Translations under genes and position numbers: made by a program
Origin: an uncultured Gammaproteobacteria bacterium
GTDB lineage: Bacteria > Patescibacteriota > Microgenomatia > Daviesbacterales > UBA10151
Assembly: GCA_964625535.1 (NCBI GenBank)
Contig: CAZVEX010000003.1
Span: 55,524-119,523 of the forward strand
Reading direction: 5' to 3'
DNA length: 64,000 bases
Shown: in pieces, positions 1 to 64,000 of the stretch
How positions within the stretch are numbered: the stretch's first letter is position 1
Layout of the letters: each line of letters starts with the position of its first letter
The notes under the pieces: generated by a model
Told to the model about the DNA's origin: nothing
Databases searched by the model: none
What the model saw: the letters and a program-made list of their open reading frames with translations, nothing else

Positions 1-1
1 G

Positions 2-1003
2 AAATCAGGCAAATTTCCTCCCCTGCCCAAAGAGAAAAAATACAAATTTCTAGGCCAAAAACTTATCTCCCCCATTGCCATTTCAGCCGGCCCTGCCTCT
101 ACCAAAATCTGGACTGATTTTTATTTCAAAATGGGCTATGGTTTGGTTTTTGAAAAAACCAGAAGATCTGTTCCTAGAAAATCCAATCAAGTCCCCAATA
201 TTGCCATTGTTCATACAGACAAACCTCTCAGTCGCAATAATCTGGACCAAACACTCGTAGCCTCTATGGATGAGGTAGACTGGCAAAAATATAACAGCAT
301 GACTAACTCCTTTGGTAATCCCTCTCCTGCCATGGAAGTTTGGACTAAAGAACTTATGGAGCAGCGAAAAGGAGTTGGAGACGGACAGCTTTTGGGCTGT
401 TCTGTCACCGCCACTTTGCATCAGGGAGCCACCATATCTGATGCTGCACTGGATTTGCTGATGGCAGCTACTGCAGCAGTCCTGTCCGGAGCCCAGGTTC
501 TAGAGTTTAATCTGGCCTGTCCAAATGTGATTGAAAATAGCATTGAAGGTGAGATGTTTCAGGATGAAAAGCTGGTTGCTTATGTCATGGCAGAGTTTAA
601 GCGAAGATTTCCCCATGTTCCCTGCGGATTTAAATTTGGAATTTACAAATCAAAGCAGCAGATGAAAAAAGTTTTTATTGCAGGAGAAGATAATCTAGAT
701 TATGTTTCCGGCATCAATGCCATTGCCATGACGGTTTTAGGCAAAGACGGCAGTGAAATTTTACCGGGCCGCAAGATTTCGGGAGTTTGCGGCATAGCCG
801 ATCAGACATTAGCCCTGGAACATATCAAATGGGCCTTTGAAATTAGAAAAGAAGAAGGGCTAAAATATGAAATTTTGGGAGGAGGAGGCATTATTGAACC
901 TGCTGACGTAGACAGATACTTATCTGCCGGGGCAGACATGGTCCAAATTGCCGCCGCAGCCCTGACAGACCCCCTGCTGGCCTACAAATACAGACTATCT
1001 TAA
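2..1003 (+). CDS. Dihydroorotate dehydrogenase-like (PyrD family) protein, 5'-truncated at window edge
   Basis: The frame is open from position 2 with no upstream stop, so the gene starts outside the window. Motifs seen: SPIAISAGPA (NPxGLAAG-like), EFNLACPNV (the class-1 DHOD LSCPN active-site motif), GGGGIIEPADV...GADMVQIAAA (FMN-binding C-terminus). Confidence 0.7.
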   Translation, partial: KSGKFPPLPKEKKYKFLGQKLISPIAISAGPASTKIWTDFYFKMGYGLVFEKTRRSVPRKSNQVPNIAIVHTDKPLSRNNLDQTLVASMDEVDWQKYNSMTNSFGNPSPAMEVWTKELMEQRKGVGDGQLLGCSVTATLHQGATISDAALDLLMAATAAVLSGAQVLEFNLACPNVIENSIEGEMFQDEKLVAYVMAEFKRRFPHVPCGFKFGIYKSKQQMKKVFIAGEDNLDYVSGINAIAMTVLGKDGSEILPGRKISGVCGIADQTLALEHIKWAFEIRKEEGLKYEILGGGGIIEPADVDRYLSAGADMVQIAAAALTDPLLAYKYRLS

Positions 1004-2067
1004 CGAAGACCCCCAGTTACTTTAACCTTAGACAAAAGATCCAGGTTTTCCAAAACTTCCCCGCAGCCTCTAACTACCGTGGTCAGCGGATCATCTGCCA
1101 CATACACGGGTAACTTTGTTTCCTCGGCTATTTTTTTATCCAGACCCCGCAGCAGCGCGCCTCCTCCTGCCAAATATATTCCCCGCTCCACTATATCTGT
1201 TAACAGTTCCGGCGGTGTTTCTTCCAACACTTCCTGGATGATGGAAACTATTTGATTAACAGTGGGGGTGAGGGCTTCCCTTATTTCCGAAGCGGTGATT
1301 TTAAGAGATTTAGGCAACCCTGTGGAAAGATCGCGCCCGCGGATAACTGTGGCGATATTATCATCTCCCCTCTCCAGCTCATAAGCAGACCCGATCTCAA
1401 TTTTGGCTTCTTCAGCGCTTTTTTCTCCAATCAGCATGCCGTAACGGGTCCTCATATAATTTATGATATCTTCATCCAGCTCATCTCCTGCCACCCGAAG
1501 GGAGCGATTGATGACCATTCCCCCCAGGGAGATTATGGCAATCTCCGTGGTGCCTCCGCCAATATCCACCATCATCACCCCTTCCGGTTGCTCAACAGGA
1601 AGCTTGGCGCCAATGGCAGCGGCCATCGGCTCCTCAATCAAAAAAGCTTGTCTGGCCCCAGCAGATAAACAGGCATCCTGCACAGCTCTTCTCTCAACTT
1701 CTGTCACACCGGATGGAATCCCCACCACCACCCGAGGCCGGGGAATTTTGGGCAGGCTCCGCCAGCCGCTTTGGGGGTTGTGATGAACTTTGTGGATAAA
1801 ATAACGCAGCATGGCTTCGGTGGTATCAAAGTCGGAAATGACCCCGTCACGCAGGGGTCTGACTGCTTCAATGGCCGCAGGAGTTCTTCCCAGCATTCTT
1901 TTAGCCTCACCTCCAATTGCTAAAATTTGTCTGCTTTTTTTATGCAGGGCCACCACGGTTGGCTCCCTGATAACAATCCCTTTACCCTTTACTAAAACCA
2001 GAGTATTAACTGTACCCAAATCAATCCCTATATCATGAGCAAAGTAGCCCCAAATCTTATCAAACAT
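1000..2067 (-). CDS. mreB: Rod shape-determining actin-like protein MreB (paralog 1)
   Basis: The translation shows the full MreB signature: GIDLGTVNTLV, REPTVVA, DIGGGTTEIAIIS and the actin/Hsp70 ATPase fold motifs. Confidence 0.9.
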   Translation of the reverse strand: MFDKIWGYFAHDIGIDLGTVNTLVLVKGKGIVIREPTVVALHKKSRQILAIGGEAKRMLGRTPAAIEAVRPLRDGVISDFDTTEAMLRYFIHKVHHNPQSGWRSLPKIPRPRVVVGIPSGVTEVERRAVQDACLSAGARQAFLIEEPMAAAIGAKLPVEQPEGVMMVDIGGGTTEIAIISLGGMVINRSLRVAGDELDEDIINYMRTRYGMLIGEKSAEEAKIEIGSAYELERGDDNIATVIRGRDLSTGLPKSLKITASEIREALTPTVNQIVSIIQEVLEETPPELLTDIVERGIYLAGGGALLRGLDKKIAEETKLPVYVADDPLTTVVRGCGEVLENLDLLSKVKVTGGLR

Positions 2068-2128
2068 GCCGTGAGTTTAACATAAAGCCAGGGGTATAGG
2101 GAATAGGGGTTAGTGTATACTATACCCT

Positions 2129-4087
2129 ATGATTGATAAAATTATTGCCTACTCTTTTTATCTTCTTTTTTTCCTGACCCCTCTTTTTTGGACCTCTTTA
2201 AATCATGAGTTGTTTGAGTTTAATAAGATGTTTTTAACTTATGGGTTTACAGTGGTGATTGTGGGAGCCTGGCTACTTAGAATGGTTAATCGTAAATCTT
2301 TAATCTTTAATCGTACTCCCCTTGATCTTCCCTTACTGCTATTTCTGGGAGCCAATATTTTATCTACCATATTTTCCATTGATACCCACACCTCCGTCTG
2401 GGGATATTACTCGAGATTAAATGGGGGGCTTTTATCTATTATCTCTTATACTCTTTTATACTGGGCCTTTGTATCCAATATGGATAAAGAAAAAGTATTT
2501 ACCGGTTTAAAATTTGCCCTGGCTTCGGGAGTGATTGTTGCTTTATGGGGGATTTTGGAACATTTTGGGGTATCTCCTTCTTGCCTGATCTTGCGGGGGG
2601 AATTTAGTGCTTCCTGTTGGATCCAAGATGTCCAAGCGCGTGTTTTTGCTACACTCGGCCAGCCAAACTGGATGGCCGGCTATTTGGCCATGCTAATTTT
2701 CCCTGCTCTGTATTTTTATTTGACAGCTAAAACTTTCGCTTTCCGTACTACTTACTACTTACTACTTACTACTCTTTATCTCGCTTTTACTTTTACCTAT
2801 TCCAGAGGCCCAACACTAGGACTAATTGGAGGATTCATAATATTTGTGGCTATATTTTTAACAAATTTCAAAAAAATTGCTTTTGTATTATTAGCATTTC
2901 TATTTATTAATATCCTTTTTGGTTCAGCCTTAACCAGTTTTAGGTTGGTTTCACAATTTGCTCCACCGCCCAGACCGGGCATAGCCCTGCCTTCATCCGG
3001 CACCCAGCTGGAAACAGGCGGCACAGAATCAGGACAAATCAGATTTATTGTTTGGCGTGGGGCTTGGGATATTTTCAAAAATTACCCGATTTTCGGATCG
3101 GGTTTGGAAACTTTTGCCTATTCCTATTATCAATTCAGGCCGGCCGAACACAACTTAACCAGTGAGTGGGATTTTCTCTATAACAAAGCTCATAATGAAT
3201 ATCTTAACTACTTGGCAACAACCGGAATAGTAGGCTTTGGAACTTACCTGTTAGTCGTCGGCACATTTCTAATATGGACTTTTAAGAAGCTTAATTCATC
3301 ATTCTTAATTCTTATAGCTTTACTTGCATCCTATATAAGTTACCTCATCTACAACTTCTTCCTGTTTTCTGTGGTTATCCTGGCCCTCTTTTTCTACCTT
3401 TTCCCCGCCCTGGCTTTTGTGGCTGCTGATGCCACCAAAGTTTTCAAATGGCCCAAAAAACTTTACGCTTTACGCTTTATGCTTTACGCTATCCTCTACC
3501 GCCGTCCTCTTTATACCAATATCACCAAAGGTCTGGTCATTTTTTCCACCTTCTATCTTCTGTTCTCTATCTTCCAGCTCTGGTATGCCGATACTCTTTT
3601 TGCCAAAGCGGAAAAATATTCCGATCTTGGCAATGCCGGAAAGGCATATAATTTGCTTGCCAGTGCTGCCGAATTAAACAAATTTGAACCACTTTACCAC
3701 TCCGAACTGGGCTTTGTGGCAGCCCAAGCTGCCGAGGCTCTTATGGAAACTGATGCCACTTTGTCTGCGGACCTTAAGAATCAGGCCGTCAACCAAACAA
3801 GGCAGGTGCTGCAACAAAGTCCCAATAATGTCTCTTACCTTCGAACAGCCGTCCGGACTTATGCCCAGTTGGCCGATCTGGATAGTAAATTCCTTGAGGA
3901 TGCCGTTTTGGTCTTGGATAAGGCCACTGCCCTGGCTCCAACAGACCCCAAGCTTTATTACAATAAGGGCTTAATCTGGCTGCAAATTGGCAAGGAAGAG
4001 GAAGCTAGCGTGTCCTTTAAAAAAGCCCTGGAGCTAAAACCCAATTACCTTGAGGCTATAGAAGAGTTGAATGAACTAAAGAAATGA
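2129..4087 (+). CDS. O-antigen ligase-like (Wzy_C) polytopic membrane protein with C-terminal TPR repeats
   Basis: About 12 predicted TM helices. Wzy_C-type motif YSRGPTLGLIGGF...HNEYLNYLATTGIVGF. C-terminal TPR-like repeats (NKGLIWLQIGKEEEASVSFKKALELKPNY). Confidence 0.65.
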   Translation: MIDKIIAYSFYLLFFLTPLFWTSLNHELFEFNKMFLTYGFTVVIVGAWLLRMVNRKSLIFNRTPLDLPLLLFLGANILSTIFSIDTHTSVWGYYSRLNGGLLSIISYTLLYWAFVSNMDKEKVFTGLKFALASGVIVALWGILEHFGVSPSCLILRGEFSASCWIQDVQARVFATLGQPNWMAGYLAMLIFPALYFYLTAKTFAFRTTYYLLLTTLYLAFTFTYSRGPTLGLIGGFIIFVAIFLTNFKKIAFVLLAFLFINILFGSALTSFRLVSQFAPPPRPGIALPSSGTQLETGGTESGQIRFIVWRGAWDIFKNYPIFGSGLETFAYSYYQFRPAEHNLTSEWDFLYNKAHNEYLNYLATTGIVGFGTYLLVVGTFLIWTFKKLNSSFLILIALLASYISYLIYNFFLFSVVILALFFYLFPALAFVAADATKVFKWPKKLYALRFMLYAILYRRPLYTNITKGLVIFSTFYLLFSIFQLWYADTLFAKAEKYSDLGNAGKAYNLLASAAELNKFEPLYHSELGFVAAQAAEALMETDATLSADLKNQAVNQTRQVLQQSPNNVSYLRTAVRTYAQLADLDSKFLEDAVLVLDKATALAPTDPKLYYNKGLIWLQIGKEEEASVSFKKALELKPNYLEAIEELNELKK

Positions 4088-4344
4088 AATCTATTTCCAA
4101 GATCATTGCTGAAACTAAATTCAAGGATAGACCCAAAAATATAGCTTATGAATTCCAGGAATATGGAGTATATTTAGCTGAAAGCTTACAGGATACCAAA
4201 CATTATTCTTTATATATAAAACTGGCAAAAGAGATGGATAGAAAAATTTTGGAAAATGCCTTAAATTTTACCAAAGGATATTTAGGAGCCAAATCCAAAG
4301 CCCGGGTATTTATGTGGAGATTGCAACAGCTGCGTAGAGCTTGA
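4084..4344 (+). CDS. Hypothetical small protein (translationally coupled, ATGA overlap with upstream gene)
   Basis: ORF of 86 aa whose start overlaps the stop of the upstream gene. No recognisable motif. Confidence 0.4.
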   Translation: MKSISKIIAETKFKDRPKNIAYEFQEYGVYLAESLQDTKHYSLYIKLAKEMDRKILENALNFTKGYLGAKSKARVFMWRLQQLRRA

Positions 4345-4943
4345 ATTTCTGGTACAATTCCCTCATGCAAATTATTAAAGCACCTGATCCAAGATTAAGA
4401 ATTAAAACTAGTCCAGTCAAGAAAATCACATCGGCTCTTTTACAAACCTTAAAAGAGATGATTAAACTGACCCAAACTTTTGAGGATCCCGAAGGTGTAG
4501 GTTTGGCAGCTACCCAAGTTGGACTCGGGGAGAGGTTTTTTGTGGCCCGTTTGCATGATTCAAAAAAAACTCCTCCTTCCAATCCTTCGCAACGCTCCCA
4601 AAGATGGAAAAATTACGGGCAGGAATTTATGGCCACTATCAATCCCCGGATTCTTTCATACTCCACAGCTACAAAAACTTATTTTGAAGGCTGTTTATCT
4701 GTGCCTGATATCTGGGGTAAGGTCAAAAGACATACCTCAATTAAGGTTTCTTATCAGGATACAGCCGGCCAAAGTATTACTAAAACTCTAAAGGGGATTC
4801 CTGCCTGGATATTCCAACATGAAGTGGATCATTTGGATGGAATTTTATTTTCCGAGCGGGTGCTGCAACAGCGGGGTAAATTTTATAAATTTACAGGCAA
4901 AGACAAAACAGGCACGGATACTTTTGAAGAAATTACAATATGA
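4341..4943 (+). CDS. def: Peptide deformylase
   Basis: Motifs GVGLAATQVG, EGCLSVP, QHEVDHLDG (the three PDF metal-binding motifs). Followed by fmt with a 4-nt overlap, the classic def-fmt arrangement. Confidence 0.9.
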   Translation: MNFWYNSLMQIIKAPDPRLRIKTSPVKKITSALLQTLKEMIKLTQTFEDPEGVGLAATQVGLGERFFVARLHDSKKTPPSNPSQRSQRWKNYGQEFMATINPRILSYSTATKTYFEGCLSVPDIWGKVKRHTSIKVSYQDTAGQSITKTLKGIPAWIFQHEVDHLDGILFSERVLQQRGKFYKFTGKDKTGTDTFEEITI

Positions 4944-5656
4944 AAATAGTTTTTCTTGGATCTCCACAATTTGTTCAACCTATCAAAGATGAATTAGCTA
5001 AACATTTTACCCTTGTGGATTCATTAAATGAAGCTGATTTGGGAGTGGTATCAGCTTATGGCAGGATTTTAACCAAACAGGAACTAAATACTCCAAAATA
5101 TGGATTTATCAATGTCCACCCGTCGCTTTTACCAAAATACAGAGGCCCCTCGCCTATCCAGCAAGCCATATTAAATGGAGACAAAATTTCCGGTATTACC
5201 ATTATCAAAATGGATGAGGAAGTAGACCACGGGCCTATTTTATATCAAGAAGAATTAGAGCTTTTAGATAGTGATAATTTTGATACTTTGAGTAAAAAAA
5301 TGTTTCTTCGTTCAAGTAAGATTTTACCCAAAATTATTAAAGATTTTATAAACGGAAAGATAAAACTTATTGAGCAAGATCATTCTTATGCAACTTATTG
5401 CCCTCTTCTTACCAGAAAGTCCGGTTTTTTTGATATAGACAATCCCCCGGAAAAACTGGACAGAATGATTAGAGCATATTATCCCTGGCCGGGAGTATGG
5501 ACCCGCTGGTCCTTCGACTCCGCTCAGGATAAAAATAATAACATTGTTAAATTCTATCCCAACGGAAAAATCCAGATGGAAGGGAAAAAAGTTATGCCAT
5601 GGAAAGACTTCCTAAACGGTTATCCAGACTTTCCCATTAAATCTTTCTCGCCTTGA
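4940..5656 (+). CDS. fmt: Methionyl-tRNA formyltransferase (short form)
   Basis: Motif INVHPSLLPKYRGPSPIQQAILNGD (formyltransferase N-domain SLLP/HxSLLPxxRG). Sits in the def-fmt operon position. At 238 aa it is shorter than canonical Fmt. Confidence 0.8.
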   Translation: MKIVFLGSPQFVQPIKDELAKHFTLVDSLNEADLGVVSAYGRILTKQELNTPKYGFINVHPSLLPKYRGPSPIQQAILNGDKISGITIIKMDEEVDHGPILYQEELELLDSDNFDTLSKKMFLRSSKILPKIIKDFINGKIKLIEQDHSYATYCPLLTRKSGFFDIDNPPEKLDRMIRAYYPWPGVWTRWSFDSAQDKNNNIVKFYPNGKIQMEGKKVMPWKDFLNGYPDFPIKSFSP

Positions 5657-6147
5657 AGAAAATCAATCACTGGTTTACGATAATCTTCCCTTCTTAATTT
5701 TCTTTTTGCTTTAGCAAAGTTTTGAGAAATGGTTTGCCTTTTGACACCGAATCGTTCTCCTATTTCTTCCAGTACTACAGGCTCTGCTGTTGGGTCAAGC
5801 CCAAAACTCATCTCAACCACTCTTCTTTCGCGTTTAGTAAGCTCACTGCTATCCAACCATGTATTTACAATGGGAACCAGGTCTTTTGCACGATCCGGCT
5901 GACCAGTAAGTCTATCCAAGGATTCCCTTAAAGGTCTTTTCTCTGCAAATACCCTATCAATAATTTCTTGAGATGGCACTTCCACAGGGACAAAACCCGA
6001 ACTTAATCTGCTGTGAACTACATTAAAACCTCGCGTTCCTCTTTCCACTCTCCTCCTAAATTCCTCATCTGGAAACAGCTCAAAAACTCCACGCACCAAG
6101 CCGATGCATCGTTCAATAATAACCGGATTTGGTAAAGTTTCTGTCAT
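5620..6147 (-). CDS. Sigma-70 region 3/4-like DNA-binding protein (no recognisable region 2)
   Basis: The C-terminus LTKRERRVVEMSFGLDPTAEPVVLEEIGERFGVKRQTISQNFAKAKRKLR is a typical sigma-70 region 4 HTH. No region 2 signature was recognised. Confidence 0.55.
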   Translation of the reverse strand: MTETLPNPVIIERCIGLVRGVFELFPDEEFRRRVERGTRGFNVVHSRLSSGFVPVEVPSQEIIDRVFAEKRPLRESLDRLTGQPDRAKDLVPIVNTWLDSSELTKRERRVVEMSFGLDPTAEPVVLEEIGERFGVKRQTISQNFAKAKRKLRREDYRKPVIDFLQGEKDLMGKSG

Positions 6148-6148
6148 T

Positions 6149-6361
6149 TTAAGAAGCAGGGGAAACCCAGGCTTTTTTAACTATTCTTAAACACTTGGTG
6201 CAGTATTTTTTGCCCATATAAACATGAAGGTTGGGTTTTTGGGTCCTTTTGTGAATAGGGGCGCGCAGGGCCCACACACCCCCTGCCCCGGATGAACCTT
6301 TTTTGTGCCTGGAAAAAGACTGGATATTTTTACCTTTACCACACCTTACACAAACTGTCAT
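6149..6361 (-). CDS. rpmB: Putative 50S ribosomal protein L28 (zinc-ribbon type) with internal GC-rich insertion
   Basis: MTVCVRCGKGKN...KRTQKPNLH...KKYCTKCLRIVKK matches the L28 pattern (C-x-x-C...KRRFxPNLH...C-x-x-C). The track ORF extends a further 12 codons upstream. The insertion GSSGAGGVWALRAP corresponds to a GC-rich DNA patch at 6230-6300. Confidence 0.55.
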   Translation of the reverse strand: MTVCVRCGKGKNIQSFSRHKKGSSGAGGVWALRAPIHKRTQKPNLHVYMGKKYCTKCLRIVKKAWVSPAS

Positions 6362-6503
6362 ATGTGGTAATATAACATGAGTAAGAAGAATTTTCAATTT
6401 TTAATTTTCAATTTTTAATGAAAATAATAAATGTTTAAAATATTAAAAATTAAATCATTTAGATTTGAATAAAAATTTCAAATTTAGATTTTAAAATTAA
6501 TCT

Positions 6504-7151
6504 ATGAATCCAGAATTCTTAGCCCTATCTATAATCATATTGCTTTTTTCCGTCATAGTTCATGAAGTCATGCATGGATATGTAGCTTTAAGATTTGGGG
6601 ATCATACCGCCCAAAAGATGGGCAGGCTGACCTTAAACCCCATTCCTCACATTGATCCTTTTGGTACCATTCTTTTACCAGCCTTAATTCTGATACCGGC
6701 ATTTTTGACCGGGACTCCTGCCGGACCACTCCTGGCCTGGGCCAAACCGGTGCCTGTTAATCCTTTGAATTTTTCCTCCTTGCGACGCGGTGAGCTTTTC
6801 GTATCGGCTGCAGGAGTTACGGCCAATTTCGCGCTGGCAGCGATTTGCGCCCTGCTTTTCCATATTCTCAACGGCCTGCCGTACGTTTTCCCAGAACTCC
6901 TGGGCAGACTGCTACTTTTTGGCGTACGCATAAATTTGTTTTTGGGGGTGTTTAATTTATTGCCTATACCGCCTCTCGACGGATCAAAAGTACTGTTGTC
7001 CCAACTTCCCCTGCATCTTGCAAAAGAATATCAAAAACTGGAGCGATACGGCTTTCTTTTACTGTTATTCTTAATATTTATCTTTCCGGCTCCTCTTTTT
7101 TTGCTCCTGAATTTTTTGGTGGGGCTGTCTACAAAACTGCTGGGATTTTAA
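6504..7151 (+). CDS. Zinc metalloprotease, peptidase M50/site-2 protease-like (COG1994 type)
   Basis: Polytopic membrane protein with HEVMHG (HExxH) in TM1 and the LNPIPHIDPFG motif typical of small M50B proteases. Confidence 0.7.
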   Translation: MNPEFLALSIIILLFSVIVHEVMHGYVALRFGDHTAQKMGRLTLNPIPHIDPFGTILLPALILIPAFLTGTPAGPLLAWAKPVPVNPLNFSSLRRGELFVSAAGVTANFALAAICALLFHILNGLPYVFPELLGRLLLFGVRINLFLGVFNLLPIPPLDGSKVLLSQLPLHLAKEYQKLERYGFLLLLFLIFIFPAPLFLLLNFLVGLSTKLLGF

Positions 7152-8314
7152 AGCCGAAAAAAGCCTCGGATTTGTACCACAAAAAGTAAAGTTATAAGGA
7201 TTAATGCTGCGGAGGCGGTAAACGGTGAATGGAAGCCAAAGGTGGAAAATAGCCATCCGCCCAAAAGCGGTCCAAAAACCCGCCCCATTGATTCAAATGA
7301 TGAGAAAATGCCCATGGTGGTCCCCTGCCCTTCTTTGGTCTGTTTGGAAACAAGAGTAGCCAAAGTTGGTCTGGTCATGGAAGAACCCAAAGTCATCACA
7401 ATCATAAAGATTAAAAGAAATACCGGCGATTTGGCAAAAGGAATTAAAAATAAACCTATGGCAATCATAGTTGTCCCAAACACTACGGTTTTGTGTTCAC
7501 CCAAAAAAAGGGTAATTTTATAAATAAGAACAGACTGCATAAAGGCTGATAAAAGCCCCTGGACAGAGAAAAAATATCCGATGGTTGAGGCGGACAGATT
7601 CAGTTTCTCTTGAGAAAATAAAGGCACTGCCACCTCATTATTGGTCAGGGCAAAAGACCAGAGAAAAATCAGGATGAAAAATGAGCCCAGCTCCCCTTTT
7701 AGGCCATAGTACATATGTTTAATGTTAAAAAAGCCTTCTTTGATCATTAACTTCTCCTCTTTCCTGGATAAAGACTCGGGCAAAAATAGCAGTACAAAGA
7801 GTAAATTTAAGGCAGCCAAGATGGAGGCTACAAAAAACGGGAAGGAAAAACTGACTGCCGACAGGACTCCGCCGAGCCCCGGCCCAAAAATAAAGCCGGC
7901 AGCCAAAGATGCCCCCAGATTACCCATGCCTTTGATACGGCTTTCCTTATCAGTCACATCGGAAACATAGGCTTGAGCAACAGGAATGGAGGCAGCGGAA
8001 AAAGATCCCTGTAAAATCCTCCCGATAAAAAGCCAAAATAAGCTGTTAGACAAGCCAAAAAGTAAATAGGATAAGGCTAAACCTATAAGGGCTATGACCA
8101 TAATCGGTTTTCTGCCAAATCTGTCTGACAATCTGCCCCATATAGGAGAAAGGATAAATTGGGCTATGGCAAAACTGGCTGCCAAAAGCCCGATCGTGGC
8201 CTCACTGGCATTAAAGTGTTTGGCATAAAAAGGCAAAAGCGGAAAAACCATGCCAAAACCGATAATGTTGACAAAAACTGTTAAGTAAATAAAAAACAAG
8301 GGCGGCTTCCTCAT
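7148..8314 (-). CDS. MFS transporter (drug:H+ antiporter-like)
   Basis: 12 TM helices. MFS motif A-like GRLSDRFGRKPIM after TM2. N-terminus MRKPPLFFIYLTVFVNIIGFGMVFPLLPFY is typical of the Tet/TCR subfamily. Confidence 0.8.
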   Translation of the reverse strand: MRKPPLFFIYLTVFVNIIGFGMVFPLLPFYAKHFNASEATIGLLAASFAIAQFILSPIWGRLSDRFGRKPIMVIALIGLALSYLLFGLSNSLFWLFIGRILQGSFSAASIPVAQAYVSDVTDKESRIKGMGNLGASLAAGFIFGPGLGGVLSAVSFSFPFFVASILAALNLLFVLLFLPESLSRKEEKLMIKEGFFNIKHMYYGLKGELGSFFILIFLWSFALTNNEVAVPLFSQEKLNLSASTIGYFFSVQGLLSAFMQSVLIYKITLFLGEHKTVVFGTTMIAIGLFLIPFAKSPVFLLIFMIVMTLGSSMTRPTLATLVSKQTKEGQGTTMGIFSSFESMGRVFGPLLGGWLFSTFGFHSPFTASAALILITLLFVVQIRGFFRL

Positions 8315-8317
8315 ATT

Positions 8318-8533
8318 TTAGCGGCGAGGTTTAAAAAGTCTGTTAAAGGGTGTCTGCTTTTGCGGTTCAGCTTCTTTTTGACCATCCAAATATTCTCCAA
8401 CAGCTCTTCTAATAAACTCTCCAGCGGAAATGTTTTTAGATTTGGCAAAGTTAACTACTTTCTTCCACAAATCTTTGTCAAAAAGGATATCAACCCTTCT
8501 ATTTAGCATACACATACACATTAACATACACAT
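8318..8533 (-). CDS. Ribbon-helix-helix (CopG/Arc-like) DNA-binding protein
   Basis: VDILFDKDLWKKVVNFAKSKNISAGEFIRRAVGEYL follows the RHH beta-strand plus two-helix pattern. The first ~9 codons (MCMLMCMCM) come from a CATACA hexamer repeat and are probably a spurious N-terminal extension, so the true start is probably near 8506. Confidence 0.5.
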   Translation of the reverse strand: MCMLMCMCMLNRRVDILFDKDLWKKVVNFAKSKNISAGEFIRRAVGEYLDGQKEAEPQKQTPFNRLFKPRR

Positions 8534-8539
8534 ATTATT

Positions 8540-8586
8540 TTGTCAAGTATTTACCCTCTTGACAAGAATCTACAGGGGTGATAATG
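8540..8586. promoter_or_regulatory. Inverted repeat TTGTCAAG-N10-CTTGACAA overlapping a TTGACA -35 box and an ATAATG/TAATGT -10
   Basis: Seen directly: 8540-8547 and 8558-8565 are perfect reverse complements. TTGACA at 8559-8564 is followed 16-17 nt later by a -10-like hexamer. The region lies upstream (on the minus strand) of the RHH gene start, so it is a candidate autoregulatory operator/promoter. Confidence 0.4.
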
Positions 8587-8867
8587 TTAATTTAGTCTAA
8601 AAGGACATTTGTAGATGGCCTTAAAGACCTGCCCTACTTAGCACGTTTAAAGCCAACATATTTTTCTTCACTGATTTGATACTTTACGGGAGTTCAAAGT
8701 AGATATACCGTTATGGTATGTTTCAGAACACCCACCTTAGGTTTCCTGAGGAGAAAATTTGGCTGACGACTATAGTAGGGAGAAATTATTTTTTTCGAAA
8801 TACCTCTAACAACAGATCATAGATCTGCAAATTCCATTTGTGCTAAAATGTGTTTACCATAAATTTT

Positions 8868-8941
8868 GCCTCCTTAGCTTAGTGGCAAAGCAGCGGTTTT
8901 GTAAACCGTCGACAACAGTTCGATTCTGTTAGGGGGCTCCA
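8868..8941 (+). tRNA. tRNA, class I, anticodon GUA (Tyr) or UGU (Thr) depending on anticodon-stem register; CCA encoded
   Basis: Cloverleaf with acceptor GCCTCCT/AGGGGGC, T-loop TTCGATT, anticodon region GCGGTTTTGTAAACCGT. The register with a perfect 5-bp stem gives GTA. The alternative register gives TGT. Synteny (Tyr-Thr-rpmG-Trp-secE) favours Tyr. Confidence 0.7.
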
Positions 8942-8964
8942 AGGTTTACACTGAGGAATGAAGT

Positions 8965-9040
8965 GCCGAAGTGGCTCAGTGGTAGAGCACGTTCTTGGTA
9001 AGAACGGGGTCACGGGTCCGATTCCCGTCTTCGGCTCCCA
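8965..9040 (+). tRNA. tRNA-Thr (anticodon GGU), CCA encoded
   Basis: Acceptor GCCGAAG/CTTCGGC. Anticodon stem CGTTC/GAACG with loop TTGGTAA. T-stem ACGGG/CCCGT. Confidence 0.8.
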
Positions 9041-9058
9041 TGTGTTATACTATCCCCT

Positions 9059-9232
9059 ATGGCTAAAAAAGGTAACCGCATTTTAATAAGACTGGTTTGT
9101 TCTGTTTGTAAAAACAGAAATTATACCAGCTCAAAAAACACGGTAAATACAAAAGAAAAAATAACTTTGAGTAAGTTTTGTAAACACTGTAGAAAACAAA
9201 CTGAACACACTGAAACCTCTAAATTGGATTAA
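9059..9232 (+). CDS. rpmG: 50S ribosomal protein L33 (57 aa; below ORF-track length cutoff)
   Basis: Own translation: MAKKGNRILIRLVCSVCKNRNYTSSKNTVNTKEKITLSKFCKHCRKQTEHTETSKLD. It carries the L33 zinc-ribbon CxxC...CxxC and the KNxxNTxxKLxLKKFC pattern. It sits between tRNA-Thr and tRNA-Trp as in many bacteria. Confidence 0.85.
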   Translation: MAKKGNRILIRLVCSVCKNRNYTSSKNTVNTKEKITLSKFCKHCRKQTEHTETSKLD

Positions 9233-9277
9233 ATTTAATTGCAACTCTTGTCGTTTTCCAGTACAATTTATTTGTTT

Positions 9278-9348
9278 AGGGGCGTCGGTTAACGGTAAAC
9301 CACGGGACTCCAAATCCCGGACTGGAGGTTCGATTCCTCCCGCCCCTG
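9278..9348 (+). tRNA. tRNA-Trp (anticodon CCA), no encoded CCA end
   Basis: Acceptor AGGGGCG/CGCCCCT. Anticodon stem CGGGA/TCCCG with loop CTCCAAA. T-arm GGAGG-TTCGATT-CCTCC. Confidence 0.85.
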
Positions 9349-9405
9349 CTTGAGTTGTCTCCGACATCCTTTACAGATCATCTTAAAATATTCTACTATT
9401 AGTTT

Positions 9406-10707
9406 ATGCCTCAACAACCTAAGGAAAAACATGACCATGGCCCCCTTAAATTTCCTGATGGATTTTTGTGGGGGGCAGGAACAAGTGCACATCAGGTTGA
9501 AGGACAAAACTATTTCAATGACTGGTGGGATTGGGAGATAAAAAAGCAGCCCGTTCGGCTTCGCTCAGGGCATGCTGCCAACCAGTATCATTTGTACGAA
9601 CAGGATTTTGATCTGGCCAAGTCTTTAAACCACAACGCCCACCGGTTAAGCATTGAATGGTCGCGGATTGAACCCCGCGAGGGAGAATTTGACCAAAAAG
9701 AAATAGACCATTACCGTAATGTACTTAAGTATCTTAAGAAACTTAATTTCACGGTCATGCTGACACTTTGGCACGTTACCCTGCCCCAATGGATAGCAGA
9801 AAAAGGAGGCTGGGAAAACGGCCAAACAGTTAAATTTTTTGAAAGATTTGTCAAAAAAATTATTCCCGAGATTGGCCAATATGTGGATTTATGGATCACT
9901 GTCAATGAACCGGGAGTCTATATTTATGAAACCTATATAGCACGGGTCTGGCCCCATGCCAAAAAAAGTTTGCCAGGACAGATCAAAACCCTGCTTAATC
10001 TTGCTTCCGCTCACAAAAAAGCCTACAAAGTCCTACATCAAGCTTTTCCCGCAGGCAAACCCGTGGGCATAGCTAATAACATTATGTCTTTTGAGGCCTT
10101 TCATAAACATTCGCTGACGGAACAAGTGGCAGTTTCCCTAAACGACATCTTTATCAACCACCTGTTTTATTTTCTAACCAAAGGCGCGCACGATTTTCTG
10201 GGGATCAATTACTATTTTCATGTCCGTTTCAAACACCAGGGCCTGATACCCGAGGCTGTTAACAAACTCCAGCAAATTCACGAGATTTCCGATTTAGGCT
10301 GGGAAGTTTACCCGGAGGGCATCTTTGACGTGTTAACGGATTTATCCGACGACATACCCATTTATATTACCGAATGCGGCATTGCCTCAACCAACGATGA
10401 CCGGCGCAACCGTTTTCTAATTATGTATCTGCAGGAGGTGTCCAGAGCCATCAGGAGTGGAGTCAATGTCCGGGGCTTTTTTTACTGGTCTTTAATTGAT
10501 AATTTTGAATGGCATTTGGGTTTTGAGCCAAGATTTGGGCTGGTGGAAGTAGATTATGCCACCTTCAAGCGAACTCCCCGCACTTCAGCCCTAGTTTATG
10601 CGGAAATAATCAAGCACAATGGTATAGAACACAAGCTTTTAAAGCTTTTGGGCCATGGAATAAATGTGGAACAGGAAATAGAACAAATTATTAAAAAAGA
10701 ACACTAA
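9406..10707 (+). CDS. Glycoside hydrolase family 1 (beta-glucosidase/6-phospho-beta-glucosidase-like)
   Basis: GH1 signatures FLWGAGTSAHQVEG, TLWHVTLPQWI, acid/base ITVNEPG and nucleophile region YITECGIAS (ITENG variant). Confidence 0.85.
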   Translation: MPQQPKEKHDHGPLKFPDGFLWGAGTSAHQVEGQNYFNDWWDWEIKKQPVRLRSGHAANQYHLYEQDFDLAKSLNHNAHRLSIEWSRIEPREGEFDQKEIDHYRNVLKYLKKLNFTVMLTLWHVTLPQWIAEKGGWENGQTVKFFERFVKKIIPEIGQYVDLWITVNEPGVYIYETYIARVWPHAKKSLPGQIKTLLNLASAHKKAYKVLHQAFPAGKPVGIANNIMSFEAFHKHSLTEQVAVSLNDIFINHLFYFLTKGAHDFLGINYYFHVRFKHQGLIPEAVNKLQQIHEISDLGWEVYPEGIFDVLTDLSDDIPIYITECGIASTNDDRRNRFLIMYLQEVSRAIRSGVNVRGFFYWSLIDNFEWHLGFEPRFGLVEVDYATFKRTPRTSALVYAEIIKHNGIEHKLLKLLGHGINVEQEIEQIIKKEH

Positions 10708-10708
10708 T

Positions 10709-11608
10709 ATGAGTTTCCTACCTATTGCAATTTTGGGCTATGCCTTAAATGGCGGGGCTGTGGTCATAGACAAAATTCTCCTTAATACCTTCCTTCCCAA
10801 ACCTGCTATTTACACCTTCTATATCAGCATTTTGGGGCTTATTAGCCTTTTGCTTTTACCTTTTGGCTTCCAATGGGAAAACGGCATAATCCTCCCTGCT
10901 TTTTTATCAGGAGTAGCTTCTACTTTGGCCCTGTTAACCTTTTTCCAGAGCTTAAAAATAAGCGAAGCTTCCGTAGCCGGACCGGTGGTGGGAGCATTAA
11001 ATCCCCTGTTTGCTCTAATTCTGGGCACTTTATTTTTTAATCAGTTGATCACCATACCACAATTTATGGCCATGCTGGTTTTAATTTTGGGTGCAGCAAT
11101 TTTAACCTTTAACGTCTGGTTTTCCAGGGTTAAAACCAACCGCCAACTTTTAATGATGATTCTTGCCGGGTTTTTGTTTGCCTTATCATATGTTTTTTTA
11201 AAAGAAGTTTTTTTGCAGAGCAACTTTATTACCGGTTTGGTTTTAACGCGCCTTTTCGGTGCTATTACAGTTTTAACTTTTTTTCTTATGTCCGATTTCA
11301 GAAGCCAGATTTTTGCTTCAAAAGTAAAAAAACATAGCTTTTTTAACAAAACTTCCCTGCTTCTTTTGACAGGGCAAAGCATGGGAGCTACCCAGGGATT
11401 TTTACTGGCTTACGCCACCACGCTCACTTCCCCGGCCCTAGTTAATTCTTTATTTGGAGTGCAGTACCTCATCATCTTGGCTGCAGCTTTAATTTTAGCT
11501 AAAAAACACCCCTTTCTTTTGGGTGAAAATTTGTCTAAAAAAGTGATTTGGCAAAAAATTCTGGGAGCAGCAGTTTTAAGCTACGGAGTTTATTTGCTAA
11601 GCAAATGA
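10709..11608 (+). CDS. Polytopic membrane protein, EamA/DMT-like (10 TM)
   Basis: Hydrophobicity pattern of two 5-TM halves. No catalytic motif. The start is adjacent to the GH1 stop. Confidence 0.45.
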   Translation: MSFLPIAILGYALNGGAVVIDKILLNTFLPKPAIYTFYISILGLISLLLLPFGFQWENGIILPAFLSGVASTLALLTFFQSLKISEASVAGPVVGALNPLFALILGTLFFNQLITIPQFMAMLVLILGAAILTFNVWFSRVKTNRQLLMMILAGFLFALSYVFLKEVFLQSNFITGLVLTRLFGAITVLTFFLMSDFRSQIFASKVKKHSFFNKTSLLLLTGQSMGATQGFLLAYATTLTSPALVNSLFGVQYLIILAAALILAKKHPFLLGENLSKKVIWQKILGAAVLSYGVYLLSK

Positions 11609-12564
11609 TGAAAAACCATAAGCTTCATATTTTAATACTTGTTCTGATAATTTTAGTTGTCATTTTTGTGGTTTTTAACATCCAAACCGACAACTTAAAC
11701 TTAAAAAAAACCGTTACTTTTGGGGTTTCTTTCTCCCCGCGTTATGCCCAAGAATTGGAGCTGGATCCCAGACCAACCTATCAATCTATTTTAACTGATT
11801 TGGGTACAAAAAGTGTTCGTTTGTCCGCTTATTGGGATGAAATAGAACTTGAGCAGGATAAATTTAACTTCCAAGATCTTGATTGGTATGTTGGTGAAGC
11901 CAGCAAAAACCAAGCTAAAGTTATTCTGGCCATAGGTCATAAACTCCCCCGCTGGCCGGAATGCCGCGCCCCAAAATGGTTAAATGATCGTAAAGAACAA
12001 CAATTAATTATGCTTGAGAAAGTTATTGAGCATTTCGAGAATAATCCGTCTGTTTCAGCCTGGCAGGTGGAAAATGAACCACTGCTAAATTTTGGACTTT
12101 GTCCTAAACCCGACAGGCAGTTTTTACAAAAAGAGGTAGCATTTGTCCGCTCAAAAACAAAAAAACCGATTATTATTACCGATTCCGGGGAACTTCGGCC
12201 CTGGATTACCCCGGCCAAACTGTCGGATTCTTTGGGTATTACTCTTTACAGAACAGTTGAAACCCCGTTTTTTGGCACTTTCCAATATCCCTTTCCCCCC
12301 TGGTTTTATCGCCTTAAATCAAACCTGGTCAGTAAAAAAACCATTATCGTAGAGCTGCAGGCTGAACCATGGGCCAGGGAATCACTTCCAAAGACTTCCC
12401 TTGAAGAACAAATCAAAAGATTTTCTCCCGAGCAGTTTAGAAAAAATGTCGAATTTGCCAGGAAAACCGGTTTTGAGGAAATTTATCTTTGGGGAGTAGA
12501 ATGGTGGTATTACATGGCTCTAAATGGTTATCCCCAATATCTGGAATTTGCCAAGAGGCTATGA
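11604..12564 (+). CDS. Membrane-anchored TIM-barrel glycoside hydrolase (GH5/GH-A clan-like)
   Basis: N-terminal TM anchor (MMKNHKLHILILVLIILVVIFVVF) then a GH-A clan acid/base motif WQVENEP. The track ORF start at 11548 lies inside the upstream gene. ATGATG at 11604 is the more plausible start. Confidence 0.55.
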
Positions 12565-13029
12565 TGAATCTGCTGTTTGGCTGGCCATAAAAGGAAATTG
12601 CCCCTTGCCCATGGGATGCTCTCCCAGAAAACAATTAAAGGCTGCCACTTGTTGATTGACAAACACCATCATCCCTGGCACTCCTTTGATCCACACCTGG
12701 CACTCGCCGCAATGAAAAGCTGTTTCTCCGTCCGTTTGAACATAATCATAACCCCTGTCATTTCTCACTCGGCCGCCAAAAGGACGGCCTTTTTTACTGA
12801 TTAAGGCTTCCGGGGAAAGGGCTGCCAATCCCTCTCGCATTAATACCTGTTTTCGCACTGCCGTTCTGTCTTGATATTTTCCGGCAATTTGCCGGTCTAA
12901 ACCGGCAATTTCCTCATCCAAACACTCTATCTGACCCCTTTCCTCGTCTGTAAAAGCATCCATATTAATCCCAAAACTTGCACAAAAGTTGGTTATACTT
13001 CTTGCAGAAATTTTTCCCTCTGTTTCCAT
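12559..13029 (-). CDS. Hypothetical protein with CxxC-containing C-terminal half
   Basis: 156-aa ORF with GC-elevated composition and an HCGECQVW motif. No family recognised. Confidence 0.35.
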   Translation of the reverse strand: METEGKISARSITNFCASFGINMDAFTDEERGQIECLDEEIAGLDRQIAGKYQDRTAVRKQVLMREGLAALSPEALISKKGRPFGGRVRNDRGYDYVQTDGETAFHCGECQVWIKGVPGMMVFVNQQVAAFNCFLGEHPMGKGQFPFMASQTADSS

Positions 13030-13087
13030 ATCGTATATTATAGCAGCTAAGGATCAAATTTCCACTAGATGCTATACTTAAATCAGC

Positions 13088-14357
13088 ATGAAAGAATCCC
13101 CTAATGAACCAAGACGCCTTACCAGAAGCCAATTCTTAAGAGAGCTTGGTGTTTATCTGTCTTCCGGTCTGGCTGGTGTAGGATTATCGAGGCTCTTAGG
13201 GCTATTACCCCACCCAATGACTGAAGGAAGCCAAACACCTGCCGGCACACCAGAAACAGAAACCGGGGAAACTCTCACCTCATTAGCCGGCCTCTATTTG
13301 GAATCTGCCCGCAGAAATATCAAAACCACTTCTTCCGGCCAAAAAGTTATTGTTCCCAGCCAAATGTACAGAGAAGTCTATCTAAGAGATACTTTCTTCA
13401 CTCTGGTTGGTTTGGAAGATCCGCAGCTTAATCAGGACAGTTTTAGATTATTTAGCTCTCGCCAGCAGGGCAACGGCCAAATGCCAACCGCCATCTCCCT
13501 TGATCAAAAAGCAGAAAACATACAGCCTCAAGATGATGAATCAACCCTGCTGTTTCTCATTTGGGCAGGATTAAGAACCCGGGCAGGAGAAAAAGTCGAC
13601 CCGGAAAAAATAAAACAAGCCTATTCTTTTGTATCAGCGCGTGTTCAAGAAGGCTGGTATTTTTCTTCTGCGGGAGATTTTCGCCATTGGGCCGATACTT
13701 ACATCAACCGACAAAGAGCAGTCATTTCTTATAATCAGGGTCTTTTCGCCCTGGCTGTAAAAATACTCAAAGAGTATCAACCGGATCTTGTTTCCGACCA
13801 GCTAATGCATCAAGCACAGGAAAATTACAGAAACTTGTTCAGGCGTAATTTTGGTTTTATACCCTTGAGCAACCAAACCAATTATCAGGACGCCTCTGCC
13901 CTCCTGCCGGAACTACTCTCCCGTTTGTATTCGGGGCAAGGCATGCTCGAGGAGGACAAAATTATCACTGCTGTTGATCACTTAATCAGCACAGCCACTG
14001 TCCGCGATGACAAACGCCAAATCCGAGGTATCAAAGCGATCTCCCAACCGGGACGGCTCTTTTTTACCGCTTGAACTTTTCACTCCTCATCTTCGCGGCA
14101 AGGGAGAATATCAAAACGGCGCTTACTGGCCGATGTTTATCTTATCTTCGCTTTGTCTGGCCTACTCCATTAACCGTGATCCAAAATATCAAACTTTGGC
14201 CGAAGAGTTGATAAAAAAGGAGCTGGGAGGAGATGGCAAAAGCAAAGAATTCATCTCTCTTTCACCAGAGAATCCCGGTATTTTTGATCCACTGCGGTCT
14301 GATTATTCCTGGAACGCGCTAATTTACACTGCTTTACGCTTTGCCAAAATGATTTAG
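13088..14357 (+). pseudogene. Six-hairpin (alpha/alpha)6 glycosidase-like gene (GH63/GH100/GDE_C superfamily) interrupted by a +1 frameshift in a T6 run at 14059-14064
   Basis: ORF 13088-14074 (YLRDTFFTLVG..., LLFLIWAGL) and overlapping ORF 14007-14357 (GEYQNGAYWPM, resembling the YHNGGxWP motif) are in different frames. Deleting one T from the T6 run joins them into a single ~420-aa ORF. Confidence 0.55.
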
Positions 14358-16852
14358 CGGCCTTCTTTTCTTGCCAAGTTACGATCCAGCTTGGGCGAAC
14401 CCAAGGCAGTATAGGGGCCCACATTATCCGAATTTTTGCCCGGTTCTCTTTTATCAGGATCCGGCCTGGCTCCCCGGTCAAACACATCGTAGCCTGCCTC
14501 TTTTAAAGCTTTGACAATTTCCTGCTGCAGTGACCTGGCCAGCGCCTCGCTGGAAGCTCTCCTCTTGCCATCCGGCATGGCATATTCATTGGGAAAGGAG
14601 GTTTCGGCACCGACTGCATTGCCATCTGTTAAACCGTTAAAATGCAAAGAAACATAAGCCACTTTCCTATCTTCTCCTTCATCCGGGGTGCGCAGCGCTT
14701 CAGCCATGGCCAAAAGCAGAGCTTTTCTTTTTTGAATTCGCTCAATATTGGACACTAAACCATCTCCGTCTACATCTTCATCTTGAGGAATTTCCGGGCG
14801 CAAAATGACAAGGTCGTAACTACCCTCGCTTGCCCGAAGCAGCTCCCGGGCAGTTAGATTGGCCAGCTCCCAGGTCATATCTTTTTCCGCCAGCTTCTCA
14901 CCTTCCACAGTAGTAGCAGCGACTCCAATATCGCTGGCGCCGTGTCCCGGGTCAAGGCCGATGACGGCATGACCTTGACCGTAATGTTCCACAATGGCTT
15001 TGGCATGAGCTTTGGCCAGACCAGCCAAAATCTTCTCTCGTTTTTCTTTAGGAAATTGGGCCAGCTCTTTTAAAAACAAGCTTTCTGTTAACACTGCATC
15101 ATGACTGTTGCGAAGCATCCCAATCCATCGGGCCACTTCACCGTAACTTAACTCCTGGGGATAATAAATCTTAGACTCGGGCAAGGTAGGCACTTCTTCT
15201 CCTTGCTTCCCCTGGGTCAAAAGTAAAAGCTGTTTGCGGACTTCCTGTCTGATCGGTTTCCAATAGGCTTCTCTGGGATTGGAGGAAGTAGGATTTCCTC
15301 CGCGGACCATGGTGATGGCTACCCCTTCAATGCCGGCCCCAGTCACAAAATTGCGATTGCTGATTACCAAACCTTTCATTTCCGGAGCGCCCAGCTCCCA
15401 ACCGCCAGAAAACTGCTGCAGGATTCCCTCTCCTGTCATTTTGACAATTTCCAAAAGTGCAGGGGAAAACAAACCCTCAAGATCAAAATCCGGCTTTAAG
15501 CGACCCTGGTTGATTTTTTCCAGCAACACATTTCTTAGGTTCAGCGCCAGATGCCCTTTATTGAAAGGAGATTTTTGCACCTCTTCTACCAGTCTTTGGA
15601 AAAATGCCGCCAAAACTTCCTGCTGGCGGCCAGCCCTGACATAATCACTGCCTCCTTGGTGCAGACGACTACGCACATATTTTAAAGCTGTAGGACCGTT
15701 CAGTTGTTGTCTCCCCTGCTTCAAATAAAAAGGATCAAATCCTGCTCCTTCTTTGGTAGGATATCTGGGATCGCTGATCGCCTCTTTAACATCAACTTCC
15801 ACATACCTCACTGTTTTATCAATTACATCCTCCAACACATCAAAACGCGACACAGTGGCCAGATCCATGGACAGCCCGGTGGCATTTTCCAACACTTCTT
15901 TGACCAGATCAATGCCACCCAGCTGATAGGCAAAATTAATGCGCGACCAGGCGGAGTTTTTACCAACCCGTAAGACTTCAGGGGACTCCAGGTCTCTCGG
16001 CACTGACAACAAAAAAGCGGTGTTGGTGGGAAGGTGATAGGAAAAAATCAAAATGGAATCGGTCATGGTGCCTTCTTTGCCGATCCCCAAAAGCACTCCA
16101 TTGATTCTACCTTCATTTAGCTCCCGGTCAATTCTTTTTAAATAATCCATATCTTCCTTGACTCTTTGCTCTCTAATTTGTCTAACTTCCTTGACAATCC
16201 TTGGCAAAAACATCTCCCGTAAAATATCTTTTCTGGTTGGCTCAACCATGGCAGCTTCTGTGATTACCCCTTCTACAAAACCCACTTCGGCTTCAGAGTG
16301 TTTGACGATTTTGGGAATATCTGGTGTTGGCAAAACTTCTGCAGCCTCACCGCCAGCGGGAACTCCCACCAAAGATCGGGGTGAGGCTTGGGCCGGGCTG
16401 GCAAAAACAGGCCCCAAAGCTTGAAATGCTCTTTCTGCCGCGGCGCCGACGACCATGGTCGCACCTATTCCCAACAATCTCCTTCTTGAAACTCCTCTCC
16501 CAGTCCTGCCGCTTTGAGAAGTTTGAGTTGGCACTTTTCTTGGCTCTAAAACTCCTGTTCGCTGCAGATACAGCTCTATCAGCACCCGGAAGTCAATATC
16601 TCTACTTCTGAACTCATTCTCCAATGCCTGCTTGCGAACCCTGTCAAAACCCCTGGCCAGACCTCTCATTTCTTCCGTGGGGATGACTTTTTGATCGCGT
16701 TCCAGCCTCATCCTGACCAGTTCAAAAAAGGGGTCTTGAGTCGGGGGAAGCTGACCAGCTATTTCAGACCAGACATTTTCCCGACGGACAGACGGATCTT
16801 GAGCAACCTGTCTGAATTCATTGACATCTATATTTGGTGGAATTTCCGGCAT
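14354..16852 (-). CDS. Fusion protein: LytR-CpsA-Psr (LCP) domain + N-acetylmuramoyl-L-alanine amidase (Amidase_3) domain
   Basis: The central domain INGVLLGIGKEGTMTDSILIFSYH...SVPRDL is an LCP signature. The C-terminal domain GLDPGHGASDIGV...VSLHFNG matches Amidase_3 (DPGHGG...SIHxN). A twin-arginine-like SRRRLLGIGATMVVGAAA anchor sits ~120 aa from the N-terminus. GC is elevated. Confidence 0.7.
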   Translation of the reverse strand: MPEIPPNIDVNEFRQVAQDPSVRRENVWSEIAGQLPPTQDPFFELVRMRLERDQKVIPTEEMRGLARGFDRVRKQALENEFRSRDIDFRVLIELYLQRTGVLEPRKVPTQTSQSGRTGRGVSRRRLLGIGATMVVGAAAERAFQALGPVFASPAQASPRSLVGVPAGGEAAEVLPTPDIPKIVKHSEAEVGFVEGVITEAAMVEPTRKDILREMFLPRIVKEVRQIREQRVKEDMDYLKRIDRELNEGRINGVLLGIGKEGTMTDSILIFSYHLPTNTAFLLSVPRDLESPEVLRVGKNSAWSRINFAYQLGGIDLVKEVLENATGLSMDLATVSRFDVLEDVIDKTVRYVEVDVKEAISDPRYPTKEGAGFDPFYLKQGRQQLNGPTALKYVRSRLHQGGSDYVRAGRQQEVLAAFFQRLVEEVQKSPFNKGHLALNLRNVLLEKINQGRLKPDFDLEGLFSPALLEIVKMTGEGILQQFSGGWELGAPEMKGLVISNRNFVTGAGIEGVAITMVRGGNPTSSNPREAYWKPIRQEVRKQLLLLTQGKQGEEVPTLPESKIYYPQELSYGEVARWIGMLRNSHDAVLTESLFLKELAQFPKEKREKILAGLAKAHAKAIVEHYGQGHAVIGLDPGHGASDIGVAATTVEGEKLAEKDMTWELANLTARELLRASEGSYDLVILRPEIPQDEDVDGDGLVSNIERIQKRKALLLAMAEALRTPDEGEDRKVAYVSLHFNGLTDGNAVGAETSFPNEYAMPDGKRRASSEALARSLQQEIVKALKEAGYDVFDRGARPDPDKREPGKNSDNVGPYTALGSPKLDRNLARKEGR

Positions 16853-16862
16853 AATTTAAATT

Positions 16863-18776
16863 TCACTGCTCTATAATATCCGGCGGCCCTTCCCTGTCCC
16901 AATCGGGAGATTGTTCAGCTGATCCGGCAACCTCTCTTTCCCAAGCCTCCAAAAATGCCTGATCTTTCGGATCAAGCGCATCTCTTTTTTCCGCCAGTTC
17001 ACGGACTTTAGCGGCAATCTGAATTTTTAGTGCTTCTTTATCTTCCTGGTTGGTAAGTTTTTCATTAACCTTGCGAATTAATTCGTCGCCAGGCAAAACT
17101 CTGCCTGTGAAAATATTATTTGCCATTGTCCGGGACCCAAGACCGGCTTGTTCTAATAACTGATCTACAGCTTCCTCACTTATTTCCACCTTTGGGCCTA
17201 TTTTAGGCTGCAAAATCCACTCCGCATACTGCCTTAAAGACAAATTAGGGTTACCTAGCCGTGTTCTCACCTGATCAAAATTAACCCCGGAGAGCCGCAG
17301 TGCCTGCTCTATACTATCTCTTGCGTTTTCTCTCGCTCTTTCTTTTGCTCCTTCTCGCCAATCATCCACTCCTGTTTGTCCTACAGCTCGTTCTTGTAAG
17401 ACTGGGCCTTGCGGGGCTGGAACGGCAGTCCACAAATATCCCCTCCAGGCTTTGGCCCGGGCTTCATCACCGGCCTGATCCAATTTTTGAATAATTAAAT
17501 CTTTTAGGACCCTAACTTCATCCGGATGATAAAATTGGCGAAGTTTTTGCATTAACTCCTCATCCGGCCCGAATTTGCCTTTGACAATTGAATCCGCATC
17601 GCTTTCAAAAAGCTCATTTGCCATAGCTTCAATCTCCTCCTGGGTTTTGTCTTTAAATAAAGGAGAAGCTAAGACAATTTCTCTATTTGAGGGTCTTTCT
17701 TTTTTAAGACGTTTTGCCCATTGCTGACGCCTGTCAAGACTGCCTTGCAGTTCCTCTCTGGCCTGCCGGACTGGGGTTTGCTCCCGTCCGAAACTGATGA
17801 CAAAATCCTTTCCATCCTCGCTGATGGAAAACCCGGCTGTTTTCCAGGCTTTATCAGCCAGTTGTCCGTTTAATTGATCTTTCAGGGTGGAAATTATATT
17901 TCCCAGTGCCTGATTGATTATTTCCTGAGAACCTCTGTGTAACATGGCCACCTTGTTTAACTGGCTGGATTGCACTCGAAGCTCTGTCCCGTCGCCGTCT
18001 GCTGCCAGCATAATGGTAAAGCTGGTTGAACCGCCTTTGGAAATTTCCCCCTGGGCCTGGGCGGAGCGACCGTCTAGTATCTTAATATTTAGATTTTGCA
18101 AGCTGGCACCTTGAGGAAGAGGCAGGCTTTGCAGATATCCTGCCAGTCTTCGGGGTGAGGCAAAAACTTTTCCTTCCGGCCCACTCTCCCCGGCCAAAAT
18201 ATCATCAATTTCCTCCACAAATCCCTTTCTGGGTTTAGACATTCGCTCTTGCGGTTCCAGCAGAACTTTGGCTTTTGCTTCTGCCAGCAATCCGCCCCTT
18301 TCATTTTCCTCTTCTGTAGGAACCCCGGGCCCCACAGGCGCGGGAGCAAGTTCGGCAGGCTCTGCTGCAACCAGACCTGCCGGGACGGGGCTTTCTATTC
18401 TCCTGCCCAGAAACTGTTCTGCCAAAGCAGAAAAAGGCAAATCCGGATCATCAGGATTGATGCCGCAACTTTCCAGAAAGGTCACGAAATCTCCATACAT
18501 CTGGCCTCTGACTTCCGAGGGTAAATCATATCCCTGGTTTTGCAAACGAGCATCCAACACCGCATCCGTAGGGTAATAATCGGGGTCGCCTGTTATTCTC
18601 TGCTGTAAATTTTCCGGTAAACCGGCAAATGTGCTCTGCCAGCTTCCCTGCTGCTCACTGACAATTTGACCCACATCTGCTTTCTCAACTGCCGTAGGTT
18701 CTGTTGGAATATACTTTACCTCTACCGGCGGTCTTACTTCATGTTCCATACAACTAAATTTTAACATTTTACTCAA
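16863..18776 (-). CDS. Hypothetical protein (637 aa), GC-elevated, no recognised domain
   Basis: Long uninterrupted ORF with coding-like composition and a charged, coiled-coil-like C-terminal half. The true start may be the internal MEHEV. Confidence 0.5.
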   Translation of the reverse strand: MSKMLKFSCMEHEVRPPVEVKYIPTEPTAVEKADVGQIVSEQQGSWQSTFAGLPENLQQRITGDPDYYPTDAVLDARLQNQGYDLPSEVRGQMYGDFVTFLESCGINPDDPDLPFSALAEQFLGRRIESPVPAGLVAAEPAELAPAPVGPGVPTEEENERGGLLAEAKAKVLLEPQERMSKPRKGFVEEIDDILAGESGPEGKVFASPRRLAGYLQSLPLPQGASLQNLNIKILDGRSAQAQGEISKGGSTSFTIMLAADGDGTELRVQSSQLNKVAMLHRGSQEIINQALGNIISTLKDQLNGQLADKAWKTAGFSISEDGKDFVISFGREQTPVRQAREELQGSLDRRQQWAKRLKKERPSNREIVLASPLFKDKTQEEIEAMANELFESDADSIVKGKFGPDEELMQKLRQFYHPDEVRVLKDLIIQKLDQAGDEARAKAWRGYLWTAVPAPQGPVLQERAVGQTGVDDWREGAKERARENARDSIEQALRLSGVNFDQVRTRLGNPNLSLRQYAEWILQPKIGPKVEISEEAVDQLLEQAGLGSRTMANNIFTGRVLPGDELIRKVNEKLTNQEDKEALKIQIAAKVRELAEKRDALDPKDQAFLEAWEREVAGSAEQSPDWDREGPPDIIEQ

Positions 18777-18796
18777 AAATAATGTATAATTAGTAT

Positions 18797-20380
18797 ATGA
18801 ATCCTACCGAAGGCGGATCAGCAGAAGCCCCTACCTTTAGAGCCAGACCAAGAAGTGGATCAACAGGTGCTTCTGAACAACCAGGCCCAGCCGGACCTGG
18901 ACCAACAACCCCGGAAAGACGGGAAATTGATTTCGGAGTAATAGGTAATATATTCCGTGGGGCAGCTTCAAGTTTAAGGGAAACTTTAGGTAAAGGATTA
19001 GGAGAAAGAATAAGACAGGATTTGCCTTCTGATGAAGCGGCCGGAAAATTGGGCGAACAACTTCAACAAAAACTTTCTCGAGCAGTGGTATTTGGACATT
19101 CACTGGTGGATTTTCTTGTTTTAAAACCGGTAGGTGCTGCCTGGCAATCAAAAACAGAGATAGGTGCCGGTATGGCAGCCGGGTTTGTTACAAAAGAAGC
19201 AGCCAAGTTTGCAGCCAGTTTTTTCCTGCCCGGGGGTATTTTGGTAAGAGCAGGCGTGGGAGCTGCGGCAGGTGCGGCCACAGCTACAGCTAAAGAAATT
19301 GTTTCTTCCCACAGAAAATATGCAACCTTTGCCAAGGATTTAAGACAGAGAGTGCCGGACCAAACAGGTATGGCTGAAGTAGCTTTGGCCAAAGAATTTA
19401 AGAATTTGGTAGAAAAGTTTAACTCGACTGCAGACGCCAAACAAAGAGAGCCTCTGTCGGATGAGATCAGAAATCTATCGATATTTATCAAGAATCAGGA
19501 ATGGGCCACTAAAGGCATGGATAGAGCATCAAGCAAAAAGATGGCTATTGACGCATTTCTAAGCGCCGGTTCTGGAGAATTGTCCCAACTTCCCTCTGAA
19601 GCACAGATACAAACCCGAAACTATTTGGAAAGCGCTAAAAAGGTGGAGCGGGGAAGATTGGCCAAAAGAGCTTTGCGGGGAGCGGTTTTTGGGGCGGCCG
19701 GAGGTATTGCCGGAGGGATCCTGGTTGACTGGATTTCTTCTCATCTGGAAGCTACACCGGCTCCCGGTGTTGCCCCTGCTGCTGCCACCGAAACTGCCAC
19801 ACCTGAACCAGCCACAGCCACACCGGAGCCGACTACCACACCCAGACCCGCACCTACTGCTACTGTAGAACCACAAAGACCACCCTTGGCAGCCGCTCCT
19901 GACACTCAACCCGCAGCTCCGCCGGCCCCGGCCGAGGCGGGAGCGCCTATCCAACCACCCGAGGCTCCGGCCGCTCCGGGGGCCCAACCGGCAGCAGCCC
20001 CCGCACCGGCTGAAACTGCCGCTACCGAACCCCTCCCACCCACTAAAGCTCCCACCGGCGCCATGGTCGAAGGCTCTACCGCAGACAACACCCTCACTTA
20101 TGACGGCAAACCATGGGTAATTGTGGATAACGGAGTAAAAAACATCGGCAATTTGTTCAAAGCCGTGGGAGAGTCCGGCTATGAAGTTGACCAACAAGCC
20201 CTGGCATCCAAATTGCAAGAAGCCACTGACATGTGGGCTCATGGACAACTGCAGTACTCCAGCGACCCTGATCTTTTTAGAATTTTCCATTTGAGCAACG
20301 GCACAGCCAGTGTTTATAATGATCTTCTTAATGATGATACACTGGAATCATTGAAAAAATTAGGGGTAGTGAAAAAATAA
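18797..20380 (+). CDS. Hypothetical membrane-associated protein with Pro/Ala/Thr-rich linker
   Basis: Hydrophobic segments in the N-terminal half. A ~110-aa PT/PA-rich low-complexity linker (TPEPATATPEPTTTPRPAP...). A C-terminal globular domain. Divergent from the upstream gene with a ~20-50 bp gap. Confidence 0.5.
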   Translation: MNPTEGGSAEAPTFRARPRSGSTGASEQPGPAGPGPTTPERREIDFGVIGNIFRGAASSLRETLGKGLGERIRQDLPSDEAAGKLGEQLQQKLSRAVVFGHSLVDFLVLKPVGAAWQSKTEIGAGMAAGFVTKEAAKFAASFFLPGGILVRAGVGAAAGAATATAKEIVSSHRKYATFAKDLRQRVPDQTGMAEVALAKEFKNLVEKFNSTADAKQREPLSDEIRNLSIFIKNQEWATKGMDRASSKKMAIDAFLSAGSGELSQLPSEAQIQTRNYLESAKKVERGRLAKRALRGAVFGAAGGIAGGILVDWISSHLEATPAPGVAPAAATETATPEPATATPEPTTTPRPAPTATVEPQRPPLAAAPDTQPAAPPAPAEAGAPIQPPEAPAAPGAQPAAAPAPAETAATEPLPPTKAPTGAMVEGSTADNTLTYDGKPWVIVDNGVKNIGNLFKAVGESGYEVDQQALASKLQEATDMWAHGQLQYSSDPDLFRIFHLSNGTASVYNDLLNDDTLESLKKLGVVKK

Positions 20381-20381
20381 C

Positions 20382-20702
20382 ATGGACCAAAAATTAGATG
20401 CTTATATTGAATCGCTGGTTTTAGGGATCATGGCCGATCCGGGTCTTAACGTCCTGCCCCAAGAAGAAAAAGATCAGTATACCCAAAAATTGCGGGATCA
20501 CTTTCATAAGTTAATTTTGGATACCCTGTTAAACAGGCTTTCTCCAGAGCAACAGGCGGAAATAGGAAAGCTAAAGGAGAATCAGGAAGAGATGGAAAAT
20601 AAAATTGAAGAATTTGCCATTTCCATACCCAATCTGGCCCAGGATATTGAAGAAAGATTAAACAGGGAAGTTGAGGCCATGAAACAGGCATTGATACCCT
20701 AA
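20382..20702 (+). CDS. Hypothetical small helical protein
   Basis: 106-aa ORF immediately following the upstream gene, with a 1-nt gap. Confidence 0.4.
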   Translation: MDQKLDAYIESLVLGIMADPGLNVLPQEEKDQYTQKLRDHFHKLILDTLLNRLSPEQQAEIGKLKENQEEMENKIEEFAISIPNLAQDIEERLNREVEAMKQALIP

Positions 20703-20718
20703 GATCTTTTTTGATAGA

Positions 20719-22908
20719 ATGCGGCCAGTGGCCAGGAGCAGACAAAAAAACAATTTCAAACCTACCCCTCCCCAGATTATCTTCCTTTTGGTCAAATTTT
20801 TGCTCATTAAAATTGGCCAAATACCAATTTTGGTTATCCGGCTACCCAAATTAAAACTTCCCTCTTTTGAGTTTCCCCGTCTACCGTCTCATCGCGGCCG
20901 ACCTAAAAAACATAGAATCCCCCGCAAATATAAAATAGCTTTTTTGGCCATACTTTTTACTTTTTCCTTTTTCCTTTATACTTATTTTACCATCCAGGCC
21001 GCTCGAACCCTTCCTTCCCCCACCAAACTGACTGCCACCGACACTCCCTTGACCACCGAGTTTTTCGACAGAAACAACACTCTTTTATACCGGCTTTATG
21101 AAGGCAGAAACCGCACTTTAGTCAATTTAAATGATCTGCCAAAACACCTAATTCAAGCTACCATTGCCATTGAGGATAAAAATTTCTATTCCCACCCAGG
21201 TTTTGATCTTCAAGCTATTTCGCGGGCTACTATTCATAATCTACGCACCGGCGAAAAACAAGGAGCTTCCACCATTACCCAGCAGTTGATTAAAAACACC
21301 CTGCTCACCCCGGAAAAAACTATCTCACGCAAAGCTAAAGAAATTTTCTTGGCTTTTTGGGCAGAGAGAATTTATTCCAAAGATGAAATTTTGCAGATGT
21401 ACTTTAATGAAGCTCCATACGGCGGCCCGGCCTGGGGCATTGAGGCAGCCTCTGAAACCTATTTTGGCAAGGAGGCCCGCGATTTAAATTTGGCAGAAAG
21501 CTCTTTTTTGGCCGGTCTGCCTGCTTCCCCAACCGAATTTAGTCCTTACGGAACCAAGCCGGAACTGGCTAAAGAACGCCAAAAACAGGTGCTCGAGCGC
21601 ATGGTGGAAGACCACTACATTTCCAAAGAACAGGCTGATGAGGCTTTTTCGGAGAAACTGGCCCTTTTACCCAGAAGCGACCAGATTAAAGCCCCTCATT
21701 TTGTGATGTATGTGCGAGATCTTCTTTCCCAAAAATACGGACCACGGGTAGTTTCCCAAGGCGGTTTAAAGATCCACACTACTTTAGACCTTGGCCTGCA
21801 GGAAAAAGTGGAGGAAATTGTTAAACAAGACATAAAAGACTTAAGTAACTTAAATGTAAATAATGGAGCTGCCATGGTGACAGATGCCGAAACCGCAGAG
21901 ATTTTGGCCATGGCGGGCTCCAGAGATTACCATTATCCGGACTTTGGCAACTTTAATGTCACCACTGCCTTAAGACAGCCGGGTTCTTCCATTAAAGTAG
22001 TCACTTATGTAACGGCTTTCAAAAAAGGTTACTCCCCTGGCAATACCATGCTGGATATACCTGCCTCATTCAAAGACGGCACCAAAAATTATTCTCCGGT
22101 TAACTATGACGGAAAATACCACGGACCTGTTTCAATCAGGACAGCCTTGGGCTCATCTTATAATGTGTCGGCAGTCAAAATGCTGGCCACAGTCGGTATT
22201 GAAGATATGATCCAAACTGCCCGCGATCTGGGAATAACCACTTTTAATGACACCGGTCGATACGGGCTATCGCTCACTCTGGGTGGCGGAGAAGTCAAAA
22301 TGATTGATATGATTTCTGTTTATGGAACTTTAGCGCAAAATGGGTATAAAAAGTATCCAACACCCATTTTAAAAATAACCGATTCCAACGGCAATATTCT
22401 GGAAGAATATGAAGATGTGGGTCAACAGGTACTTCAGCCGGAAATAGCCTATCTTATAACCGATATTTTAAAAGATAACAGGGCCAGGACTCCGGCTTTC
22501 GGTCCCAATTCCCTGCTCAATATCCCGGGCTTCGAGGTGGCTGCAAAAACCGGCACTTCGGATAATAAAAGGGATAACTGGACTTTTGGCTATACCCCCC
22601 AATATGTGGTGGGCGTGTGGGTGGGTAATAATGATAACTCCCCCATGAACCCTACTCTTTCGTCTGGTGTGACCGGAGCAGCCCCAATTTGGAATAAAAT
22701 CATGCATGCTCTTTTGGATGGAACTGAAAGAGTGAGTTTTGAAAAACCCTCGGGGGTGATTGAAGTGGCAGTTGATGGAAGAAAGGATTTGGCAGTAGCC
22801 AGTATCTTGCCCAAATCTTTGGTCAGGGTCTTCAAACAGGAGGACAAACTTACTTTCCGCGACGCCTTTACAGCCTATGCCACCTCATCAGCCAGTTTAA
22901 CTCCCTAA
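20719..22908 (+). CDS. Class A penicillin-binding protein (bifunctional transglycosylase/transpeptidase, PBP1A-like)
   Basis: GT51 motifs IAIEDKNFYSHPGFD and GASTITQQL. Transpeptidase motifs SSIK (SxxK), SYN (SxN), KTGT. N-terminal TM anchor. The true start is probably downstream of 20719. Confidence 0.9.
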   Translation: MRPVARSRQKNNFKPTPPQIIFLLVKFLLIKIGQIPILVIRLPKLKLPSFEFPRLPSHRGRPKKHRIPRKYKIAFLAILFTFSFFLYTYFTIQAARTLPSPTKLTATDTPLTTEFFDRNNTLLYRLYEGRNRTLVNLNDLPKHLIQATIAIEDKNFYSHPGFDLQAISRATIHNLRTGEKQGASTITQQLIKNTLLTPEKTISRKAKEIFLAFWAERIYSKDEILQMYFNEAPYGGPAWGIEAASETYFGKEARDLNLAESSFLAGLPASPTEFSPYGTKPELAKERQKQVLERMVEDHYISKEQADEAFSEKLALLPRSDQIKAPHFVMYVRDLLSQKYGPRVVSQGGLKIHTTLDLGLQEKVEEIVKQDIKDLSNLNVNNGAAMVTDAETAEILAMAGSRDYHYPDFGNFNVTTALRQPGSSIKVVTYVTAFKKGYSPGNTMLDIPASFKDGTKNYSPVNYDGKYHGPVSIRTALGSSYNVSAVKMLATVGIEDMIQTARDLGITTFNDTGRYGLSLTLGGGEVKMIDMISVYGTLAQNGYKKYPTPILKITDSNGNILEEYEDVGQQVLQPEIAYLITDILKDNRARTPAFGPNSLLNIPGFEVAAKTGTSDNKRDNWTFGYTPQYVVGVWVGNNDNSPMNPTLSSGVTGAAPIWNKIMHALLDGTERVSFEKPSGVIEVAVDGRKDLAVASILPKSLVRVFKQEDKLTFRDAFTAYATSSASLTP

Positions 22909-23300
22909 CCCAATACCACCCAGCCGCGTAAGTCTTTTTTAGGGAATTTTAAAGGAGAAGTTATAAAAGGATCCACTTCCCCGATAAAAATTAAAGTGCC
23001 AAAACGGCTGTCTTTTTTACTTTCCCAGTAATCTTCCCCTGCTGTAATCTCTTTTCCGTAGTCTTTTTTCAAGTTATTTAAGTCATTTTGGGAGAGTCCG
23101 TCAAAAAAGAACACTTTTTGTACTCGGAATTGACCAATAGGATCTCCTCCGGAAGGTTTGATGTAAACTAAATCTCCCGGGGCGACTGCCCCAAAAGGCG
23201 GATTTTTCCTTCTGGAAAAGCGGGATTCCATGGTTTTTTCACCGGATAAAATTTTCTCCCCCACCCCCTTTGTAAAAATAGCCAGATGTTTTGTCATCAT
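22905..23300 (-). CDS. Small PUA-like/ASCH-fold protein (tentative)
   Basis: 131-aa ORF whose pattern LAIFTKGVGEKILSGEKTMESRFSRR...GDLVYIK resembles ASCH-domain proteins. The assignment is weak. Confidence 0.35.
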   Translation of the reverse strand: MMTKHLAIFTKGVGEKILSGEKTMESRFSRRKNPPFGAVAPGDLVYIKPSGGDPIGQFRVQKVFFFDGLSQNDLNNLKKDYGKEITAGEDYWESKKDSRFGTLIFIGEVDPFITSPLKFPKKDLRGWVVLG

Positions 23301-23686
23301 GCGAATTATACCATCTTGACAAACTGATAGCTTATGATAAGTTTGTTTCTATGACAGCAGAGGTAGTGACAAGTCGCTCGATAGAAGCATGTTCAAGGCA
23401 TACAGCAGGATTGAGGTTTCGCGAGAGGGTGGCAGAAAGATTAAAGGCTGTGGTTTTAGGCACAGTCGTAGCCAGCATCGGAGTGGTAGCCTCTTTAGCT
23501 ATTGGCCCGGCTTTTGTCCAAAGAGGCCTTGAGCTGGCAGATATAACTTTGCCGCTATTGGGCGTTACCTTTAATATCCTGCCCGGTGTGGGAATGATGG
23601 TCGGTGGCGCAGGCGTAGTCGCAGAAGGGGTCACAGGTAGAACAAATAGGATCGTGACCATAATGGCAGGCTTATTACAATCTTGA
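23291..23686 (+). CDS. Hypothetical small membrane protein (2 predicted TM); overlapping antisense ORF 23332-23661 also possible
   Basis: Two mutually exclusive ORFs overlap here. The plus-strand one has hydrophobic helices VVLGTVVASIGVVASLAIG and LLGVTFNILPGVGMMVGGAGVVA. It is uncertain which is real. Confidence 0.25.
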   Translation: MSSCELYHLDKLIAYDKFVSMTAEVVTSRSIEACSRHTAGLRFRERVAERLKAVVLGTVVASIGVVASLAIGPAFVQRGLELADITLPLLGVTFNILPGVGMMVGGAGVVAEGVTGRTNRIVTIMAGLLQS

Positions 23687-23763
23687 CAAATCAGAACCTG
23701 TGGATCCCGGAATAACTAATCCTACCTTTGTTGCTTTAAGAAGAATCAAACCTGATGGTATAA

Positions 23764-24105
23764 TTGAATGGTATGTGGAAATGGAAAATCCATCTGTTGC
23801 AGGAAATAGGCTATAATATACATATGTCTCCAGAAAGTGAAATTAAACGTAGGCAACCCAGACTTCAACCCGAAGCAATTGCACTGGTACAAAAGGCGCT
23901 CGGAGAGGGTTTATTGTCACAGCTGACAGAAAGACAACAATCCGTTCTTAGTGCAAGATATGACCATAATCCGCCTCCAACCTTAGAAGATGTAGCTAGA
24001 CAACTTTATCCTGATCATCCAAATCCCAGAGTTGCAAAAGGCAATGTCAGCGAGGCAGAACGAGCCGGACTAAAACGGCTTAAAGGGTTGTTAGGTTTAA
24101 GATAA
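23764..24105 (+). CDS. Small sigma-70 region-4-like HTH protein
   Basis: LTERQQSVLSARYD...TLEDVARQL...VSEAERAGLKRLKGLL matches the sigma70_r4 helix-turn-helix. A TATAAT sits at 23808-23813 and an alternative start lies at 23824 (MSPESE). Confidence 0.5.
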   Translation: MNGMWKWKIHLLQEIGYNIHMSPESEIKRRQPRLQPEAIALVQKALGEGLLSQLTERQQSVLSARYDHNPPPTLEDVARQLYPDHPNPRVAKGNVSEAERAGLKRLKGLLGLR

Positions 24106-24178
24106 AGTGAACCCCTTGCCATCCCTTAAACTTTCTGTTACACTTGACAAAGTCCTCCTAAACTAAGGAGGATTTTTA

Positions 24179-24373
24179 ATGCCCAATATATTTAATTTTT
24201 TAAAAGAAGTTAAGGAGGAGTTAAATAAGGTGGTTTGGCCAACCAGAGATCAAACCATCAGATACACCATTTTGGTGATTGTGGTGGCTGTGGTTGTGGG
24301 AGCTATTTTGGGAGGTTTGGATTATTTTTTGACCATCCTGACAGACTTTTTAATTAAAAACTATGGAAGATAA
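24179..24373 (+). CDS. secE: Preprotein translocase subunit SecE
   Basis: Single-TM 64-aa protein with a WPTRDQTIRYT motif. Strong AAGGAGG Shine-Dalgarno 7 nt upstream. Followed by nusG. Confidence 0.85.
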   Translation: MPNIFNFLKEVKEELNKVVWPTRDQTIRYTILVIVVAVVVGAILGGLDYFLTILTDFLIKNYGR

Positions 24374-24917
24374 AGATAAAAACAAAGACAATCCCAATGC
24401 CAAATGGTATGTAGTCCATACCTACTCCGGCCATGAGAATAAAGTGGCGGCCACCCTGAAACAGCGGATTGAGTCCGAACATCTGGAAGAGCAAATCCTG
24501 GAAATTCTGGTTCCCATGCAGGATAAAATTGAGATCAAATCCGGCAAAAAAGCCGAGGTTAAAGAAAAACTCTTTCCCGGGTATATTTTGGTTAAAATGG
24601 TTTTAAATGATGTTTCATGGCTGGCTGTGCGCACCACCCCTGGAGTAACCGCCTTTGTCGGCATGGGCAACAAACCCACTCCCATTTCTGATCAAGAAGT
24701 TGCTACTATTGTCAAATTTACCAAGGAACAGACCCCCATGTATAAACAGGTCTTTGCCGCAGATGACACAGTCAAGATTGTTGACGGTCCATTTGCCGAA
24801 TTCATCGGTAAGGTGGATTCTGTGGATCAGGAAAAGGGTAAAATCAAGGTTTTGGTGTCCATTTTTGGCCGGGAAACACCAGTGGAACTGGACTTTTTAC
24901 AGGTGCAAAAAATATAA
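24363..24917 (+). CDS. nusG: Transcription termination/antitermination factor NusG
   Basis: NGN domain KWYVVHTYSGHENKV and KOW motif. Conserved secE-nusG-rplK context. Confidence 0.9.
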   Translation: MEDKDKNKDNPNAKWYVVHTYSGHENKVAATLKQRIESEHLEEQILEILVPMQDKIEIKSGKKAEVKEKLFPGYILVKMVLNDVSWLAVRTTPGVTAFVGMGNKPTPISDQEVATIVKFTKEQTPMYKQVFAADDTVKIVDGPFAEFIGKVDSVDQEKGKIKVLVSIFGRETPVELDFLQVQKI

Positions 24918-25343
24918 ATGGCTAAAAAGATTAAGACATATATTAAACTAAATATTCCTGCAGGTGAGGCTACTCCTGCTCCTCCTGTGGGCCCTGCGCT
25001 GGGCCAGCATGGTTTACCCATCATGGAATTTGTCAAAGCCTTTAATGATAAAACCGCAGAGAAAAAAGGCAATATTTTACCTGTTGTCATCACGGTTTAT
25101 GAAGACAGAACTTTTGCTTTTATTACCAAAGAGCCGCCCGTGGCGGAAATGATCAAAAAGACCCTAAATCTGGAAAAAGGCTCCGGCAAAGCTCTAAAAG
25201 AACCTGTGGGAAGTTTAACCCTGGATCAGGTAAGAAAAATTACCGAGGCCAAACTGCCGGATTTAAACACCAAAAATGTCGAGGCGGCCATGAAGATTGT
25301 CGAAGGCACAGCCAGAAGTATGGGAGTAAAGATTAATGGGTAA
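24918..25343 (+). CDS. rplK: 50S ribosomal protein L11
   Basis: [32 protein letters not shown] is the L11 N-terminal domain signature. Confidence 0.95.
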
Positions 25344-26187
25344 AACTAAAATAAAAACAATTGATGATTCTGTGGCTCCTAAAAAAGAGCGAGTTTACCC
25401 CGAGCGAAGTCGAGGGGATGAGTTAGTGGAAAAATTAAAAGCAGAACTGGGAATAGAAAAAACAGAAAAACCAACACAGCCTAAAGCAGTTGTTAAGACA
25501 GCAGTTAAGACAGATGTAAAGACAAAACCAAAAAAACAAGAAAAAGTAGAATCGTCCCAACAAAGATCCAAAAAATACCTGGAAAAAGCCAAAGACCTAG
25601 ACAGGAACAAATTTTATCCCCTGCCAGAAGCTCTGGAATTGGTGAAAAAGCTATCTTATTCCAAATTTGACGGCACATTGGAAGCACATGTCAATACAAT
25701 CCAGGCTAATCTGCGAGGGTTTGTTTCTTTACCCTTTTCATCCGGCAAGAAGCTTAAAATTCTTATTTTTGGTTCCTCGGCTGGGCTCGAGGGAGTTATC
25801 TCGGGTAATGATGAAACTATTGAAGAAATTACCAAAGGGAAAGTTGATTTTGATTTAATCATTACCACTCCGCAGTGGATGCCTAAACTTGCCAAAGTAG
25901 CCAGAATTTTGGGTCCTAAAGGTTTAATGCCAAACCCCAAAAACGGCACAATCGCGGACGATATAAAAAAAGCTGTGGAGAGTTTTCAGGCCGGAAAAAC
26001 AGAGTATAAAACAGAACCCAAGGCTCCTATAATCCATCTGGCTCTAGGTAAATTAGGTCAACCTGATGAAGAACTGACGGCCAATGTTAAAACTCTTTTG
26101 CAGACCGTCGGCAAAACCAGAATTAAAAAGGTAACTTTATCCCCCACCATGGGGCCTGGCGTAAAGCTGGATCTAGCTTCTCTTTAG
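25336..26187 (+). CDS. rplA: 50S ribosomal protein L1 with ~75-aa Lys-rich N-terminal extension
   Basis: The core [43 protein letters not shown] matches L1. It is preceded by a K/T/V-rich extension, and the only Met in that extension is the annotated start. Confidence 0.85.
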
Positions 26188-27186
26188 AGCCTTTTTCAAA
26201 ATTATTCCCAAATTAATCTTTAAACTATAAATTGAGATTAAGCCAAAGATCAGCACAAACAAAGCTGATAAGATATGAAACAAAACTATCATGCTTGATG
26301 CCAAATTAGGGTCCATACCAAACACTCCGGAAAGAATCACCAGGCCGGAAGCTTCGGCTGAACCGATATAACCCGGCGCTGCAGGTATAAGATAGGTCAG
26401 AGCAGACAGCAACTGGCCCAGATACATTTTTACAAAAGGCTGAATTGTACCCAAAGATAAAAAGGTAAAATACCAAATAGCCCCGTCTGCGGCGTAAGCC
26501 AAAATTGTTATCCCCATCATAAAACCTAAATCTTTTGGGTGTCTTCTCAAGACAGAAAAAGAGTCTAAAAGAAATTGACTAAATCGCTCAAAATATATCT
26601 TAATATGCTTTTCTACCAATAGATGGCTCAATAATTTGAATAGTTTTTTGGCAGAACTTGTTCTGTAAATCATTAAATAGGTTAAGAAAAGGCCAATAAA
26701 AAATATAATCATTATAATAATTATAAAAGCTATACTTAAAGAGGTTGGAACTAGAAAAAAAAAGCCGGCGGCCAAAATAAGCACTACTAAAAAATCCACA
26801 AACCTGTCCAGGAAAATCCAAATTACAGATTTACCTAAGCTTAAATTAAATCTGGTATTTAAATATACTCCTTTAGCCACCTCCCCTGCCCTGATGGGAA
26901 TAAAAAAATTCAACATCTGTGCCAAACCGTTTAAAAGAACAAGGTCTTTGAGGGGAATTTTTTTGATCTCCGAGAAAAAAATCTTCAGTCTGACGGCTCT
27001 TAAAAATGCCGACAAAAACATAAAAGCAAATACCGGTATTACGACAAACGGATTGATCTTGGAGAAAGCGGCGAAAATCTCCCGAATATTAACAAATCGA
27101 AGCCAGATTAAAACCAAAATAGCGCCAATGACGGTGTTTAGCAAAACCTTTAATAAATTACGAGTTGATAACATCCCATTTAACAA
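26173..27186 (-). CDS. Lysylphosphatidylglycerol-synthase-TM-like / flippase-like (UPF0104, COG0392) membrane protein
   Basis: 8 TM helices, with IPIRAGEVAKGVYLNTRF and FLDRFVDF motifs typical of the LPG_synthase_TM family. Confidence 0.6.
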   Translation of the reverse strand: MLNGMLSTRNLLKVLLNTVIGAILVLIWLRFVNIREIFAAFSKINPFVVIPVFAFMFLSAFLRAVRLKIFFSEIKKIPLKDLVLLNGLAQMLNFFIPIRAGEVAKGVYLNTRFNLSLGKSVIWIFLDRFVDFLVVLILAAGFFFLVPTSLSIAFIIIIMIIFFIGLFLTYLMIYRTSSAKKLFKLLSHLLVEKHIKIYFERFSQFLLDSFSVLRRHPKDLGFMMGITILAYAADGAIWYFTFLSLGTIQPFVKMYLGQLLSALTYLIPAAPGYIGSAEASGLVILSGVFGMDPNLASSMIVLFHILSALFVLIFGLISIYSLKINLGIILKKALKRS

Positions 27187-27205
27187 TATACACTATTATT
27201 ATCTT

Positions 27206-28045
27206 ATGATGTTTTCCAGTTTAAAATCCAGAATTCTTTTGGGAGCATATATCCTATTGCTTATTGCCATTCCTGTTGGCTCTTATCTTATTTCCCAGCA
27301 GCAAACCTTAACTTCGAAGGCGGCTCAACTTAAAAAAACCAAGGTGGCCACAGAGTCTCCTACGCCTGCTCCATCTCCAAAATCCCGACTTGTTTTACCC
27401 AGTCCTCAACCATCAACTCCCGCAACAACCACCACCACTACCACCTCCTTTGGGCCAACTTTGTCAGGTTCGGTCAGGTCTGAAGGAAGGCCGGAGGGCC
27501 AGCAGGCCGGTAAACTTTTTGTGGGAATTCTGGAAAATTTAGTTAATAACCCCACTTTTTTATTAAGTTTCACTGTAGATTTGCCAGCAACAGGCGAGTT
27601 TAAAGACCTATCTTTGGCAGGTTTAAGCTCCGGGAGAAATTACTTTGCCGTTTTAAAGGGTGCTGCTCAAATTGCCGCCTCCAGCGTTTTTACCATATCT
27701 CCTAATGTCACCAGATTGGAAAACGGTAATCCTATGAATTTGCTGTCAGGGGATTTGAATGAGGATAATGCGGTAACAGCCGCAGATTATGACCTTGCCA
27801 AGCTGGCTCTGGCCACAACCAAAGCCTCTCCCAAATGGAATGAGCTGGCTGATCTAAATAAGGATGGAGTGGTTAATCTTTTGGATTTGGGGTTGATTTC
27901 CAAAAATCTGGGTAAAGTGGGAGCAACCGGAGTTTGGGTATCTCCCCAACCCAAAACAGCCACCCCTTCGGCAAGCTCAGGGCAAGCCCCTTCAGCAGGC
28001 TCGGCAGGCCAACAAGGCTACTGGATCTTTGTCCCCAATCTTTAA
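27206..28045 (+). CDS. Secreted/anchored protein with type-I dockerin-like duplicated Ca-binding segment
   Basis: N-terminal signal/anchor, a Thr/Pro-rich linker, then DLNEDNAVTAADYDLAKLAL ... DLNKDGVVNLLDLGLISKNLG (dockerin repeat pair). The track start at 26894 overlaps the convergent gene. ATGATG at 27206 is the plausible start. Confidence 0.55.
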   Translation: MMFSSLKSRILLGAYILLLIAIPVGSYLISQQQTLTSKAAQLKKTKVATESPTPAPSPKSRLVLPSPQPSTPATTTTTTTSFGPTLSGSVRSEGRPEGQQAGKLFVGILENLVNNPTFLLSFTVDLPATGEFKDLSLAGLSSGRNYFAVLKGAAQIAASSVFTISPNVTRLENGNPMNLLSGDLNEDNAVTAADYDLAKLALATTKASPKWNELADLNKDGVVNLLDLGLISKNLGKVGATGVWVSPQPKTATPSASSGQAPSAGSAGQQGYWIFVPNL

Positions 28046-28047
28046 AC

Positions 28048-28076
28048 TTGACAAACTACTGATAAATTCATACAAT
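28048..28076 (+). promoter_or_regulatory. Sigma-70-type promoter TTGACA-N17-TACAAT upstream of rplJ
   Basis: TTGACA at 28048-28053, a 17-nt spacer, TACAAT at 28071-28076. Confidence 0.55.
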
Positions 28077-28107
28077 ACAAAGGCTTAAGACAGTGGGCAT
28101 CATAAGA

Positions 28108-28148
28108 CCCACCGAGGCGGGAAAGAGCGCCTCGCGGCGCTTTTTTAT
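28108..28148 (+). promoter_or_regulatory. rplJ (L10) leader attenuator: mutually exclusive hairpins ending in terminator-like AGCGCC-TCGC-GGCGCT + T6
   Basis: GAGGCG-ggaaaga-GCGCCTC and AGCGCC-TCGC-GGCGCT share the GCGCCTC segment. The second hairpin is followed by TTTTTT, 2 nt before the rplJ ATG. Confidence 0.5.
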
Positions 28149-28655
28149 ATGGCTAAAACAAGACAGCAAAAAGAAGAAACAGTCCAAAAGATAAGCGAGA
28201 AGTTCTCGCGGGCCAAGTCTGTGGTATTTGCCGATTACAAAGGCTTGACTATGAAACAACTATCGGATCTTCGCTCCAAGCTGGCCGATGTCCAGGGGGA
28301 ATTTACTGTTACTAAAAATACATTATTGAAATTAGCATTTCCAGCCTCCGACCTTGAAGGTCCGACTGCAACTCTTTTTGCATATGACGATGAAGTTTCC
28401 CCCATCAAATTGTTAGTTAAGGCCTTGAAAGATGCCGGGTTGGGCAAAATTAAAGCCGGATTTTTGGGTCAGGACATGCTGGATGAAGGAAGAATCCTGC
28501 AACTGGCTACTTTGCCAACTAAAGATGAACTTCGGGCCCAAACAGTGGGCATTTTGGTTGCTCCTTTACAAGGCATGGTTTCTGTTTTACAGGGAAATTT
28601 AAGAAATTTTGTATATGCATTGAGTGAGATTCAAAAACAGAAGGGGGGTGTTTAA
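28149..28655 (+). CDS. rplJ: 50S ribosomal protein L10
   Basis: MAKTRQQKEETVQKISEKFSRAKSVVFADYKGLTMKQLSDLRSKL is the L10 N-terminal signature. Confidence 0.9.
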   Translation: MAKTRQQKEETVQKISEKFSRAKSVVFADYKGLTMKQLSDLRSKLADVQGEFTVTKNTLLKLAFPASDLEGPTATLFAYDDEVSPIKLLVKALKDAGLGKIKAGFLGQDMLDEGRILQLATLPTKDELRAQTVGILVAPLQGMVSVLQGNLRNFVYALSEIQKQKGGV

Positions 28656-28658
28656 TAT

Positions 28659-29153
28659 ATGGCAGATGAACCATCCTCCTCCGCTGAAGCTACGGAGGAC
28701 AAGCAAGATCAAGTTGAAGAAATAAAAACTGAAGAAAAAGTTGAGGAGCCGAAAAAAGTTGTCAAGCCGGTCAGTGCCAATCTTGAAAAAATCATAGAAC
28801 AGATTGAAAAATTATCTGTTTTGGAACTGGCAGATTTGGTACACGGCTTGGAAGAGAGGTTTGGTGTTTCAGCATCAGCTCCGGTTATGGCAGCAGGTCC
28901 GGCCGCCTCACCTTCGGCGGGCGAGCCAACTGAGGAAAAAACTACCTTTAATGTAATTTTGGCAAGCGCGGGGGCCAATAAAATTGGGGCAATCAAGGCA
29001 GTTCGGGAACTGGTACCAACATTAGGCTTAAAAGAAGCCAAAGATTTGGTAGAAGCAGCTCCCAAGCCGGTTTTGGAATCGGTTAATAAAGTTACAGCTG
29101 AAGAAGCCAAGAAAAAACTGGAAGCAGCAGGGGCCACAGTCGAGTTGCAATAA
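28659..29153 (+). CDS. rplL: 50S ribosomal protein L7/L12
   Basis: N-terminal dimerisation helix, Ala/Pro hinge, and C-terminal domain [56 protein letters not shown]. Confidence 0.95.
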
Positions 29154-29199
29154 GGGGTATTGACATAGTCTTTTTGGTTGTGATATACATTGAAACAGA

Positions 29200-29427
29200 A
29201 TGGCTGACAAGTTATCACTTGAGAATTTACCCGACCTTTTAACAGTAAGAGAAGTAGCTGAAGTTTTAAGAGTTTCCCCGTTAACTATTAAAAGATGGGG
29301 TAAACGAGGCAAGCTGCCGGCCATCAGGATTAATTCCCGGGGAGACAGAAGATACAAAAAAGAAGCCGTGCTTTGGTTATTAGGCATTACCCAAAAAGAC
29401 CAGCCTATTAGCACTCCTTCTTTATAG
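29200..29427 (+). CDS. Excisionase-family (HTH_17/MerR-superfamily) helix-turn-helix DNA-binding protein
   Basis: LTVREVAEVLRVSPLTIKRWGKRGKLPAIRINSRGDRRY follows the HTH_17 pattern. It occupies the position usually taken by rpoB after rplL. Confidence 0.6.
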   Translation: MADKLSLENLPDLLTVREVAEVLRVSPLTIKRWGKRGKLPAIRINSRGDRRYKKEAVLWLLGITQKDQPISTPSL

Positions 29428-29468
29428 TTTGCTAAATGAATAAGATTATGTCGACGCCAAGCTAAAAA

Positions 29469-29972
29469 CTATTCTATAGAGATTTGAGGATGCACGGAAT
29501 AGTTTGGATTTTGTTCAAAAGCTACTTCCCCCTTTTTTTCTACTACATAATAGACTAAACCATGTCTTTCTATAATTGCTTTGTTTTCCGATTTCTCACT
29601 TTCGATTAAAGACCTGTTCACTACTAAAAAATTTCTTCCAATATTGATAATACAGATTGTCAAACCCGCAGGTACTTCCACCTGCTTGCCTTGGGAAAGA
29701 CTTACCATCTTAAACTCCTTAGCTTCCCCTATCTCATCATTCCTTTGCATTAAAATAATACCTTGTCCGTATAAACACTGGTAGACATTTACGCCCGCAT
29801 TGTTGCTATAAAAACAGGCAGTTTTGTTGTACTCTACTCCATTTTTGCCATGGGAAATAACAAAAATAACCTGGCTCCCTTCTTTAATCAAATAGTATGG
29901 ATACTTAACCCCCCCAGCATCAGGCTCCATCAACACACCCTCAATTTCTTTGTGGCTTATTTGGGAAATCAT
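29469..29972 (-). CDS. Cupin-fold protein (sugar isomerase/epimerase-like), tentative
   Basis: 167-aa ORF with beta-rich composition, co-oriented with the downstream glycosyltransferase genes and overlapping the stop of the WecB-family gene by 4 nt. Confidence 0.35.
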   Translation of the reverse strand: MISQISHKEIEGVLMEPDAGGVKYPYYLIKEGSQVIFVISHGKNGVEYNKTACFYSNNAGVNVYQCLYGQGIILMQRNDEIGEAKEFKMVSLSQGKQVEVPAGLTICIINIGRNFLVVNRSLIESEKSENKAIIERHGLVYYVVEKKGEVAFEQNPNYSVHPQISIE

Positions 29973-30670
29973 ACAATCTTTAGTTTAACACATAACCAAA
30001 GATAGCGAAGTAAGCGAAGTTGTCTTTTTATTCTCCAGGGCTGGATCGCTAACCTGAAAAGCCACTCTAACCCTAACTTGCGAAGCCATTTTGGGGCCCG
30101 AGGAATATGACCTGCCATATAATCAAAAGCTCCCCCCACCCCCATGGCCACTTTAACTGGCAAATTGGGCAGATTTTGATAAATCCATTTTTCCTGCTTA
30201 GGATGGCCAAAAGCCACAAAAAGAATGTCACACTCACCCTCCACTTTTTCACTATCAACAGATATTATTTTAATCCCAGGATATTTTTTTTGTAAGCGCT
30301 CTGATGCTTTTTCTGCTACTCCGTTTCTGCCTCCCAAAAAGCCTATTGTAACGGCCCAATCTACGGATTTTCCCACCAGTTTTTCCATCAAATCTACTCC
30401 GGGAAAGGTATTTTTTACCTGGCCTGAAAGCTTAAGCCCTGTTCCATCCGGAATAGATAAATCTGCATCATTTAAAATCCGCTTAAACTCTAAGTCTTTT
30501 TGAGCTGTCATTAAAAATTCAGGATTAGGGGTGACAATATAATGTTTATCGGATTTTTGCAGCCATGTATGCACTATCTCAACTGCCTCATCCATAGTCA
30601 CATCATCAATTTTAACTCCCAGAATATATTTTTTCATGATAGTAATACTTTCAGTGTTTCCCTGGCACAT
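29969..30670 (-). CDS. WecB/TagA/CpsF-family glycosyltransferase (N-acetylmannosaminyltransferase-like)
   Basis: ILGVKIDDVTMDEAVE, VTPNPE, DADLSIPDGTGL, ILFVAFGHPKQEKWI, RAPKWLRKLGLEWLFRL are all hallmark motifs of the family. The real start is probably MKKYILGV at ~30637. Confidence 0.85.
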   Translation of the reverse strand: MCQGNTESITIMKKYILGVKIDDVTMDEAVEIVHTWLQKSDKHYIVTPNPEFLMTAQKDLEFKRILNDADLSIPDGTGLKLSGQVKNTFPGVDLMEKLVGKSVDWAVTIGFLGGRNGVAEKASERLQKKYPGIKIISVDSEKVEGECDILFVAFGHPKQEKWIYQNLPNLPVKVAMGVGGAFDYMAGHIPRAPKWLRKLGLEWLFRLAIQPWRIKRQLRLLRYLWLCVKLKIV

Positions 30671-31683
30671 TTCTCCCAGGAGAATCTCTTAATATTCTCA
30701 AATCCTGCTTTAACTAACTTGACTCTTTGACTCTTTGACTCTTGCATTCCCTTAACTATATCATCAACATCATAGGGATTAACATATATTGCTCCTTTGC
30801 CTGCTACTTCCGGCATACTGGAAACATTAGAGGTAATCACCGGACAACCACAGGCTTGAGCCTCCAAAATAGGCAGACCAAATCCTTCAAAGAGCGAGGG
30901 GAAAACCAAGGCAATTGCCCCGCTATAAAGTGCCGCCAGTTTTTTATCAGGCACGAAACCTAAAAATTTCACTCTATCTTCAATTCCCAGCTTTTTGGAT
31001 AATTTATAAATTTCATCCGAAAGCCAACCCTTGCCCCCTGCTATAACTAGTCTGACGACTGAAGACTGACAACTGAAAGCTGTAATTATTCTTTCCAGAT
31101 TTTTCCTTGGTTGAACCGTCCCCACAAATAAAAAATAGTTTTTAGGTTGCAGGTTGTAGTATTTAAAAAGATTTTTATCATATCCTTCATAAATTACTTG
31201 TATTTTTTTAGGTTCAATGCCAATTTTTTTTACTAAATCCTCTTTGGTAGCTTTTGATACAGCTATTAATTTAGTTGCTCCTCTAAGTTGCATCCTTTGC
31301 ATAAAAGATAAATACAGCCTTTGCTTTAACTGATGCATTTTAGGCAGATATTCCGAACCCAAATCATGTACGGTCACTACTGAATTTAGCCCTGGTTTTC
31401 TAATGATAGGCAGAGTATGCGCCGGCACAAACAAAACATCCAGTTTATCTTTAAAAGTTTGCCAAGCCAACCCCCCTTGCGTCCAAAGTCTTACCCACGA
31501 TATAACTTTAATCTGAAAATTAGGCGGTAGTCGGAAGACGAAAGACGGAAGACTTCTTATATAGACAATATAGTTGTTTTTCTGATCTATTTTTGCCAAA
31601 TGAGAAAGAAGCTGAAAAGAATAATTTTCCGTACCGGAGCGCTCCCCCACAAAGGCTCTTGATCCGTCAAAACCAATTGTCAT
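30634..31683 (-). CDS. GT4-family glycosyltransferase
   Basis: The C-terminal FPSLFEGFGLPILEAQACGCPVITS is the GT4 EX7E region. The track start at 31797 overlaps the upstream gene. MTIGFDGSRAF at 31683 is the plausible start. Confidence 0.8.
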   Translation of the reverse strand: MTIGFDGSRAFVGERSGTENYSFQLLSHLAKIDQKNNYIVYIRSLPSFVFRLPPNFQIKVISWVRLWTQGGLAWQTFKDKLDVLFVPAHTLPIIRKPGLNSVVTVHDLGSEYLPKMHQLKQRLYLSFMQRMQLRGATKLIAVSKATKEDLVKKIGIEPKKIQVIYEGYDKNLFKYYNLQPKNYFLFVGTVQPRKNLERIITAFSCQSSVVRLVIAGGKGWLSDEIYKLSKKLGIEDRVKFLGFVPDKKLAALYSGAIALVFPSLFEGFGLPILEAQACGCPVITSNVSSMPEVAGKGAIYVNPYDVDDIVKGMQESKSQRVKLVKAGFENIKRFSWEKCARETLKVLLS

Positions 31684-31690
31684 GAAGTAA

Positions 31691-32707
31691 TTATCTTTTA
31701 CTGACCGATCTTTTGTAAAGGTCAAGGTTCTCAAGTGCCATGCCTGTCCCCAAGGCCACACACAAAAGTGGGTTTTCTGCCAAAGCAGCCGGCACACCCA
31801 GCGAATCTGTTAAAAGCTTATCCAGATTGCGGAGCAACGATGTTCCCCCACTCATGACAATCCCCTTGTCAATAATATCAGATGCCAGCTCCGGGGGAAC
31901 TTGTTCCAGAACTCCTTTGGCAGCTCCCACTATTTTTCTGGTAATATCGGCTATTGCTTCTGTCACTTCCTCCGACATAATCTCAACAGTTCTGGGTAGA
32001 CCTGAAAAGGCATCTCTTCCCCGAACTTCCATTGTCATCGCCTCGTTTGGCTTTAATGGAGTAGCTGAACCAATTTTAATTTTGACCTCTTCCGCCATCC
32101 TTTCTCCAATAATCAGATTGTGTTTTTTACGCACATAGTTTTGGATGGCCTCATCGATTTTATTGCCCCCCACTCTAACAGATGAATGAACCACCACCCC
32201 ACCCAGACAGATGACTGCCGCTTCTGTTGTTCCCCCGCCAATATCAATAATCATGTTTCCGGAAGGATTGGCAATGGGAATCTTGGCGCCGATGGCAGCA
32301 GCCAGCGGTTCATCAATTAAAAAAGCGGCTTTAGCACCAGCTTGAAGTGTCGCATCCAAAATAGCTCTTTTTTCAACAGAAGTCACCCCTGCCGGAGCAC
32401 AAACCATCACCTCCGGCTTAAAAATCCGGGATTGGCCGCAAACTTTATCCAGAAAATAGCGGATCATGGCTTCGGTAATAACATAATCGGCAATCACTCC
32501 GTCTCTCATGGGACGCGAGGCAATGATGTTACCCGGGGTTCGACCAAGCATTTCCCTGGCTTCATTACCTACAGCTAAAACCCGATTATCATCGGTAGTT
32601 ACGGCTACTACAGTTGGCTCATTTAAAACTATGCCCTCTCCGGCGAGATACACTAAAGAGTTAGCAGTACCTAAATCAATACCGACACGCTTGGAAAAAT
32701 TAAACAT
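31691..32707 (-). CDS. mreB: MreB paralog 2 (actin-like cytoskeletal protein)
   Basis: GIDLGTANSLVY, NEPTVVAV, IDIGGGTTEAAVI. This is a second full-length MreB within 30 kb of the first. Confidence 0.85.
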   Translation of the reverse strand: MFNFSKRVGIDLGTANSLVYLAGEGIVLNEPTVVAVTTDDNRVLAVGNEAREMLGRTPGNIIASRPMRDGVIADYVITEAMIRYFLDKVCGQSRIFKPEVMVCAPAGVTSVEKRAILDATLQAGAKAAFLIDEPLAAAIGAKIPIANPSGNMIIDIGGGTTEAAVICLGGVVVHSSVRVGGNKIDEAIQNYVRKKHNLIIGERMAEEVKIKIGSATPLKPNEAMTMEVRGRDAFSGLPRTVEIMSEEVTEAIADITRKIVGAAKGVLEQVPPELASDIIDKGIVMSGGTSLLRNLDKLLTDSLGVPAALAENPLLCVALGTGMALENLDLYKRSVSKR

Positions 32708-32774
32708 GGCGGGGACATTTTAACAACCGGAAAACCTGGTCACAAGATAGACTAAATGGGTCAAAAGCTATCAG

Positions 32775-33899
32775 CTACTTGAGGTTTATCCCATACAAAT
32801 TGGGCTCCGAAGCGGTCGGAGTTGGAAACGAACTTATAATTACGAGTCTTGAAGAATCCGGCCAGGGAAAAACAAAATTATCCAGGAAACTGCCGGCATA
32901 AATAACTGCCTTATTGGTACCGTCAAAATCAACAATGGAGATAGCCCCTTCTTCCACCAAAATAATGTGTCTTGAATCAGGCAGCCACATATGAGTTCTG
33001 GCTGCCGGCAGCGAATACTCTTTTTTATCTTCCAAATCGTAGACCTTAAAATCTGCAAACAATGTGCCGCCTGACAGTTCCTTTTCGGAAACAGGGTTTT
33101 TTCTGACCATCATTTTAGTTTCGTCCGGGGACCAGCGGACCACAGCGGAGGATGAGGCAACCTGACGAATACTGGGATCAACAATACTGACAGTGGCTGA
33201 TTCGTCTTTACTCTTTTGATCTTCTTCCCAGGATTTTATGGTAGCCGCTAAAACGGGTGTTATGTCCCGCGGTTCGGTATTTAGTCTGTCAAATTCCAAA
33301 AGATAGTTATTGTTGCCAACAGTTGCCAGCACTTGTTTTGAGTCGGAAGACCATCGGAGGGTTGCCTTCGAAAAATCCGCAGTGGCACTGGTGGTAATTT
33401 GATGAGGTTCGCTGGAGCGGGCAAAAGCAATTGGTTGATTTTTGGCCATTGTCCACACCCAAACTCCGGCTTTTTTACCTACCCGCACAATATACGCAAG
33501 CTTATCCCCGTCAGGACTTAAAACCGGATTCGCTACTCCAGTAAATGTTAAAGGATAGATGGTGGGGATGGCCGGGAAAAGAGTCACTTTGACCTCTGTC
33601 ACCAATCCCTCCCGCACAGTAATTTGTTTTTCCCAGGGGATAAACCCTTCCTTGACAATTCTGACAGAGTATTGTTTGGGAGAAAGCGAGGAAATGGTAG
33701 CGTTGGTAGCAGTTGTCAAATGCCCGTCAACGTAAACCGAAGCGGAGTCGGGCTGGGACGAAACAGTAATGATGCCTGTACCCACAATTCTTTTTTCAAC
33801 GGGAGAGAAAGTATAGCCTTTGGCCAAAAAAATGACTACCCCTGCAGCCACTACAATTGCCAGCAGCGTCAAAATGGTAATAACAAATCGTTTGCTCAT
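32775..33899 (-). CDS. Membrane-anchored PEGA-domain + TolB-like beta-propeller protein
   Basis: TM anchor (FVITILTLLAIVVAAGVVIFLA). PEGA domain (SASVYVDGHLTTA...YSVRIVKEGFIPWEKQITVREGLVTEVKVTL). Repeated SPDG/WSxD propeller motifs. The start was chosen at MSKRF. Confidence 0.55.
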   Translation of the reverse strand: MSKRFVITILTLLAIVVAAGVVIFLAKGYTFSPVEKRIVGTGIITVSSQPDSASVYVDGHLTTATNATISSLSPKQYSVRIVKEGFIPWEKQITVREGLVTEVKVTLFPAIPTIYPLTFTGVANPVLSPDGDKLAYIVRVGKKAGVWVWTMAKNQPIAFARSSEPHQITTSATADFSKATLRWSSDSKQVLATVGNNNYLLEFDRLNTEPRDITPVLAATIKSWEEDQKSKDESATVSIVDPSIRQVASSSAVVRWSPDETKMMVRKNPVSEKELSGGTLFADFKVYDLEDKKEYSLPAARTHMWLPDSRHIILVEEGAISIVDFDGTNKAVIYAGSFLDNFVFPWPDSSRLVIISSFPTPTASEPNLYGINLK

Positions 33900-33921
33900 T
33901 CTCCATATTTTACTACAATTC

Positions 33922-34611
33922 TCAACTTGAAACCAGTTTGGCTCTGACAATGAGTCTTTTGAGTAGAGTTCCAGGGGGGTCACAGGTTTGCAGAGTCAAA
34001 ACAGGATCTTCGTAGCGGTTAGTCAAATATGAAATATCATTTGGTTCCACCACCCTTTTGTCAAAAACAACATAATCAAACCGTTTGTTTTGATAAAAAA
34101 CTATCACTCTATCCCCTGCCTCCAGTTCTCTTAACAGATAAAAGATAGCATTCAATCGGACAATATTCCAGGGAGCATCGGTGGAGTGAGAAAAAAGATA
34201 CAAGTTCCCCGGCTGACCGGGAGGAGTTGAACCCAAAGCTTCGGCCACCCCTTGAGAAAGAGCCTTAACATATTCTTTTTCACTGGCGGGATTGACCCCT
34301 GCCACAATCCTGGCATTGGCATTAATTTTTTCAATCACAATTCCGTATTCAGTGGAGACCGGAATAATCGAGGTTTCGGAAGGAGTAGCCAAGCTGCCAA
34401 AATTAACATCTCCGCTACCGCCAGTTGGTGCCGAAGAAGATGTCACAATATTGGGTACTGTTCTTTTGATTCCCTTAATTTTATCAATTTGGTATTTGGC
34501 TTCGGCCGAAATCAGGGGTCCAAACATGAAAATAAAACCGATGATGCCGGTGAAAAAAATCAGATTACCCAAAAAACGGACCAAAAGAACAAGTTTAAAT
34601 CTTTTAGACAT
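33922..34611 (-). CDS. Sortase-family transpeptidase
   Basis: N-terminal TM anchor, catalytic His region (LYLFSHST), the TLQTC active-site motif (LTLQTCDPPG) and downstream Arg. The start was chosen at MSKRFKLV. Confidence 0.8.
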   Translation of the reverse strand: MSKRFKLVLLVRFLGNLIFFTGIIGFIFMFGPLISAEAKYQIDKIKGIKRTVPNIVTSSSAPTGGSGDVNFGSLATPSETSIIPVSTEYGIVIEKINANARIVAGVNPASEKEYVKALSQGVAEALGSTPPGQPGNLYLFSHSTDAPWNIVRLNAIFYLLRELEAGDRVIVFYQNKRFDYVVFDKRVVEPNDISYLTNRYEDPVLTLQTCDPPGTLLKRLIVRAKLVSS

Positions 34612-34629
34612 AAAGTTTACCCTGAAGGG

Positions 34630-34702
34630 CGACCCTGGAGGGAATTGCACCCCCGACCACTCCCTTAGGACGGGATTGCTCTATCTACTGAGCTACAGGG
34701 CC
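34630..34702 (-). tRNA. tRNA-Arg (anticodon CCU), discriminator G
   Basis: Reverse complement gives acceptor GGCCCTG/CAGGGTC, D-arm GCTC-AGTAGATA-GAGC, anticodon loop GTCCTAA and T-arm GGGGG-TGCAATT-CCCTC. The T-loop is non-canonical (G at position 55), hence the moderate confidence. Confidence 0.55.
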
Positions 34703-34748
34703 AGATATCTTTATTTTATCATTAAATGGGGTATAATTTCTTATGTTG

Positions 34749-34820
34749 CGGGGTGTAGGTCATCGGTAGACCGCTGCGTTCGGGTCGCAGAAGTAGAGAG
34801 TTCAATTCTCTCCACCCCGA
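34749..34820 (+). tRNA. tRNA-Pro (anticodon CGG)
   Basis: Acceptor CGGGGTG/CACCCCG. Anticodon stem CTGCG/CGCAG with loop TTCGGGT. T-arm GAGAG-TTCAATT-CTCTC. Discriminator A. Confidence 0.75.
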
Positions 34821-35329
34821 CCCTTCGACTTTCCAAACCACAGTTCAATTTCTTTTTTGGCTTCTTCTTCAGATCCCGAAGCATGGATTAAATTATAGAC
34901 AGGCCTGCCTTCGCGATTAGCATCTAAAATATTATCCGTACCCAAATCTCCTCTGATGGTCCCTTTTTGGGCAGTGGCCGGATCTGTAAAACCTGTTACT
35001 TCCCGGGCCAGCGATACGGCATTTTCTCCTTGCAAAACGATAGCTACGATCGGCCCGGAAGTGATAAATTTTCGAAGCCAGGTCACTACTCTTCTCCCCT
35101 GACCCTGGGCGCTCTTGACCTTTTGGCCGGCGGCAATGGTTTTTTCTCCGATAGATTTAAGATACTCCGGATCCATGGGATAGTGCTTTTCGATGATGTC
35201 CATGGGAGCCATCATTTCTTTTCTTTTAACCACCTTAAGTCCGGCTGCTGCGTAACGACGAATGATCTCACCGGCTAAATCCCGATGCATGGCATCTGGT
35301 TTAATCAGGATTAATGTTCTTTGTATCAT
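34802..35329 (-). CDS. ndk: Nucleoside diphosphate kinase
   Basis: QRTLILIKPDA, GPIVAIVLQGENA and NLIHASGS (the NxxHGSD active-site His region). The last 19 nt overlap tRNA-Pro on the opposite strand. Confidence 0.85.
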   Translation of the reverse strand: MIQRTLILIKPDAMHRDLAGEIIRRYAAAGLKVVKRKEMMAPMDIIEKHYPMDPEYLKSIGEKTIAAGQKVKSAQGQGRRVVTWLRKFITSGPIVAIVLQGENAVSLAREVTGFTDPATAQKGTIRGDLGTDNILDANREGRPVYNLIHASGSEEEAKKEIELWFGKSKGRGGEN

Positions 35330-35372
35330 AATTTTGTTTAATTTCTAATTGTACATTATACATTGTCAACTG

Positions 35373-36353
35373 TCACTTAATTTCCACATCTTCTACTATA
35401 GTTTCACCGCTATCAAAAACTTTTACCCTGGCAAAACGAGGTGTTTGAGAATTCCTTTGGGTAGTCACCGCTCCAATCGTTACCATAGGAAGGATTGTTT
35501 CCGGCTCGCTGTACTGGCTGAAAAAGTGGATATCTCCGGCAAAAACTTTTTTCACTCCCTCCTCTTTTAGTATTTTAGCCACTTTTTTGGCCTGGTCTTT
35601 TAAGGAAGGCTCTACCCTGCCCATGATATGATCTGATGAAGGATGATATAGCGGTTCGTGCACGAAGGCCAGGATAAACTTCACATTATTTGATTTTTTA
35701 AATCTTTCCAGTTCCTCCTGTAATCTTTGCAGTTGAGTCTCTCCAAAACCCTGGTAATTATCGCTGTTATTCAAAAGTAAAAAAACTACTCCCTCAAATT
35801 CAAAACTCTGCCAGGGAGAACCAAACACCTGGGAAAAGTTAAAGGTAGGCTCTTTTTGTTTATCTCTGGCATCCCATAAGTCATGATCCCCGGGAATGAC
35901 AAAATACCTGATCTTGCCCTCATCCAGGACCTTTTTGGCATTTTGCAACTCCTCAAAAGTACCTACATCCGTATAGTCACCCAGGCCGATGATAAAACTA
36001 ATTTCCCCCACTTGGTGCAAAGCTTTTTTCAATAACTCATTGTCGTTGTGAGAATCTGCAAACAGTCCAAAAGTAAAAAGAAGCTGGCCGGGACTTGTTT
36101 GAGTGGACTTGACCTCCTTTACTTCGCTTGGCTGGGGCTTTGACTCACGAACAATTTGTTTAGGCGAGGGTAAAAACTTTAGTAAGCTGGCAACCAGAGC
36201 CTTGGGGTCGGCGGCAATAGGGTCAATGCCGGAAAAATGCTTGTAGGCAGTATAAACTCCTGTCAGCAAAATGCCAAACATCACCAGAGACAGCAACAAT
36301 CTAAATATAACAAAAGCTAAATTACCGGATCGCTTTTTACGCCTTCCAAACAT
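35373..36353 (-). CDS. Membrane-anchored calcineurin-like metallophosphoesterase
   Basis: N-terminal TM anchor. Motifs FADSHND, GLGDYTD, VIPGDHDLW match the metallophosphatase metal-binding signature. Confidence 0.8.
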   Translation of the reverse strand: MFGRRKKRSGNLAFVIFRLLLSLVMFGILLTGVYTAYKHFSGIDPIAADPKALVASLLKFLPSPKQIVRESKPQPSEVKEVKSTQTSPGQLLFTFGLFADSHNDNELLKKALHQVGEISFIIGLGDYTDVGTFEELQNAKKVLDEGKIRYFVIPGDHDLWDARDKQKEPTFNFSQVFGSPWQSFEFEGVVFLLLNNSDNYQGFGETQLQRLQEELERFKKSNNVKFILAFVHEPLYHPSSDHIMGRVEPSLKDQAKKVAKILKEEGVKKVFAGDIHFFSQYSEPETILPMVTIGAVTTQRNSQTPRFARVKVFDSGETIVEDVEIK

Positions 36354-36354
36354 G

Positions 36355-38109
36355 TTACATCCTTTCCGGAGCTTCTATCCCTAAAAGATAAAGGCCCTGC
36401 TTTAAAACAGCAGCTACGGCGTTAGTTGCCGCCAGGCGAAATTTTTCTTTTTCTCCGGCTTTAAGAATACGATGCTTTTGATAAAACAAATTAAAAGCCT
36501 TGGCTAAATTTAATAAATATTCTGCCAGCGCATTAGGAGCAAAATTTTTGGCAGCTTCTTTTACAAAACTTTCAAAATATTCAATATTCTGCAAAAGCGC
36601 TCTTTCTTCAGGCTCCAAATCTGCCGGTGCCATAATTACTTTGTTATCAAAATTGGTAGCTTCCAGTACTGATCTGGCTCTGGCATAAGTATATTGGACA
36701 TAAGGCCCGCTGTCACCTTGCAAAGACACTGATTTTTCCAAATCAAAAATAACATCCATATGAGGAGACGACTTTAAAAGAGCAAACTTAATCGCACCAA
36801 TACTTACTATATCAACAATTTGTTGTTTCTCCTCTTTTTTAATATCCTTTGAAGTAGGACTTTTTTCCATCAAACCTACCACTTTTCTCCTGACTTGCTC
36901 AAACAGCCATTCAAAAGTTAAAACACTGCCCTTTCGGGAAGATAACTTACCTGAAGGAACCCTCACCATACCATGGCCGATATGTTTGGTGCTGGCAGCC
37001 AATTTTGGGTAAATTTGAGCCAAAGCAGTCATCAAAACCTTAAAATACTCGTTAATTTCGTTGCCGGTTACCACTATTGATTGATCGTAATCAAAATCCT
37101 GATGTTTTTTGACTGCCAAACCCAGCTCTTTAGCTTCATAAGTGGGCAGTCCCAAAGAGTTGATAAATACTCTTCTGTGCAATCCGTATTTTTCACCCGG
37201 GAATATGATCGCACCCTCACTTTGTTCAAATACCCCGTCATCCAGATGCTCTTTGACTATCTTCAAGCCATATTCCCCCATAATACTCTCGGGATAATAA
37301 TAGTCGAATTTAGTACCCAGACGTTTATAAATTGTTTCAAAATAATCCAGGCTCCACGATCTACCTTTTTCAAACAACTCTTCTGTTTCCTCAAGCTGCA
37401 AGCTTGCTGCCTTAATATGAACATAGATTAGAGAATTTATTTTTTTAATCTCTTCCGCAGCCTCCTTATCTTCTTCATAAGCCTTTGCTCCCAAAGCATA
37501 CGCTTCCCCTAAAAATCTAACTCTGTCTTTCGCAGATCTTTTTTCCAAATTTTTCATTTTTAATTTTTCATTTTTAATTTTCTGCTGCATTCCCCAGATA
37601 GATTTAGCCACATGCATGCCCACATCTCCAAAATAATCAGCTCTTTTAACCTTGGCCCCTTGTGCCTCAAGCAGCCTGCAAATGGATTCTCCGATAGTGT
37701 TTGAGAAAACATGCCCGATGTGAAACTCTTTAAAAGGGTTGGGGTCTGTAAATTCCACCAGAATTTTTTGTTTTTCTAAATTTTTAGCCTCAAACATTGG
37801 CTTTGATAGATTTTTCATCAAGGCTTCATTTTTAAGGAAAAAATTAATAAAACCATTAACTATTTTTATATCTTCTATATTTTTTTTACTGTCCCCTGTA
37901 GCCTGTAACCTGTTAGCTATTTCTTTAGCAATCTCATCCGGCGACTGCTTGTCATTAGCTGATGACTGTTTAGTCAGTTGCAACGGAATATTCGTACTAT
38001 AGTCTCCAAAGGCCGAATTTTTGGGGATAGATAAAACTATATCAGTAGATTTATATCCTAAATCCTCTACTGCTTTTTGCAAATCTTCCAAAATCTTCTG
38101 CTTGACCAT
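36355..38109 (-). CDS. argS: Arginine--tRNA ligase
   Basis: TDPNPFKEFHIGHVFSNTIGESI (class I HIGH region of ArgS), the N-terminal Arg_tRNA_synt_N pattern and the C-terminal DALR-type anticodon-binding domain. Confidence 0.9.
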   Translation of the reverse strand: MVKQKILEDLQKAVEDLGYKSTDIVLSIPKNSAFGDYSTNIPLQLTKQSSANDKQSPDEIAKEIANRLQATGDSKKNIEDIKIVNGFINFFLKNEALMKNLSKPMFEAKNLEKQKILVEFTDPNPFKEFHIGHVFSNTIGESICRLLEAQGAKVKRADYFGDVGMHVAKSIWGMQQKIKNEKLKMKNLEKRSAKDRVRFLGEAYALGAKAYEEDKEAAEEIKKINSLIYVHIKAASLQLEETEELFEKGRSWSLDYFETIYKRLGTKFDYYYPESIMGEYGLKIVKEHLDDGVFEQSEGAIIFPGEKYGLHRRVFINSLGLPTYEAKELGLAVKKHQDFDYDQSIVVTGNEINEYFKVLMTALAQIYPKLAASTKHIGHGMVRVPSGKLSSRKGSVLTFEWLFEQVRRKVVGLMEKSPTSKDIKKEEKQQIVDIVSIGAIKFALLKSSPHMDVIFDLEKSVSLQGDSGPYVQYTYARARSVLEATNFDNKVIMAPADLEPEERALLQNIEYFESFVKEAAKNFAPNALAEYLLNLAKAFNLFYQKHRILKAGEKEKFRLAATNAVAAVLKQGLYLLGIEAPERM

Positions 38110-38121
38110 AATCTAATAATA

Positions 38122-39012
38122 TCATATCAACCATAACAATAGTGCCTTTTGGATATGAAGTCTGTTTTCCGCTTCCTGGAAAACAACTGATTGAGGCCCA
38201 TCAATCACATCAGCTGTCACCTCTTCTCCCCTGTGAGCCGGCAGACAATGCATAAAAATGGCCTCTTTTTTAGCCAGACTCATGAGTTTTTTATTAACCT
38301 GATAAGGCTTAAATATCTCCATTCGTTTTTCTCTATCAGTATCTCCCATGCTTACCCAAGTATCCGTAACAACAACATCCGCATCTGCTACTGCTTCCTT
38401 TGGATCCACAGTTTCCAAAACTGATCCATATTTTTGGGCTTTTGAAACAATCGCAGGGCTCATCCAATAGCCTTTTGGGGATCCGCAAGCAAACAATGCA
38501 CCAAGCATGACTGCTCCCAAACAAAGCGAGTGGGTAACATTATTTTCCCCGTCTCCAACAAAGGCAATCTTAAACCCTTGAATCTTTGCTTTTATTTCCC
38601 AAATGGTAAATAAATCAGCCAAGGCCTGGCAGGGATGTTCCAAATCCGACAGGCCGTTAATAACAGGAACGCTTGCATATTCTGCCAATTTTTCCACAGT
38701 TTTGTGCTTAAATACCCTGGCCATAATCATATCTGCCATGCTTGATGTAACTCTGGCCACATCTCCCACTGATTCTCTTTTTTCCAGTCCAATATCAGAA
38801 GGCCCGAGATAGACTGCGTGGCCGCCAAGCTGGGTCATGGCTATTTCAAAAGAAAGCCTGGTTCTTAAGCTTGGCTTTTCAAAAATCATGGCCAGCGATT
38901 TGCCTTTTAGGACAGATTTGCTTTGCTTTTTTGCCAAGGCAAACACCTGCCAAATTTCTTTGGCTGAAAGATCGGCAATGGAAAGAAAATCACGCTTCTT
39001 AATCAAACCCAC
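38122..39012 (-). CDS. argF: Ornithine carbamoyltransferase
   Basis: Carbamoyl-phosphate site SLRTR (STRTR motif), plus HPCQALAD and HCLP ornithine-binding motifs. Confidence 0.9.
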   Translation of the reverse strand: MGLIKKRDFLSIADLSAKEIWQVFALAKKQSKSVLKGKSLAMIFEKPSLRTRLSFEIAMTQLGGHAVYLGPSDIGLEKRESVGDVARVTSSMADMIMARVFKHKTVEKLAEYASVPVINGLSDLEHPCQALADLFTIWEIKAKIQGFKIAFVGDGENNVTHSLCLGAVMLGALFACGSPKGYWMSPAIVSKAQKYGSVLETVDPKEAVADADVVVTDTWVSMGDTDREKRMEIFKPYQVNKKLMSLAKKEAIFMHCLPAHRGEEVTADVIDGPQSVVFQEAENRLHIQKALLLWLI

Positions 39013-40303
39013 CTTGAATAATCCCTCCCTTTTTTATCTTTTCTTTTTTAATACCGTCTCTTTTGCTTTGATTGGCTAATTTCATCTGTAAGGAATAAAG
39101 CTCAATGAAGCCAGCCGAAGCATTAACATTTAGATTATACCCTTCTTTGTTGGTAAAGGAAACATGGTCAAGGCCAAATGGTGATTTTAATGCCACCACT
39201 GTGGTGTTCCCTTTGAAAAGTTCAATTATTACTTCTCCTGTTGCCTTTTCGTTAACTTTATCATTAAAGGCATTTATAGCTCCCATAACCGGATCAAACC
39301 ATAAAGCACCATAACAAAAATATCCCCATTTTATATCCATCATTTCCTTGAGTTCATTGAGAGTTCTGGTTGAAACATACTCTTCAACTTTTCTGTGCGC
39401 TTCAATAATGACATGCGCACCAGGATGTTCATAAACTCCTCTATCTTTAAGTCCGATAATCCTATCTTCCAACAGATACACAGTGCCAACACCATGCTTT
39501 CCGGCAATTTTATTAAGCTTCATGATAAGTTTTGCCAAAGATAGCTTTTCTCCATTAAGCTTGACCGGAATTCCCTTTTCAAAGGTCAAACTCACAAGTT
39601 CTGCAGCATCCAGCGCATTTTTGGGCAATGTGTATGTAGTGAGAAACTTATCCGCTTGCGGAATTTCACTGGGAATTTCTATTTCTCCACCTTGCCAGGT
39701 AATACCCCACATATTGTCATCGTCGCTATAGGGAAAATCAACATCGGCAGGTACTAGAATACCATGTTTTTTAGCATAGGCGATTTCTTCATTTCTATCC
39801 ATTCCCCATTCCCTAACAGGAGCTATAATTTTCATCTTAGGATCGTGTGTTAAGATATATCCCTCAATCCTAACCTGATCATTTCCTTTGCCTGTTGCTC
39901 CATGAGCAATTGCATCAGCGCCCTCTTTTTGAGCAATCTCAACTGCCTTTTTCCCCAAAATCGCCCGGCCCATCGGCGTTGACAGATGATATTCACCCTG
40001 ATACGAGGCATTTGCCTTTATTCCCTTGGCCAGATATTCATCTGCAAACTCTTCTTTAACATCAAGGGTAATGGCTTTGACTGCGCCGAGTTTGAGCGCC
40101 TTTTTCTTAATCGCTTCCAAATCGTCGTGCTGCTGCCCCAAATCCAAAGTCAAGGCAACTACTTTCGCCTTGTATTGATCTTGAATCCACTTCAACATCA
40201 CCGATGTATCAAGTCCTCCCGAATAAAGCAGCAAAACTTTTTTTACCTCTCCAATTTTGGCCTCGTATGAGCTAACTTTTGTATAACTTGTCTTTACTTT
40301 CAT
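38999..40303 (-). CDS. argG: Argininosuccinate synthase
   Basis: N-terminal PP-loop LLYSGGLDTSV (AYSGGLDTS) and the conserved synthetase core. Confidence 0.9.
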   Translation of the reverse strand: MKVKTSYTKVSSYEAKIGEVKKVLLLYSGGLDTSVMLKWIQDQYKAKVVALTLDLGQQHDDLEAIKKKALKLGAVKAITLDVKEEFADEYLAKGIKANASYQGEYHLSTPMGRAILGKKAVEIAQKEGADAIAHGATGKGNDQVRIEGYILTHDPKMKIIAPVREWGMDRNEEIAYAKKHGILVPADVDFPYSDDDNMWGITWQGGEIEIPSEIPQADKFLTTYTLPKNALDAAELVSLTFEKGIPVKLNGEKLSLAKLIMKLNKIAGKHGVGTVYLLEDRIIGLKDRGVYEHPGAHVIIEAHRKVEEYVSTRTLNELKEMMDIKWGYFCYGALWFDPVMGAINAFNDKVNEKATGEVIIELFKGNTTVVALKSPFGLDHVSFTNKEGYNLNVNASAGFIELYSLQMKLANQSKRDGIKKEKIKKGGIIQGGFD

Positions 40304-41478
40304 ATATTTTTCACCTCCTGATATGCTTTTCTAAATGGCATGCCTTTTTGTACCAGTTCATATGCTTTTTGGGCTGCAAAAATCTCTTTAGTTAAAGCTC
40401 CCTCCAAAGTTTGCTTATTCGGAGTTAGATTATTGAGTAAAATACCTGCTGTCTTAATACTGTCCAAAGTAATCTCCAGACTTTCCAAGAGTGGTTTTTT
40501 AATATCCTGCAAATCTCTGTTATAACCTGAAATTAAGTTGCTTGAAATAGACACTATTTGAGTGTAATAACCTAAAACAAGATGCACTTTGCTTCGCAGT
40601 AGTTCGGCCACATCCAGATTTTTCTTTTGCGGCATCATGCTGCTACCCGTAGTTACCGCATCTGAAACTTGAAAGAAATTAAATTCGGATGTGGTAAATA
40701 ACATTAGATCCGATGCGAATTTATTAATGGATAGAAGAATCTGTGTAAGCGTAGCCAAAATTACGGCTTCAATTTTGCCTTTGGAATTTTGACAGTATAA
40801 AAAGTTATTTTGCACTTTTGCAAAACCCAAAAGCTTGGCCATATATTCCCTGTCCAATTTAAGCGGAGTACCGTATCCTGCGGCTGAACCCAAAGGCGAT
40901 TGATCATTTAATTCCAAGGCTGCATTAAGAAGAGTGGCATCATCCTTGAGTGAATCCATAAAACTGCCTGCCCAAATCTCTATTGAAGAAGGCATAGCCT
41001 TTTGCATATGGGTATACCCGGGCATCTTGATATGGCCATATTTTTTGGAAAAAATTTCAAAGCTTTTTATTAAACCGGTTAGTTCTTGCTTGATCTTCTT
41101 CATCATTTCCTTGCTGTAAAGCCTAATCGCGGTTAAAACCTGATCATTTCTAGATCTGCCGGTATGAATCTTTTGACCAACTTCACCATATTTTTGGGTT
41201 AAAAAGTTCTCAATTTTGGTATGCATATCCTCATCGCCAATTTTCAACAGAAATTTACCCTGTTTATCAAGAAAAAGAATTTCCAAAAGTCCCTTCTCTA
41301 ACTTTGCAAGCTCGCTTTTTGAAAGAATGTTGATTTTATAAAGCATTTTGGCATGGGCCGCTGAAGCCAAGCAATCATATTTAACCAGCTTTTGATCCAT
41401 TAAAAGATCATCCTTGGTCTCAAAGGCTTCAATAACAGGATCTAGTTTATATTCATTTTTCTGCCAAAGTTTTTTCAT
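40300..41478 (-). CDS. argH: Argininosuccinate lyase (short form)
   Basis: Fumarate-lyase signatures HTGRSRNDQV and GSSMMPQKKNLDV. Confidence 0.85.
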   Translation of the reverse strand: MKKLWQKNEYKLDPVIEAFETKDDLLMDQKLVKYDCLASAAHAKMLYKINILSKSELAKLEKGLLEILFLDKQGKFLLKIGDEDMHTKIENFLTQKYGEVGQKIHTGRSRNDQVLTAIRLYSKEMMKKIKQELTGLIKSFEIFSKKYGHIKMPGYTHMQKAMPSSIEIWAGSFMDSLKDDATLLNAALELNDQSPLGSAAGYGTPLKLDREYMAKLLGFAKVQNNFLYCQNSKGKIEAVILATLTQILLSINKFASDLMLFTTSEFNFFQVSDAVTTGSSMMPQKKNLDVAELLRSKVHLVLGYYTQIVSISSNLISGYNRDLQDIKKPLLESLEITLDSIKTAGILLNNLTPNKQTLEGALTKEIFAAQKAYELVQKGMPFRKAYQEVKNI

Positions 41479-41489
41479 ACTTTCTCCAA

Positions 41490-41708
41490 TAAAAAATCCC
41501 GTCTCTGCATCCTAAAAACTTAGGACACAAGGACGGGATCTCCGTGGTGCCACCCTGGTTTCCTGACTGGTTACCCAATCAAGACACTTATTGCCGACTG
41601 ACATCGGCTGCCAACTTTTACGGTTCAGCCTCCGTAGAGCATTTTGGCTCTCAGCTCCTGGATCGCGACTCCAGTACAAACGCTTAATATATTATTATAT
41701 CATACTTG
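41490..41708 (-). ncRNA. Putative T-box riboswitch leader (tRNA-sensing antiterminator) upstream of argH-argG-argF-argS operon
   Basis: The minus-strand RNA contains AGGGTGGCACCACGG (T-box consensus AGGGUGGNACCGCG, 13 of 14 positions). It is followed by the terminator hairpin ATCCCGTC...GACGGGAT plus a T6 run, ending ~17 nt before the argH ATG. The UGGC bulge would pair with an NCCA end whose discriminator is G, consistent with the tRNA-Arg found here. Confidence 0.55.
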
Positions 41709-42677
41709 TCAATACCTTGTGCGCAGGGCCAGTAACGCTCCTGCCAGGACAAAATAATACCCCACCCAGACAATCCACAAAAACTCCCCCACATATTCCC
41801 AGGCAAAAGGCAAAGAGCTAAAAAACTGGACTATATAAATAAAATAGGTCAGCATGATATTTAAAACAAAGCTCAAAAGTTGGCCAAGCAAAGAAACTGC
41901 GCTTCCTAAAAGCAGAAACAAAAATCCCACTCCCATAATATAAGGAACTATCCAAAGCACCAGGACATTGGCAAACAGCGATACAAAAGAAAATTGATGA
42001 AAATTGGAGGCGATAACAGGGGTAACCATCAGTTGGGCCCCCAAAGTGACTGCCAGATTCTCTTTAACAATATTGGGTAAAAAATGCATTGATTTTTCCA
42101 AGATGGGAGCCACCACAATTACCCCAAACGAAGCTAAAAAACTCAACTGAAAAGACAAATCGCTGATCCAGCGAGGATTGACTAAAAGAAAAAAGCCCGC
42201 CACTAAAATTAAAACCCACAGGCCATCATTCTGACGGCCAAAAGTTTGGGCTAATGAGGCCAATCCAAACATCAAAGCAGCCCGCAAAATGGGAATTTGA
42301 GCTCCAGTCAATAAAGTGTAAGCTACAATAGCAAAAAGTGTTAGAAAAATGGCTGTTTTTCTTTTGATTAAACCCGAAAGATGCATAATAAAACCGGCCA
42401 AAATGGTCAGGTTCTGGCCCGAAGCCACTACAATATGTAAAGTTGAAGTATCCCGCAAAGCCAGACGCAAATCATAAGGCAAATCCAGCTTTACCCCCAA
42501 AACTATGCCCGAGAGAAGCTGCGCTTGAGGAGAAGGCAAAAACTCTTTCGATTTTTGGGTTAAAAAAATTCTCTGATCTTTGAAAATTTCTGTTTGAACT
42601 TCCCAAGTTGGCTGCTGCCACCTGACAAAATATAACAAAACATATAAAACTATTGCCAATATAAGTGGTAATTTCAC
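41709..42677 (-). CDS. comEC: ComEC/Rec2-family competence membrane channel (competence domain only)
   Basis: Polytopic membrane protein with LLSGIVLGVKLDLP...TSTLHIVVASGQNLTIL matching the Competence (PF03772) core. Adjacent to comEA. Confidence 0.7.
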   Translation of the reverse strand: MKLPLILAIVLYVLLYFVRWQQPTWEVQTEIFKDQRIFLTQKSKEFLPSPQAQLLSGIVLGVKLDLPYDLRLALRDTSTLHIVVASGQNLTILAGFIMHLSGLIKRKTAIFLTLFAIVAYTLLTGAQIPILRAALMFGLASLAQTFGRQNDGLWVLILVAGFFLLVNPRWISDLSFQLSFLASFGVIVVAPILEKSMHFLPNIVKENLAVTLGAQLMVTPVIASNFHQFSFVSLFANVLVLWIVPYIMGVGFLFLLLGSAVSLLGQLLSFVLNIMLTYFIYIVQFFSSLPFAWEYVGEFLWIVWVGYYFVLAGALLALRTRY

Positions 42678-43282
42678 AAAATAACTATTGAATCCTTGAT
42701 TTTTTCAAAAACACTTTTGGAGACGATTTTTAAAGTCAGTAAATCCTCTATTTTTGAATAGGGCCGGCCGGAGATAATTTTGGAGGCTGTGACAGGACCA
42801 ATACCAGGTAAAGCTTCCAGTTCGGCTTGAGTGGCAGTATTAACGTTGACTTTTGCCTGGACACCTGCCACAGTTCCCCCACCTACCCCTCCGGAATATT
42901 GTTCTCCTGCAAACGGCACATAAATTTTCATGCTGTCAGAGAGCTTCAAAGCCATATTTAAATACTTGGCAATGTATTCTCCGCTGGCATTTTCGGACAG
43001 CCCTCCGGCCGCTAAAATGGCATCCTCCACCCTTTGCCCCTCATCCAGCTGATAGACTCCAGGATTAACCACTGCCCCTGAAACATCAACACTAATCTTT
43101 TTTAAACCCGAAACAATACTTTCTTTAGGGTATTCTACTTTGGGCTTGGTTAATCCTGAAACAAAAACTCCGCCAATAATCAGCACTAATCCAACTAAAG
43201 ATAGCCCCAGCGGGATTTTAAATTTATCAAGCTTTTTCTGCCAGCTTAATTCTTCATTCATAATGCTTAATTCTTCATTCAT
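42674..43282 (-). CDS. comEA: ComEA-like DNA receptor (SLBB + helix-hairpin-helix)
   Basis: C-terminal VNVNTATQAELEALPGIGPVTASKIISGRPYSKIEDL is the ComEA HhH motif. N-terminal TM anchor. Confidence 0.8.
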   Translation of the reverse strand: MNEELSIMNEELSWQKKLDKFKIPLGLSLVGLVLIIGGVFVSGLTKPKVEYPKESIVSGLKKISVDVSGAVVNPGVYQLDEGQRVEDAILAAGGLSENASGEYIAKYLNMALKLSDSMKIYVPFAGEQYSGGVGGGTVAGVQAKVNVNTATQAELEALPGIGPVTASKIISGRPYSKIEDLLTLKIVSKSVFEKIKDSIVIL

Positions 43283-43691
43283 AATGCTTAATTCTTAACT
43301 CATTCCGGTACTGCCTGATCCAGTCGCGGTATGCTTTTGCCAAATGCTCCATGCCTCGCCGTATCATTTCCCTTTTGACTATCCCTCCTTCATGGGGATA
43401 ATGATGCAGTCTGCGGTGAGGCGAGGAAAAACCATGAGCATAATGGCAAAGCTCATGAGCAATGGTATGGTCAATCACGGCCGCAGGAATCTGATTGTCC
43501 TTGAACATGCCGGTGATGGTGATAAAAGTTTGGCCTGATTTTTTATCGTACTTGATAGAGCCCAGGCGAAGCCTGGCAAACCTGCCAAACTTAATAAAAA
43601 CTTTGTTGTTCTGTAATACATCAGAAAAATATTCTGACCAGACCCAGTCCAAACGGGATAGAAGCCAAATATTATCTCTTTGTGTTTTCAT
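43275..43691 (-). CDS. HExxH zinc metallopeptidase, DUF45/SprT-like
   Basis: IDHTIAHELCHYAHG...HHYPHEGG matches the DUF45/YgjP-type pattern. Confidence 0.5.
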   Translation of the reverse strand: MKTQRDNIWLLSRLDWVWSEYFSDVLQNNKVFIKFGRFARLRLGSIKYDKKSGQTFITITGMFKDNQIPAAVIDHTIAHELCHYAHGFSSPHRRLHHYPHEGGIVKREMIRRGMEHLAKAYRDWIRQYRNELRIKHYE

Positions 43692-43749
43692 TGCTGTAAC
43701 AATCTAAACTTAATACACTCTAAAATTATCACTCATGTAATATAGTCTG

Positions 43750-46158
43750 CTAGACTACAAAATTTATAATCCTACCCGGGACATACACGGTTTTTTTCAC
43801 GGTTTTACCGTCGAGAAATTTCTTAATTCTGTCTGACTCAAGAGTCATTTTTTCTACTACTTCTCTATCTCCTTCTATATCTCTTGAGATCGTCCGGGTA
43901 TCCCGAACCTTACCGTTTATCTGAACAACTATAGTAACTTCCTGCTCTTGCAGGTATTTATTATCACTCTTTGGCCAAGACTGCTGATGAATGGAGTATT
44001 TTTCGCCGATTACGGACCATAATTCCTCGGTTATGTGCGGAGCAAAAGAAGCCAGCAGCAACAGAAATGTCTTGTATTCCCCCTTTGTCAGGTTTTCCTT
44101 TTTACTTAAATAATTTAACCATTCCATTAAAGCAGCTACGGCGGTATTAAGCTTAATGTGTTTTATATCCTCTGTCACTTTTTTGATAGTCTTATGCATT
44201 ATTCTTAGATCTTCGTCTGTAATCTGTACCCTGTTACCTGTCACCTTTTCCTGTAATCCCCAAACCCTTTGTAAAAATCGATATGCTCCTTGTATCCTTT
44301 CCGAAACCCATGGTCCTGTACCCTGATATGGCATGAAGAAAGCCACATGAATTCTCACCGCATCTGCCCCGTATTTTTTTACCTCTTTGTCCGGATTGAC
44401 TACATTACCCCTTGATTTACTCATTTTCTCCCCATCCGGCCCCAGGACTATTCCATGATTGATCCTACGCATAGCGTACTCTTCAAAATTAAGCAACCCA
44501 ATATCAAATAAAAACTTGGTGAAAAAGCGCGAATATAAGGTGTGGCCAAGTGTATGCTCTGCACCGCCAAAATAAATATCAACAGGCATCCACTTTTTTG
44601 CTACTTGTGGATCAAAAATTTTATCTTTATTTTGAGGATCCAAATAGCGCAAGAAATACCAGGAATTGTCAAAAAACCCGTCCAAAGTTTCTGAATCCCT
44701 TTTGGCTTTACCTCCGCATTTCGGACATTTGGTATTAATCCAATCCTCTGCAGTTTCCAGAGGGGCCTTACCTTTGGGGGTAAAATCCACCTCATATGGC
44801 AGTTCTATTGGTAAATCCCCCTCCGGCACAGGTACCAGACCACATTTTGGGCAATGAATAATCGGCACCGGCGTCCCCCAATACCTCTGCCTGGACACAG
44901 ACCAGTCCCGCAGATGATAAACAACCTCTGCTTTACCATCCTGGTTTTTCTCCAACTGCGCTGTTATTTGTTGTCTTGCTTCAGCGGAACTCAAGCCGGA
45001 AAACTTGCCTGAATCAAAAAGTATTCCATCCCCTGTAAAAACCTCCTCTAGAGCTTTGATCCGCTCATCTCGTTTCTTATCACCTGTCATTAAAGTGGGT
45101 TTTAAGGGGATCTGGTATTTTTGGGCAAAGGCAACATCCCGCTCATCATGAGCATCACCAAAAAGAGCACCAGTCCCGTATTCCATTAGAGCATAATCTG
45201 CAATCCAAACAGGTATCTCCTCGCCGTTAGCAGGATTAATTGCCCATGCCCCGGAAAATACTCCTGTTTTATCTTTATTCTCTTTCCGTTCTACTTGTGA
45301 TTTCTTTTGTGATCTTTTGATATATTCTTCAACTTCTTTTAATTTCGTCCCGGGCGAAGCTATAAACGGATGTTCCGGTGCCAAAACCAGAAAGGTAGCT
45401 CCGAAAAGAGTATCAACTCTGGTGGTAAAAACTTCTATGACATTTGATGATTCTTTTACTTTAAACTTTATCAGTACACCTTGACTTTTACCAATCCAGT
45501 TATTCTGCCCTTCTTTAACAGCTTGAGGCCAGTCAAGTGTGGAATCTTTATCCCAAAGCAGCCTGTCGGCATATTCTGTAATTTTCAAAAACCACTGGGG
45601 AATTTCTTTTGGAGCAACTTCACTATCGCAGCGCTCGCATTTTCCCTCTACCACCTGCTCGTCTGCCAGCACTGTCTGGCAACTTAGGCACCAGTTGGCC
45701 AGTTTTTTATCCCTGAAAGCAATACTCTTTTTAAACATCTTTAAAAAAATCCATTGATTCCATTTGTAATACTCCGGCAAACAGGTAATTACCTGATGGT
45801 CAAAAGAGAAACTACCCCCCATGGAAGCAAATTGCTGCCTCATAGCTTCAATATTGGACAGAGTCCAGGTTTTGGGATGAATGCCCTTTTTGATAGCGGC
45901 ATTTTCGGCAGGCAAACCAAAAGCATCAAAGCCATTAGGAAAAAAGACATTTAATCCCTGCATCCGCTTCATCCTGGCAAAAATATCAGCCCCGCCAAAG
46001 GTAAACCAGTGGCCCATATGCAGATCCCCGGAAGGATAAGCAAATTCGGCCAGACAATAATATTTGTTTTCTTGCTCCAAACGGGAAGCATAAATTCCAT
46101 CTTCCTCCCATTTTTTCTGCCATTTTGGTTCAATCTGGTTTGGAATATACTTTTTCAT
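43750..46158 (-). CDS. leuS: Leucine--tRNA ligase
   Basis: HMGH (HIGH) and KMSKS motifs, YPSGDLHMGHWFTFGGADIF, the CP1 editing domain, and a length of 802 aa. Confidence 0.95.
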   Translation of the reverse strand: MKKYIPNQIEPKWQKKWEEDGIYASRLEQENKYYCLAEFAYPSGDLHMGHWFTFGGADIFARMKRMQGLNVFFPNGFDAFGLPAENAAIKKGIHPKTWTLSNIEAMRQQFASMGGSFSFDHQVITCLPEYYKWNQWIFLKMFKKSIAFRDKKLANWCLSCQTVLADEQVVEGKCERCDSEVAPKEIPQWFLKITEYADRLLWDKDSTLDWPQAVKEGQNNWIGKSQGVLIKFKVKESSNVIEVFTTRVDTLFGATFLVLAPEHPFIASPGTKLKEVEEYIKRSQKKSQVERKENKDKTGVFSGAWAINPANGEEIPVWIADYALMEYGTGALFGDAHDERDVAFAQKYQIPLKPTLMTGDKKRDERIKALEEVFTGDGILFDSGKFSGLSSAEARQQITAQLEKNQDGKAEVVYHLRDWSVSRQRYWGTPVPIIHCPKCGLVPVPEGDLPIELPYEVDFTPKGKAPLETAEDWINTKCPKCGGKAKRDSETLDGFFDNSWYFLRYLDPQNKDKIFDPQVAKKWMPVDIYFGGAEHTLGHTLYSRFFTKFLFDIGLLNFEEYAMRRINHGIVLGPDGEKMSKSRGNVVNPDKEVKKYGADAVRIHVAFFMPYQGTGPWVSERIQGAYRFLQRVWGLQEKVTGNRVQITDEDLRIMHKTIKKVTEDIKHIKLNTAVAALMEWLNYLSKKENLTKGEYKTFLLLLASFAPHITEELWSVIGEKYSIHQQSWPKSDNKYLQEQEVTIVVQINGKVRDTRTISRDIEGDREVVEKMTLESDRIKKFLDGKTVKKTVYVPGRIINFVV

Positions 46159-46406
46159 ATATACAGTTTAACAAAAGCAACAAGCACAGTAAAGGTAACA
46201 AGATAAAAAAAATTAGAAAGCTTATTACTTGTTACTAGTCACCTGTTACACGGTTTTTTTCACAAGCACAATTTATCCTCTTGTTTGTTATCTTCGATAT
46301 TCTTTGATTTATTTTGTATATTCTATACACTATACACTAGACACTAGACACTACATTTAGCTTTCTGCGGTAATTATCTTGATACTATTTGAAATATTTT
46401 GACCTC

Positions 46407-46482
46407 TTGACAAATTACTCAAATAATTTTATGGTAAGAAGGTATCTCGGACTGAAGCAGACGGCAGTCCGAGATTTTTTAT
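46407..46482 (+). promoter_or_regulatory. Promoter-like TTGACA box followed ~30 nt later by intrinsic-terminator-like hairpin TCTCGGACTG-N11-CAGTCCGAGA + T6
   Basis: Seen directly. The hairpin is followed by a U-run on the plus strand only, and there is no upstream plus-strand gene. It is a candidate attenuator or very short transcript in the 5' region of the ATP synthase operon. Confidence 0.4.
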
Positions 46483-46522
46483 CTTCTATTTGATTTTTAC
46501 CACTTTCCTGTTGTACTTTTAA

Positions 46523-47368
<846 letters not shown>

Positions 47369-47382
47369 ACTCTTGACTTATC

Positions 47383-48063
47383 TTGTCGTATTATCTACTT
47401 ATGTCCAATCTGCCCGTTGATCCGGCTGTTTTAATAGCTTCGGCAATCGCCCTGGTGACCACCATTCTCTATCTCCGTGAATACAACTTGAGAAGAAAGG
47501 ATCACTCTCAAGAGGAAAAAGGCTGGGAAACGCTGCACCAGTCCATCAAAAAATCCCAGGCCATTTTAGGTCAGGCCGAACTGGAAGGAATCAAGGTAGC
47601 CGCCGAAACCAAGTTTGAAACCTCTAAATTAGAAAAAGAATATTCAAGGCAACTCTCGGCAATTATCAATCAGTCTCAAAGCGCCATCACAGCTGCCCAG
47701 AATCAACTGCTACAATTCATGCAGGATTTACAAAAAAGGAGCGAGGAGTTTGAACAAGCCAGCAGAAGTAGCGGACAACAGAGGATTAATCAGCTTTTTG
47801 AAAGATTAGAAACAAAATTGTCTGATTTTTTGATACAAACAGAGCAAAAAACTACCTCCTCTATTGAGTTGGAGCTTAAAGCAACCAGACAACTCCTGGA
47901 TACTTATAAAAGCGGGCAGCTAAAACTGATTGATGAAAATATTATTGCCATGATGGAGCAAACGCTAAACATTGTTTTAGGAAAGAAATTATCCCTAAAG
48001 GACCAGTTAGAACTCGTTTATGAGGCTCTGGAAAGAGCTAAAATAGATAAATTTATAATTTGA
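47383..48063 (+). CDS. atpF: F-type ATP synthase subunit b-like (N-terminal TM + long coiled coil)
   Basis: TM helix AVLIASAIALVTTILYL followed by a ~180-aa charged helical region. Its position before the delta subunit supports the call. Confidence 0.6.
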   Translation: MSYYLLMSNLPVDPAVLIASAIALVTTILYLREYNLRRKDHSQEEKGWETLHQSIKKSQAILGQAELEGIKVAAETKFETSKLEKEYSRQLSAIINQSQSAITAAQNQLLQFMQDLQKRSEEFEQASRSSGQQRINQLFERLETKLSDFLIQTEQKTTSSIELELKATRQLLDTYKSGQLKLIDENIIAMMEQTLNIVLGKKLSLKDQLELVYEALERAKIDKFII

Positions 48064-48075
48064 AATGGCTCTCTT

Positions 48076-48558
48076 ATGGACCAATTACTAAACACTATTT
48101 TAAGGCAAACTTATACTCTAAACCAGCTTAAACATAGGCTTTCTATACTTAAACTCAAATTTTTACAATATTTTTTTGGAACAGAAAAGAAACAAAGCTT
48201 GTTATCCGAAAGCGATTTGATGTGGTTAAAATCACTGCCGCCTGATTTTTCAAAAAACATAAACCAGGATAATGTTTATTCAGTCTTTGAAGATTTAGAA
48301 AAGAAAATAAATTCTATGCCGGTTTTAACCATGTATCTTACCTTTGAACCGGATGAATTAAGTTTAACTCAAATTGGAGAAATGACTAGAAAAACTTTCA
48401 ATAACTTAACGCTTATTTTGGATATAAAATATGATCCAAGACTGCTGGCCGGCGCAGCCTTAAGCTTCAAAGGAATGTACAGAGATTATTCTCTTCGGTC
48501 AAGGATTGGAGAAAGAAAACTGGCAATTTTACAGAGTTTCAAAAAGTTCCTAAGATGA
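48076..48558 (+). CDS. atpH: F-type ATP synthase subunit delta (OSCP)
   Basis: C-terminal LTLILDIKYDPRLLAGAALSFKGMYRDYSLRSRIGERKL matches the OSCP VDPSLIGG...DxS...L pattern. Confidence 0.65.
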   Translation: MDQLLNTILRQTYTLNQLKHRLSILKLKFLQYFFGTEKKQSLLSESDLMWLKSLPPDFSKNINQDNVYSVFEDLEKKINSMPVLTMYLTFEPDELSLTQIGEMTRKTFNNLTLILDIKYDPRLLAGAALSFKGMYRDYSLRSRIGERKLAILQSFKKFLR

Positions 48559-50018
48559 CTACTCCAAATCTAACGCAAGAAATAGGATATGTAGTCTCCA
48601 TACGAGATTTTCTAATCCATTTAAGTGGGTTTCCATCTATTAGAGTAAACGATATTGTTGTTTCGGAATCCGGCAGCAGGGGTTGGATCAACTCCATTAG
48701 CCCAAACCTGGTAGAGGTTTTAATGCTGGATGAAGGAAAAATTACCCCAAAGCAGCAATTTCGACGGACAAGAGATCGCTTGGGACTTCGGGTTGGGGAG
48801 TTTTTGTTGGGACGGGCTATTAACCCTTTGGGCGTACCTATAGACGGAAAAGGGTTGTTGTCAAAAGTTCAGGTTTCGGAAATTCTAGAGCTAGAACAGG
48901 AAGCACCCGGAATTGAAAGCAGACAATTCATCAGTAAACAGTTTTTAACAGGGATCACTTTGATTGATAACCTAATTCCTTTAGGACGAGGTCAGAGAGA
49001 ATTAATTTTAGGAGATGCGCACTCCGGCAAGACCGGATTTTTATTGGATCTAATTATAAATCAAAAAAATACCGGTGTAATTTGTATTTACGCCTCCATC
49101 GGTAAACCCTCCGTTGCAGTTAGAAATTTAATCGATGTTTTAAGAAACAATAAAGCATTAGATTACAGCGTGATTATTGCAGCCTCATCCTCCGAACCAG
49201 CCCCATTAATCTTTCTTACACCCAAAACAGCTTTTACGGTTGCCGAGTATTTTCAAAGAAAAGGCCGAGATGTACTTTTAATTTTAGATGATTTGGGAAC
49301 TCATGCCAAAATTTATAGAGAAATTGCCCTTTTGGGTAACAAAGCTCCAGGAAGAGAGTCTTATCCCGGTGATATTTTTTATCAGCATGCGCATCTTTTA
49401 GAACGGGCCGGAAATTTTTTACCCGAGTTTGGGGGGGGCTCTATCACCGCCCTCCCGGTCATTGAACTTAGCTTAAATGATTTTACTACCTTAATACCCA
49501 CTAATCTAATGTCTATGACAGACGGCCATCTGTTGTTTAAGGCCAGCTTGCACTCTCAAGGACAAACGCCGGCCATTGATATTTCCCTATCTGTTTCCAG
49601 AGTAGGCAGACAGACTCAAGATCGGGTCAGCAATTTACTGTCCATAAAAATAAGGCAAATACTCTCCGAGGCAGCGGATTTAGAGACAATCTCCCGTTTT
49701 TCTTCGGAATTACCTCCTGAAACACAGCTCATTCTACAAAGGCGGGATCAAATCATGGAACTCTTAAAACAAGAGCCTCTGACGCCAACGCCTAAACCAA
49801 TCCAAAACATTTTTTTGGCACTCCCTTTTACCACCTTTATGAAAGGAAAAAATCACATCTTTTTAGAAAAAAACAAAAAAAGCCTGGGGCAGGCTTTTTT
49901 AACTAACCCCGCCCTTTTATCCATCAGTCGATCAATAAAAAATTTGAAAACAGATACGGAGTTGATAAAACTTTTGGAAGGAGTAGGACCAGTTTTGGCA
50001 AAATTGTGCCCAACATAA
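48555..50018 (+). CDS. atpA: F-type ATP synthase subunit alpha
   Basis: Walker A GDAHSGKTG (GDRQTGKT variant). The IPLGRGQRELILGD region is typical of alpha subunits. Confidence 0.85.
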   Translation: MTTPNLTQEIGYVVSIRDFLIHLSGFPSIRVNDIVVSESGSRGWINSISPNLVEVLMLDEGKITPKQQFRRTRDRLGLRVGEFLLGRAINPLGVPIDGKGLLSKVQVSEILELEQEAPGIESRQFISKQFLTGITLIDNLIPLGRGQRELILGDAHSGKTGFLLDLIINQKNTGVICIYASIGKPSVAVRNLIDVLRNNKALDYSVIIAASSSEPAPLIFLTPKTAFTVAEYFQRKGRDVLLILDDLGTHAKIYREIALLGNKAPGRESYPGDIFYQHAHLLERAGNFLPEFGGGSITALPVIELSLNDFTTLIPTNLMSMTDGHLLFKASLHSQGQTPAIDISLSVSRVGRQTQDRVSNLLSIKIRQILSEAADLETISRFSSELPPETQLILQRRDQIMELLKQEPLTPTPKPIQNIFLALPFTTFMKGKNHIFLEKNKKSLGQAFLTNPALLSISRSIKNLKTDTELIKLLEGVGPVLAKLCPT

Positions 50019-50019
50019 A

Positions 50020-52546
<2,527 letters not shown>

Positions 52547-52618
52547 TTCCACTCCTGATCCATTTTGTTCTAAATTTCTGATATAGTTTGTTATATCCCC
52601 TTACTATAATAATAACAC

Positions 52619-52713
52619 TTGACAAACCTATGTAAATCTGTGTACGATGGATTAAGAATCTATGCATGATAAGCAGATTTGCATAGATTTTAGGCAGACG
52701 GAACCTAATTTGT
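52619..52713 (+). promoter_or_regulatory. Candidate promoter (TTGACA ... TACGAT) and 9-bp inverted repeat ATCTATGCA-N14-TGCATAGAT upstream of the giant gene
   Basis: TTGACA at 52620-52625 with a weak -10 about 18 nt downstream. A perfect 9-bp inverted repeat lies ~30 nt upstream of the ATG at 52714. Confidence 0.35.
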
Positions 52714-55700
52714 ATGAAAAATCCGTCTGTCAACTACCTCAAAATTGGTCAAGCCGCCAAGGCTTTAGGCGTTTCCATTGATACCCTCCGAAGATGGGAA
52801 AGGAGTGGAAAAATTGAAACCATCAGAACTCCGGGAGGAACAAGATTATACTCCCTGACCCATCTTAAAAAAATCAATCCTAAATCAGTTCAAGACTTTC
52901 AGGCTACAGGGCAGACTACAGAAGAACTGCTAAAAATCCAGGAAAATCCAGAAAGACTCTATGAGCCAGAGAATCAGAACATCGGATATTCTGATATATC
53001 AGATCTATCCGAAAAGAAAAAATCTTCCCTGGTCAATAAATTCCTGATTGGCACCGGAGTACTTTCAGTCATTACTCTGATCGTCACCTCCTGGATTACA
53101 GCTTCTTACCTGACTCGACCCAAAGAAACAGCACAGTTTTTCAAAAATAACATTGCCACTCCCCTTTTGAAACCGTTTCATATCCTTGCCGAAGAAACAA
53201 TCGCTGTAATTAACCCCAAAAAGGCTAAAGAACTGGGGTTTATTCCTCATGAAAAACCCCCTCCGATACCCTATACCCTAAACCCTAAACCCTCTTTTAA
53301 TGTCCTGGCTGTCACGGCCAGTCCTCAATTTTTAGAGGTCAATAGCGATACTCAAATTAACGGTTCGTTATTTGTGCGTGATAGCATCAATGATCTTATT
53401 TTGGAAGCCACACCATCTGCCTCAACTTTTGAAATGATTTCAGGAGATACCATATTAACTGTAACAAACAGTAGCACAATAGATCAAAACTTATCCACAG
53501 CCTCTTCTCCCAGCTTTGATACGCTTAATCTGACAGCTAACAATAACCAACTAATCTTTCAATCAGGCGGGCCAACCGGTACTTTAACCTGGACCCCAAC
53601 TGCCGCAAGAATCATTACCCTTCCCGATGCCACAACAACCCTGGTGGGAACGGACACTACTCAAACATTAACTAATAAATCGCTATCCGGTTCGTCAAAC
53701 ACTTTTACCAGTATTCCCAACTCCGGCCTATCCAACTCCAAAGTAACAGTCACAGCCGGCACTAATCTTTCCGGGGGCGGAGATGTATCGCTTGGCGGAT
53801 CCATCACTCTAAGCCTGGCATCATCTCCTTCAGTATCCGGAGTCATACAACTGGCAGATGGCACAGCTGCAGCTCCTTCTTTAACTTTCACTAATGACAC
53901 TGACACAGGACTATATCGAATCGGCTCAAACAGCATCGGCTTAATCACCGGTGGCTCTGCCACCTCCGGCATTACCATTAACTCATCCGGTAATGTGGGG
54001 GTGGGAACTATCAGTCCCACCACTGCCTTGTATGTAGTTGGCGCCGGTACCATTACCGGCAACCTGACAGTTGATACAAATGTAGGCATTGGTACTTCTG
54101 TTACCCCTTCTGCCAAGCTGGGAGTGGTCGGAAATGTGGGCATTGGAAATAGCTTCGCCTTTGCCAATGTGCCTGTTAATGGCCTGGCTGTACAGGGTAA
54201 TGTAGGTATTGGCACTACCACTCCTGATTATCCTTTGCATGTAATTGGCAATGTGGGTATTGGTAATTCTGCATTAATAAACGGTTTAACTACAGCGCTT
54301 GGTGGGCTGCGGGTTAACGGATTTTCTGATTTAACTGGTAATGTGGGGATAGGGCAATCATTAACAGTATCCTCTACCGGAGCGTTCAGATTATCCGGAC
54401 AAAACTGTTCCACCTTAACAGGAGGAGGTAAGTTAACCACAGATGCATCTGGTAATGTATTCTGCAGCGCTGATTCAGGTTCTGGAATAACATCAGGTTC
54501 AGGAGTAGCTGGAGCAGTCACTTTCTGGGACAGTGCCAATACTTTATCCAATTCAGTTGCCAACTTTTACTGGGATTCTACTAACTATAGATTGGGTATA
54601 GGTACATCTTCTCCCGGAGGATCATTAATAGTCCAAACCGGTAATGTAGGAATAGGTATATCTGCCCCATCTCAAGTATTACAGGTTAATACTGGAGCCA
54701 ATTCTGTAGTGGTAACAAGTGGTGGCAATGTGGGGATAGGTATTACCACTCCTGATTATCCTTTGCATGTAATTGGTAATGTGGGTATTGGTAATTCTTT
54801 AACAGTCAACAATCTCTCCAATCTGCTGGGAGGACTGCGAGTTAATGGATTTTCTGACTTAACTGGTAATGTGGGGATAGGTGGATCATTAAATGTTTCT
54901 TCTTTATCCACTTTCCTCTCATCCATCCTGGGAGCTGACGGATCAGTTAGTGCTCCTGCATATTCATTTAATCTGGATACGGATACAGGCATATTCAGGC
55001 CGGGAACTAATGCTTTGGGACTGGCCACAGGTGGATCATCAAGATTAACTGTAACAGCAGCAGGACTGATTGGCATAGGTATTACCTCCCCAGCTGCCAC
55101 TTTCCAGGTTAATTCCGGGTCCTCATCTACAGTTATTACCTCAACAGGGAATTTAGGGATAGGCACCACTTCCCCCAGGATGCCATTGGAGGTAGTAGGT
55201 AATGGTACATTTTCTGCCCTGTTTACCAATGGCAATATCGGCATTGGTACCACAGCTCCTGTGGCAAGCTTGTCTGTTGCAGGTAATGTGGGAGTGGGTG
55301 GAACTTCTGCCGGAGCTGCATATAACTTTGATGTCTGGGGAACAGGCAGAATAACAGGAGCCTTAACAGTGGGAGGGAATCTGGGCATTGGTGGAACAGC
55401 CAATATTGACAGTTTAACCTACGGCTTGGGAGGATTAAGGGTTAATGGACTGGCTGATTTAACTGGTAATGTGGGGATAGGTGGATCATTAAACTTAACT
55501 TCGCTTGCTTCATTTAGCTCAAATTTGCTGGTTCAAGGCGGTGATATTGATACTTCTGCCTCCACTTTTAATGTGGCCTCATCAGCTACCACCCTAAATT
55601 TGGCCGGAGGATCATCCAATACAGGATGTACTATTGACGGATCAGGTAATATAACCTGTACCGGCAATATTGGCGGCGGCGGTACCGGTACGCAGGGATT

Positions 55701-58700
55701 TTGGGGCAGAGCCACAACTCCGGTAAATGTAATCTATCCTGCCACTCAAACAGATGTTTTAGGCACATTTGGTAATGTGGGGATAAATACCACTAATCCT
55801 CAAGGGGCATTGGTAGTTTTAACTGGTAATGTAGGTATAGGTATATCTGCCCCATCTCAAGTATTACAGGTTAATACTGGAGCCAATTCTGTAGTGGTAA
55901 CAAGTGGTGGCAATGTGGGGATAGGTATTACCACTCCTGATTATCCTTTGCATGTAATTGGTAATGTGGGTATTGGTAATTCTTTAACAGTCAACAATCT
56001 CTCCAATCTGCTGGGAGGACTGCGAGTTAATGGATTTTCTGACTTAACTGGTAATGTGGGGATAGGTGGATCATTAAATGTTTCTTCTTTATCCACTTTC
56101 CTCTCATCCATCCTGGGAGCTGACGGATCAGTTAGTGCTCCTGCATATTCATTTAATCTGGATACGGATACAGGCATATTCAGGCCGGGAACTAATGCTT
56201 TGGGACTGGCCACAGGTGGATCATCAAGATTAACTGTAACAGCAGCAGGACTGATTGGCATAGGTATTACCTCCCCAGCTGCCACTTTCCAGGTTAATTC
56301 CGGGTCCTCATCTACAGTTATTACCTCAACAGGGAATATAGGTATAGGGATAACTACAGCCAATTCTGCCTTAACAGTTAATGGTGGAGCAGTGATTGGT
56401 ACTGGATATAACTTAACTGCTCCCACCAATGGCCTACTGGTCCAGGGTCTGGTGGGAATTGGTACCACAGCTCCTGTGGTAGCCCTGTCTGTTGCAGGTA
56501 ATGTGGGAGTGGGTGGAACTTCTGCCGGAGCTGCATATAACTTTGATGTCTGGGGAACAGGCAGAATAACAGGAGCCTTAACAGTGGGAGGGAATCTGGG
56601 CATTGGTGGAACAGCCAATATTGACAGTTTAACCTACGGCTTGGGAGGATTAAGGGTTAATGGACTGGCTGATTTAACTGGTAATGTGGGGATAGGTGGA
56701 TCATTGACAGTTTCCGGACCAACCAGACTAAATGGATTAAGTCTAACTCTGGGAGCCGACAGTACAGGTGACATATTTTATAGAGATGCTACCGGTATTA
56801 TTGCCAGACTGCCTATTGGTATTTCAGGCCAGAGTTTAGCCATCTCATCCGGCATACCTACCTGGACCGATACCACCTCCTTTACCTCTGCTGCAGGATG
56901 GGTAGACGCAGGAGCATATTTGAGACTTTTGACCATGGGAGATAATGTGGGGATTGGAACCACTGCTAGTCAAGACCCAATAGGAAAACTTCACTTAAGA
57001 GGCAATGCCGATTCAACAGCGTTAACTTTTGTTACTACCAATAATGCTAATTCTAGTTTTGGATTGTCTGTTTTGGACAGTGGCAATGTGGGTATTGGAA
57101 CTACCTTACCTCAAGGGTCCCTAGTTATCCCTTCCGGTAATGTAGGAATAGGTATATCTGCCCCATCTCAAGTATTACAGGTTAATACTGGAGCCGATTC
57201 TGTGGTGGTAACAAGTGGTGGCAATGTGGGGATTGGCATAACCACTCCTCTTTTCCCTCTTCATGTTTTGGGTAATGTGGGGATTGGATCATCTTTAACA
57301 GTCTCCTCTGCGGCCGCATTAACTACTCTTAACGTATCCGGTATCTCATCTCTTGCCGGTAATGTTGGTATTGGTAATTCTCTAACAGTCAACAACCTCT
57401 CCAATCTGCTGGGAGGACTGCGTGTTAATGGGTTTTCTGACCTGACAGGTAATGTTGGGGTAGGCGGAAGCTTTACGGCTTCCGGACCAACCAGATTAAA
57501 CGGGTTAAGCCTGACTCTGGGAGCCGACAGTACAGGTGACATATTTTATAGAGATGCTACCGGTATTATTGCCAGACTGCCTATTGGTATTTCAGGCCAG
57601 AGTTTAGCCATCTCATCCGGCATACCTACCTGGACCGATACCACCTCCTTTACCTCTGCTGCAGGATGGGTAGACGCAGGAGCATATTTGAGACTTTTGA
57701 CCATGGGAGATAATGTGGGGATTGGAACCACTGTTGGTCAAGATCCTTATGCAAAACTGCACGTCAGAGGAAACGCCACAACCACAGGCCTGTCTTTCCT
57801 CACCACAGACAACAATAATACTCAAAGGTTTGCCATCCTGGATAATGGCAATGTGGGTATAGGCACAACAGCCCCTAATGCCACTTTGTCTATTCAGGGA
57901 AATGTTGGGATAGGGTTTACAGGAGTAAACCAGGTTATCCCCTCTAATGGCCTGGCAGTATCAGGTAATGTAGGTATTGGTGTAACCACTGCTAATTCTA
58001 CCTTAGCTATATCAGGTAATGGAGTTTTTGGAGCAGGATTTGCCGGGATGTCAGCTACCACCAACGGATTATTAGTAGAGGGTAGCGTTGGTATTGGTAT
58101 TTCTGTCCCCTCCCAAACCTTCCAGGTAGGATCTGCAGCTAACTCCTTAGTCTTTACTTCAGGAGGTAATTTGGGTGTAGGTATCACCACCCCCTTAAAT
58201 ACTTTGGATGTGGTAGGTACTACTCAACTAAGAGGAACAGGTGGAGTAGTTGGCTTGGCAGTCACCAATGATGGCAGAGTCGGTATTGGCAGGACCAATC
58301 CGGGTTCAACCTTGGCATTGGCTGTACAGGGTAATGTGGGTATTGGCGTAACTACGGCTAATTCTACCTTAGCTATATCAGGTAATGGAGTCTTTGGTAC
58401 AGGATATGCAGGAATGGCAGGACCAACCAATGGCCTGCTGGTCCAAGGTCTGGTGGGAATTGGTACCACAGCTCCTGTGGCAAGCTTGTCTGTTGCAGGT
58501 AATGTGGGAGTGGGTGGAACTTCTGCCGGAGCTGCATATAACTTTGATGTCTGGGGAACTGGCAGATTAACAGGGGCATTAACAGTAGATGGTAATGTGG
58601 GAGTGGGAGGATCATTAAATGTATCATCTCTTACAACATTATCATCAAATCTGAATGTAAGTGGAGTAATTCTAAATTCTGCCGGTTCCGAAGCTGCCCC

Positions 58701-61700
58701 CTCATACACTTTTAACGGTGATACGGATACCGGCATGCTGGTCCAGGGAGCCAATGACCTTATTCTCGCTACAGCCGGGGTAAAACGCCTTAGGATGGAT
58801 CCTAGTGGCCGATTTGAATTTATTTCAGGAGCTGCTACTTCTGCCAATCCTTTTTATTTTAGTGCCGGTGACATAACTGCGGCCAGCGGAGGAAATGTTT
58901 ATCAATTCAACAGTCCTACTATCACTCATACCAATAATATCACCAATCAGGGAATGGCCTATTTTGCAAATAACACCATCACCTCCTCATCTGCAGTCAC
59001 TGTCACTAATGCCGGCACCATCTGGATAAATGATATCCCTTCCGGGGGAGGCAGCAACACTGTAACCTATTCTGCAGGATTATATGTCAATCAGACAGGA
59101 GGAGGAAACAGGGTAACTAATGGTTATGGAATTTATGTCAATGCCCCAACAGGAGCCACTAATAATTATGCTGCTACTTTTTTGGGAGGTAATGTGGGGA
59201 TAGGGACTTCTTTCCCCTCCCAAACCTTTCAGGTTAATTCCGGAGCAAATACTTTTGTAATTAACTCATCGGGTAATTTAGGAATTGGCACTTCTGTCCC
59301 CAATGCTAAGTTATCCATCCAGGGTAATGTAGGGATAGGATATACAGGAGCCTCTCAAGTAATTCCCTCCAATGGCCTGGCAGTTTCAGGTAATGTAGGT
59401 ATAGGTATAACTACAGCAAACTCTACCCTGTCTGTAGCAGGAGGGGCCCATATAGGCAGTTTAAGACAGGGTATAGCTGCCCCCACTGATGGTCTGTTTG
59501 TAGATGGGAATGTGGGAATTGGGGCTACTACTTCTACTAATCTCTTGGATGTCTGGGGAGCAACCAATATAACAGGTAATCTAACCTTGGGTGGCGTATC
59601 TTTAGTATCGGATGGTACAGCTTCTGCCCCCGGATATTCATTCTCCGGCGATACTAATACAGGATTATATAGATTTGCATCTGATGGAATAGCTTTAATT
59701 ACCGGCGGCATATCCTCAAAATTGCTGTCCTTAAATTCCTCCGGTAATGTAGGTGTGGGAACTACCAGCCCGCAAGGCCCATTACATGTAACAACTGCCT
59801 CCGATGAAGTATTTCTGGTCAAGGGACATCAAACCTTAAGCACCGGTATTACTCTTAATGCGATAGATAATGGAAATAGTGCTAATGTCCCAATAGAATT
59901 TCGGGCAAGTCGTTTTGATTTTGAAGCGGGTAATGTGGGTATTGGGGCAACCACTGCCGCATATAATCTGGATGTTTGGGGAATAGGCAGGATAACTTCT
60001 GCCTTAACAGTGGGAGGGAATTTAGGCATTGGTACTTCTTTAACTGTGGATTCAGGAGTATCTTTGGCTTCTTCTTTACGGGTGGTGGGAAATTCACAAC
60101 TGTCCACTCTGTCTACCTCCGGAGACATTACCAATGCCGGGGTGTTTCTTTCATCTGACGGCACAGCCTCTGCTCCCGGATATTCTTTCTCCGGTGATAC
60201 CAATACCGGTATCTTTAGACCAAGTACTGATGCTTTGGGGCTGACCACAGGTGGTTCATCCAGATTAACTGTAACAGCAGCAGGTTTGGTGGGTATTGGC
60301 ATCACCTCCCCGGCTGCCACGTTCCAGGTTAATTCCGGGGCAAACTCTACAGTCATTAACTCATCCGGGAATGTAGGGATAGGCATGACCTCCCCCACCC
60401 AGCTTTTGGATGTGGCAGGGATTGCCAGATTAAGAGGTTCCGAAGGAACTATTGGATTAGTAGTGGTTGGAGGAGGTAATGTAGGCATTGGCACCACTGC
60501 TCCTGCTGCCAGACTTGATTTAGCAGGAGGACTGGGTTTTGCTCCTCCTTCCAATCCCAGATATATTGGAGGTGCAGATCCGGAAGGAGCTGCCGGAGAT
60601 GACACAATTATCACTTTGTCTCTGGCCGGCCGCTACGGCTATGTGGGTAAATCAAATAATGCCGGTACCTGTTCCTCCTCCGATCGAACCGGCTGTGAGT
60701 TTCAAATCTGGGATCTGTCAGATCCCACCAATCCCTCTTTTGTAGGCGGGGTCGATCTGGGGGCAGCAGGATCAGCTCTTTTTGTGGACGGAAAATATGC
60801 CTATCTGGGCGGGGCTTCCAATACCGGAGCATGTAATGCTTCCACCAGTACGGGTTGTACTGTACGGATTTATGATATATCTAATCCCTCCTCTCCGACT
60901 TATGTCGGAGGAATAAAAACCATCACCAACGACGGCACCGGCTCTCAAGGAATGGGTAACAGTGCTGCTGGTCAACGGCATATTTTTGTTTCCGGCCGCT
61001 ACGCTTATCTGGCCTTGGAGGATGCAACTGCCGGACAAAGCTGTAGCGCTTCCAATCTGGACGGCTGTGAGTTCCAAATTTGGGACATCTCCAATCCCGC
61101 CGCACCAATATCTATCAGCGGGACAGACTCCGGCGGTTCGGGCGATGATGCCAGAGGAGTTTATGTGCAGGGCCGTTATGCTTATCTTTGGAAAAATGCC
61201 AATGCGGGCACCTGTTCAGCAACTGACAAAACAGGTTGCGAAGTGCAAATTTATGATATTGTTAATCCATCCAGCCCGCTTTATATGGGTGGTTATAACA
61301 GCGGTCTGTCGCACTACACTCTGATCGTTTCAGGCCGTTATGCATATACGAATACCGGTACTGGTACCGCCAGTTTTTTGGTGATTGATATTTCCAATCC
61401 TGCCAACCCCACTTTAACTGCCACCGTGAATGCGAGTGTTGCCGGTTATGATATAGCCCTGGCCGGAAGATATCTTTATCAGGTCGGGAACACTGGCAGA
61501 CTGCATGTTTTTGATCTTTCCAACCCCTCCAATCCAATACAGATTGCCAACCCTATAGCTGGAGGAGGAGGATCCAGTTTCGCTGTAGCAGTAAGTGGAA
61601 GATATGTCTGGCTGGGCACCAATTCCAGCAGTACCGGCACCTGTTCCCAGAGTGATTTTACCGGCTGTGAGCTGGAAGTGTGGGATCTGGGAGGATTTGA

Positions 61701-64000
61701 GGGAGGATCGGTGGTAGCTAATGCTTTGGAGGCTGGAAGCTTGCAGGTCAGGGAAAATGCCTATCTTAACAATCAGCTTTATGTGTCTGGAGGAATAAAC
61801 ATAGGAGCAGGAGGTTTGTTATCAAGCGGATCAGTGGGAATAGGGGTATCAACAGGGGTAACAGCCTTAAGAGTAGAACAATTTGGTTTTCAGGGAGTAG
61901 GGTCAACTGCACCTACGGCTATCTTTAATGGAGGGAATGTGGGGATAGGGGCCACCAACTCCCATGTCTTCCCCAATTTAAGCTCCATGCTTTGGGTGGG
62001 AGGTAATGTGGGTATTGGCTGGACAGGAACAGGTACTGCTACTCCAGTTCTTCCCGGCTTAGGATTATCCGTATTTGGTAATGTTGGTATTGGAGCAACT
62101 ACTGCAAACTCTACCCTTTCTGTGGCAGGATCTGCCCATATAGGCAGTTTAAGACAGGGTATAGCTGCCCCTGCCAATGGGTTGTTTGTGGATGGGAATG
62201 TGGGGATAGGGGCTACTACCTCTTCTAATGCTCTGGATGTCTGGGGTAATGCCAGGATTACAGGGGCCTTGACTGTGGGAGGAAATGTAACCCTGTCAGA
62301 TGGTGCTTTAATGGATTTATCAGCTATTAATACTTCTTCCACCACAGAAGGATTGCTTTTACCCCAAGCCACATCCTGTGCTTCCGGTACGGCTGAAGGC
62401 CAGATCTGCTGGGATACTGATAATGACACCCTTTACTTGGGTACAAACGGCAGCCAGGTAACTATAACCGGAGGCAGCCCGGCACTCCATACTATCACCG
62501 CGGCAACCACTACTAACACTATTGCCAATGCCAATAATGCCCAAGTCTGGAACTGGGGGACTTTAACTACTCAAACTGGATTAACCTTTGGCGGTGGTAC
62601 GGCTATGACCACTGGTAGTATTTTTGATTTAGGGTCAGCTACTTATGTTCATACGGCCTTAAATGATATTGGTGAGGTCATAAATATTAACTTCACAGAT
62701 GCTTCAACTAATGCCAACAATGGTGGTACCACGATTGGTTTAAATATAGCCTCAACTATTAATACTTCTGGTGCTGGCACTAAATCTATCACAGGCGTTA
62801 ATATTGCCACTCCTACCAAAACAGCCTGCACAACCGGTGCTTGTACCTGGACAGGTCTGGCAATTGCTGACCCCGGAACACTGGCTAATACCACATTTTA
62901 TGCTGCTACCTTTGCCGGCGGCAACGTCGGCATTGGCTTTACTGCACCTGACAGGTTAACTCAGATAGGATCGGATATAAACATAGTAGGTTCTAATACT
63001 TCACTTTTGGGAGCAGCAGGTAGCCAGTTTGCCATAACCGGAGGATCTGCCACAGGATTACAAAAGAAATTAGTCCTAGGCCTAGATACTACAGATAACT
63101 ATGGAGTAATCCAGGCAGGGAATACTTCAGGGACTAATTATGATTTATCCCTCAATCCTGCCGGAGGAAATATCGGCATCGGGACTACTACTCCTTTAAG
63201 CTTACTGCATCTTGACGGCAATATTGTCAGCATGCAAATCCGTTCCGCGTCAGATACAGCAGGTCAGGGAATTGGATATATTGCTGAACGATCCCGCGGC
63301 ACTCAAGCTGCCCCAACCGCCATTCAAGCTGATGACATGATCATGTCTTTAGCCAGTCGAGGATATGATGGGTCCTCTTTCACTACTCAAGCCGCCATAC
63401 GTTCTTTTGCTTCTCAAAACTTTACTGGTTCTAATAAAGGCACTTATTTAACTTTTTTGACAACACCCAATAATTCCACAACGAATACGGAAAGAATGAG
63501 AATAGACAATGGCGGCAACGTTGGCATTGGGTTTACCTCACCTACCAGATTATTAGAACTGGCTGTGGATGCTAACCCTGCAGGAACTAATGCATCATTA
63601 ATTAATACAGCAGGAACTACCCAATTAGCTTTAACAGGCACCGCAGCAAATGCCCAGAAAAAGTTAGTCCTGGGTATAGATACCACAGATAACTATGGAG
63701 TAATCCAGGCAGGGAATACTTCAGGGACTAATTATGATTTATCCCTAAATCCTGCCGGAGGGAATGTGGGGATAGGGACTACTTCCCCTCTTGCTCCTTT
63801 ACATGTCTGGGGTAATAATACAAATTCTGCCTTCTTCCTAAATGGCAACGTCGGCATTGGGATGACGAGCCCGGGGACACTTCTCCATTTAAAACATACG
63901 GGTGACGCGGCCATTACCCTCGAGGCGGATACGGATAATACCTCCGAAACAGATAACGCCTATATTAGATTCTTGCAGGACAATCGTCTTATCGAATCAG
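52714..64000 (+). CDS. Giant (>3,760 aa, 3'-partial) membrane-anchored surface protein. Architecture: N-terminal MerR-type HTH, single TM helix, huge extracellular region of [10 protein letters not shown] tail-fibre-like repeats, an LVIVD beta-propeller and internal segmental duplications.
   Basis: Own translation in frame 1 from the ATG at 52714, with a stop at 52684 in frame upstream. The frame was checked at 54241, 58441, 60661, 62941 and 63961 and is still open at the window end. N-terminus [45 protein letters not shown] is a MerR HTH. Residues ~109-131 [23 protein letters not shown] form a TM helix. GNVGIG repeats recur every ~20-25 residues. LVIVD-type blades (GRYAYxG...GCExQIWDxSNPxxP) are present. 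The gene is absent from the ORF track because there is no stop in the window. All minus-strand PIPTLP-rich ORFs here are antisense. Confidence 0.8.
   Translation, partial: [3762 protein letters not shown]
54641..56715 (+). repeat. Near-identical ~1.2 kb tandem segmental duplication inside the giant gene
   Basis: 54641-55147 vs 55825-56331 show 1 mismatch seen over ~507 bp. 55246-55500 vs 56461-56715 are near-identical. The blocks are separated by a diverged ~100 bp with a 31-nt indel (offsets 1184 and 1215 nt). Partial third copies lie at 54181-54270 and 57130-57250. Confidence 0.8.
56751..57735 (+). repeat. Second intragenic duplication (offset 768 nt), ~215-260 bp near-perfect
   Basis: 56751-56965 and 57519-57733 are identical (encoding [74 protein letters not shown]). 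This also explains the identical 61-aa antisense ORFs in the track. Confidence 0.8.
60560..61710 (+). repeat. LVIVD-repeat beta-propeller region (about 7 blades) within the giant gene, each blade with a conserved Cys pair
   Basis: Repeated GRYAYVG / GKYAYLG / GRYAYLA / GRYAYLW / GRYAYTN / GRYLYQV / GRYVWLG. Each is followed by ...[24 protein letters not shown]. Confidence 0.7.

Follow-up and report, generated by a model that had tools for sequence, protein, structure and literature searches.

The minus-strand leader between a ComEC-N gene and argH in the stretch of DNA analysed here (64 kb, hereafter the window), which stems from a member of the Microgenomates (CPR), is likely to be a functional T-box that senses tRNA-Arg and controls transcriptional read-through into argH, argG, argF and argS, as judged from its sequence and from the corresponding leaders of related genomes. 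A T-box riboswitch had been proposed at this position by a first-pass annotation made from the sequence alone; the T-box-type leader with its antiterminator/terminator switch stands, but it does so without a canonical Stem I.

Genomic context of the leader

The intergenic gap from the ComEC-N gene, which lies upstream of the leader on the minus strand (stop codon at 41709-41711), to the argH ATG at 41478 measures 230 nt (41479-41708, minus strand); the 219 nt given in the annotation hold for the leader measured from the ComEC stop through to where the U-run ends, but not for the gap itself. The operon that would be regulated (34802-41478, minus strand, assigned with NCBIfam and Pfam) begins with argH (40300-41478), argG (38999-40303), argF (38122-39012) and argS (36355-38109), all of which were recognized on the minus strand by NCBIfam equivalog models above their cut-offs, in agreement with the annotation. 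These are followed on the same strand by a gene for a calcineurin-like phosphoesterase (35373-36353) and ndk (34802-35329), both assigned with NCBIfam/Pfam, and gene overlaps and short gaps suggest that the whole series from argH to ndk is co-transcribed.

The promoter is probably represented by an extended -10 element, TGATATAAT (41694-41702, minus strand), identified from the sequence. The transcript would then probably start 3' of this element at around 41686, and given such a start, the leader RNA through the U-run probably has a length of ~195 nt (minus strand, 41491-41685). The motifs TGnTATAAT or TGnTATACT are found at equal spacing from a conserved GCGUUUG in four of the related leaders (L081, L083, L092 and L102). 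A TTGACA at 41707-41712 is too near to TGATATAAT to serve as a -35 element. A scan for sigma-70 promoters and terminators picked up neither the promoter nor the terminator of the leader, because the former is of the extended -10 type and the loop and stem of the latter are beyond the limits of the scan. The Shine-Dalgarno sequence GGAG (41487-41484) and the start codon of argH (together 41476-41487, minus strand) are both located outside the terminator hairpin, and since the ribosome-binding site is therefore not sequestered, control should be transcriptional and not exerted by masking of this site. A plus-strand open reading frame that overlaps the leader (41591-41821, TTG start, 76 amino acids) was considered and found to be unsupported.

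T-box core and terminator

The T-box sequence itself is AGGGTGGCACCACGG (41556-41542, minus strand; also written AGGGUGGCACCACGG). AGGGUGGCACCACG at 41556-41543 fits 12 of the 13 specified positions of the 14-nt consensus AGGGUGGNACCGCG, and a single copy of the core pattern RGGTGGNACCNCG is present in the 64-kb window as compared to 0.06 occurrences expected from shuffles, which bears out the original placement of a T-box sequence in the minus-strand leader between comEC and argH. The fold of the leader is also much more stable than those of its shuffled versions (z = -6.2). According to the Rfam alignment and to folding, the T-box sequence is part of an antiterminator (41529-41556, minus strand) composed of a lower helix AGGG/CCUU, a 7-nt bulge UGGCACC (41546-41552) and an upper helix ACGG[AGAUC]CCGU. 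It is followed by an intrinsic terminator, AUCCCGUC...GACGGGAU with a run of six U (41491-41539, minus strand), whose 5' strand and the antiterminator's 3' strand overlap in the common segment CCCGUCCUU; the antiterminator with its 7-nt UGGN bulge and the terminator are mutually exclusive, as they are in T-boxes. Folded alone, the antiterminator reaches -4.1 kcal/mol versus -26.6 kcal/mol for the terminator, which is the usual balance of a T-box, in which tRNA would be required to hold the antiterminator. The GC hairpin with U6 that had been noticed behind the T-box is real and corresponds to this terminator (41539-41491), although its U-run ends 12 nt ahead of the argH ATG and not 17 nt as counted before.

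Upstream of the T-box sequence we find AAUAAGUG, which contains the RRRNG or RAG motif, then Stem III, UCUUGAUUGG[GUAA]CCAGUCAGGA, and then AA (41561-41592, minus strand; Rfam alignment and fold). This succession, with AAGUG as the purine motif, 10 bp and a GUAA loop in Stem III, and AA behind it, agrees with the RRRNG-Stem III-AA rule given by TBDB (PMC7778990), and the RAG motif has been described in the study of the Mtb ileS leader (PMC11297988).

At its gathering threshold Rfam reports no T-box in the window: the gathering score of the T-box family RF00230 is 93 bits, and the leader was recovered solely under permissive filters. RF00230 was then the sole meaningful Rfam match (40.7 bits, E = 1.4e-5 for the whole window) and spanned all 219 model positions. 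The fit is good in the 3' half, where Stem II, Stem IIA with an F-box-like CCGUAA, AAUAAGUG, Stem III, the T-box sequence and the antiterminator are aligned, and the score is low because 76 Stem I model positions, replaced by 7 nt in the alignment, give way to a 5-bp hairpin with the 7-nt loop GUCGCGA. Relatives scored 68.5 bits (L009) or 34.5 bits or were undetected; when searched at E ≤ 0.01 most of them remained undetected, and none reached the gathering score. The first-pass annotation had stated that a cmsearch score below threshold together with a lack of Stem I and specifier-loop structure would speak against a T-box; the score is indeed below threshold (40.7 versus 93), but a short Stem I with a specifier loop is present and gains support from the related leaders.

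The proposed decoding half

The base of Stem I starts with the 5' strand AAGCGUUUG (41677-41685, minus strand; Rfam T-box alignment), after which a K-turn-like internal loop follows. Its pairs, formed by G41683-C41682 with G41655-C41654, are both invariant among 11 relatives. In the window the 3' strand of the K-turn (GGAGC) is canonical, and the 5' strand reads UUUGUA where UGA would be expected, i.e., GUA versus GA. A textbook K-turn is present in L102 (GC-AUU-GA...GA-GC), and the subtype-B relatives described below are likewise canonical (GC-NNN-GA...GA-GC). The base carries an ultrashort Stem I hairpin, CUGGA[GUCGCGA]UCCAG, with 5 bp and a 7-nt loop (41658-41674, minus strand; Rfam alignment and relatives). 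While its stem is found in five complementary forms (CUGGA/UCCAG, UUGGA/UCCAG, CUUCC/GGAAG, CUUGU/ACAAG and UGGG/CCCG), the loop core GUCGCG is constant in all 11 subtype-A leaders. The long Stem I with the Specifier internal loop, the AG bulge and the distal loop, i.e., the platform for the tRNA elbow, is absent from the window leader according to the Rfam alignment.

Stem I is followed by a minimal Stem II, AGAGC[CAAAAU]GCUCU (41636-41651, minus strand; covariation and RNAalifold), in which all five pairs have undergone compensatory double changes and the A-rich loop is conserved, and in which no S-turn can be recognized in the window leader. Then comes Stem IIA, ACGG[AGGCUGAA]CCGU, with the F-box-like CCGUAAAA (41616-41635, minus strand; Rfam alignment), whose helix ACGG/CCGU becomes ACAG/CUGU in L093 and L094. 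For the linker (41593-41610, minus strand) there are two alternatives, a IIB pseudoknot or a local hairpin. In the former, CAGCC (41606-41610) can form five Watson-Crick pairs with GGCUG of the IIA loop, a pairing equalled by 58 of 2000 shuffles; the latter would be GCCGA[UGUCAG]UCGGC at 41593-41608. The IIB pairing is plausible in the window, but the picture is mixed across the family, as only 4 of 2000 shuffles are as good in L094 and no IIB partner was found within 16 nt in the relatives carrying the AGACGAAA loop. A pairing of the conserved loop of the linker hairpin (CGGAG) with the 5' strand of the same hairpin was discarded, being too variable between lineages.

The covariance model of this module (41615-41686) was built with the proposed structure, and the alignment used for covariation consists of its 11 strong matches fitted to that structure, and is hence biased towards it. 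In ~660 kb of CPR and DPANN loci, the model finds exactly one copy per arg leader and no further copies. In this structure-fitted alignment of 11 leaders standard pairs are formed in 96% of the cells, a share that drops to 20-43% if the 3' partners are displaced by 1-3 columns, and 10 of the 16 pairs have changed on both sides; the covariation score observed with the same fitted alignment was reached by none of 500 shuffles. When RNAalifold was applied to a plain MAFFT alignment free of any imposed structure, Stem II and Stem IIA were found again, with covariation. The Stem I hairpin was not recovered from this unfitted alignment, as sequences whose loop has 8 nt had been displaced by one column in MAFFT; instead, the invariant GCG of the 5' end was paired with the CGC of the loop, neither side of which varies.

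Proposed specifier and candidate tRNA

As Specifier Sequence we propose the arginine codon CGC at 41665-41667 (minus strand), which has U on its 5' side and a purine (G) on its 3' side. It is the sole Arg codon within GUCGCG, and this arrangement is reminiscent of an anticodon loop at positions 33-37. The most likely specifier is thus CGC as presented by the terminal loop of the ultrashort hairpin, with the triplet assigned from the sequence and with a confidence somewhat below that for the T-box as such. An Arg codon in Stem I agrees with the arginine genes downstream (argH/G/F/S), and comparable codons are found in relatives with other Stem I forms. The leaders of subtype B (L023, L097, L099, L101 and L036) have a 6-bp hairpin with the loop CGCA and a stem that covaries (GUCUAC/GUAGAC versus GUCCGC/GCGGAC). 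L009, the Roizmanbacteria relative scoring 68.5 bits, possesses a Stem I that is long and canonical and whose Specifier Loop aligns as GAA-G-AGG-G, and in L007, which has a short Stem I, CU-CGA-G is seen by eye beside the closing helix; AGG and CGA are again Arg codons with a purine next to them. In all, four distinct architectures of Stem I carry an Arg codon with a following purine where the specifier is expected.

If CGC is the specifier, the cognate tRNA should carry the anticodon GCG or ICG. Such a tRNA (tRNA-Arg(GCG/ACG)) was not found within the 64-kb window, but since CGC and CGU account for ~20% of the Arg codons in the long ORFs of the window, a tRNA reading CGY must exist in the genome. 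In the relative L091 both partners are encoded on one contig: its leader has the loop AGUCGCGC and the bulge UGGC, and its tRNA-Arg(GCG), with the acceptor stem GCUCUUG/CAAGGGC followed by G (G73), matches CGC as well as UGGC. The tRNA-Arg that is present in the window (34630-34702, minus strand) has the anticodon CCU, an acceptor stem GGCCCUG/CAGGGUC and then G as discriminator (G73). A tRNA-Arg(CCU) with G73 is also found beside the operon in L083-L088, and it would read AGG. The first-pass annotation had deduced a tRNA with discriminator G from the UGGC bulge and had matched it to this tRNA-Arg(CCU); G73 could be confirmed, but its anticodon is mismatched to CGC, so that it fits the bulge by its discriminator only. 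Among the UGGC leaders compared, G73 is seen in the tRNA-Arg(GCG) of L091 and in the tRNA-Arg(CCU) of the window and of L083-L088.

A different T-box would result if the specifier were AGG (or CGG) in CUACGGAGGCUG, as had been suggested earlier, and if it were read by the tRNA-Arg(CCU) encoded directly downstream of the operon. AGG is present in CUACGGAGGCUG, the adjoining tRNA has the right discriminator, and in each of the 11 subtype-A leaders the IIA loop opens on an Arg codon, AGA or AGG; AGG is even used by the canonical relative L009, but within its Stem I. However, the Rfam model assigns CUACGGAGGCUG to Stem IIA and the F-box, and the ACGG/CCGU around its triplets is a covarying helix (ACGG/CCGU to ACAG/CUGU), so that the CGG and AGG of the annotation belong to Stem IIA including its loop. 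In the subtype-B leaders these loop positions are occupied by AAG, AAA or GAG, i.e., non-Arg codons, GGCUG of the IIA loop in the window can pair over 5 bp with the linker, and all T-boxes described in the literature that we examined (including PMC11297988) have their specifier in Stem I. We therefore regard a specifier in CUACGGAGGCUG as improbable and retain CGC in the Stem I loop.

Conservation in Microgenomates

The closest named relatives of the ArgH protein belong to Candidatus Daviesbacteria and Levyibacteria (Microgenomates, CPR). Regions upstream of argH were gathered from a genome scan, a metagenome pattern scan and eleven contig look-ups, and T-box cores were found to precede argH, or an acetyltransferase gene situated immediately before argH, in 18 distinct Microgenomates lineages. 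The closest Daviesbacteria relatives share the order ComEC, leader, argH-argG-argF-argS-phosphoesterase-ndk, and the same leader also drives argHGF and then an arginine pathway of the LysW type, without argS, in L081 and L093. In all leaders with a core, the lower helix has 4 bp (CCUU paired with AAGG or AGGG), the bulge reads UGG[C/U]ACC, and both an upper helix and a terminator are present; the terminators of the relatives range from -25 to -34 kcal/mol, and their 5' strand reuses the 3' strand of the antiterminator. When 16 leaders were anchored alike, all seven tabulated antiterminator pairs were able to form, with compensatory changes in the upper helix from A-U to G-C, from C-G to U-A and from G-C to C-G or U-A. 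The metagenome pattern scan, with the conserved blocks anchored and Stem I left free, returned only three loci, all of them arg leaders of the L003 type, and no other codons.

In eight lineages the core is preceded by a GC-rich hairpin with U6-7. A reading of these as tandem terminators that act as two checkpoints was rejected, since folding shows the first hairpin to be the tip of a long composite Stem III, the basal helix of which covaries between lineages. Stem III lengthened by 11 bp has been reported to give ~six-fold tighter tRNA binding (2023 preprint), and the naturally long Stem III of these relatives might, by analogy, compensate for the missing platform. L094 deviates from the other leaders in that it has a complete decoding module, and a GC hairpin with U6 right before the ATG, with the T-box core being absent. 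The decoding module may thus not always work as it does in the window leader.

The last observation could also be taken to mean that the 5' domain is no tRNA decoder at all, but a site bound by a protein or an aptamer for another ligand, e.g., arginine or some related metabolite, joined to a T-box-type discriminator. L094 has retained the complete 5' domain together with a terminator-like hairpin while lacking the T-box core, the Rfam score of the window leader derives mostly from its 3' half, and the invariant GUCGCG loop could contact a ligand or a protein. On the other hand, the order of K-turn base, Stem I, Stem II followed by Stem IIA/F-box is that of a T-box decoder, and the size of the module matches that of Mtb ileS, where the linker starts from nt 79 (PMC11297988). 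A 5' domain of another kind would also leave unexplained why an Arg codon and a purine recur at the expected place in the four Stem I architectures and why L091 encodes a perfectly matching tRNA-Arg(GCG), and a T-box discriminator without a decoder could not select a tRNA. A non-tRNA 5' domain hence appears unlikely to us.

We give similarly little credit to the possibility of a decayed T-box, a relic in which the terminator would be a constitutive attenuator, or the end of the ComEC transcript, and tRNA would no longer be sensed. The sub-threshold Rfam score, the missing Stem I platform and the reduced genome would be in line with decay, and L094 shows that parts of the leader can be lost. 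But compensatory changes have preserved the antiterminator and Stems I, II, IIA and III across many lineages, there is little or no variation in the specifier loop, the T-box sequence and the bulge, and a constitutive terminator of -27 kcal/mol at 12 nt before essential biosynthetic genes and argS would be costly. Attenuation by a leader peptide, with ribosomes stalling at the Arg codons of a short ORF and thereby blocking the terminator, can practically be dismissed, because the ORF that is readable across the T-box core (AUG at 41606, 30 codons, 4 of them Arg) has no ribosome-binding site and is not conserved, the leader ORFs of the relatives differing in position, frame and sequence and being absent from L023, L094 and L099.

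Proposed mechanism

With a tRNA-sensing T-box as the preferred reading, the nascent leader would fold into a compact decoding module of ~72 nt, consisting of the K-turn-like base, the 5-bp Stem I, the 5-bp Stem II with its A-rich loop and Stem IIA with the F-box, in which the 7-nt loop of Stem I would present CGC much as an anticodon loop would. The anticodon of uncharged tRNA-Arg (GCG or ICG) would pair with CGC, and UGGC of the 7-nt bulge would pair with the tRNA's free 3' end, G73-C-C-A. By this second contact the antiterminator, weak as it is (-4 kcal/mol), would be held in a stack on Stem III, and RNA polymerase would read through into the operon. Charged tRNA could not make the UGGC contact, whereupon the terminator of -27 kcal/mol would form and transcription would stop 12 nt before the argH start. 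We infer that tRNA is bound, that its charging state is answered and that there are substitutes for the missing elbow contact.

Comparison with known T-boxes

With the transcriptional T-boxes of class I (RF00230; e.g., tyrS and glyQS of B. subtilis) the window leader shares the 14-nt T-box sequence with a 7-nt bulge whose UGGN pairs with the tRNA's NCCA end, the weak antiterminator opposed to a strong intrinsic terminator, the Stem III with RRRNG...AA, the Stem IIA with an F-box, a Stem I codon for the regulated amino acid, and the control of aminoacyl-tRNA synthetase and biosynthesis genes. It differs from them by the lack of the long Stem I (no Specifier internal loop, AG bulge, distal loop or elbow platform), by a Stem II of only 5 bp without a recognizable S-turn, by its score (40.7 bits versus 93) and by its host, which belongs to the CPR (Microgenomates) and not to the Firmicutes. 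Arginine T-boxes of Firmicutes, known from comparative surveys, lie upstream of argS, have the canonical long Stem I and are known to stand over arginine biosynthesis genes only rarely; they resemble the window leader in their arginine specificity and in the control of argS.

The short Stem I with the Specifier in its terminal loop is a likeness to the T-boxes with ultrashort Stem I (US or "class II") that precede ileS in M. smegmatis and M. tuberculosis. This class is defined by the Specifier in the terminal loop, and all of its members regulate ileS (2023 preprint). In contrast to the window leader with its terminator, U6 and free GGAG, they are described as acting on translation through sequestration of the Shine-Dalgarno sequence, as regulating ileS alone with the specifier AUC, and as occurring in Actinobacteria, as compared to CGC, arginine biosynthesis plus argS and a CPR host here. 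The literature searched describes an ultrashort Stem I solely for these translational ileS leaders of Actinobacteria. Furthermore, Stem II of the Mtb leader needs to be intact, whereas that of the window leader is shorter (PMC11297988). It should be noted that TBDB searched with the class II model in Actinobacteria only (PMC7778990). The window leader thus has the core features of a T-box but lacks the canonical Stem I and falls short of the Rfam threshold, and it shares the Stem I design of class II but not the other features of that class.

In the literature that we searched no T-box was reported from CPR/Patescibacteria, and a 2024 perspective on Patescibacteria is silent on T-boxes. Likewise, the combination of an ultrashort Stem I, a terminator platform, arginine specificity, arginine biosynthesis genes with argS, and a CPR host was not found described together in this limited literature. 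We lean, by a small measure, towards regarding the window leader as the first described member of a T-box lineage of the CPR (Microgenomates), one that would control termination with an anticodon-loop-like hairpin and a minimal Stem II and without an elbow contact. As a side note, the literature searched holds very little on regulation in CPR in general.

Transcriptional T-boxes are considered to generally need the Stem I platform (2020 review), and T-box reviews hold that a long Stem I is needed for fast capture of the tRNA and that an ultrashort one is tolerated only under translational, reversible control. A terminator-type T-box without the platform would be a direct test of this long-Stem-I rule. 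If our reading is true, docking of the tRNA elbow would not be required for co-transcriptional, i.e., kinetic, T-box control, and compensation might come from the A-rich loop of Stem II, from the conserved GNRA linker hairpin, or from the very long Stem III of some relatives; L094 even raises the possibility that the decoding module alone may gate termination. It would also mean that the Rfam threshold misses a whole lineage of CPR T-boxes, which constitutes a gap in annotation, and that arginine synthesis is retained in reduced genomes, where tRNA charging governs it jointly with argS, as we propose here. With ~195 nt, the leader would offer a minimal tRNA-sensing transcriptional switch for structural and engineering work.

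Stem III and Linker of the Leader in Relatives

Nine of the related loci (L003, L005, L089, L090, L093, L001, L023, L097 and L036) carry a very long, composite Stem III in the stretch that joins the linker hairpin to the T-box core; its basal helix shows covariation between lineages. Since a conserved run of U6-7 comes after its GC-rich tip, this long Stem III resembles an intrinsic terminator placed upstream of the real one. The linker of the relatives, in turn, holds a conserved hairpin (e.g., L083, 9850-9880) with a covarying outer stem (CAUG/CAUG, GCAUU/AAUGC, GUGCU/AGCAC, AGCG/CGCU) and a small internal loop; the inner part of the hairpin reads UCG[GNRA]CGG. This conserved hairpin is absent from the window, where a plain hairpin, GCCGA[UGUCAG]UCGGC, is found in its place.

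The argH leader of L094, another related locus (9815-10000), has both the T-box decoding module, in complete form, and the hairpin conserved in the linker; directly before the ATG, it carries a GC hairpin with U6. Both the T-box sequence and the antiterminator are absent from this leader, and the same sequence is carried by L095. Either this leader was derived by truncation or it is a decoder acting alone.

Arginine Genes and Their Other Leaders

ArgH of the window (40300-41478, minus strand) is a short form of 392 aa, which lacks about 65 C-terminal residues of the TIGR00838 model (455 positions). Similar short forms with 45-55% identity (L010, L012, L013, L016 and others) occur in DPANN archaea (Micrarchaeota, Woesearchaeota, Iainarchaeum), a distribution suggesting that CPR and DPANN have the gene in common. 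In two relatives, L081 (1046-9069) and L093 (5087-12258), the same leader as in the window lies upstream of argH-argG(-argF), followed by lysW, lysX, argC, argB and argD. With this set, from which argS is missing in both loci, a CPR genome encodes the LysW-carrier arginine pathway in full.

Another type of conserved leader precedes argG in L094 (6789-6912) and a second ornithine carbamoyltransferase gene in L097 (18195-18363) and L101 (5722-5919), in L097 with carAB following that gene. The leaders of L097 and L101 have the block GGCUUCAGGAUUAAACUAUCUCAAGGYUAUGCUUAAGAAAUGU in common, and all three end with the terminator AUCCGCC[AAUG]GGCGGAU and U7-8. This leader type does not belong to the T-boxes; it could represent an arginine-related RNA element not yet described. 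In other Patescibacteria (L011, L018, L019 and L021), argH is likewise preceded by leaders that are not T-boxes and that have a strong terminator at their end, and those of L018 and L019 share conserved sequence.

Other Features of the Window

A match to the Rfam L10_leader family (28066-28156, plus strand) scores 31.6 bits, below the gathering score of 44. It is located directly upstream of rplJ (28149-28655), which is followed by rplL (28659-29153), and probably represents a genuine, though divergent, ribosomal-protein leader. A tRNA-Pro(CGG) gene (34749-34822, plus strand) and the 3' end of the ORF called as ndk on the opposite strand (34802-35329, minus strand) share about 20 nt; tRNA-Arg(CCU) comes next, on the strand of the operon.

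What the first reader, a model, noticed from the sequence alone, without database searches (positions are those of the whole stretch)
52714..64000. Unannotated giant gene: MerR-HTH, TM helix, >3,600-aa extracellular repeat protein
Seen in sequence. A single open frame runs from 52714 past the window end (>11.2 kb) and is missing from the supplied ORF list. Its cytoplasmic N-terminus is a canonical MerR-family DNA-binding HTH (…TLRRWERSGKI…GGTRLYS…). A single TM helix follows, then an enormous surface region built of GNVGIGTTxP tail-fibre-like beta-repeats and an LVIVD propeller. A membrane-spanning protein that joins a DNA-binding HTH to an adhesin- or tail-fibre-scale ectodomain is not a described architecture as far as I know. 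Possible roles are a one-component transmembrane signalling regulator (analogous to ToxR/CadC or RsgI-like sensors), a host-attachment protein of an epibiotic small-genome bacterium, or both. A dockerin protein and region-4-only sigma-like proteins occur elsewhere in the window.
Basis: partly seen in the sequence, partly recalled or inferred. Interest (0 to 1): 0.85.

Follow-up and report, generated by a model that had tools for sequence, protein, structure and literature searches.

The report
Giant surface fibre with DNA-binding tail
A candidate-phyla (Daviesbacteria-like) bacterium encodes a protein of more than 3,700 residues that joins a small cytoplasmic DNA-binding domain, through one membrane helix, to a huge phage-tail-fibre-like surface fibre, and a conserved repeat in its own promoter suggests the DNA-binding end controls the gene's own expression.

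Summary
Frame 52714→64000 is open for 3,762 codons. It encodes a MerR-type winged HTH (Pfam 52 bits, cutoff 28), a disordered linker, one TM helix, about 60 GNVGIG tail-fibre-type motifs and a 7-blade LVIVD propeller. It was missing from the ORF list only because it runs off the window end.

The fusion is not an artefact. The same HTH–TM–fibre gene recurs at the same chromosomal position, after the ATP synthase operon, in many Microgenomates MAGs. Complete versions are 569–4,057 aa, and 36 of the top 146 representatives in a library clustered at 50% identity share the N-terminus.

The ectodomain is mosaic and related to Bdellovibrio MAT fibres and phage tail fibres. Orthologs carry the S74 trimerisation chaperone.

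New here: the promoter TTGACA-AATCTATGYA-AATCTATGTA-(−10) places two 10-bp direct repeats in the −35/−10 spacer. It is conserved gene-specifically across distant orthologs. The HTH superposes best on BldC, a coiled-coil-less MerR domain that binds direct repeats.

Best reading: a membrane-anchored adhesin fibre whose cytoplasmic HTH autoregulates its own promoter. DNA binding and any signal coupling are inferred. It is a new variant of transmembrane transcription regulators, and NCBI already auto-names homologs "MerR family regulator".

The parts
52619..52648 (+). Sigma-70-like promoter TTGACA (52619-52624), 18-nt spacer, TACGAT (52643-52648)
   Evidence: Promoter scan, 10 of 12 matches. Conserved in position and sequence upstream of the orthologous gene in about 20 loci.
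52625..52644 (+). Two tandem 10-bp direct repeats (AACCTATGTA, AATCTGTGTA; family consensus AATCTATGYA) that fill the -35/-10 spacer. Candidate operator for the gene's own HTH.
   Evidence: This is the only tandem pair of the motif in the 64-kb window. The 19-mer TTGACAAATCTATGYAAAT occurs once per locus, always just upstream of the HTH gene. Chance expectation is about 0.05 per 19 kb at up to 3 mismatches.
52657..52689 (+). It contains two more copies of the same motif and forms a stem-loop at the predicted 5' end of the mRNA.
   Evidence: leader fold -28.5 kcal/mol, z = -5.8. Conserved in L002-L005 and L033, with loop length varying from 12 to 23 nt. Absent in distant orthologs.
52694..52729 (+). 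Conserved GCAGACGGA element and hairpin CAGACGGA / TCCGTCTG that encloses the ATG at 52714
   Evidence: L004 has a compensatory C-G to U-A change, and L014 and L033 have alternative stems. GCAGACGGA lies 7-13 nt before the ATG in most orthologs. It is not a generic RBS in this genome.
52714..64000 (+). Partial CDS of the giant protein: 3,762 codons, 3' end beyond the window
52735..52875 (+). MerR-type winged helix-turn-helix, aa 8-54, cytoplasmic
   Evidence: Pfam PF00376 at 52.1 bits. AF2 pLDDT 81-87 with beta-alpha-alpha-beta-beta-alpha topology. Foldseek top hits are all MerR-family DNA complexes, best BldC 6amk at 1.2 A over 47 columns.
52876..53025 (+). Disordered linker of variable length, aa 55-104. 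There is no MerR coiled-coil dimerisation helix.
   Evidence: pLDDT below 50. Poorly conserved and length-variable in alignment A1.
53026..53115 (+). Single transmembrane helix, aa ~105-134, with KKK on the N-terminal (cytoplasmic) side
   Evidence: Kyte-Doolittle peak of 2.07, the only clear peak in 3,762 aa. Modelled as a long helix, aa 100-134.
53116..54042 (+). Juxtamembrane helices, a Pro-rich spacer (PPPIPYTLNPKP) and the conserved N-terminal ectodomain module (NVLA..FLEVNSDTQINGSL...TLTWTPT..TLPD..QTLTNK), aa 135-443
   Evidence: Alignment A1. 61.5% identity to L003 over aa 1-443 only. 36 of the top 146 listed representatives have HTH, TM and this module.
53989..60513 (+). Gly/Thr/Ser/Asn-rich fibre shaft built of GNVGIG-type motifs arranged in duplicated modules
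   Evidence: PHROG tail-fibre families phrog_28766 and phrog_18345.
60619..61713 (+). Seven-blade LVIVD beta-propeller, aa 2636-3000. Five blades carry a CysX7Cys loop.
   Evidence: Pfam PF08309 at 58.8 bits. Blade list. Low-confidence AF2 model (pLDDT 54, pTM 0.52) whose PDB matches are all propellers.
61714..63999 (+). Distal fibre modules related to Bdellovibrio MAT fibres and phage tail fibres. The protein continues beyond the window.
   Evidence: PDB sequence hits 8OML (Bd1334) E = 1.5e-9, 8OL4 (Bd2439) and 8ON4. phrog_9942 tail fibre E = 1.9e-33 at aa 3517-3712. The conserved family C-terminal module has not yet appeared by the window end.

Best explanation
The gene encodes a giant type-II (N-in) membrane-anchored surface fibre of a Daviesbacteria-like CPR bacterium. 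From the membrane outward it has a conserved base module, a long tail-fibre/MAT-like shaft that is probably trimeric, a 7-blade LVIVD propeller and further fibre modules. Most likely it acts as a variable adhesin that binds a partner or host cell, or another surface. On the cytoplasmic side, a roughly 50-residue flexible linker tethers a minimal MerR-type winged HTH that lacks a coiled coil and effector domain, as in BldC. I propose that this HTH binds the two 10-bp direct repeats AATCTATGYA in the -35/-10 spacer of the gene's own promoter, plus two further copies in the leader of close relatives. The amount or state of the fibre in the membrane would then feed back on transcription of this very costly gene. 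That makes it a transmembrane one-component autoregulator. A conserved hairpin around the start codon probably adds control at the level of translation or mRNA stability. Shown here: the ORF, the domains, the single TM segment, recurrence of the architecture, synteny, ectodomain mosaicism and gene-specific conservation of the promoter repeats. Inferred: trimerisation, adhesion, binding of the HTH to the repeats, the direction of regulation, and any coupling to an external signal.
For: Architecture. Recurrence of HTH-TM-fibre in diverged orthologs: complete genes of 3,440 aa (L003), 2,115 aa (L009), 4,057, 4,025 and 3,711 aa, and 36 of the top 146 listed hits in a library clustered at 50% identity. 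Conserved position immediately after atpC, with AtpD identity of 63-79%. GC3 equals that of housekeeping genes. Fibre and adhesin nature: PDB hits to Bdellovibrio MAT fibres, which are surface-displayed trimeric prey-binding fibres (PMC10769870); Peptidase_S74 in orthologs; an ectodomain wholly replaced between species whose AtpD is 79% identical; Kelch, LamG or LVIVD heads in different members. DNA-binding end: every top fold hit is a MerR-family protein solved on DNA, and the best fit is BldC; BldC lacks the coiled coil and binds direct repeats head-to-tail (PMC5859096). Tandem direct repeats fill the promoter spacer, occur once per locus and only upstream of this gene family, and persist in orthologs with only 33-40% N-terminal protein identity. 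Some orthologs carry two HTHs in tandem. No other HTH of this type is present in the window.
Against: No experiment shows DNA binding. The same HTH sequence type occurs in other phyla without the motif, so HTH invariance is a subfamily trait and does not indicate co-evolution with the operator. HTH-operator co-variation is only hinted at: the D-to-N change in L008 and L106 coincides with AATCTACYCA repeats. The spacer is 18 nt, not the 19-20 nt typical of MerR-activated promoters. A conserved spacer could be read by another factor. Only about 64 kb of this genome and roughly 20-kb loci were visible, so a wider regulon or other sites cannot be excluded. HTH domains can serve protein-protein roles, for example RodZ-MreB (own knowledge). 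Trimerisation and adhesion rest on homology covering roughly 115-200 aa stretches and on orthologs, and the C-terminus of this protein was not seen. A cell-proximal signal-peptidase-type cleavage after the TM helix (…ITAS/YL…) cannot be excluded; it would separate the fibre from the HTH-TM stub.
Confidence: 0.55

Rival explanations
1. Contact- or force-sensing receptor. Binding of the fibre to a host or partner cell changes the oligomeric state or geometry of the cytoplasmic HTHs, or triggers juxtamembrane/intramembrane proteolysis that releases the HTH. Attachment would then switch this gene, and possibly others, on or off. Functionally this would resemble ToxR/CadC or RsgI, or eukaryotic Notch.
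For: It has the same architecture as single-pass transmembrane transcription regulators, which make up 56% of TTRs (PMC10269533). Conserved juxtamembrane helices at aa 136-173 have pLDDT of about 70. The HTH and its operator-like repeats are conserved while the ectodomain varies, as expected if variable ligands feed one conserved output.
Against: No recognisable sensor, protease site or partner gene was found. The ectodomain is thousands of residues long, so allosteric transmission along it is hard to imagine. The motif was seen only at the gene's own promoter in all sequence available. Simple autoregulation explains the same data with fewer assumptions.
Confidence: 0.2
2. The HTH is a DNA or nucleoid tether rather than a regulator. 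It would anchor the chromosome, or this locus, to the membrane at the fibre insertion site. That could support coupled transcription-translation-insertion of an mRNA of at least 11.3 kb, or chromosome positioning in the manner of RacA.
For: RacA, a chromosome-anchoring protein with a MerR-like wHTH, is among the fold matches (5i44). Binding sites lie at the gene's own promoter. Transertion has been proposed for membrane-protein loci (PMC9977878, listed).
Against: Sites inside the -35/-10 spacer would interfere with RNA polymerase, which is more typical of regulation. No dispersed sites were seen. This reading is not clearly distinguishable from autoregulation with the present data.
Confidence: 0.1
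3. The HTH no longer binds DNA. It serves as a cytoplasmic protein-interaction, oligomerisation or topology-determining domain, as RodZ uses its HTH to bind MreB. The conserved promoter repeats would be recognised by some other factor or sigma.
For: There is a precedent for HTH-TM proteins with non-DNA roles (RodZ; HTH_25+DUF4115 entries appear among the 'TTRs'; the MreB interaction is from own knowledge).
Against: Pfam, NCBIfam and fold matches are all to DNA-bound MerR-family domains, and the canonical TLRRWE...R.Y signature is kept. The HTH gene is the only DNA-binding domain consistently linked in cis to the motif. Sigma factors do not normally constrain spacer sequence.
Confidence: 0.1
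4. Assembly or annotation artefact. The HTH-TM gene and the fibre gene would really be separate, or repeat-driven misassembly would have created the giant frame.
For: Exact internal repeats of 501 and 220 nt could mislead short-read assemblers. Many homologous contigs break inside the gene.
Against: The HTH-TM-ecto junction is conserved in dozens of independent assemblies and species. Complete single ORFs of 2,115-4,057 aa exist on contigs up to 1.13 Mb. Diverged repeats show purifying selection in this frame. No stop occurs in 3,762 codons.
Confidence: 0.03

Closest known systems
Transmembrane transcription regulators (TTRs; ToxR, CadC, TcpP and others; census of Demey et al. 2023, PMC10269533)
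   Same: A cytoplasmic DNA-binding domain is joined by a single TM helix to an extracytoplasmic region. MerR and MerR_1 domains occur among catalogued TTRs, 386 and 350 of 50,302.
   Different: ToxR and CadC use OmpR-type Trans_reg_C domains, which are absent here, and have small periplasmic sensor domains. Here the ectodomain is a fibre of more than 3,600 aa. Neither Patescibacteria nor S74/LVIVD partner domains appear in the held census text or tables.
BldC (Streptomyces; PDB 6AMA/6AMK; PMC5859096)
   Same: A minimal MerR-like wHTH without a coiled-coil or effector domain. It gives the best structural superposition (1.2 A, TM 0.81, 32% identity). BldC binds direct repeats head-to-tail, and this gene's promoter carries tandem 10-bp direct repeats.
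   Different: BldC is a 68-residue soluble protein with a regulon. The NCBIfam HTH_BldC score here is 34.7 against a cutoff of 77. The repeat sequence is unrelated, and here the domain is membrane-tethered.
Bdellovibrio MAT (mosaic adhesive trimer) fibres and phage tail fibres or tailspikes with the S74 chaperone (PMC10769870)
   Same: Sequence-related shaft modules (8OML E = 1.5e-9; PHROG tail fibres). Both have a mosaic, swappable distal part and S74 and non-S74 C-terminal types among family members. MATs are surface-displayed.
   Different: MATs are about 1,000 aa with a signal peptide and a conserved ~130-aa beta-rich N-domain whose cell anchor is unknown. This protein is about four times longer, is anchored by its own TM helix and carries a cytoplasmic HTH. 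It also has a family-specific conserved C-terminal module (…LTPPDILLA…FNWWIV).
IS607-family serine recombinase N-terminal HTH and MerR-TOBE proteins
   Same: These are the closest sequence relatives of the HTH outside the family, at 50-68% identity over about 45 aa (NF033518).
   Different: There is no resolvase (PF00239) or TOBE domain here, and no mobile-element context. The gene sits at a conserved chromosomal position.
RodZ (HTH-TM-periplasmic domain)
   Same: Same topology: N-terminal cytoplasmic HTH, one TM helix and an external domain.
   Different: RodZ has an XRE-type HTH_25 that binds MreB (own knowledge) and a small DUF4115 ectodomain. None of these domains is detected here.

Membership tests
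MerR-family winged-HTH DNA-binding domain (PF00376/PF13411) | Profile score above the curated threshold | tested here: met
   PF00376 52.1 bits (cutoff 28.2); PF13411 36.9 bits (cutoff 21.6)
MerR-family winged-HTH DNA-binding domain (PF00376/PF13411) | wHTH fold that superposes on MerR-family domains | tested here: met
   AF2 pLDDT 81-87 for aa 8-54. All top Foldseek hits are MerR-family DNA complexes, including BldC at 1.2 A rmsd.
Classical MerR transcription regulators (MerR, CueR, SoxR, BmrR) | Long antiparallel coiled-coil dimerisation helix after the wHTH | tested here: not met
   aa 55-104 are low-confidence or disordered and variable in length. Equivalog models score far below their cutoffs.
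Classical MerR transcription regulators (MerR, CueR, SoxR, BmrR) | C-terminal effector-binding domain | tested here: not met
   No such domain is detected; a TM helix and the fibre follow instead.
Classical MerR transcription regulators (MerR, CueR, SoxR, BmrR) | Palindromic operator within an over-long (19-20 bp) -35/-10 spacer | tested here: not met
   The spacer is 18 nt and holds direct repeats, not palindromic ones.
BldC family | wHTH only, with no coiled coil | tested here: met
BldC family | Small soluble protein; NCBIfam NF033787 score above its cutoff | tested here: not met
   34.7 bits against a cutoff of 77. The domain is fused to a TM helix and more than 3,600 aa of fibre.
BldC family | Head-to-tail oligomerisation on DNA direct repeats | not testable with these tools
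   Suitable tandem 10-bp direct repeats exist in the gene's own promoter, but binding was not tested.
Transmembrane transcription regulators (as defined in PMC10269533: DNA-binding domain plus at least one TM region) | DNA-binding domain and TM region in one polypeptide | tested here: met
Transmembrane transcription regulators (as defined in PMC10269533: DNA-binding domain plus at least one TM region) | Regulates transcription from the membrane | not testable with these tools
   Only indirect evidence: a conserved, gene-specific operator-like motif.
ToxR/CadC-like receptors | OmpR-type Trans_reg_C DNA-binding domain | tested here: not met
   No PF00486 hit
RsgI-like anti-sigma sensors | N-terminal anti-sigma (RsgI_N) domain | tested here: not met
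   No such Pfam or NCBIfam hit; the N-terminus is a MerR HTH.
MAT / tail-fibre-like trimeric fibres | Sequence homology to MAT or tail-fibre shaft modules | tested here: met
   8OML E = 1.5e-9, 8OL4 and 8ON4; phrog_9942 E = 1.9e-33
MAT / tail-fibre-like trimeric fibres | Signal peptide followed by the conserved ~130-aa beta-rich N-domain | tested here: not met
   The N-terminus is HTH, linker and TM helix. Homology of the base module to the MAT N-domain was not tested.
MAT / tail-fibre-like trimeric fibres | S74 chaperone or alternative tip at the C-terminus; trimer | tested here: inconclusive
   The C-terminus lies outside the window. Orthologs P0119 and L009 score on PF13884. L082 and L083 show S74-like motifs by eye only. 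Trimerisation was not testable.
LVIVD repeat beta-propeller (PF08309) | Profile match and propeller fold | tested here: met
   58.8 bits against a cutoff of 20.2. Seven blades. The low-confidence model matches only propellers.
Sortase-anchored (LPXTG) surface proteins | C-terminal LPXTG motif, hydrophobic segment and charged tail | tested here: inconclusive
   Not visible in the window. Complete orthologs end in …FNWWIV(E/Q)… with no LPXTG and no hydrophobic tail.

The most novel reading that the evidence does not exclude
The fibre is an adhesion receptor that reports host or partner-cell contact, or mechanical load, directly to the chromosome. Engagement or loss of the giant trimeric ectodomain would change clustering, or cause proteolytic release, of the BldC-like HTHs. 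These would then switch the gene's own promoter, and possibly an attachment programme. This would be a bacterial analogue of Notch-type receptor-transcription factors and a first handle on how ultra-small CPR episymbionts sense their hosts.
Probability: 0.15. Interest if true: 0.9.

Novelty: new variant of a known kind. Interest (0 to 1): 0.68.

Why it matters
CPR/Patescibacteria have tiny genomes and few recognisable regulators. How they recognise and respond to host cells is largely unknown. This family spends 1-2% of a roughly 1-Mb genome on one gene (two in some genomes) that physically links a variable, phage-tail-fibre-like adhesin to a DNA-binding domain, and it carries a deeply conserved, gene-specific promoter element. 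If the HTH binds that element, this is a compact sense-or-count-and-regulate device built from a surface fibre. It would also be an experimentally tractable entry point (EMSA, reporters, cryo-ET) into CPR surface biology. It further shows one way MAT/tail-fibre-type fibres can be anchored to a cell, which remains unresolved for the Bdellovibrio MATs.

Tried and rejected
1. Extending the contig. Exact DNA from the window end was not found in genome contigs or metagenome contigs. An exact AtpC look-up gave only a 1.2-kb Logan contig. The true C-terminus therefore remains unseen and was inferred from relatives.

2. Rfam, permissive scan of 46100-53000: no family matches the leader hairpins.

3. 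GCAGACGGA as a Shine-Dalgarno-like RBS: rejected. Other genes in the window have AT-rich, SD-less upstream regions.

4. HTH/operator co-evolution as proof of binding: rejected as evidence. The same HTH sequence type occurs in other phyla without the motif, and my search patterns selected for it. Only a weak hint of co-variation remains (L008, L106).

5. Prophage or HGT origin: rejected. GC3 is 0.357 against 0.367 for the atpA gene, and the chromosomal position is conserved.

6. Functional linkage to ATP synthase: not supported. In L105 and L020 the gene follows the divergent LeuRS-like gene with no atp operon, so the neighbourhood is positional.

7. Structure prediction of the ectodomain base as a monomer gave low confidence and was not interpreted.

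8. Four literature searches for the fused architecture found nothing specific. The library covers open-access papers only, so absence is not proof.
Full report
OBSERVATION. Translation of 52714-64000 (+) gives 3,762 codons with no stop. The frame is closed by a stop at 52684-52686, and ATG 52714 is the first start codon after it. The ORF is missing from the mechanical ORF list only because that tool omits ORFs that run off an end of the source.

Pfam finds a MerR HTH at aa 10-46 (PF00376, 52.1 bits, cutoff 28.2), together with MerR_1 and HTH_17, and LVIVD repeats (PF08309, 58.8 bits). NCBIfam agrees on MerR-type HTHs. The best match is HTH_BldC, below its cutoff, and all full-length MerR equivalogs score far below theirs.

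Hydropathy shows one clear TM segment at aa ~105-134 (peak 2.07), with KKK on its N-terminal side. This places the HTH in the cytoplasm and everything after the helix outside. The remainder is Gly/Thr/Ser/Ala/Asn-rich and has 60 GNVGIG-type motifs. Its cysteines mostly occur as closely spaced pairs.

IS IT REAL? The gene contains exact internal DNA repeats of 501 and 220 nt. Module copy number in this assembly is therefore uncertain. Diverged copies differ mostly at synonymous sites (16:5 and 10:3), which shows selection on this frame.

More importantly, the HTH-linker-TM-"NVLA..FLEVNSDTQINGSL" junction recurs in many independently assembled, diverged homologs. A scan of one genome per GTDB species found the full N-terminal module in a dozen Daviesbacteria, Microgenomates and Patescibacteria MAGs. 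Complete ORFs were 3,440 aa (L003), 2,115 aa (L009), 656 aa and 569 aa. Most of the others run off contig ends.

An exhaustive search with aa 100-350 found 1,020 hits. Among the top 146 representatives (library clustered at 50% identity), 36 have the HTH plus TM N-terminus, with lengths up to 4,057 aa. P0119 (4,057 aa) is seen in NCBI, ENA and JGI, on contigs up to 1.02 Mb. The fusion is therefore genuine and defines a family.

NCBI already names one 2,452-aa member "MerR family DNA-binding transcriptional regulator".

ECTODOMAIN. PHROGs assigns the repeats to tail-fibre families (phrog_9942 E = 1.9e-33, phrog_18345, phrog_28766). A sequence search of the PDB matches aa ~3520-3640 to Bdellovibrio Bd1334, Bd2439 and Bd2133 (8OML E = 1.5e-9, 8OL4, 8ON4, 8OND). 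These are the "mosaic adhesive trimer" (MAT) fibres: surface-displayed, trimeric prey-binding fibres with S74 and non-S74 ends. Their own cell anchor is unknown (PMC10769870).

Orthologs of the window protein carry Peptidase_S74 by Pfam (L009, P0119). L082 and L083 show S74-like motifs by eye.

All complete family members end in a conserved C-terminal module (…LTPPDILLA…FNGxVTID…FNWWIV) with no LPXTG and no hydrophobic tail. That module has not appeared by the end of the window. Relatives sharing the window's last modules continue for a further 1,260-2,400 aa. The full protein is therefore probably longer than 4,200 aa.

The LVIVD region has seven blades at aa 2636-3000, and five of them carry a CysX7Cys loop. 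A low-confidence single-sequence model (pLDDT 54, pTM 0.52) matches only beta-propellers in the PDB.

The ectodomain is mosaic. Against L003, only aa 1-443 align (61.5% identity), although AtpD is 79% identical. Other members carry Kelch or LamG-like heads. GC3 equals that of the atpA gene (0.357 against 0.367), so the gene is native.

CONTEXT. In nearly all loci the gene lies directly downstream of atpC, the last gene of the F1Fo ATP synthase operon. Where that operon is absent, the gene follows the divergent LeuRS-like gene (L105, L020). One contig carries two giant paralogs (4,025 and 3,711 aa) flanking the atp operon, plus a third, short MerR gene. The locus is therefore positionally conserved, and some genomes hold a small repertoire.

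CYTOPLASMIC END. AlphaFold models aa 8-54 as a beta-alpha-alpha-beta-beta-alpha winged helix (pLDDT 81-87). It is followed by a disordered linker of about 50 residues and then the TM helix. All top Foldseek matches are MerR-family proteins in DNA-bound structures. The tightest fit is BldC (6amk: 1.2 A over 47 columns, TM 0.81, 32% identity), and RacA, GlnR and CadR also match.

There is no coiled-coil dimerisation helix and no effector domain. The protein is therefore not a classical MerR regulator. BldC is the precedent for such a minimal domain: it is monomeric in solution and oligomerises head-to-tail on DNA direct repeats (PMC5859096).

CIS ELEMENTS (new here). The 167-nt atpC-HTH intergenic region is more conserved than the protein. 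It contains a promoter, TTGACA-18-TACGAT. The spacer of that promoter is filled by two tandem 10-bp direct repeats (window AACCTATGTA, AATCTGTGTA; family consensus AATCTATGYA).

The 19-mer TTGACAAATCTATGYAAAT occurs once per locus, on the coding strand, about 50-320 nt (mostly 75-150 nt) upstream of the HTH gene. This holds in about 20 loci, including orthologs with only 33-40% N-terminal protein identity. It is unique in the 64-kb window. A degenerate version is present in L105 and L106. Chance expectation is about 0.05 per 19 kb at up to 3 mismatches.

This repeat lies downstream of the -10 element, so it is also a 5'-terminal mRNA stem-loop.

A second hairpin, CAGACGGA/TCCGTCTG, encloses the start codon. 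The whole leader folds at -28.5 kcal/mol (z = -5.8). L004 has a compensatory C-G to U-A change, and L014 and L033 have alternative stems. This favours an RNA-level role for the second hairpin. GCAGACGGA is not a generic RBS in this genome. Rfam has no matching family.

INTERPRETATION. The repeats in the spacer are not transcribed, and they sit where MerR-family proteins bind. They are direct repeats, as BldC-type domains prefer. The only DNA-binding domain consistently linked to them is the one encoded immediately downstream. Some orthologs even carry two HTHs in tandem.

I therefore propose that the membrane-tethered HTH binds its own promoter. A trimeric fibre would supply three HTHs. This would give feedback control of a very costly surface fibre, and the start-codon hairpin would add post-transcriptional control. 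The direction of regulation, and any dependence on fibre engagement, are unknown.

Caveats. The same HTH sequence type occurs in other phyla without the motif, so HTH invariance is not evidence of co-evolution. No binding data exist. Only limited genome sequence could be scanned.

RIVALS. The alternatives are a contact- or force-sensing receptor-regulator, a DNA or locus tether (RacA-like, or supporting transertion), a non-DNA role for the HTH (as in RodZ), and an assembly artefact, which is largely excluded. All are laid out with their tests in the structured fields.

KNOWN OR NEW? The general class, a DNA-binding domain plus a TM helix, is established, and MerR-type members are counted in the TTR census (PMC10269533). 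MAT and tail-fibre-like surface fibres are also established (PMC10769870). I found no description of their fusion, of this Microgenomates family, or of its promoter repeats. The search covers open-access literature only. I class it as a new variant of a known kind.

Noticed in passing
window 46448-46480: Just upstream of the ATP synthase operon there is a perfect 9-bp stem (CTCGGACTG/CAGTCCGAG) with the motif GCAGACGG in its loop, followed by a T-run. It lies downstream of a TTGACAAAT-type -35 element. The same motif sits before the giant gene's ATG, and in a similar hairpin-plus-T-run in L020. GCAGACGGA with up to 1 mismatch is over-represented in the window (16 found against 6.6 expected). 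Its function is unknown.
   Followed up: partly
L003 20444-21152; L085, L086 3856-6105, L087: A conserved gene of about 750-790 aa encoding a Wzy_C (O-antigen-ligase-like) plus TPR membrane protein lies immediately downstream of complete orthologs. It might glycosylate the Ser/Thr-rich fibre. The window ends before the equivalent position.
   Followed up: partly
L106 (ENA k141_1442, 36.6 kb): Two giant MerR-HTH fibre genes (4,025 and 3,711 aa) flank the ATP synthase operon on one contig, and a third, 192-aa MerR-HTH gene lies downstream. The 3,711-aa product also has a precomputed Intein_splicing Pfam hit.
   Followed up: no
L005, L013, L020; P0002, P0006, P0018, P0125, P0154, P0168, P0177: Several family members have two MerR HTH domains in tandem before the TM helix.
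   Followed up: partly
window 54652-55152 = 55837-56337; 55271-55490 = 56486-56705: Exact internal DNA repeats of 501 and 220 nt lie within the gene. They could reflect recent duplication or gene conversion, or they could be a source of copy-number error in a short-read assembly.
   Followed up: yes
L005, L007, L013, L014, L016, L020 (record titles): Several 'binchicken' MAGs titled 'uncultured Gammaproteobacteria bacterium' carry this CPR-type locus. L005, L013 and L016 also have a Daviesbacteria-like atp operon. The taxonomic labels are probably wrong.
   Followed up: no
L009 16739-21049: Downstream of the 2,115-aa ortholog lies another large surface-protein gene (more than 1,437 aa) with four Laminin_G_3 domains and DUF2341.
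   Followed up: no
window 29233-29328 (+): A weak tblastn match (E = 0.005, 37% over 32 aa) to the HTH. It may be another small HTH ORF and was not examined.
   Followed up: no
window 43750-46158 (-): The 802-aa ORF divergent from the atp operon is conserved in synteny across the loci. It matches the position of the gene called leucyl-tRNA synthetase in L105.
   Followed up: partly

What the first reader, a model, noticed from the sequence alone, without database searches (positions are those of the whole stretch)
54641..56715. Recent ~1.2 kb tandem duplication inside the giant gene
Two blocks of ~507 bp (1 mismatch seen) and ~255 bp (near-identical) are repeated at an offset of 1184-1215 nt, with extra partial copies nearby. 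Such young intragenic duplications imply ongoing repeat expansion and contraction, so surface variation. They are also exactly what short-read assemblers collapse or mis-join, so the copy number here may be wrong.
Basis: seen in the sequence. Interest (0 to 1): 0.5.

Follow-up and report, generated by a model that had tools for sequence, protein, structure and literature searches.

The report
Patchwork repeats in giant fibre gene
Inside a giant surface-fibre gene of an uncultured Daviesbacteria-like bacterium, stretches of 501, 220 and 220 bases are repeated letter for letter between older, diverged modules, which points to recent copy-and-paste recombination within the gene rather than one fresh 1.2 kb duplication; this is a familiar way for repetitive surface proteins to evolve.

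Summary
The repeats are real and far beyond chance. Block 1 is 54636-55163 = 55821-56348 (528 nt, 4 mismatches, 501 nt perfect, offset 1185). Block 2 is 55240-55490 = 56455-56705 (251 nt, 5 mismatches, 220 nt perfect, offset 1215). Codon shuffles give at most 18 nt.

It is not a simple young 1.2 kb tandem duplication. Two ~1.2 kb units do lie head to tail, but outside the two perfect runs they are only 38% identical. The blocks sit in different registers, and the sequence after copy 1 differs from that after copy 2. A third perfect pair of 220 nt (56746-56965 = 57514-57733) lies next door. Around 55213-55490 three modules support three different groupings in succession.

The best reading is an old module array that was recently and partly homogenised by intragenic recombination (gene conversion). 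The gene (ATG 52714, at least 3762 aa, runs off the window) has a MerR-type DNA-binding N-terminus, one membrane helix and about 60 GNVGIG motifs. It resembles phage-tail-fibre-like and Bdellovibrio MAT fibres.

All 35 exact repeats of 20 nt or more are in frame, so recombination would change fibre length without breaking the protein. The assembly warning is justified: in four related genomes the contig ends inside this gene. Copy number here could not be verified. This is an ordinary mechanism in a poorly known lineage.

The parts
52714..64000 (+). Giant open reading frame: ATG at 52714, at least 3762 codons, runs off the window end. It encodes a membrane-anchored, fibre-like repeat protein.
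   Evidence: Frame scan and translation. The orthologue P0001 starts with the same MKNPSVNYLKIGQAAKALG.
52741..52875 (+). N-terminal MerR/excisionase-type helix-turn-helix (aa 10-54), inferred to be cytoplasmic.
   Evidence: Pfam MerR E 2.2e-12, MerR_1 E 1.8e-7. Conserved in the orthologues.
53038..53112 (+). Single hydrophobic segment KFLIGTGVLSVITLIVTSWITASYL (aa 109-133), read as a membrane anchor.
   Evidence: Read from the translation. No topology predictor was run.
54376..54635 (+). U0: diverged leader of unit 1. It carries one of only two Cys pairs in the first 2600 aa (aa 565/584).
   Evidence: Weak homology to U1: global alignment z 2.8 with 2 of 500 shuffles reaching the observed score; the last 21 aa are 57% identical.
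54636..55163 (+). Block 1, copy 1 (528 nt). The perfect tract T1 is 54652-55152.
55164..55239 (+). Diverged patch of copy 1 (76 nt) between blocks 1 and 2.
55240..55490 (+). Block 2, copy 1 (251 nt). The perfect tract T2 is 55271-55490. In addition, 55243-55343 is identical to 58459-58559.
55491..55820 (+). U1: 330 nt that follow copy 1 and lead into copy 2. It is not repeated after copy 2 and carries the second Cys pair (aa 972/982).
55821..56348 (+). Block 1, copy 2. The perfect tract T1' is 55837-56337.
56349..56454 (+). Diverged patch of copy 2 (106 nt, 30 nt longer than in copy 1). Its 3' part groups with the module at 58.4 kb.
56455..56705 (+). Block 2, copy 2. The perfect tract T2' is 56486-56705.
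56642..57009 (+). Block 3, copy A (89.7% to copy B). The perfect tract T3 is 56746-56965. It overlaps the end of block 2, copy 2.
57134..57303 (+). Older third copy of the head of block 1 (about 89%). Its first 62 nt are identical to 54638-54699.
57410..57777 (+). Block 3, copy B. The perfect tract T3' is 57514-57733.
58423..58586 (+). Module 'm58': a third copy of the start of block 2, 93% identical to copy 2 and 96% to copy 1. It is the partner in the three-way mosaic.
60171..60397 (+). Old copy (80%) of the 3' half of block 1 (the YSF..DT.TG..R segment).

Best explanation
The region is part of a long array of paralogous modules in a giant, membrane-anchored, fibre-like surface protein of a Daviesbacteria-like (Candidate Phyla Radiation) bacterium. 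Two ~1.2 kb units, each a Cys-pair leader 'U' followed by a module 'A', arose by an old tandem duplication and diverged. Recently, homologous recombination within the gene copied sequence from one module onto another without reciprocal exchange (gene conversion). This left perfect tracts of 501 nt and 220 nt between the two A modules, a further 220-nt tract between the next pair of modules, and shorter exchanges with a module at 58.4 kb. Because every repeat pair is in frame, the same tracts are substrates for unequal recombination. That would delete or add 395, 405 or 256 codons and so change fibre length and module content without destroying the protein. Shown here: the tracts, their abrupt borders, the diverged remainder, the three-way mosaic and the in-frame offsets. 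Inferred: the recombination mechanism, the surface location, the fibre fold and any role in variation.
For: 1. The tracts are perfect with abrupt borders. Identity falls from 100% to roughly 50-65% within a few bases at 54651/54652, 55152/55153, 55270/55271 and 55490/55491.
2. The aligned units have two perfect runs (501 and 220 nt), and the remaining 512 columns are 38% identical. The permutation maximum run is 55.
3. The leaders U0 and U1 sit at equivalent positions. They hold the only four cysteines of the first 2600 aa as two pairs but are otherwise highly diverged. This indicates that the unit duplication is old.
4. Three modules conflict in succession. At 55213-55242, copy 2 equals m58 at 15 of 17 informative sites. 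At 55265-55270, copy 1 equals m58 at 4 of 4 sites. At 55271-55343 all three are identical. At 55344-55490, copy 1 equals copy 2 at every informative site.
5. The perfect tracts have no synonymous differences, whereas the syntenic orthologue L001 is 74-83% identical in this gene. The identity is therefore recent, not maintained by selection on the protein.
6. Repeat pairs span 80% to 100% identity, which indicates continuing turnover.
7. All 35 maximal exact repeats of 20 nt or more have offsets divisible by 3.
8. The fibre nature rests on several leads. There are 56-65 G-N-V-G-I-G-type motifs. The same motif aligns with the solved Bdellovibrio fibre Bd2133 (8OND, E 0.012). The top 10 Foldseek PDB hits are all Bdellovibrio MAT fibres. 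PHROG tail-fibre families match at E 2.6e-19. Homologues of the unit carry the Peptidase_S74 chaperone domain. The fold and motif are described in PMC10769870.
Against: No reads, and no second genome of the same species, were available. Neither the linkage across the 501- and 220-nt tracts nor the copy number is verified. Perfect identity could be partly produced by assembly or polishing. Homology of U0 and U1 outside their last 21 aa is weak: BLASTP is not significant and the global alignment z is 2.8. The age of the unit duplication therefore rests on modest evidence. The association of tract ends with GxxGIG-coding sites is only suggestive: 5 of 6 ends against a background of 0.36, p about 0.03 (my binomial estimate), with an ascertainment bias. 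The fibre fold is not demonstrated: the AlphaFold monomer has mean pLDDT 63.5, Foldseek TM is about 0.1, and the best E-value is 1.6e-3.
Confidence: 0.68

Rival explanations
1. A single recent tandem duplication of a ~1.2 kb segment, later modified by an indel and substitutions.
For: Two near-identical blocks lie about 1.2 kb apart, head to tail and in frame. The leaders U0 and U1 suggest a [U-A][U-A] periodicity of about 395-405 aa.
Against: A third of the unit (U) is diverged nearly beyond recognition, while 721 nt are perfect. The two blocks have different offsets, with a 76-nt versus 106-nt patch of low identity between perfect tracts. The sequence after copy 2 is not U-like but is a module shared with 57.4-57.8 kb. 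The three-way conflict with the 58.4 kb module cannot arise from duplication plus point mutation.
Confidence: 0.08
2. Assembly or polishing artefact. The modules exist, but their number, their order across the long perfect tracts, or their perfect identity is wrong. Possible causes are a collapsed or expanded tandem copy, a wrong path through the repeat graph, strain variants joined in series, or copies homogenised by short-read polishing.
For: The same gene breaks assemblies elsewhere. Contigs of four syntenic orthologues end 339-656 aa into the gene, and L001 ends inside the counterpart of tract T1. Homologues L014 and L011 end in a 127-nt perfect repeat and a 137-nt 98.5% repeat. Among the fetched homologous loci, no intragenic repeat at 99% or more exceeds 127 nt, and the two highest-identity ones lie at contig ends. 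The window is therefore exceptional. Two of the perfect tracts are both exactly 220 nt. The literature notes that repeat-rich giant genes fragment short-read assemblies (bioRxiv 10.1101/2023.11.21.568195).
Against: The window has no N, and the frame stays open through every junction for 3762 codons. The short-scale mosaic (shared tracts of 73 and 101 nt, with informative sites a few bases apart) lies within the length of a typical ~150-nt short read (my assumption), so it is unlikely to be a graph-path artefact. Graded identities of 80-98% in other pairs show that the repeat family is real.
Confidence: 0.2
3. A dedicated variation system, either a diversity-generating retroelement or a silent-cassette system as in Neisseria pilS or Mycoplasma MgPar, rather than general homologous recombination.
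For: A surface protein, repeated near-identical segments and a mosaic structure.
Against: Mismatches between near-identical copies show no adenine bias. No reverse transcriptase or phage genes were found among the 20 neighbouring ORFs scanned. No copy of any module exists outside the gene in the other 52.7 kb, by blastn or tblastx, and there are no inverted repeats in the gene.
Confidence: 0.04

Closest known systems
Helicobacter pylori cagY repeat regions (Aras et al. 2003, PMC2194252)
   Same: There are many direct DNA repeats inside one gene for a surface-exposed protein. Every possible recombination between repeats keeps the reading frame (35 of 35 here). The predicted outcome is in-frame deletions and duplications that change protein size.
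   Different: In cagY, size variants were observed within hosts and linked to antibody evasion. Here no variant has been seen. The protein family, the organism (a Candidate Phyla Radiation bacterium) and the repeat unit sizes are unrelated.
Bdellovibrio 'mosaic adhesive trimeric' (MAT) fibres and S74-type phage tail fibres (Caulton et al. 2024, PMC10769870; PDB 8OND, 8ONC)
   Same: The G-N-V-G-I-G-x-x-x-P-x-x-x-L-x-V motif aligns with Bd2133. The best Foldseek PDB hits are MAT fibres. Homologues of the unit end in a Peptidase_S74 chaperone. PHROG tail-fibre families match.
   Different: This protein is three to four times longer than Bd2133 (1,031 aa), the MAT fibre whose length appears in the text read (at least 3762 aa here). 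It starts with a MerR-type HTH and a membrane helix, contains an LVIVD propeller block, and its C-terminus is outside the window. Similarity scores are weak and trimer formation is untested.
Identical tandem repeats of Gram-positive surface proteins (alpha C/Rib of group B streptococci, Aap/SasG); recalled from general knowledge, not checked here
   Same: Repeats are identical at the nucleotide level in a surface protein. They are maintained by recombination, and copy-number changes alter protein length.
   Different: Those are uniform head-to-tail arrays of one unit. Here only parts of heterogeneous modules are identical, in different registers.
Mycoplasma genitalium MgPa/MgPar segmental gene conversion (PMC2169797, listed; only the start of its abstract was seen)
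   Same: Segmental exchange creates mosaic adhesin sequences in a small-genome bacterium.
   Different: In M. genitalium, as I recall (not read here), the donors are silent copies elsewhere in the genome. Here all partners lie within the one expressed frame, and none was found outside it.

Membership tests
Simple recent tandem duplication | Near-uniform identity over the whole repeated unit | tested here: not met
   The aligned units have 501 + 220 perfect columns; the other 512 columns are 38% identical.
Simple recent tandem duplication | One register (a single offset) and the same sequence following each copy | tested here: not met
   Offsets are 1185 and 1215, with a 76-nt versus 106-nt patch. 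Copy 1 is followed by U1, and copy 2 by a module shared with 57410-57777.
Gene conversion / concerted evolution among paralogous modules | Long identical tracts with abrupt borders inside otherwise diverged, alignable paralogues | tested here: met
   In the runs test, 501 nt was observed against a null maximum of 55.
Gene conversion / concerted evolution among paralogous modules | Successive segments supporting conflicting relationships among three or more copies | tested here: met
   the grouping changes from copy 2 = m58, to copy 1 = m58, to copy 1 = copy 2 along 55213-55490.
Gene conversion / concerted evolution among paralogous modules | Both paralogues present before the event (shown by orthologues carrying both modules) | tested here: inconclusive
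   The closest orthologue contig (L001) ends inside the counterpart of T1. Diverged U0/U1 leaders argue for an old duplication, but only weakly.
cagY-type in-frame recombining repeat region | All direct repeats within the ORF are in the same frame, so recombinants stay open | tested here: met
   35 of 35 maximal exact repeats of 20 nt or more have offsets divisible by 3.
cagY-type in-frame recombining repeat region | Size variants observed among cells or strains | not testable with these tools
   No same-species sequence was found in genome contigs, metagenome contigs or the protein collection. No reads were available.
S74/MAT-type trimeric beta-helix fibre | Repeated Gly-rich motif followed by P-x-x-x-L, as in solved MAT fibres | tested here: met
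   There are 56 strict and 65 relaxed motifs. The motif aligns with GNVGIGATAPTAKLEV of Bd2133. The published capping-loop consensus V-G-G/N-pi-x-x-P-x-x-x-L is similar but one residue shorter.
S74/MAT-type trimeric beta-helix fibre | Significant sequence or fold similarity to a solved fibre | tested here: inconclusive
   phmmer against PDB gives E 0.012 to 8OND. Foldseek gives E 1.6e-3, TM about 0.1, from a monomer model of mean pLDDT 63.5.
S74/MAT-type trimeric beta-helix fibre | C-terminal S74 chaperone or alternative adhesive tip; trimer formation | not testable with these tools
   The C-terminus lies beyond the window end. Relatives of the repeat unit do carry Peptidase_S74. No multimer prediction was available.
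Diversity-generating retroelement target | Template/variable repeat pair differing at adenines, with a reverse transcriptase nearby | tested here: not met
   The mismatch spectra show no adenine bias. No reverse transcriptase was found among the 20 ORFs scanned.

The most novel reading that the evidence does not exclude
The in-frame module array could act as a self-contained variation device for a host-attachment fibre of an episymbiotic Candidate Phyla Radiation bacterium. Recombination among modules inside one expressed gene would continually reshuffle fibre length and composition. The fibre is tethered through the membrane to a MerR-type DNA-binding domain, which might couple what the fibre touches to gene expression or to the chromosome. 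None of this is excluded by the evidence, and none of it is shown.
Probability: 0.12. Interest if true: 0.6.

Novelty: new member of a known kind. Interest (0 to 1): 0.3.

Why it matters
For this genome, the finding flags 54.3-58.0 kb as a place where module order and copy number must be verified before the gene length is quoted. It also corrects the evolutionary reading from one fresh duplication to concerted evolution of an old module array. For Candidate Phyla Radiation biology, it shows that a conserved giant fibre-like gene, always placed after the ATP synthase operon in Daviesbacteria, carries ready-made in-frame recombination substrates. That gene is nearly always truncated in published assemblies. 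It is therefore a reasonable candidate for variable host or surface attachment, and it is under-represented in current databases. The mechanism itself is well known from other bacterial surface proteins.

Tried and rejected
1. Looked for the same or a closely related genome to compare copy number. Scans of genome contigs (N-terminal query) and metagenome contigs (duplicated region) and the protein collection found nothing closer than 69% aa (N-terminus) or 79% over 22% of the unit. No strain comparison was possible.
2. The diversity-generating retroelement idea was rejected, because the mismatches have no adenine bias.
3. Silent donor cassettes and invertible segments were rejected. There is no module copy outside the gene and no inverted repeat within it.
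4. An AlphaFold2 monomer of the 395-aa unit gave a poor model (pLDDT 63.5; only residues about 100-190 are confident). The fold search therefore gives only weak support.
5. BLASTP of U0 against U1 finds only the last 21 aa. Homology of the remainder rests on the Cys pairs and a shuffled global alignment.
6. Tested whether tract ends sit at GxxGIG-coding sites. Five of six do, against a background of 0.36, which is suggestive only and biased by motif conservation.
7. Tandem Repeats Finder (maximum period 500) reports nothing in the region. The units are too long and heterogeneous for it.
8. A blastp self-comparison returned no rows with my filter. I relied on the nucleotide comparison instead.


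Full report
THE OBSERVATION

A single open frame runs from ATG 52714 to the end of the window, at least 3762 codons.
- Block 1: 54636-55163 = 55821-56348 (528 nt, 4 mismatches, offset 1185).
- Block 2: 55240-55490 = 56455-56705 (251 nt, 5 mismatches, offset 1215).

Base-by-base comparison shows that all mismatches lie at the edges. The cores are perfect: 501 nt (54652-55152 = 55837-56337) and 220 nt (55271-55490 = 56486-56705). A third perfect pair of 220 nt lies next door (56746-56965 = 57514-57733, offset 768), inside a 369-nt pair of 89.7% identity.

This is far beyond chance:
- The longest exact repeat in 100 codon-shuffled versions of the gene is 18 nt, and in the remaining 52.7 kb of the window it is 32 nt.
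- A permutation of concordant and discordant columns of the two aligned units gives a maximum run of 55, against 501 observed.

Older partial copies exist at 54196-54364, 57134-57303, 57358-57468, 58423-58586 and 60171-60397, at 80-96% identity.

WHY IT IS NOT ONE YOUNG 1.2 KB TANDEM DUPLICATION

I aligned unit 1 (54376-55490) with unit 2 (55491-56705). Of 1233 columns, 721 fall in the two perfect runs, and the other 512 are only 38% identical. Four features argue against a single recent event:
- Abrupt borders. Identity drops from 100% to roughly 50-65% within a few bases at each tract border.
- Different registers. The two blocks are offset by 1185 and 1215 nt because a diverged patch of 76 nt in copy 1 corresponds to 106 nt in copy 2.
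- Different downstream sequence. The 330 nt after copy 1 (55491-55820) do not recur after copy 2. Copy 2 instead continues into the module shared with 57410-57777.
- Old, diverged leaders. The stretches that precede each copy (U0 54376-54635 and U1 55491-55820) look like very diverged counterparts. They hold the only four cysteines in the first 2600 residues, as two pairs at aa 565/584 and 972/982, each roughly 60-80 residues before the perfect tract. Their last 21 residues are 57% identical. The remainder aligns better than 498 of 500 shuffles, with z 2.8.

So a ~1.2 kb periodicity [U-A][U-A'] exists, but it is old. Only parts of A are young.

DIRECT EVIDENCE OF MOSAIC EXCHANGE

I compared copy 1, copy 2 and a third module at 58.4 kb (m58) site by site:

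| Copy 1 coordinates | Grouping | Informative sites |
|---|---|---|
| 55213-55242 | copy 2 = m58 | 15 of 17 |
| 55265-55270 | copy 1 = m58 | 4 of 4 |
| 55271-55343 | all three identical | none |
| 55344-55490 | copy 1 = copy 2 | all |

Duplication followed by point mutation cannot produce three conflicting groupings in 280 nt. Recombination among at least three modules can. Likewise, the first 62 nt of block 1 in copy 1 are identical to 57134-57195, whereas copy 2 differs there at one site. These exchanges occur on a scale shorter than a typical ~150-nt sequencing read, so they are unlikely to be assembly-graph artefacts.

TIMING

The perfect tracts have no differences at synonymous sites either. 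The closest genome found is Candidatus Daviesbacteria UBA9644 (L001). It is syntenic from leucyl-tRNA synthetase through the ATP synthase operon into this gene, and it is 74-83% identical to the window within the gene. The tract identity is therefore much younger than the split of these two lineages, and selection on the protein does not explain it.

WHAT THE GENE IS

- Neighbourhood: ordinary chromosomal genes, namely LeuRS, ArgRS, argininosuccinate synthase and lyase, the ATP synthase operon and cell-envelope enzymes.
- N-terminus: a MerR/excisionase-type helix-turn-helix at aa 10-54, then one hydrophobic segment at aa 109-133, then more than 3600 residues.
- Repeats: 56 strict G-N-V-G-I-G-type motifs and an LVIVD propeller block.
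- Solved structures: the only PDB sequence with an E-value below 0.05 is the Bdellovibrio fibre Bd2133 (8OND, E 0.012), aligned through the same GNVGIG...P...L.V motif.
- Fold: the AlphaFold2 monomer of the 395-aa unit is poor (pLDDT 63.5), as might be expected for an intertwined trimer (my reading). Its ten best Foldseek PDB hits are nevertheless all Bdellovibrio MAT fibres, with weak scores.
- Families: PHROG tail-fibre families match at E 2.6e-19. Several homologues of the unit end in the Peptidase_S74 chaperone of endosialidase.
- Literature: Caulton et al. describe these fibres as trimeric beta-helices with recurring Gly-rich capping loops and a ~550 A model for Bd3182 (PMC10769870).

I conclude that the protein works like a very long, membrane-anchored, tail-fibre-like filament. 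Formal membership of the S74/MAT family is not established, because the similarity is weak and the C-terminus is outside the window.

MECHANISM AND CONSEQUENCE

The best explanation is intragenic homologous recombination, meaning gene conversion between paralogous modules. It is superimposed on an old duplication and has been repeated over time, as the graded identities of 80, 90, 93-98 and 100% show.

All 35 maximal exact repeats of 20 nt or more in the gene have offsets divisible by three. Any unequal exchange would therefore give an in-frame protein lacking or gaining 395, 405 or 256 residues at the three long tracts. This is the property reported for Helicobacter pylori cagY, where such events yield size variants of a surface protein (PMC2194252). 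If the module is built like Bd3182 (about 0.7 A per residue, a rough inference), 395 residues would change fibre length by roughly 25-30 nm.

Tract ends tend to lie at GxxGIG-coding sites (5 of 6, against a background of 0.36). That fits crossover in the conserved islands, but the test is weak and biased.

Alternatives tested:
- A diversity-generating retroelement is rejected, because mismatches show no adenine bias and no reverse transcriptase was found among the ORFs scanned.
- A silent-cassette or inversion system is rejected, because there are no module copies outside the gene and no inverted repeats within it.

THE ASSEMBLY QUESTION

- In four related assemblies (L001, L021, L022, L023) the syntenic orthologue directly follows the ATP synthase operon, and the contig ends 339-656 residues into it.
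- L001 ends inside the counterpart of the 501-nt tract.
- More distant homologues end in a 127-nt perfect repeat (L014) and a 137-nt 98.5% repeat (L011) at the contig end.
- Homologues that were assembled through (L002, L008, L013) have no repeat above about 92% identity over 300 nt.
- A preprint on giant genes makes the same general point (10.1101/2023.11.21.568195).

The window is thus unusual in spanning three perfect repeats of 220-501 nt. Without reads I cannot tell whether long reads resolved them. The order across each long tract, the copy number and the exactness of the identity remain unverified. The protein database listings showed only proteins under about 700 aa, so the observation that all orthologues are partial may be inflated by that limit. 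However, the four contig ends were checked directly.

VERDICT

It is wrong in one important respect, because this is patchy homogenisation of an old module array rather than one new tandem duplication.

The phenomenon is a new example of a well-known kind, namely concerted evolution and in-frame recombination substrates in a repetitive surface protein. It occurs in a little-studied lineage and gene family. Interest is modest.

Noticed in passing
window 52741-53112: The giant extracellular repeat protein begins with a MerR/excisionase-type DNA-binding helix-turn-helix (aa 10-54) followed by a single membrane helix (aa 109-133). This N-terminus is conserved in all Daviesbacteria orthologues found, and the gene always follows the ATP synthase operon. 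Why a giant surface fibre carries a cytoplasmic DNA-binding domain is unexplained.
   Followed up: partly
window ~60570-61720: An LVIVD-repeat (beta-propeller-like) block lies inside the giant protein, with five regularly spaced CxxxxxxxC cysteine pairs (Pfam LVIVD E 3.4e-16).
   Followed up: no
L013 35-11365 (Ga0156002_118): A complete 3776-aa homologue of the giant protein carries three intein-splicing-domain stretches as well as LVIVD repeats.
   Followed up: no
window 55271-55490/56486-56705 and 56746-56965/57514-57733: Two independent perfect tracts are both exactly 220 nt long. This may be coincidence, but it is worth checking against read length or assembler behaviour.
   Followed up: no
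L001 11490-11967 versus window 54263-55031: The closest orthologue (UBA9644) appears to reach the YSFNLDTDTG segment with one 'DYPLHV' module where the window has two (54196-54375 and 54724-54903, 80% alike). Module content may therefore already differ between related species.
   Followed up: partly
window 63063-63189 and 63658-63783: Another in-frame repeat pair lies near the window end (90.6% identity, 62 nt perfect, offset 594). The repeat turnover therefore extends beyond the flagged region.
   Followed up: no
window 54756-55403 (-) and 55941-56618 (-): Two antisense ORFs of 215 and 225 aa lie inside the duplicated blocks. They are duplicates of each other and are most likely by-products of the repeat, not genes.
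   Followed up: no
window 43244-43303 and 46539-46615: Short tandem repeats were found: a 21-nt unit x2.9 at the 5' end of the ORF 42674-43282 (-), and two 7-nt arrays at the start of the ORF 46526-47368 just upstream of the ATP synthase genes.
   Followed up: no
L002 10001-10346: In the more distant Daviesbacteria orthologue (JACOXG010000014.1, 2970-aa ORF) similarity begins only at query residue 27, and the listed ORF starts later at a TTG. The helix-turn-helix may be truncated or mis-assembled there.
   Followed up: no
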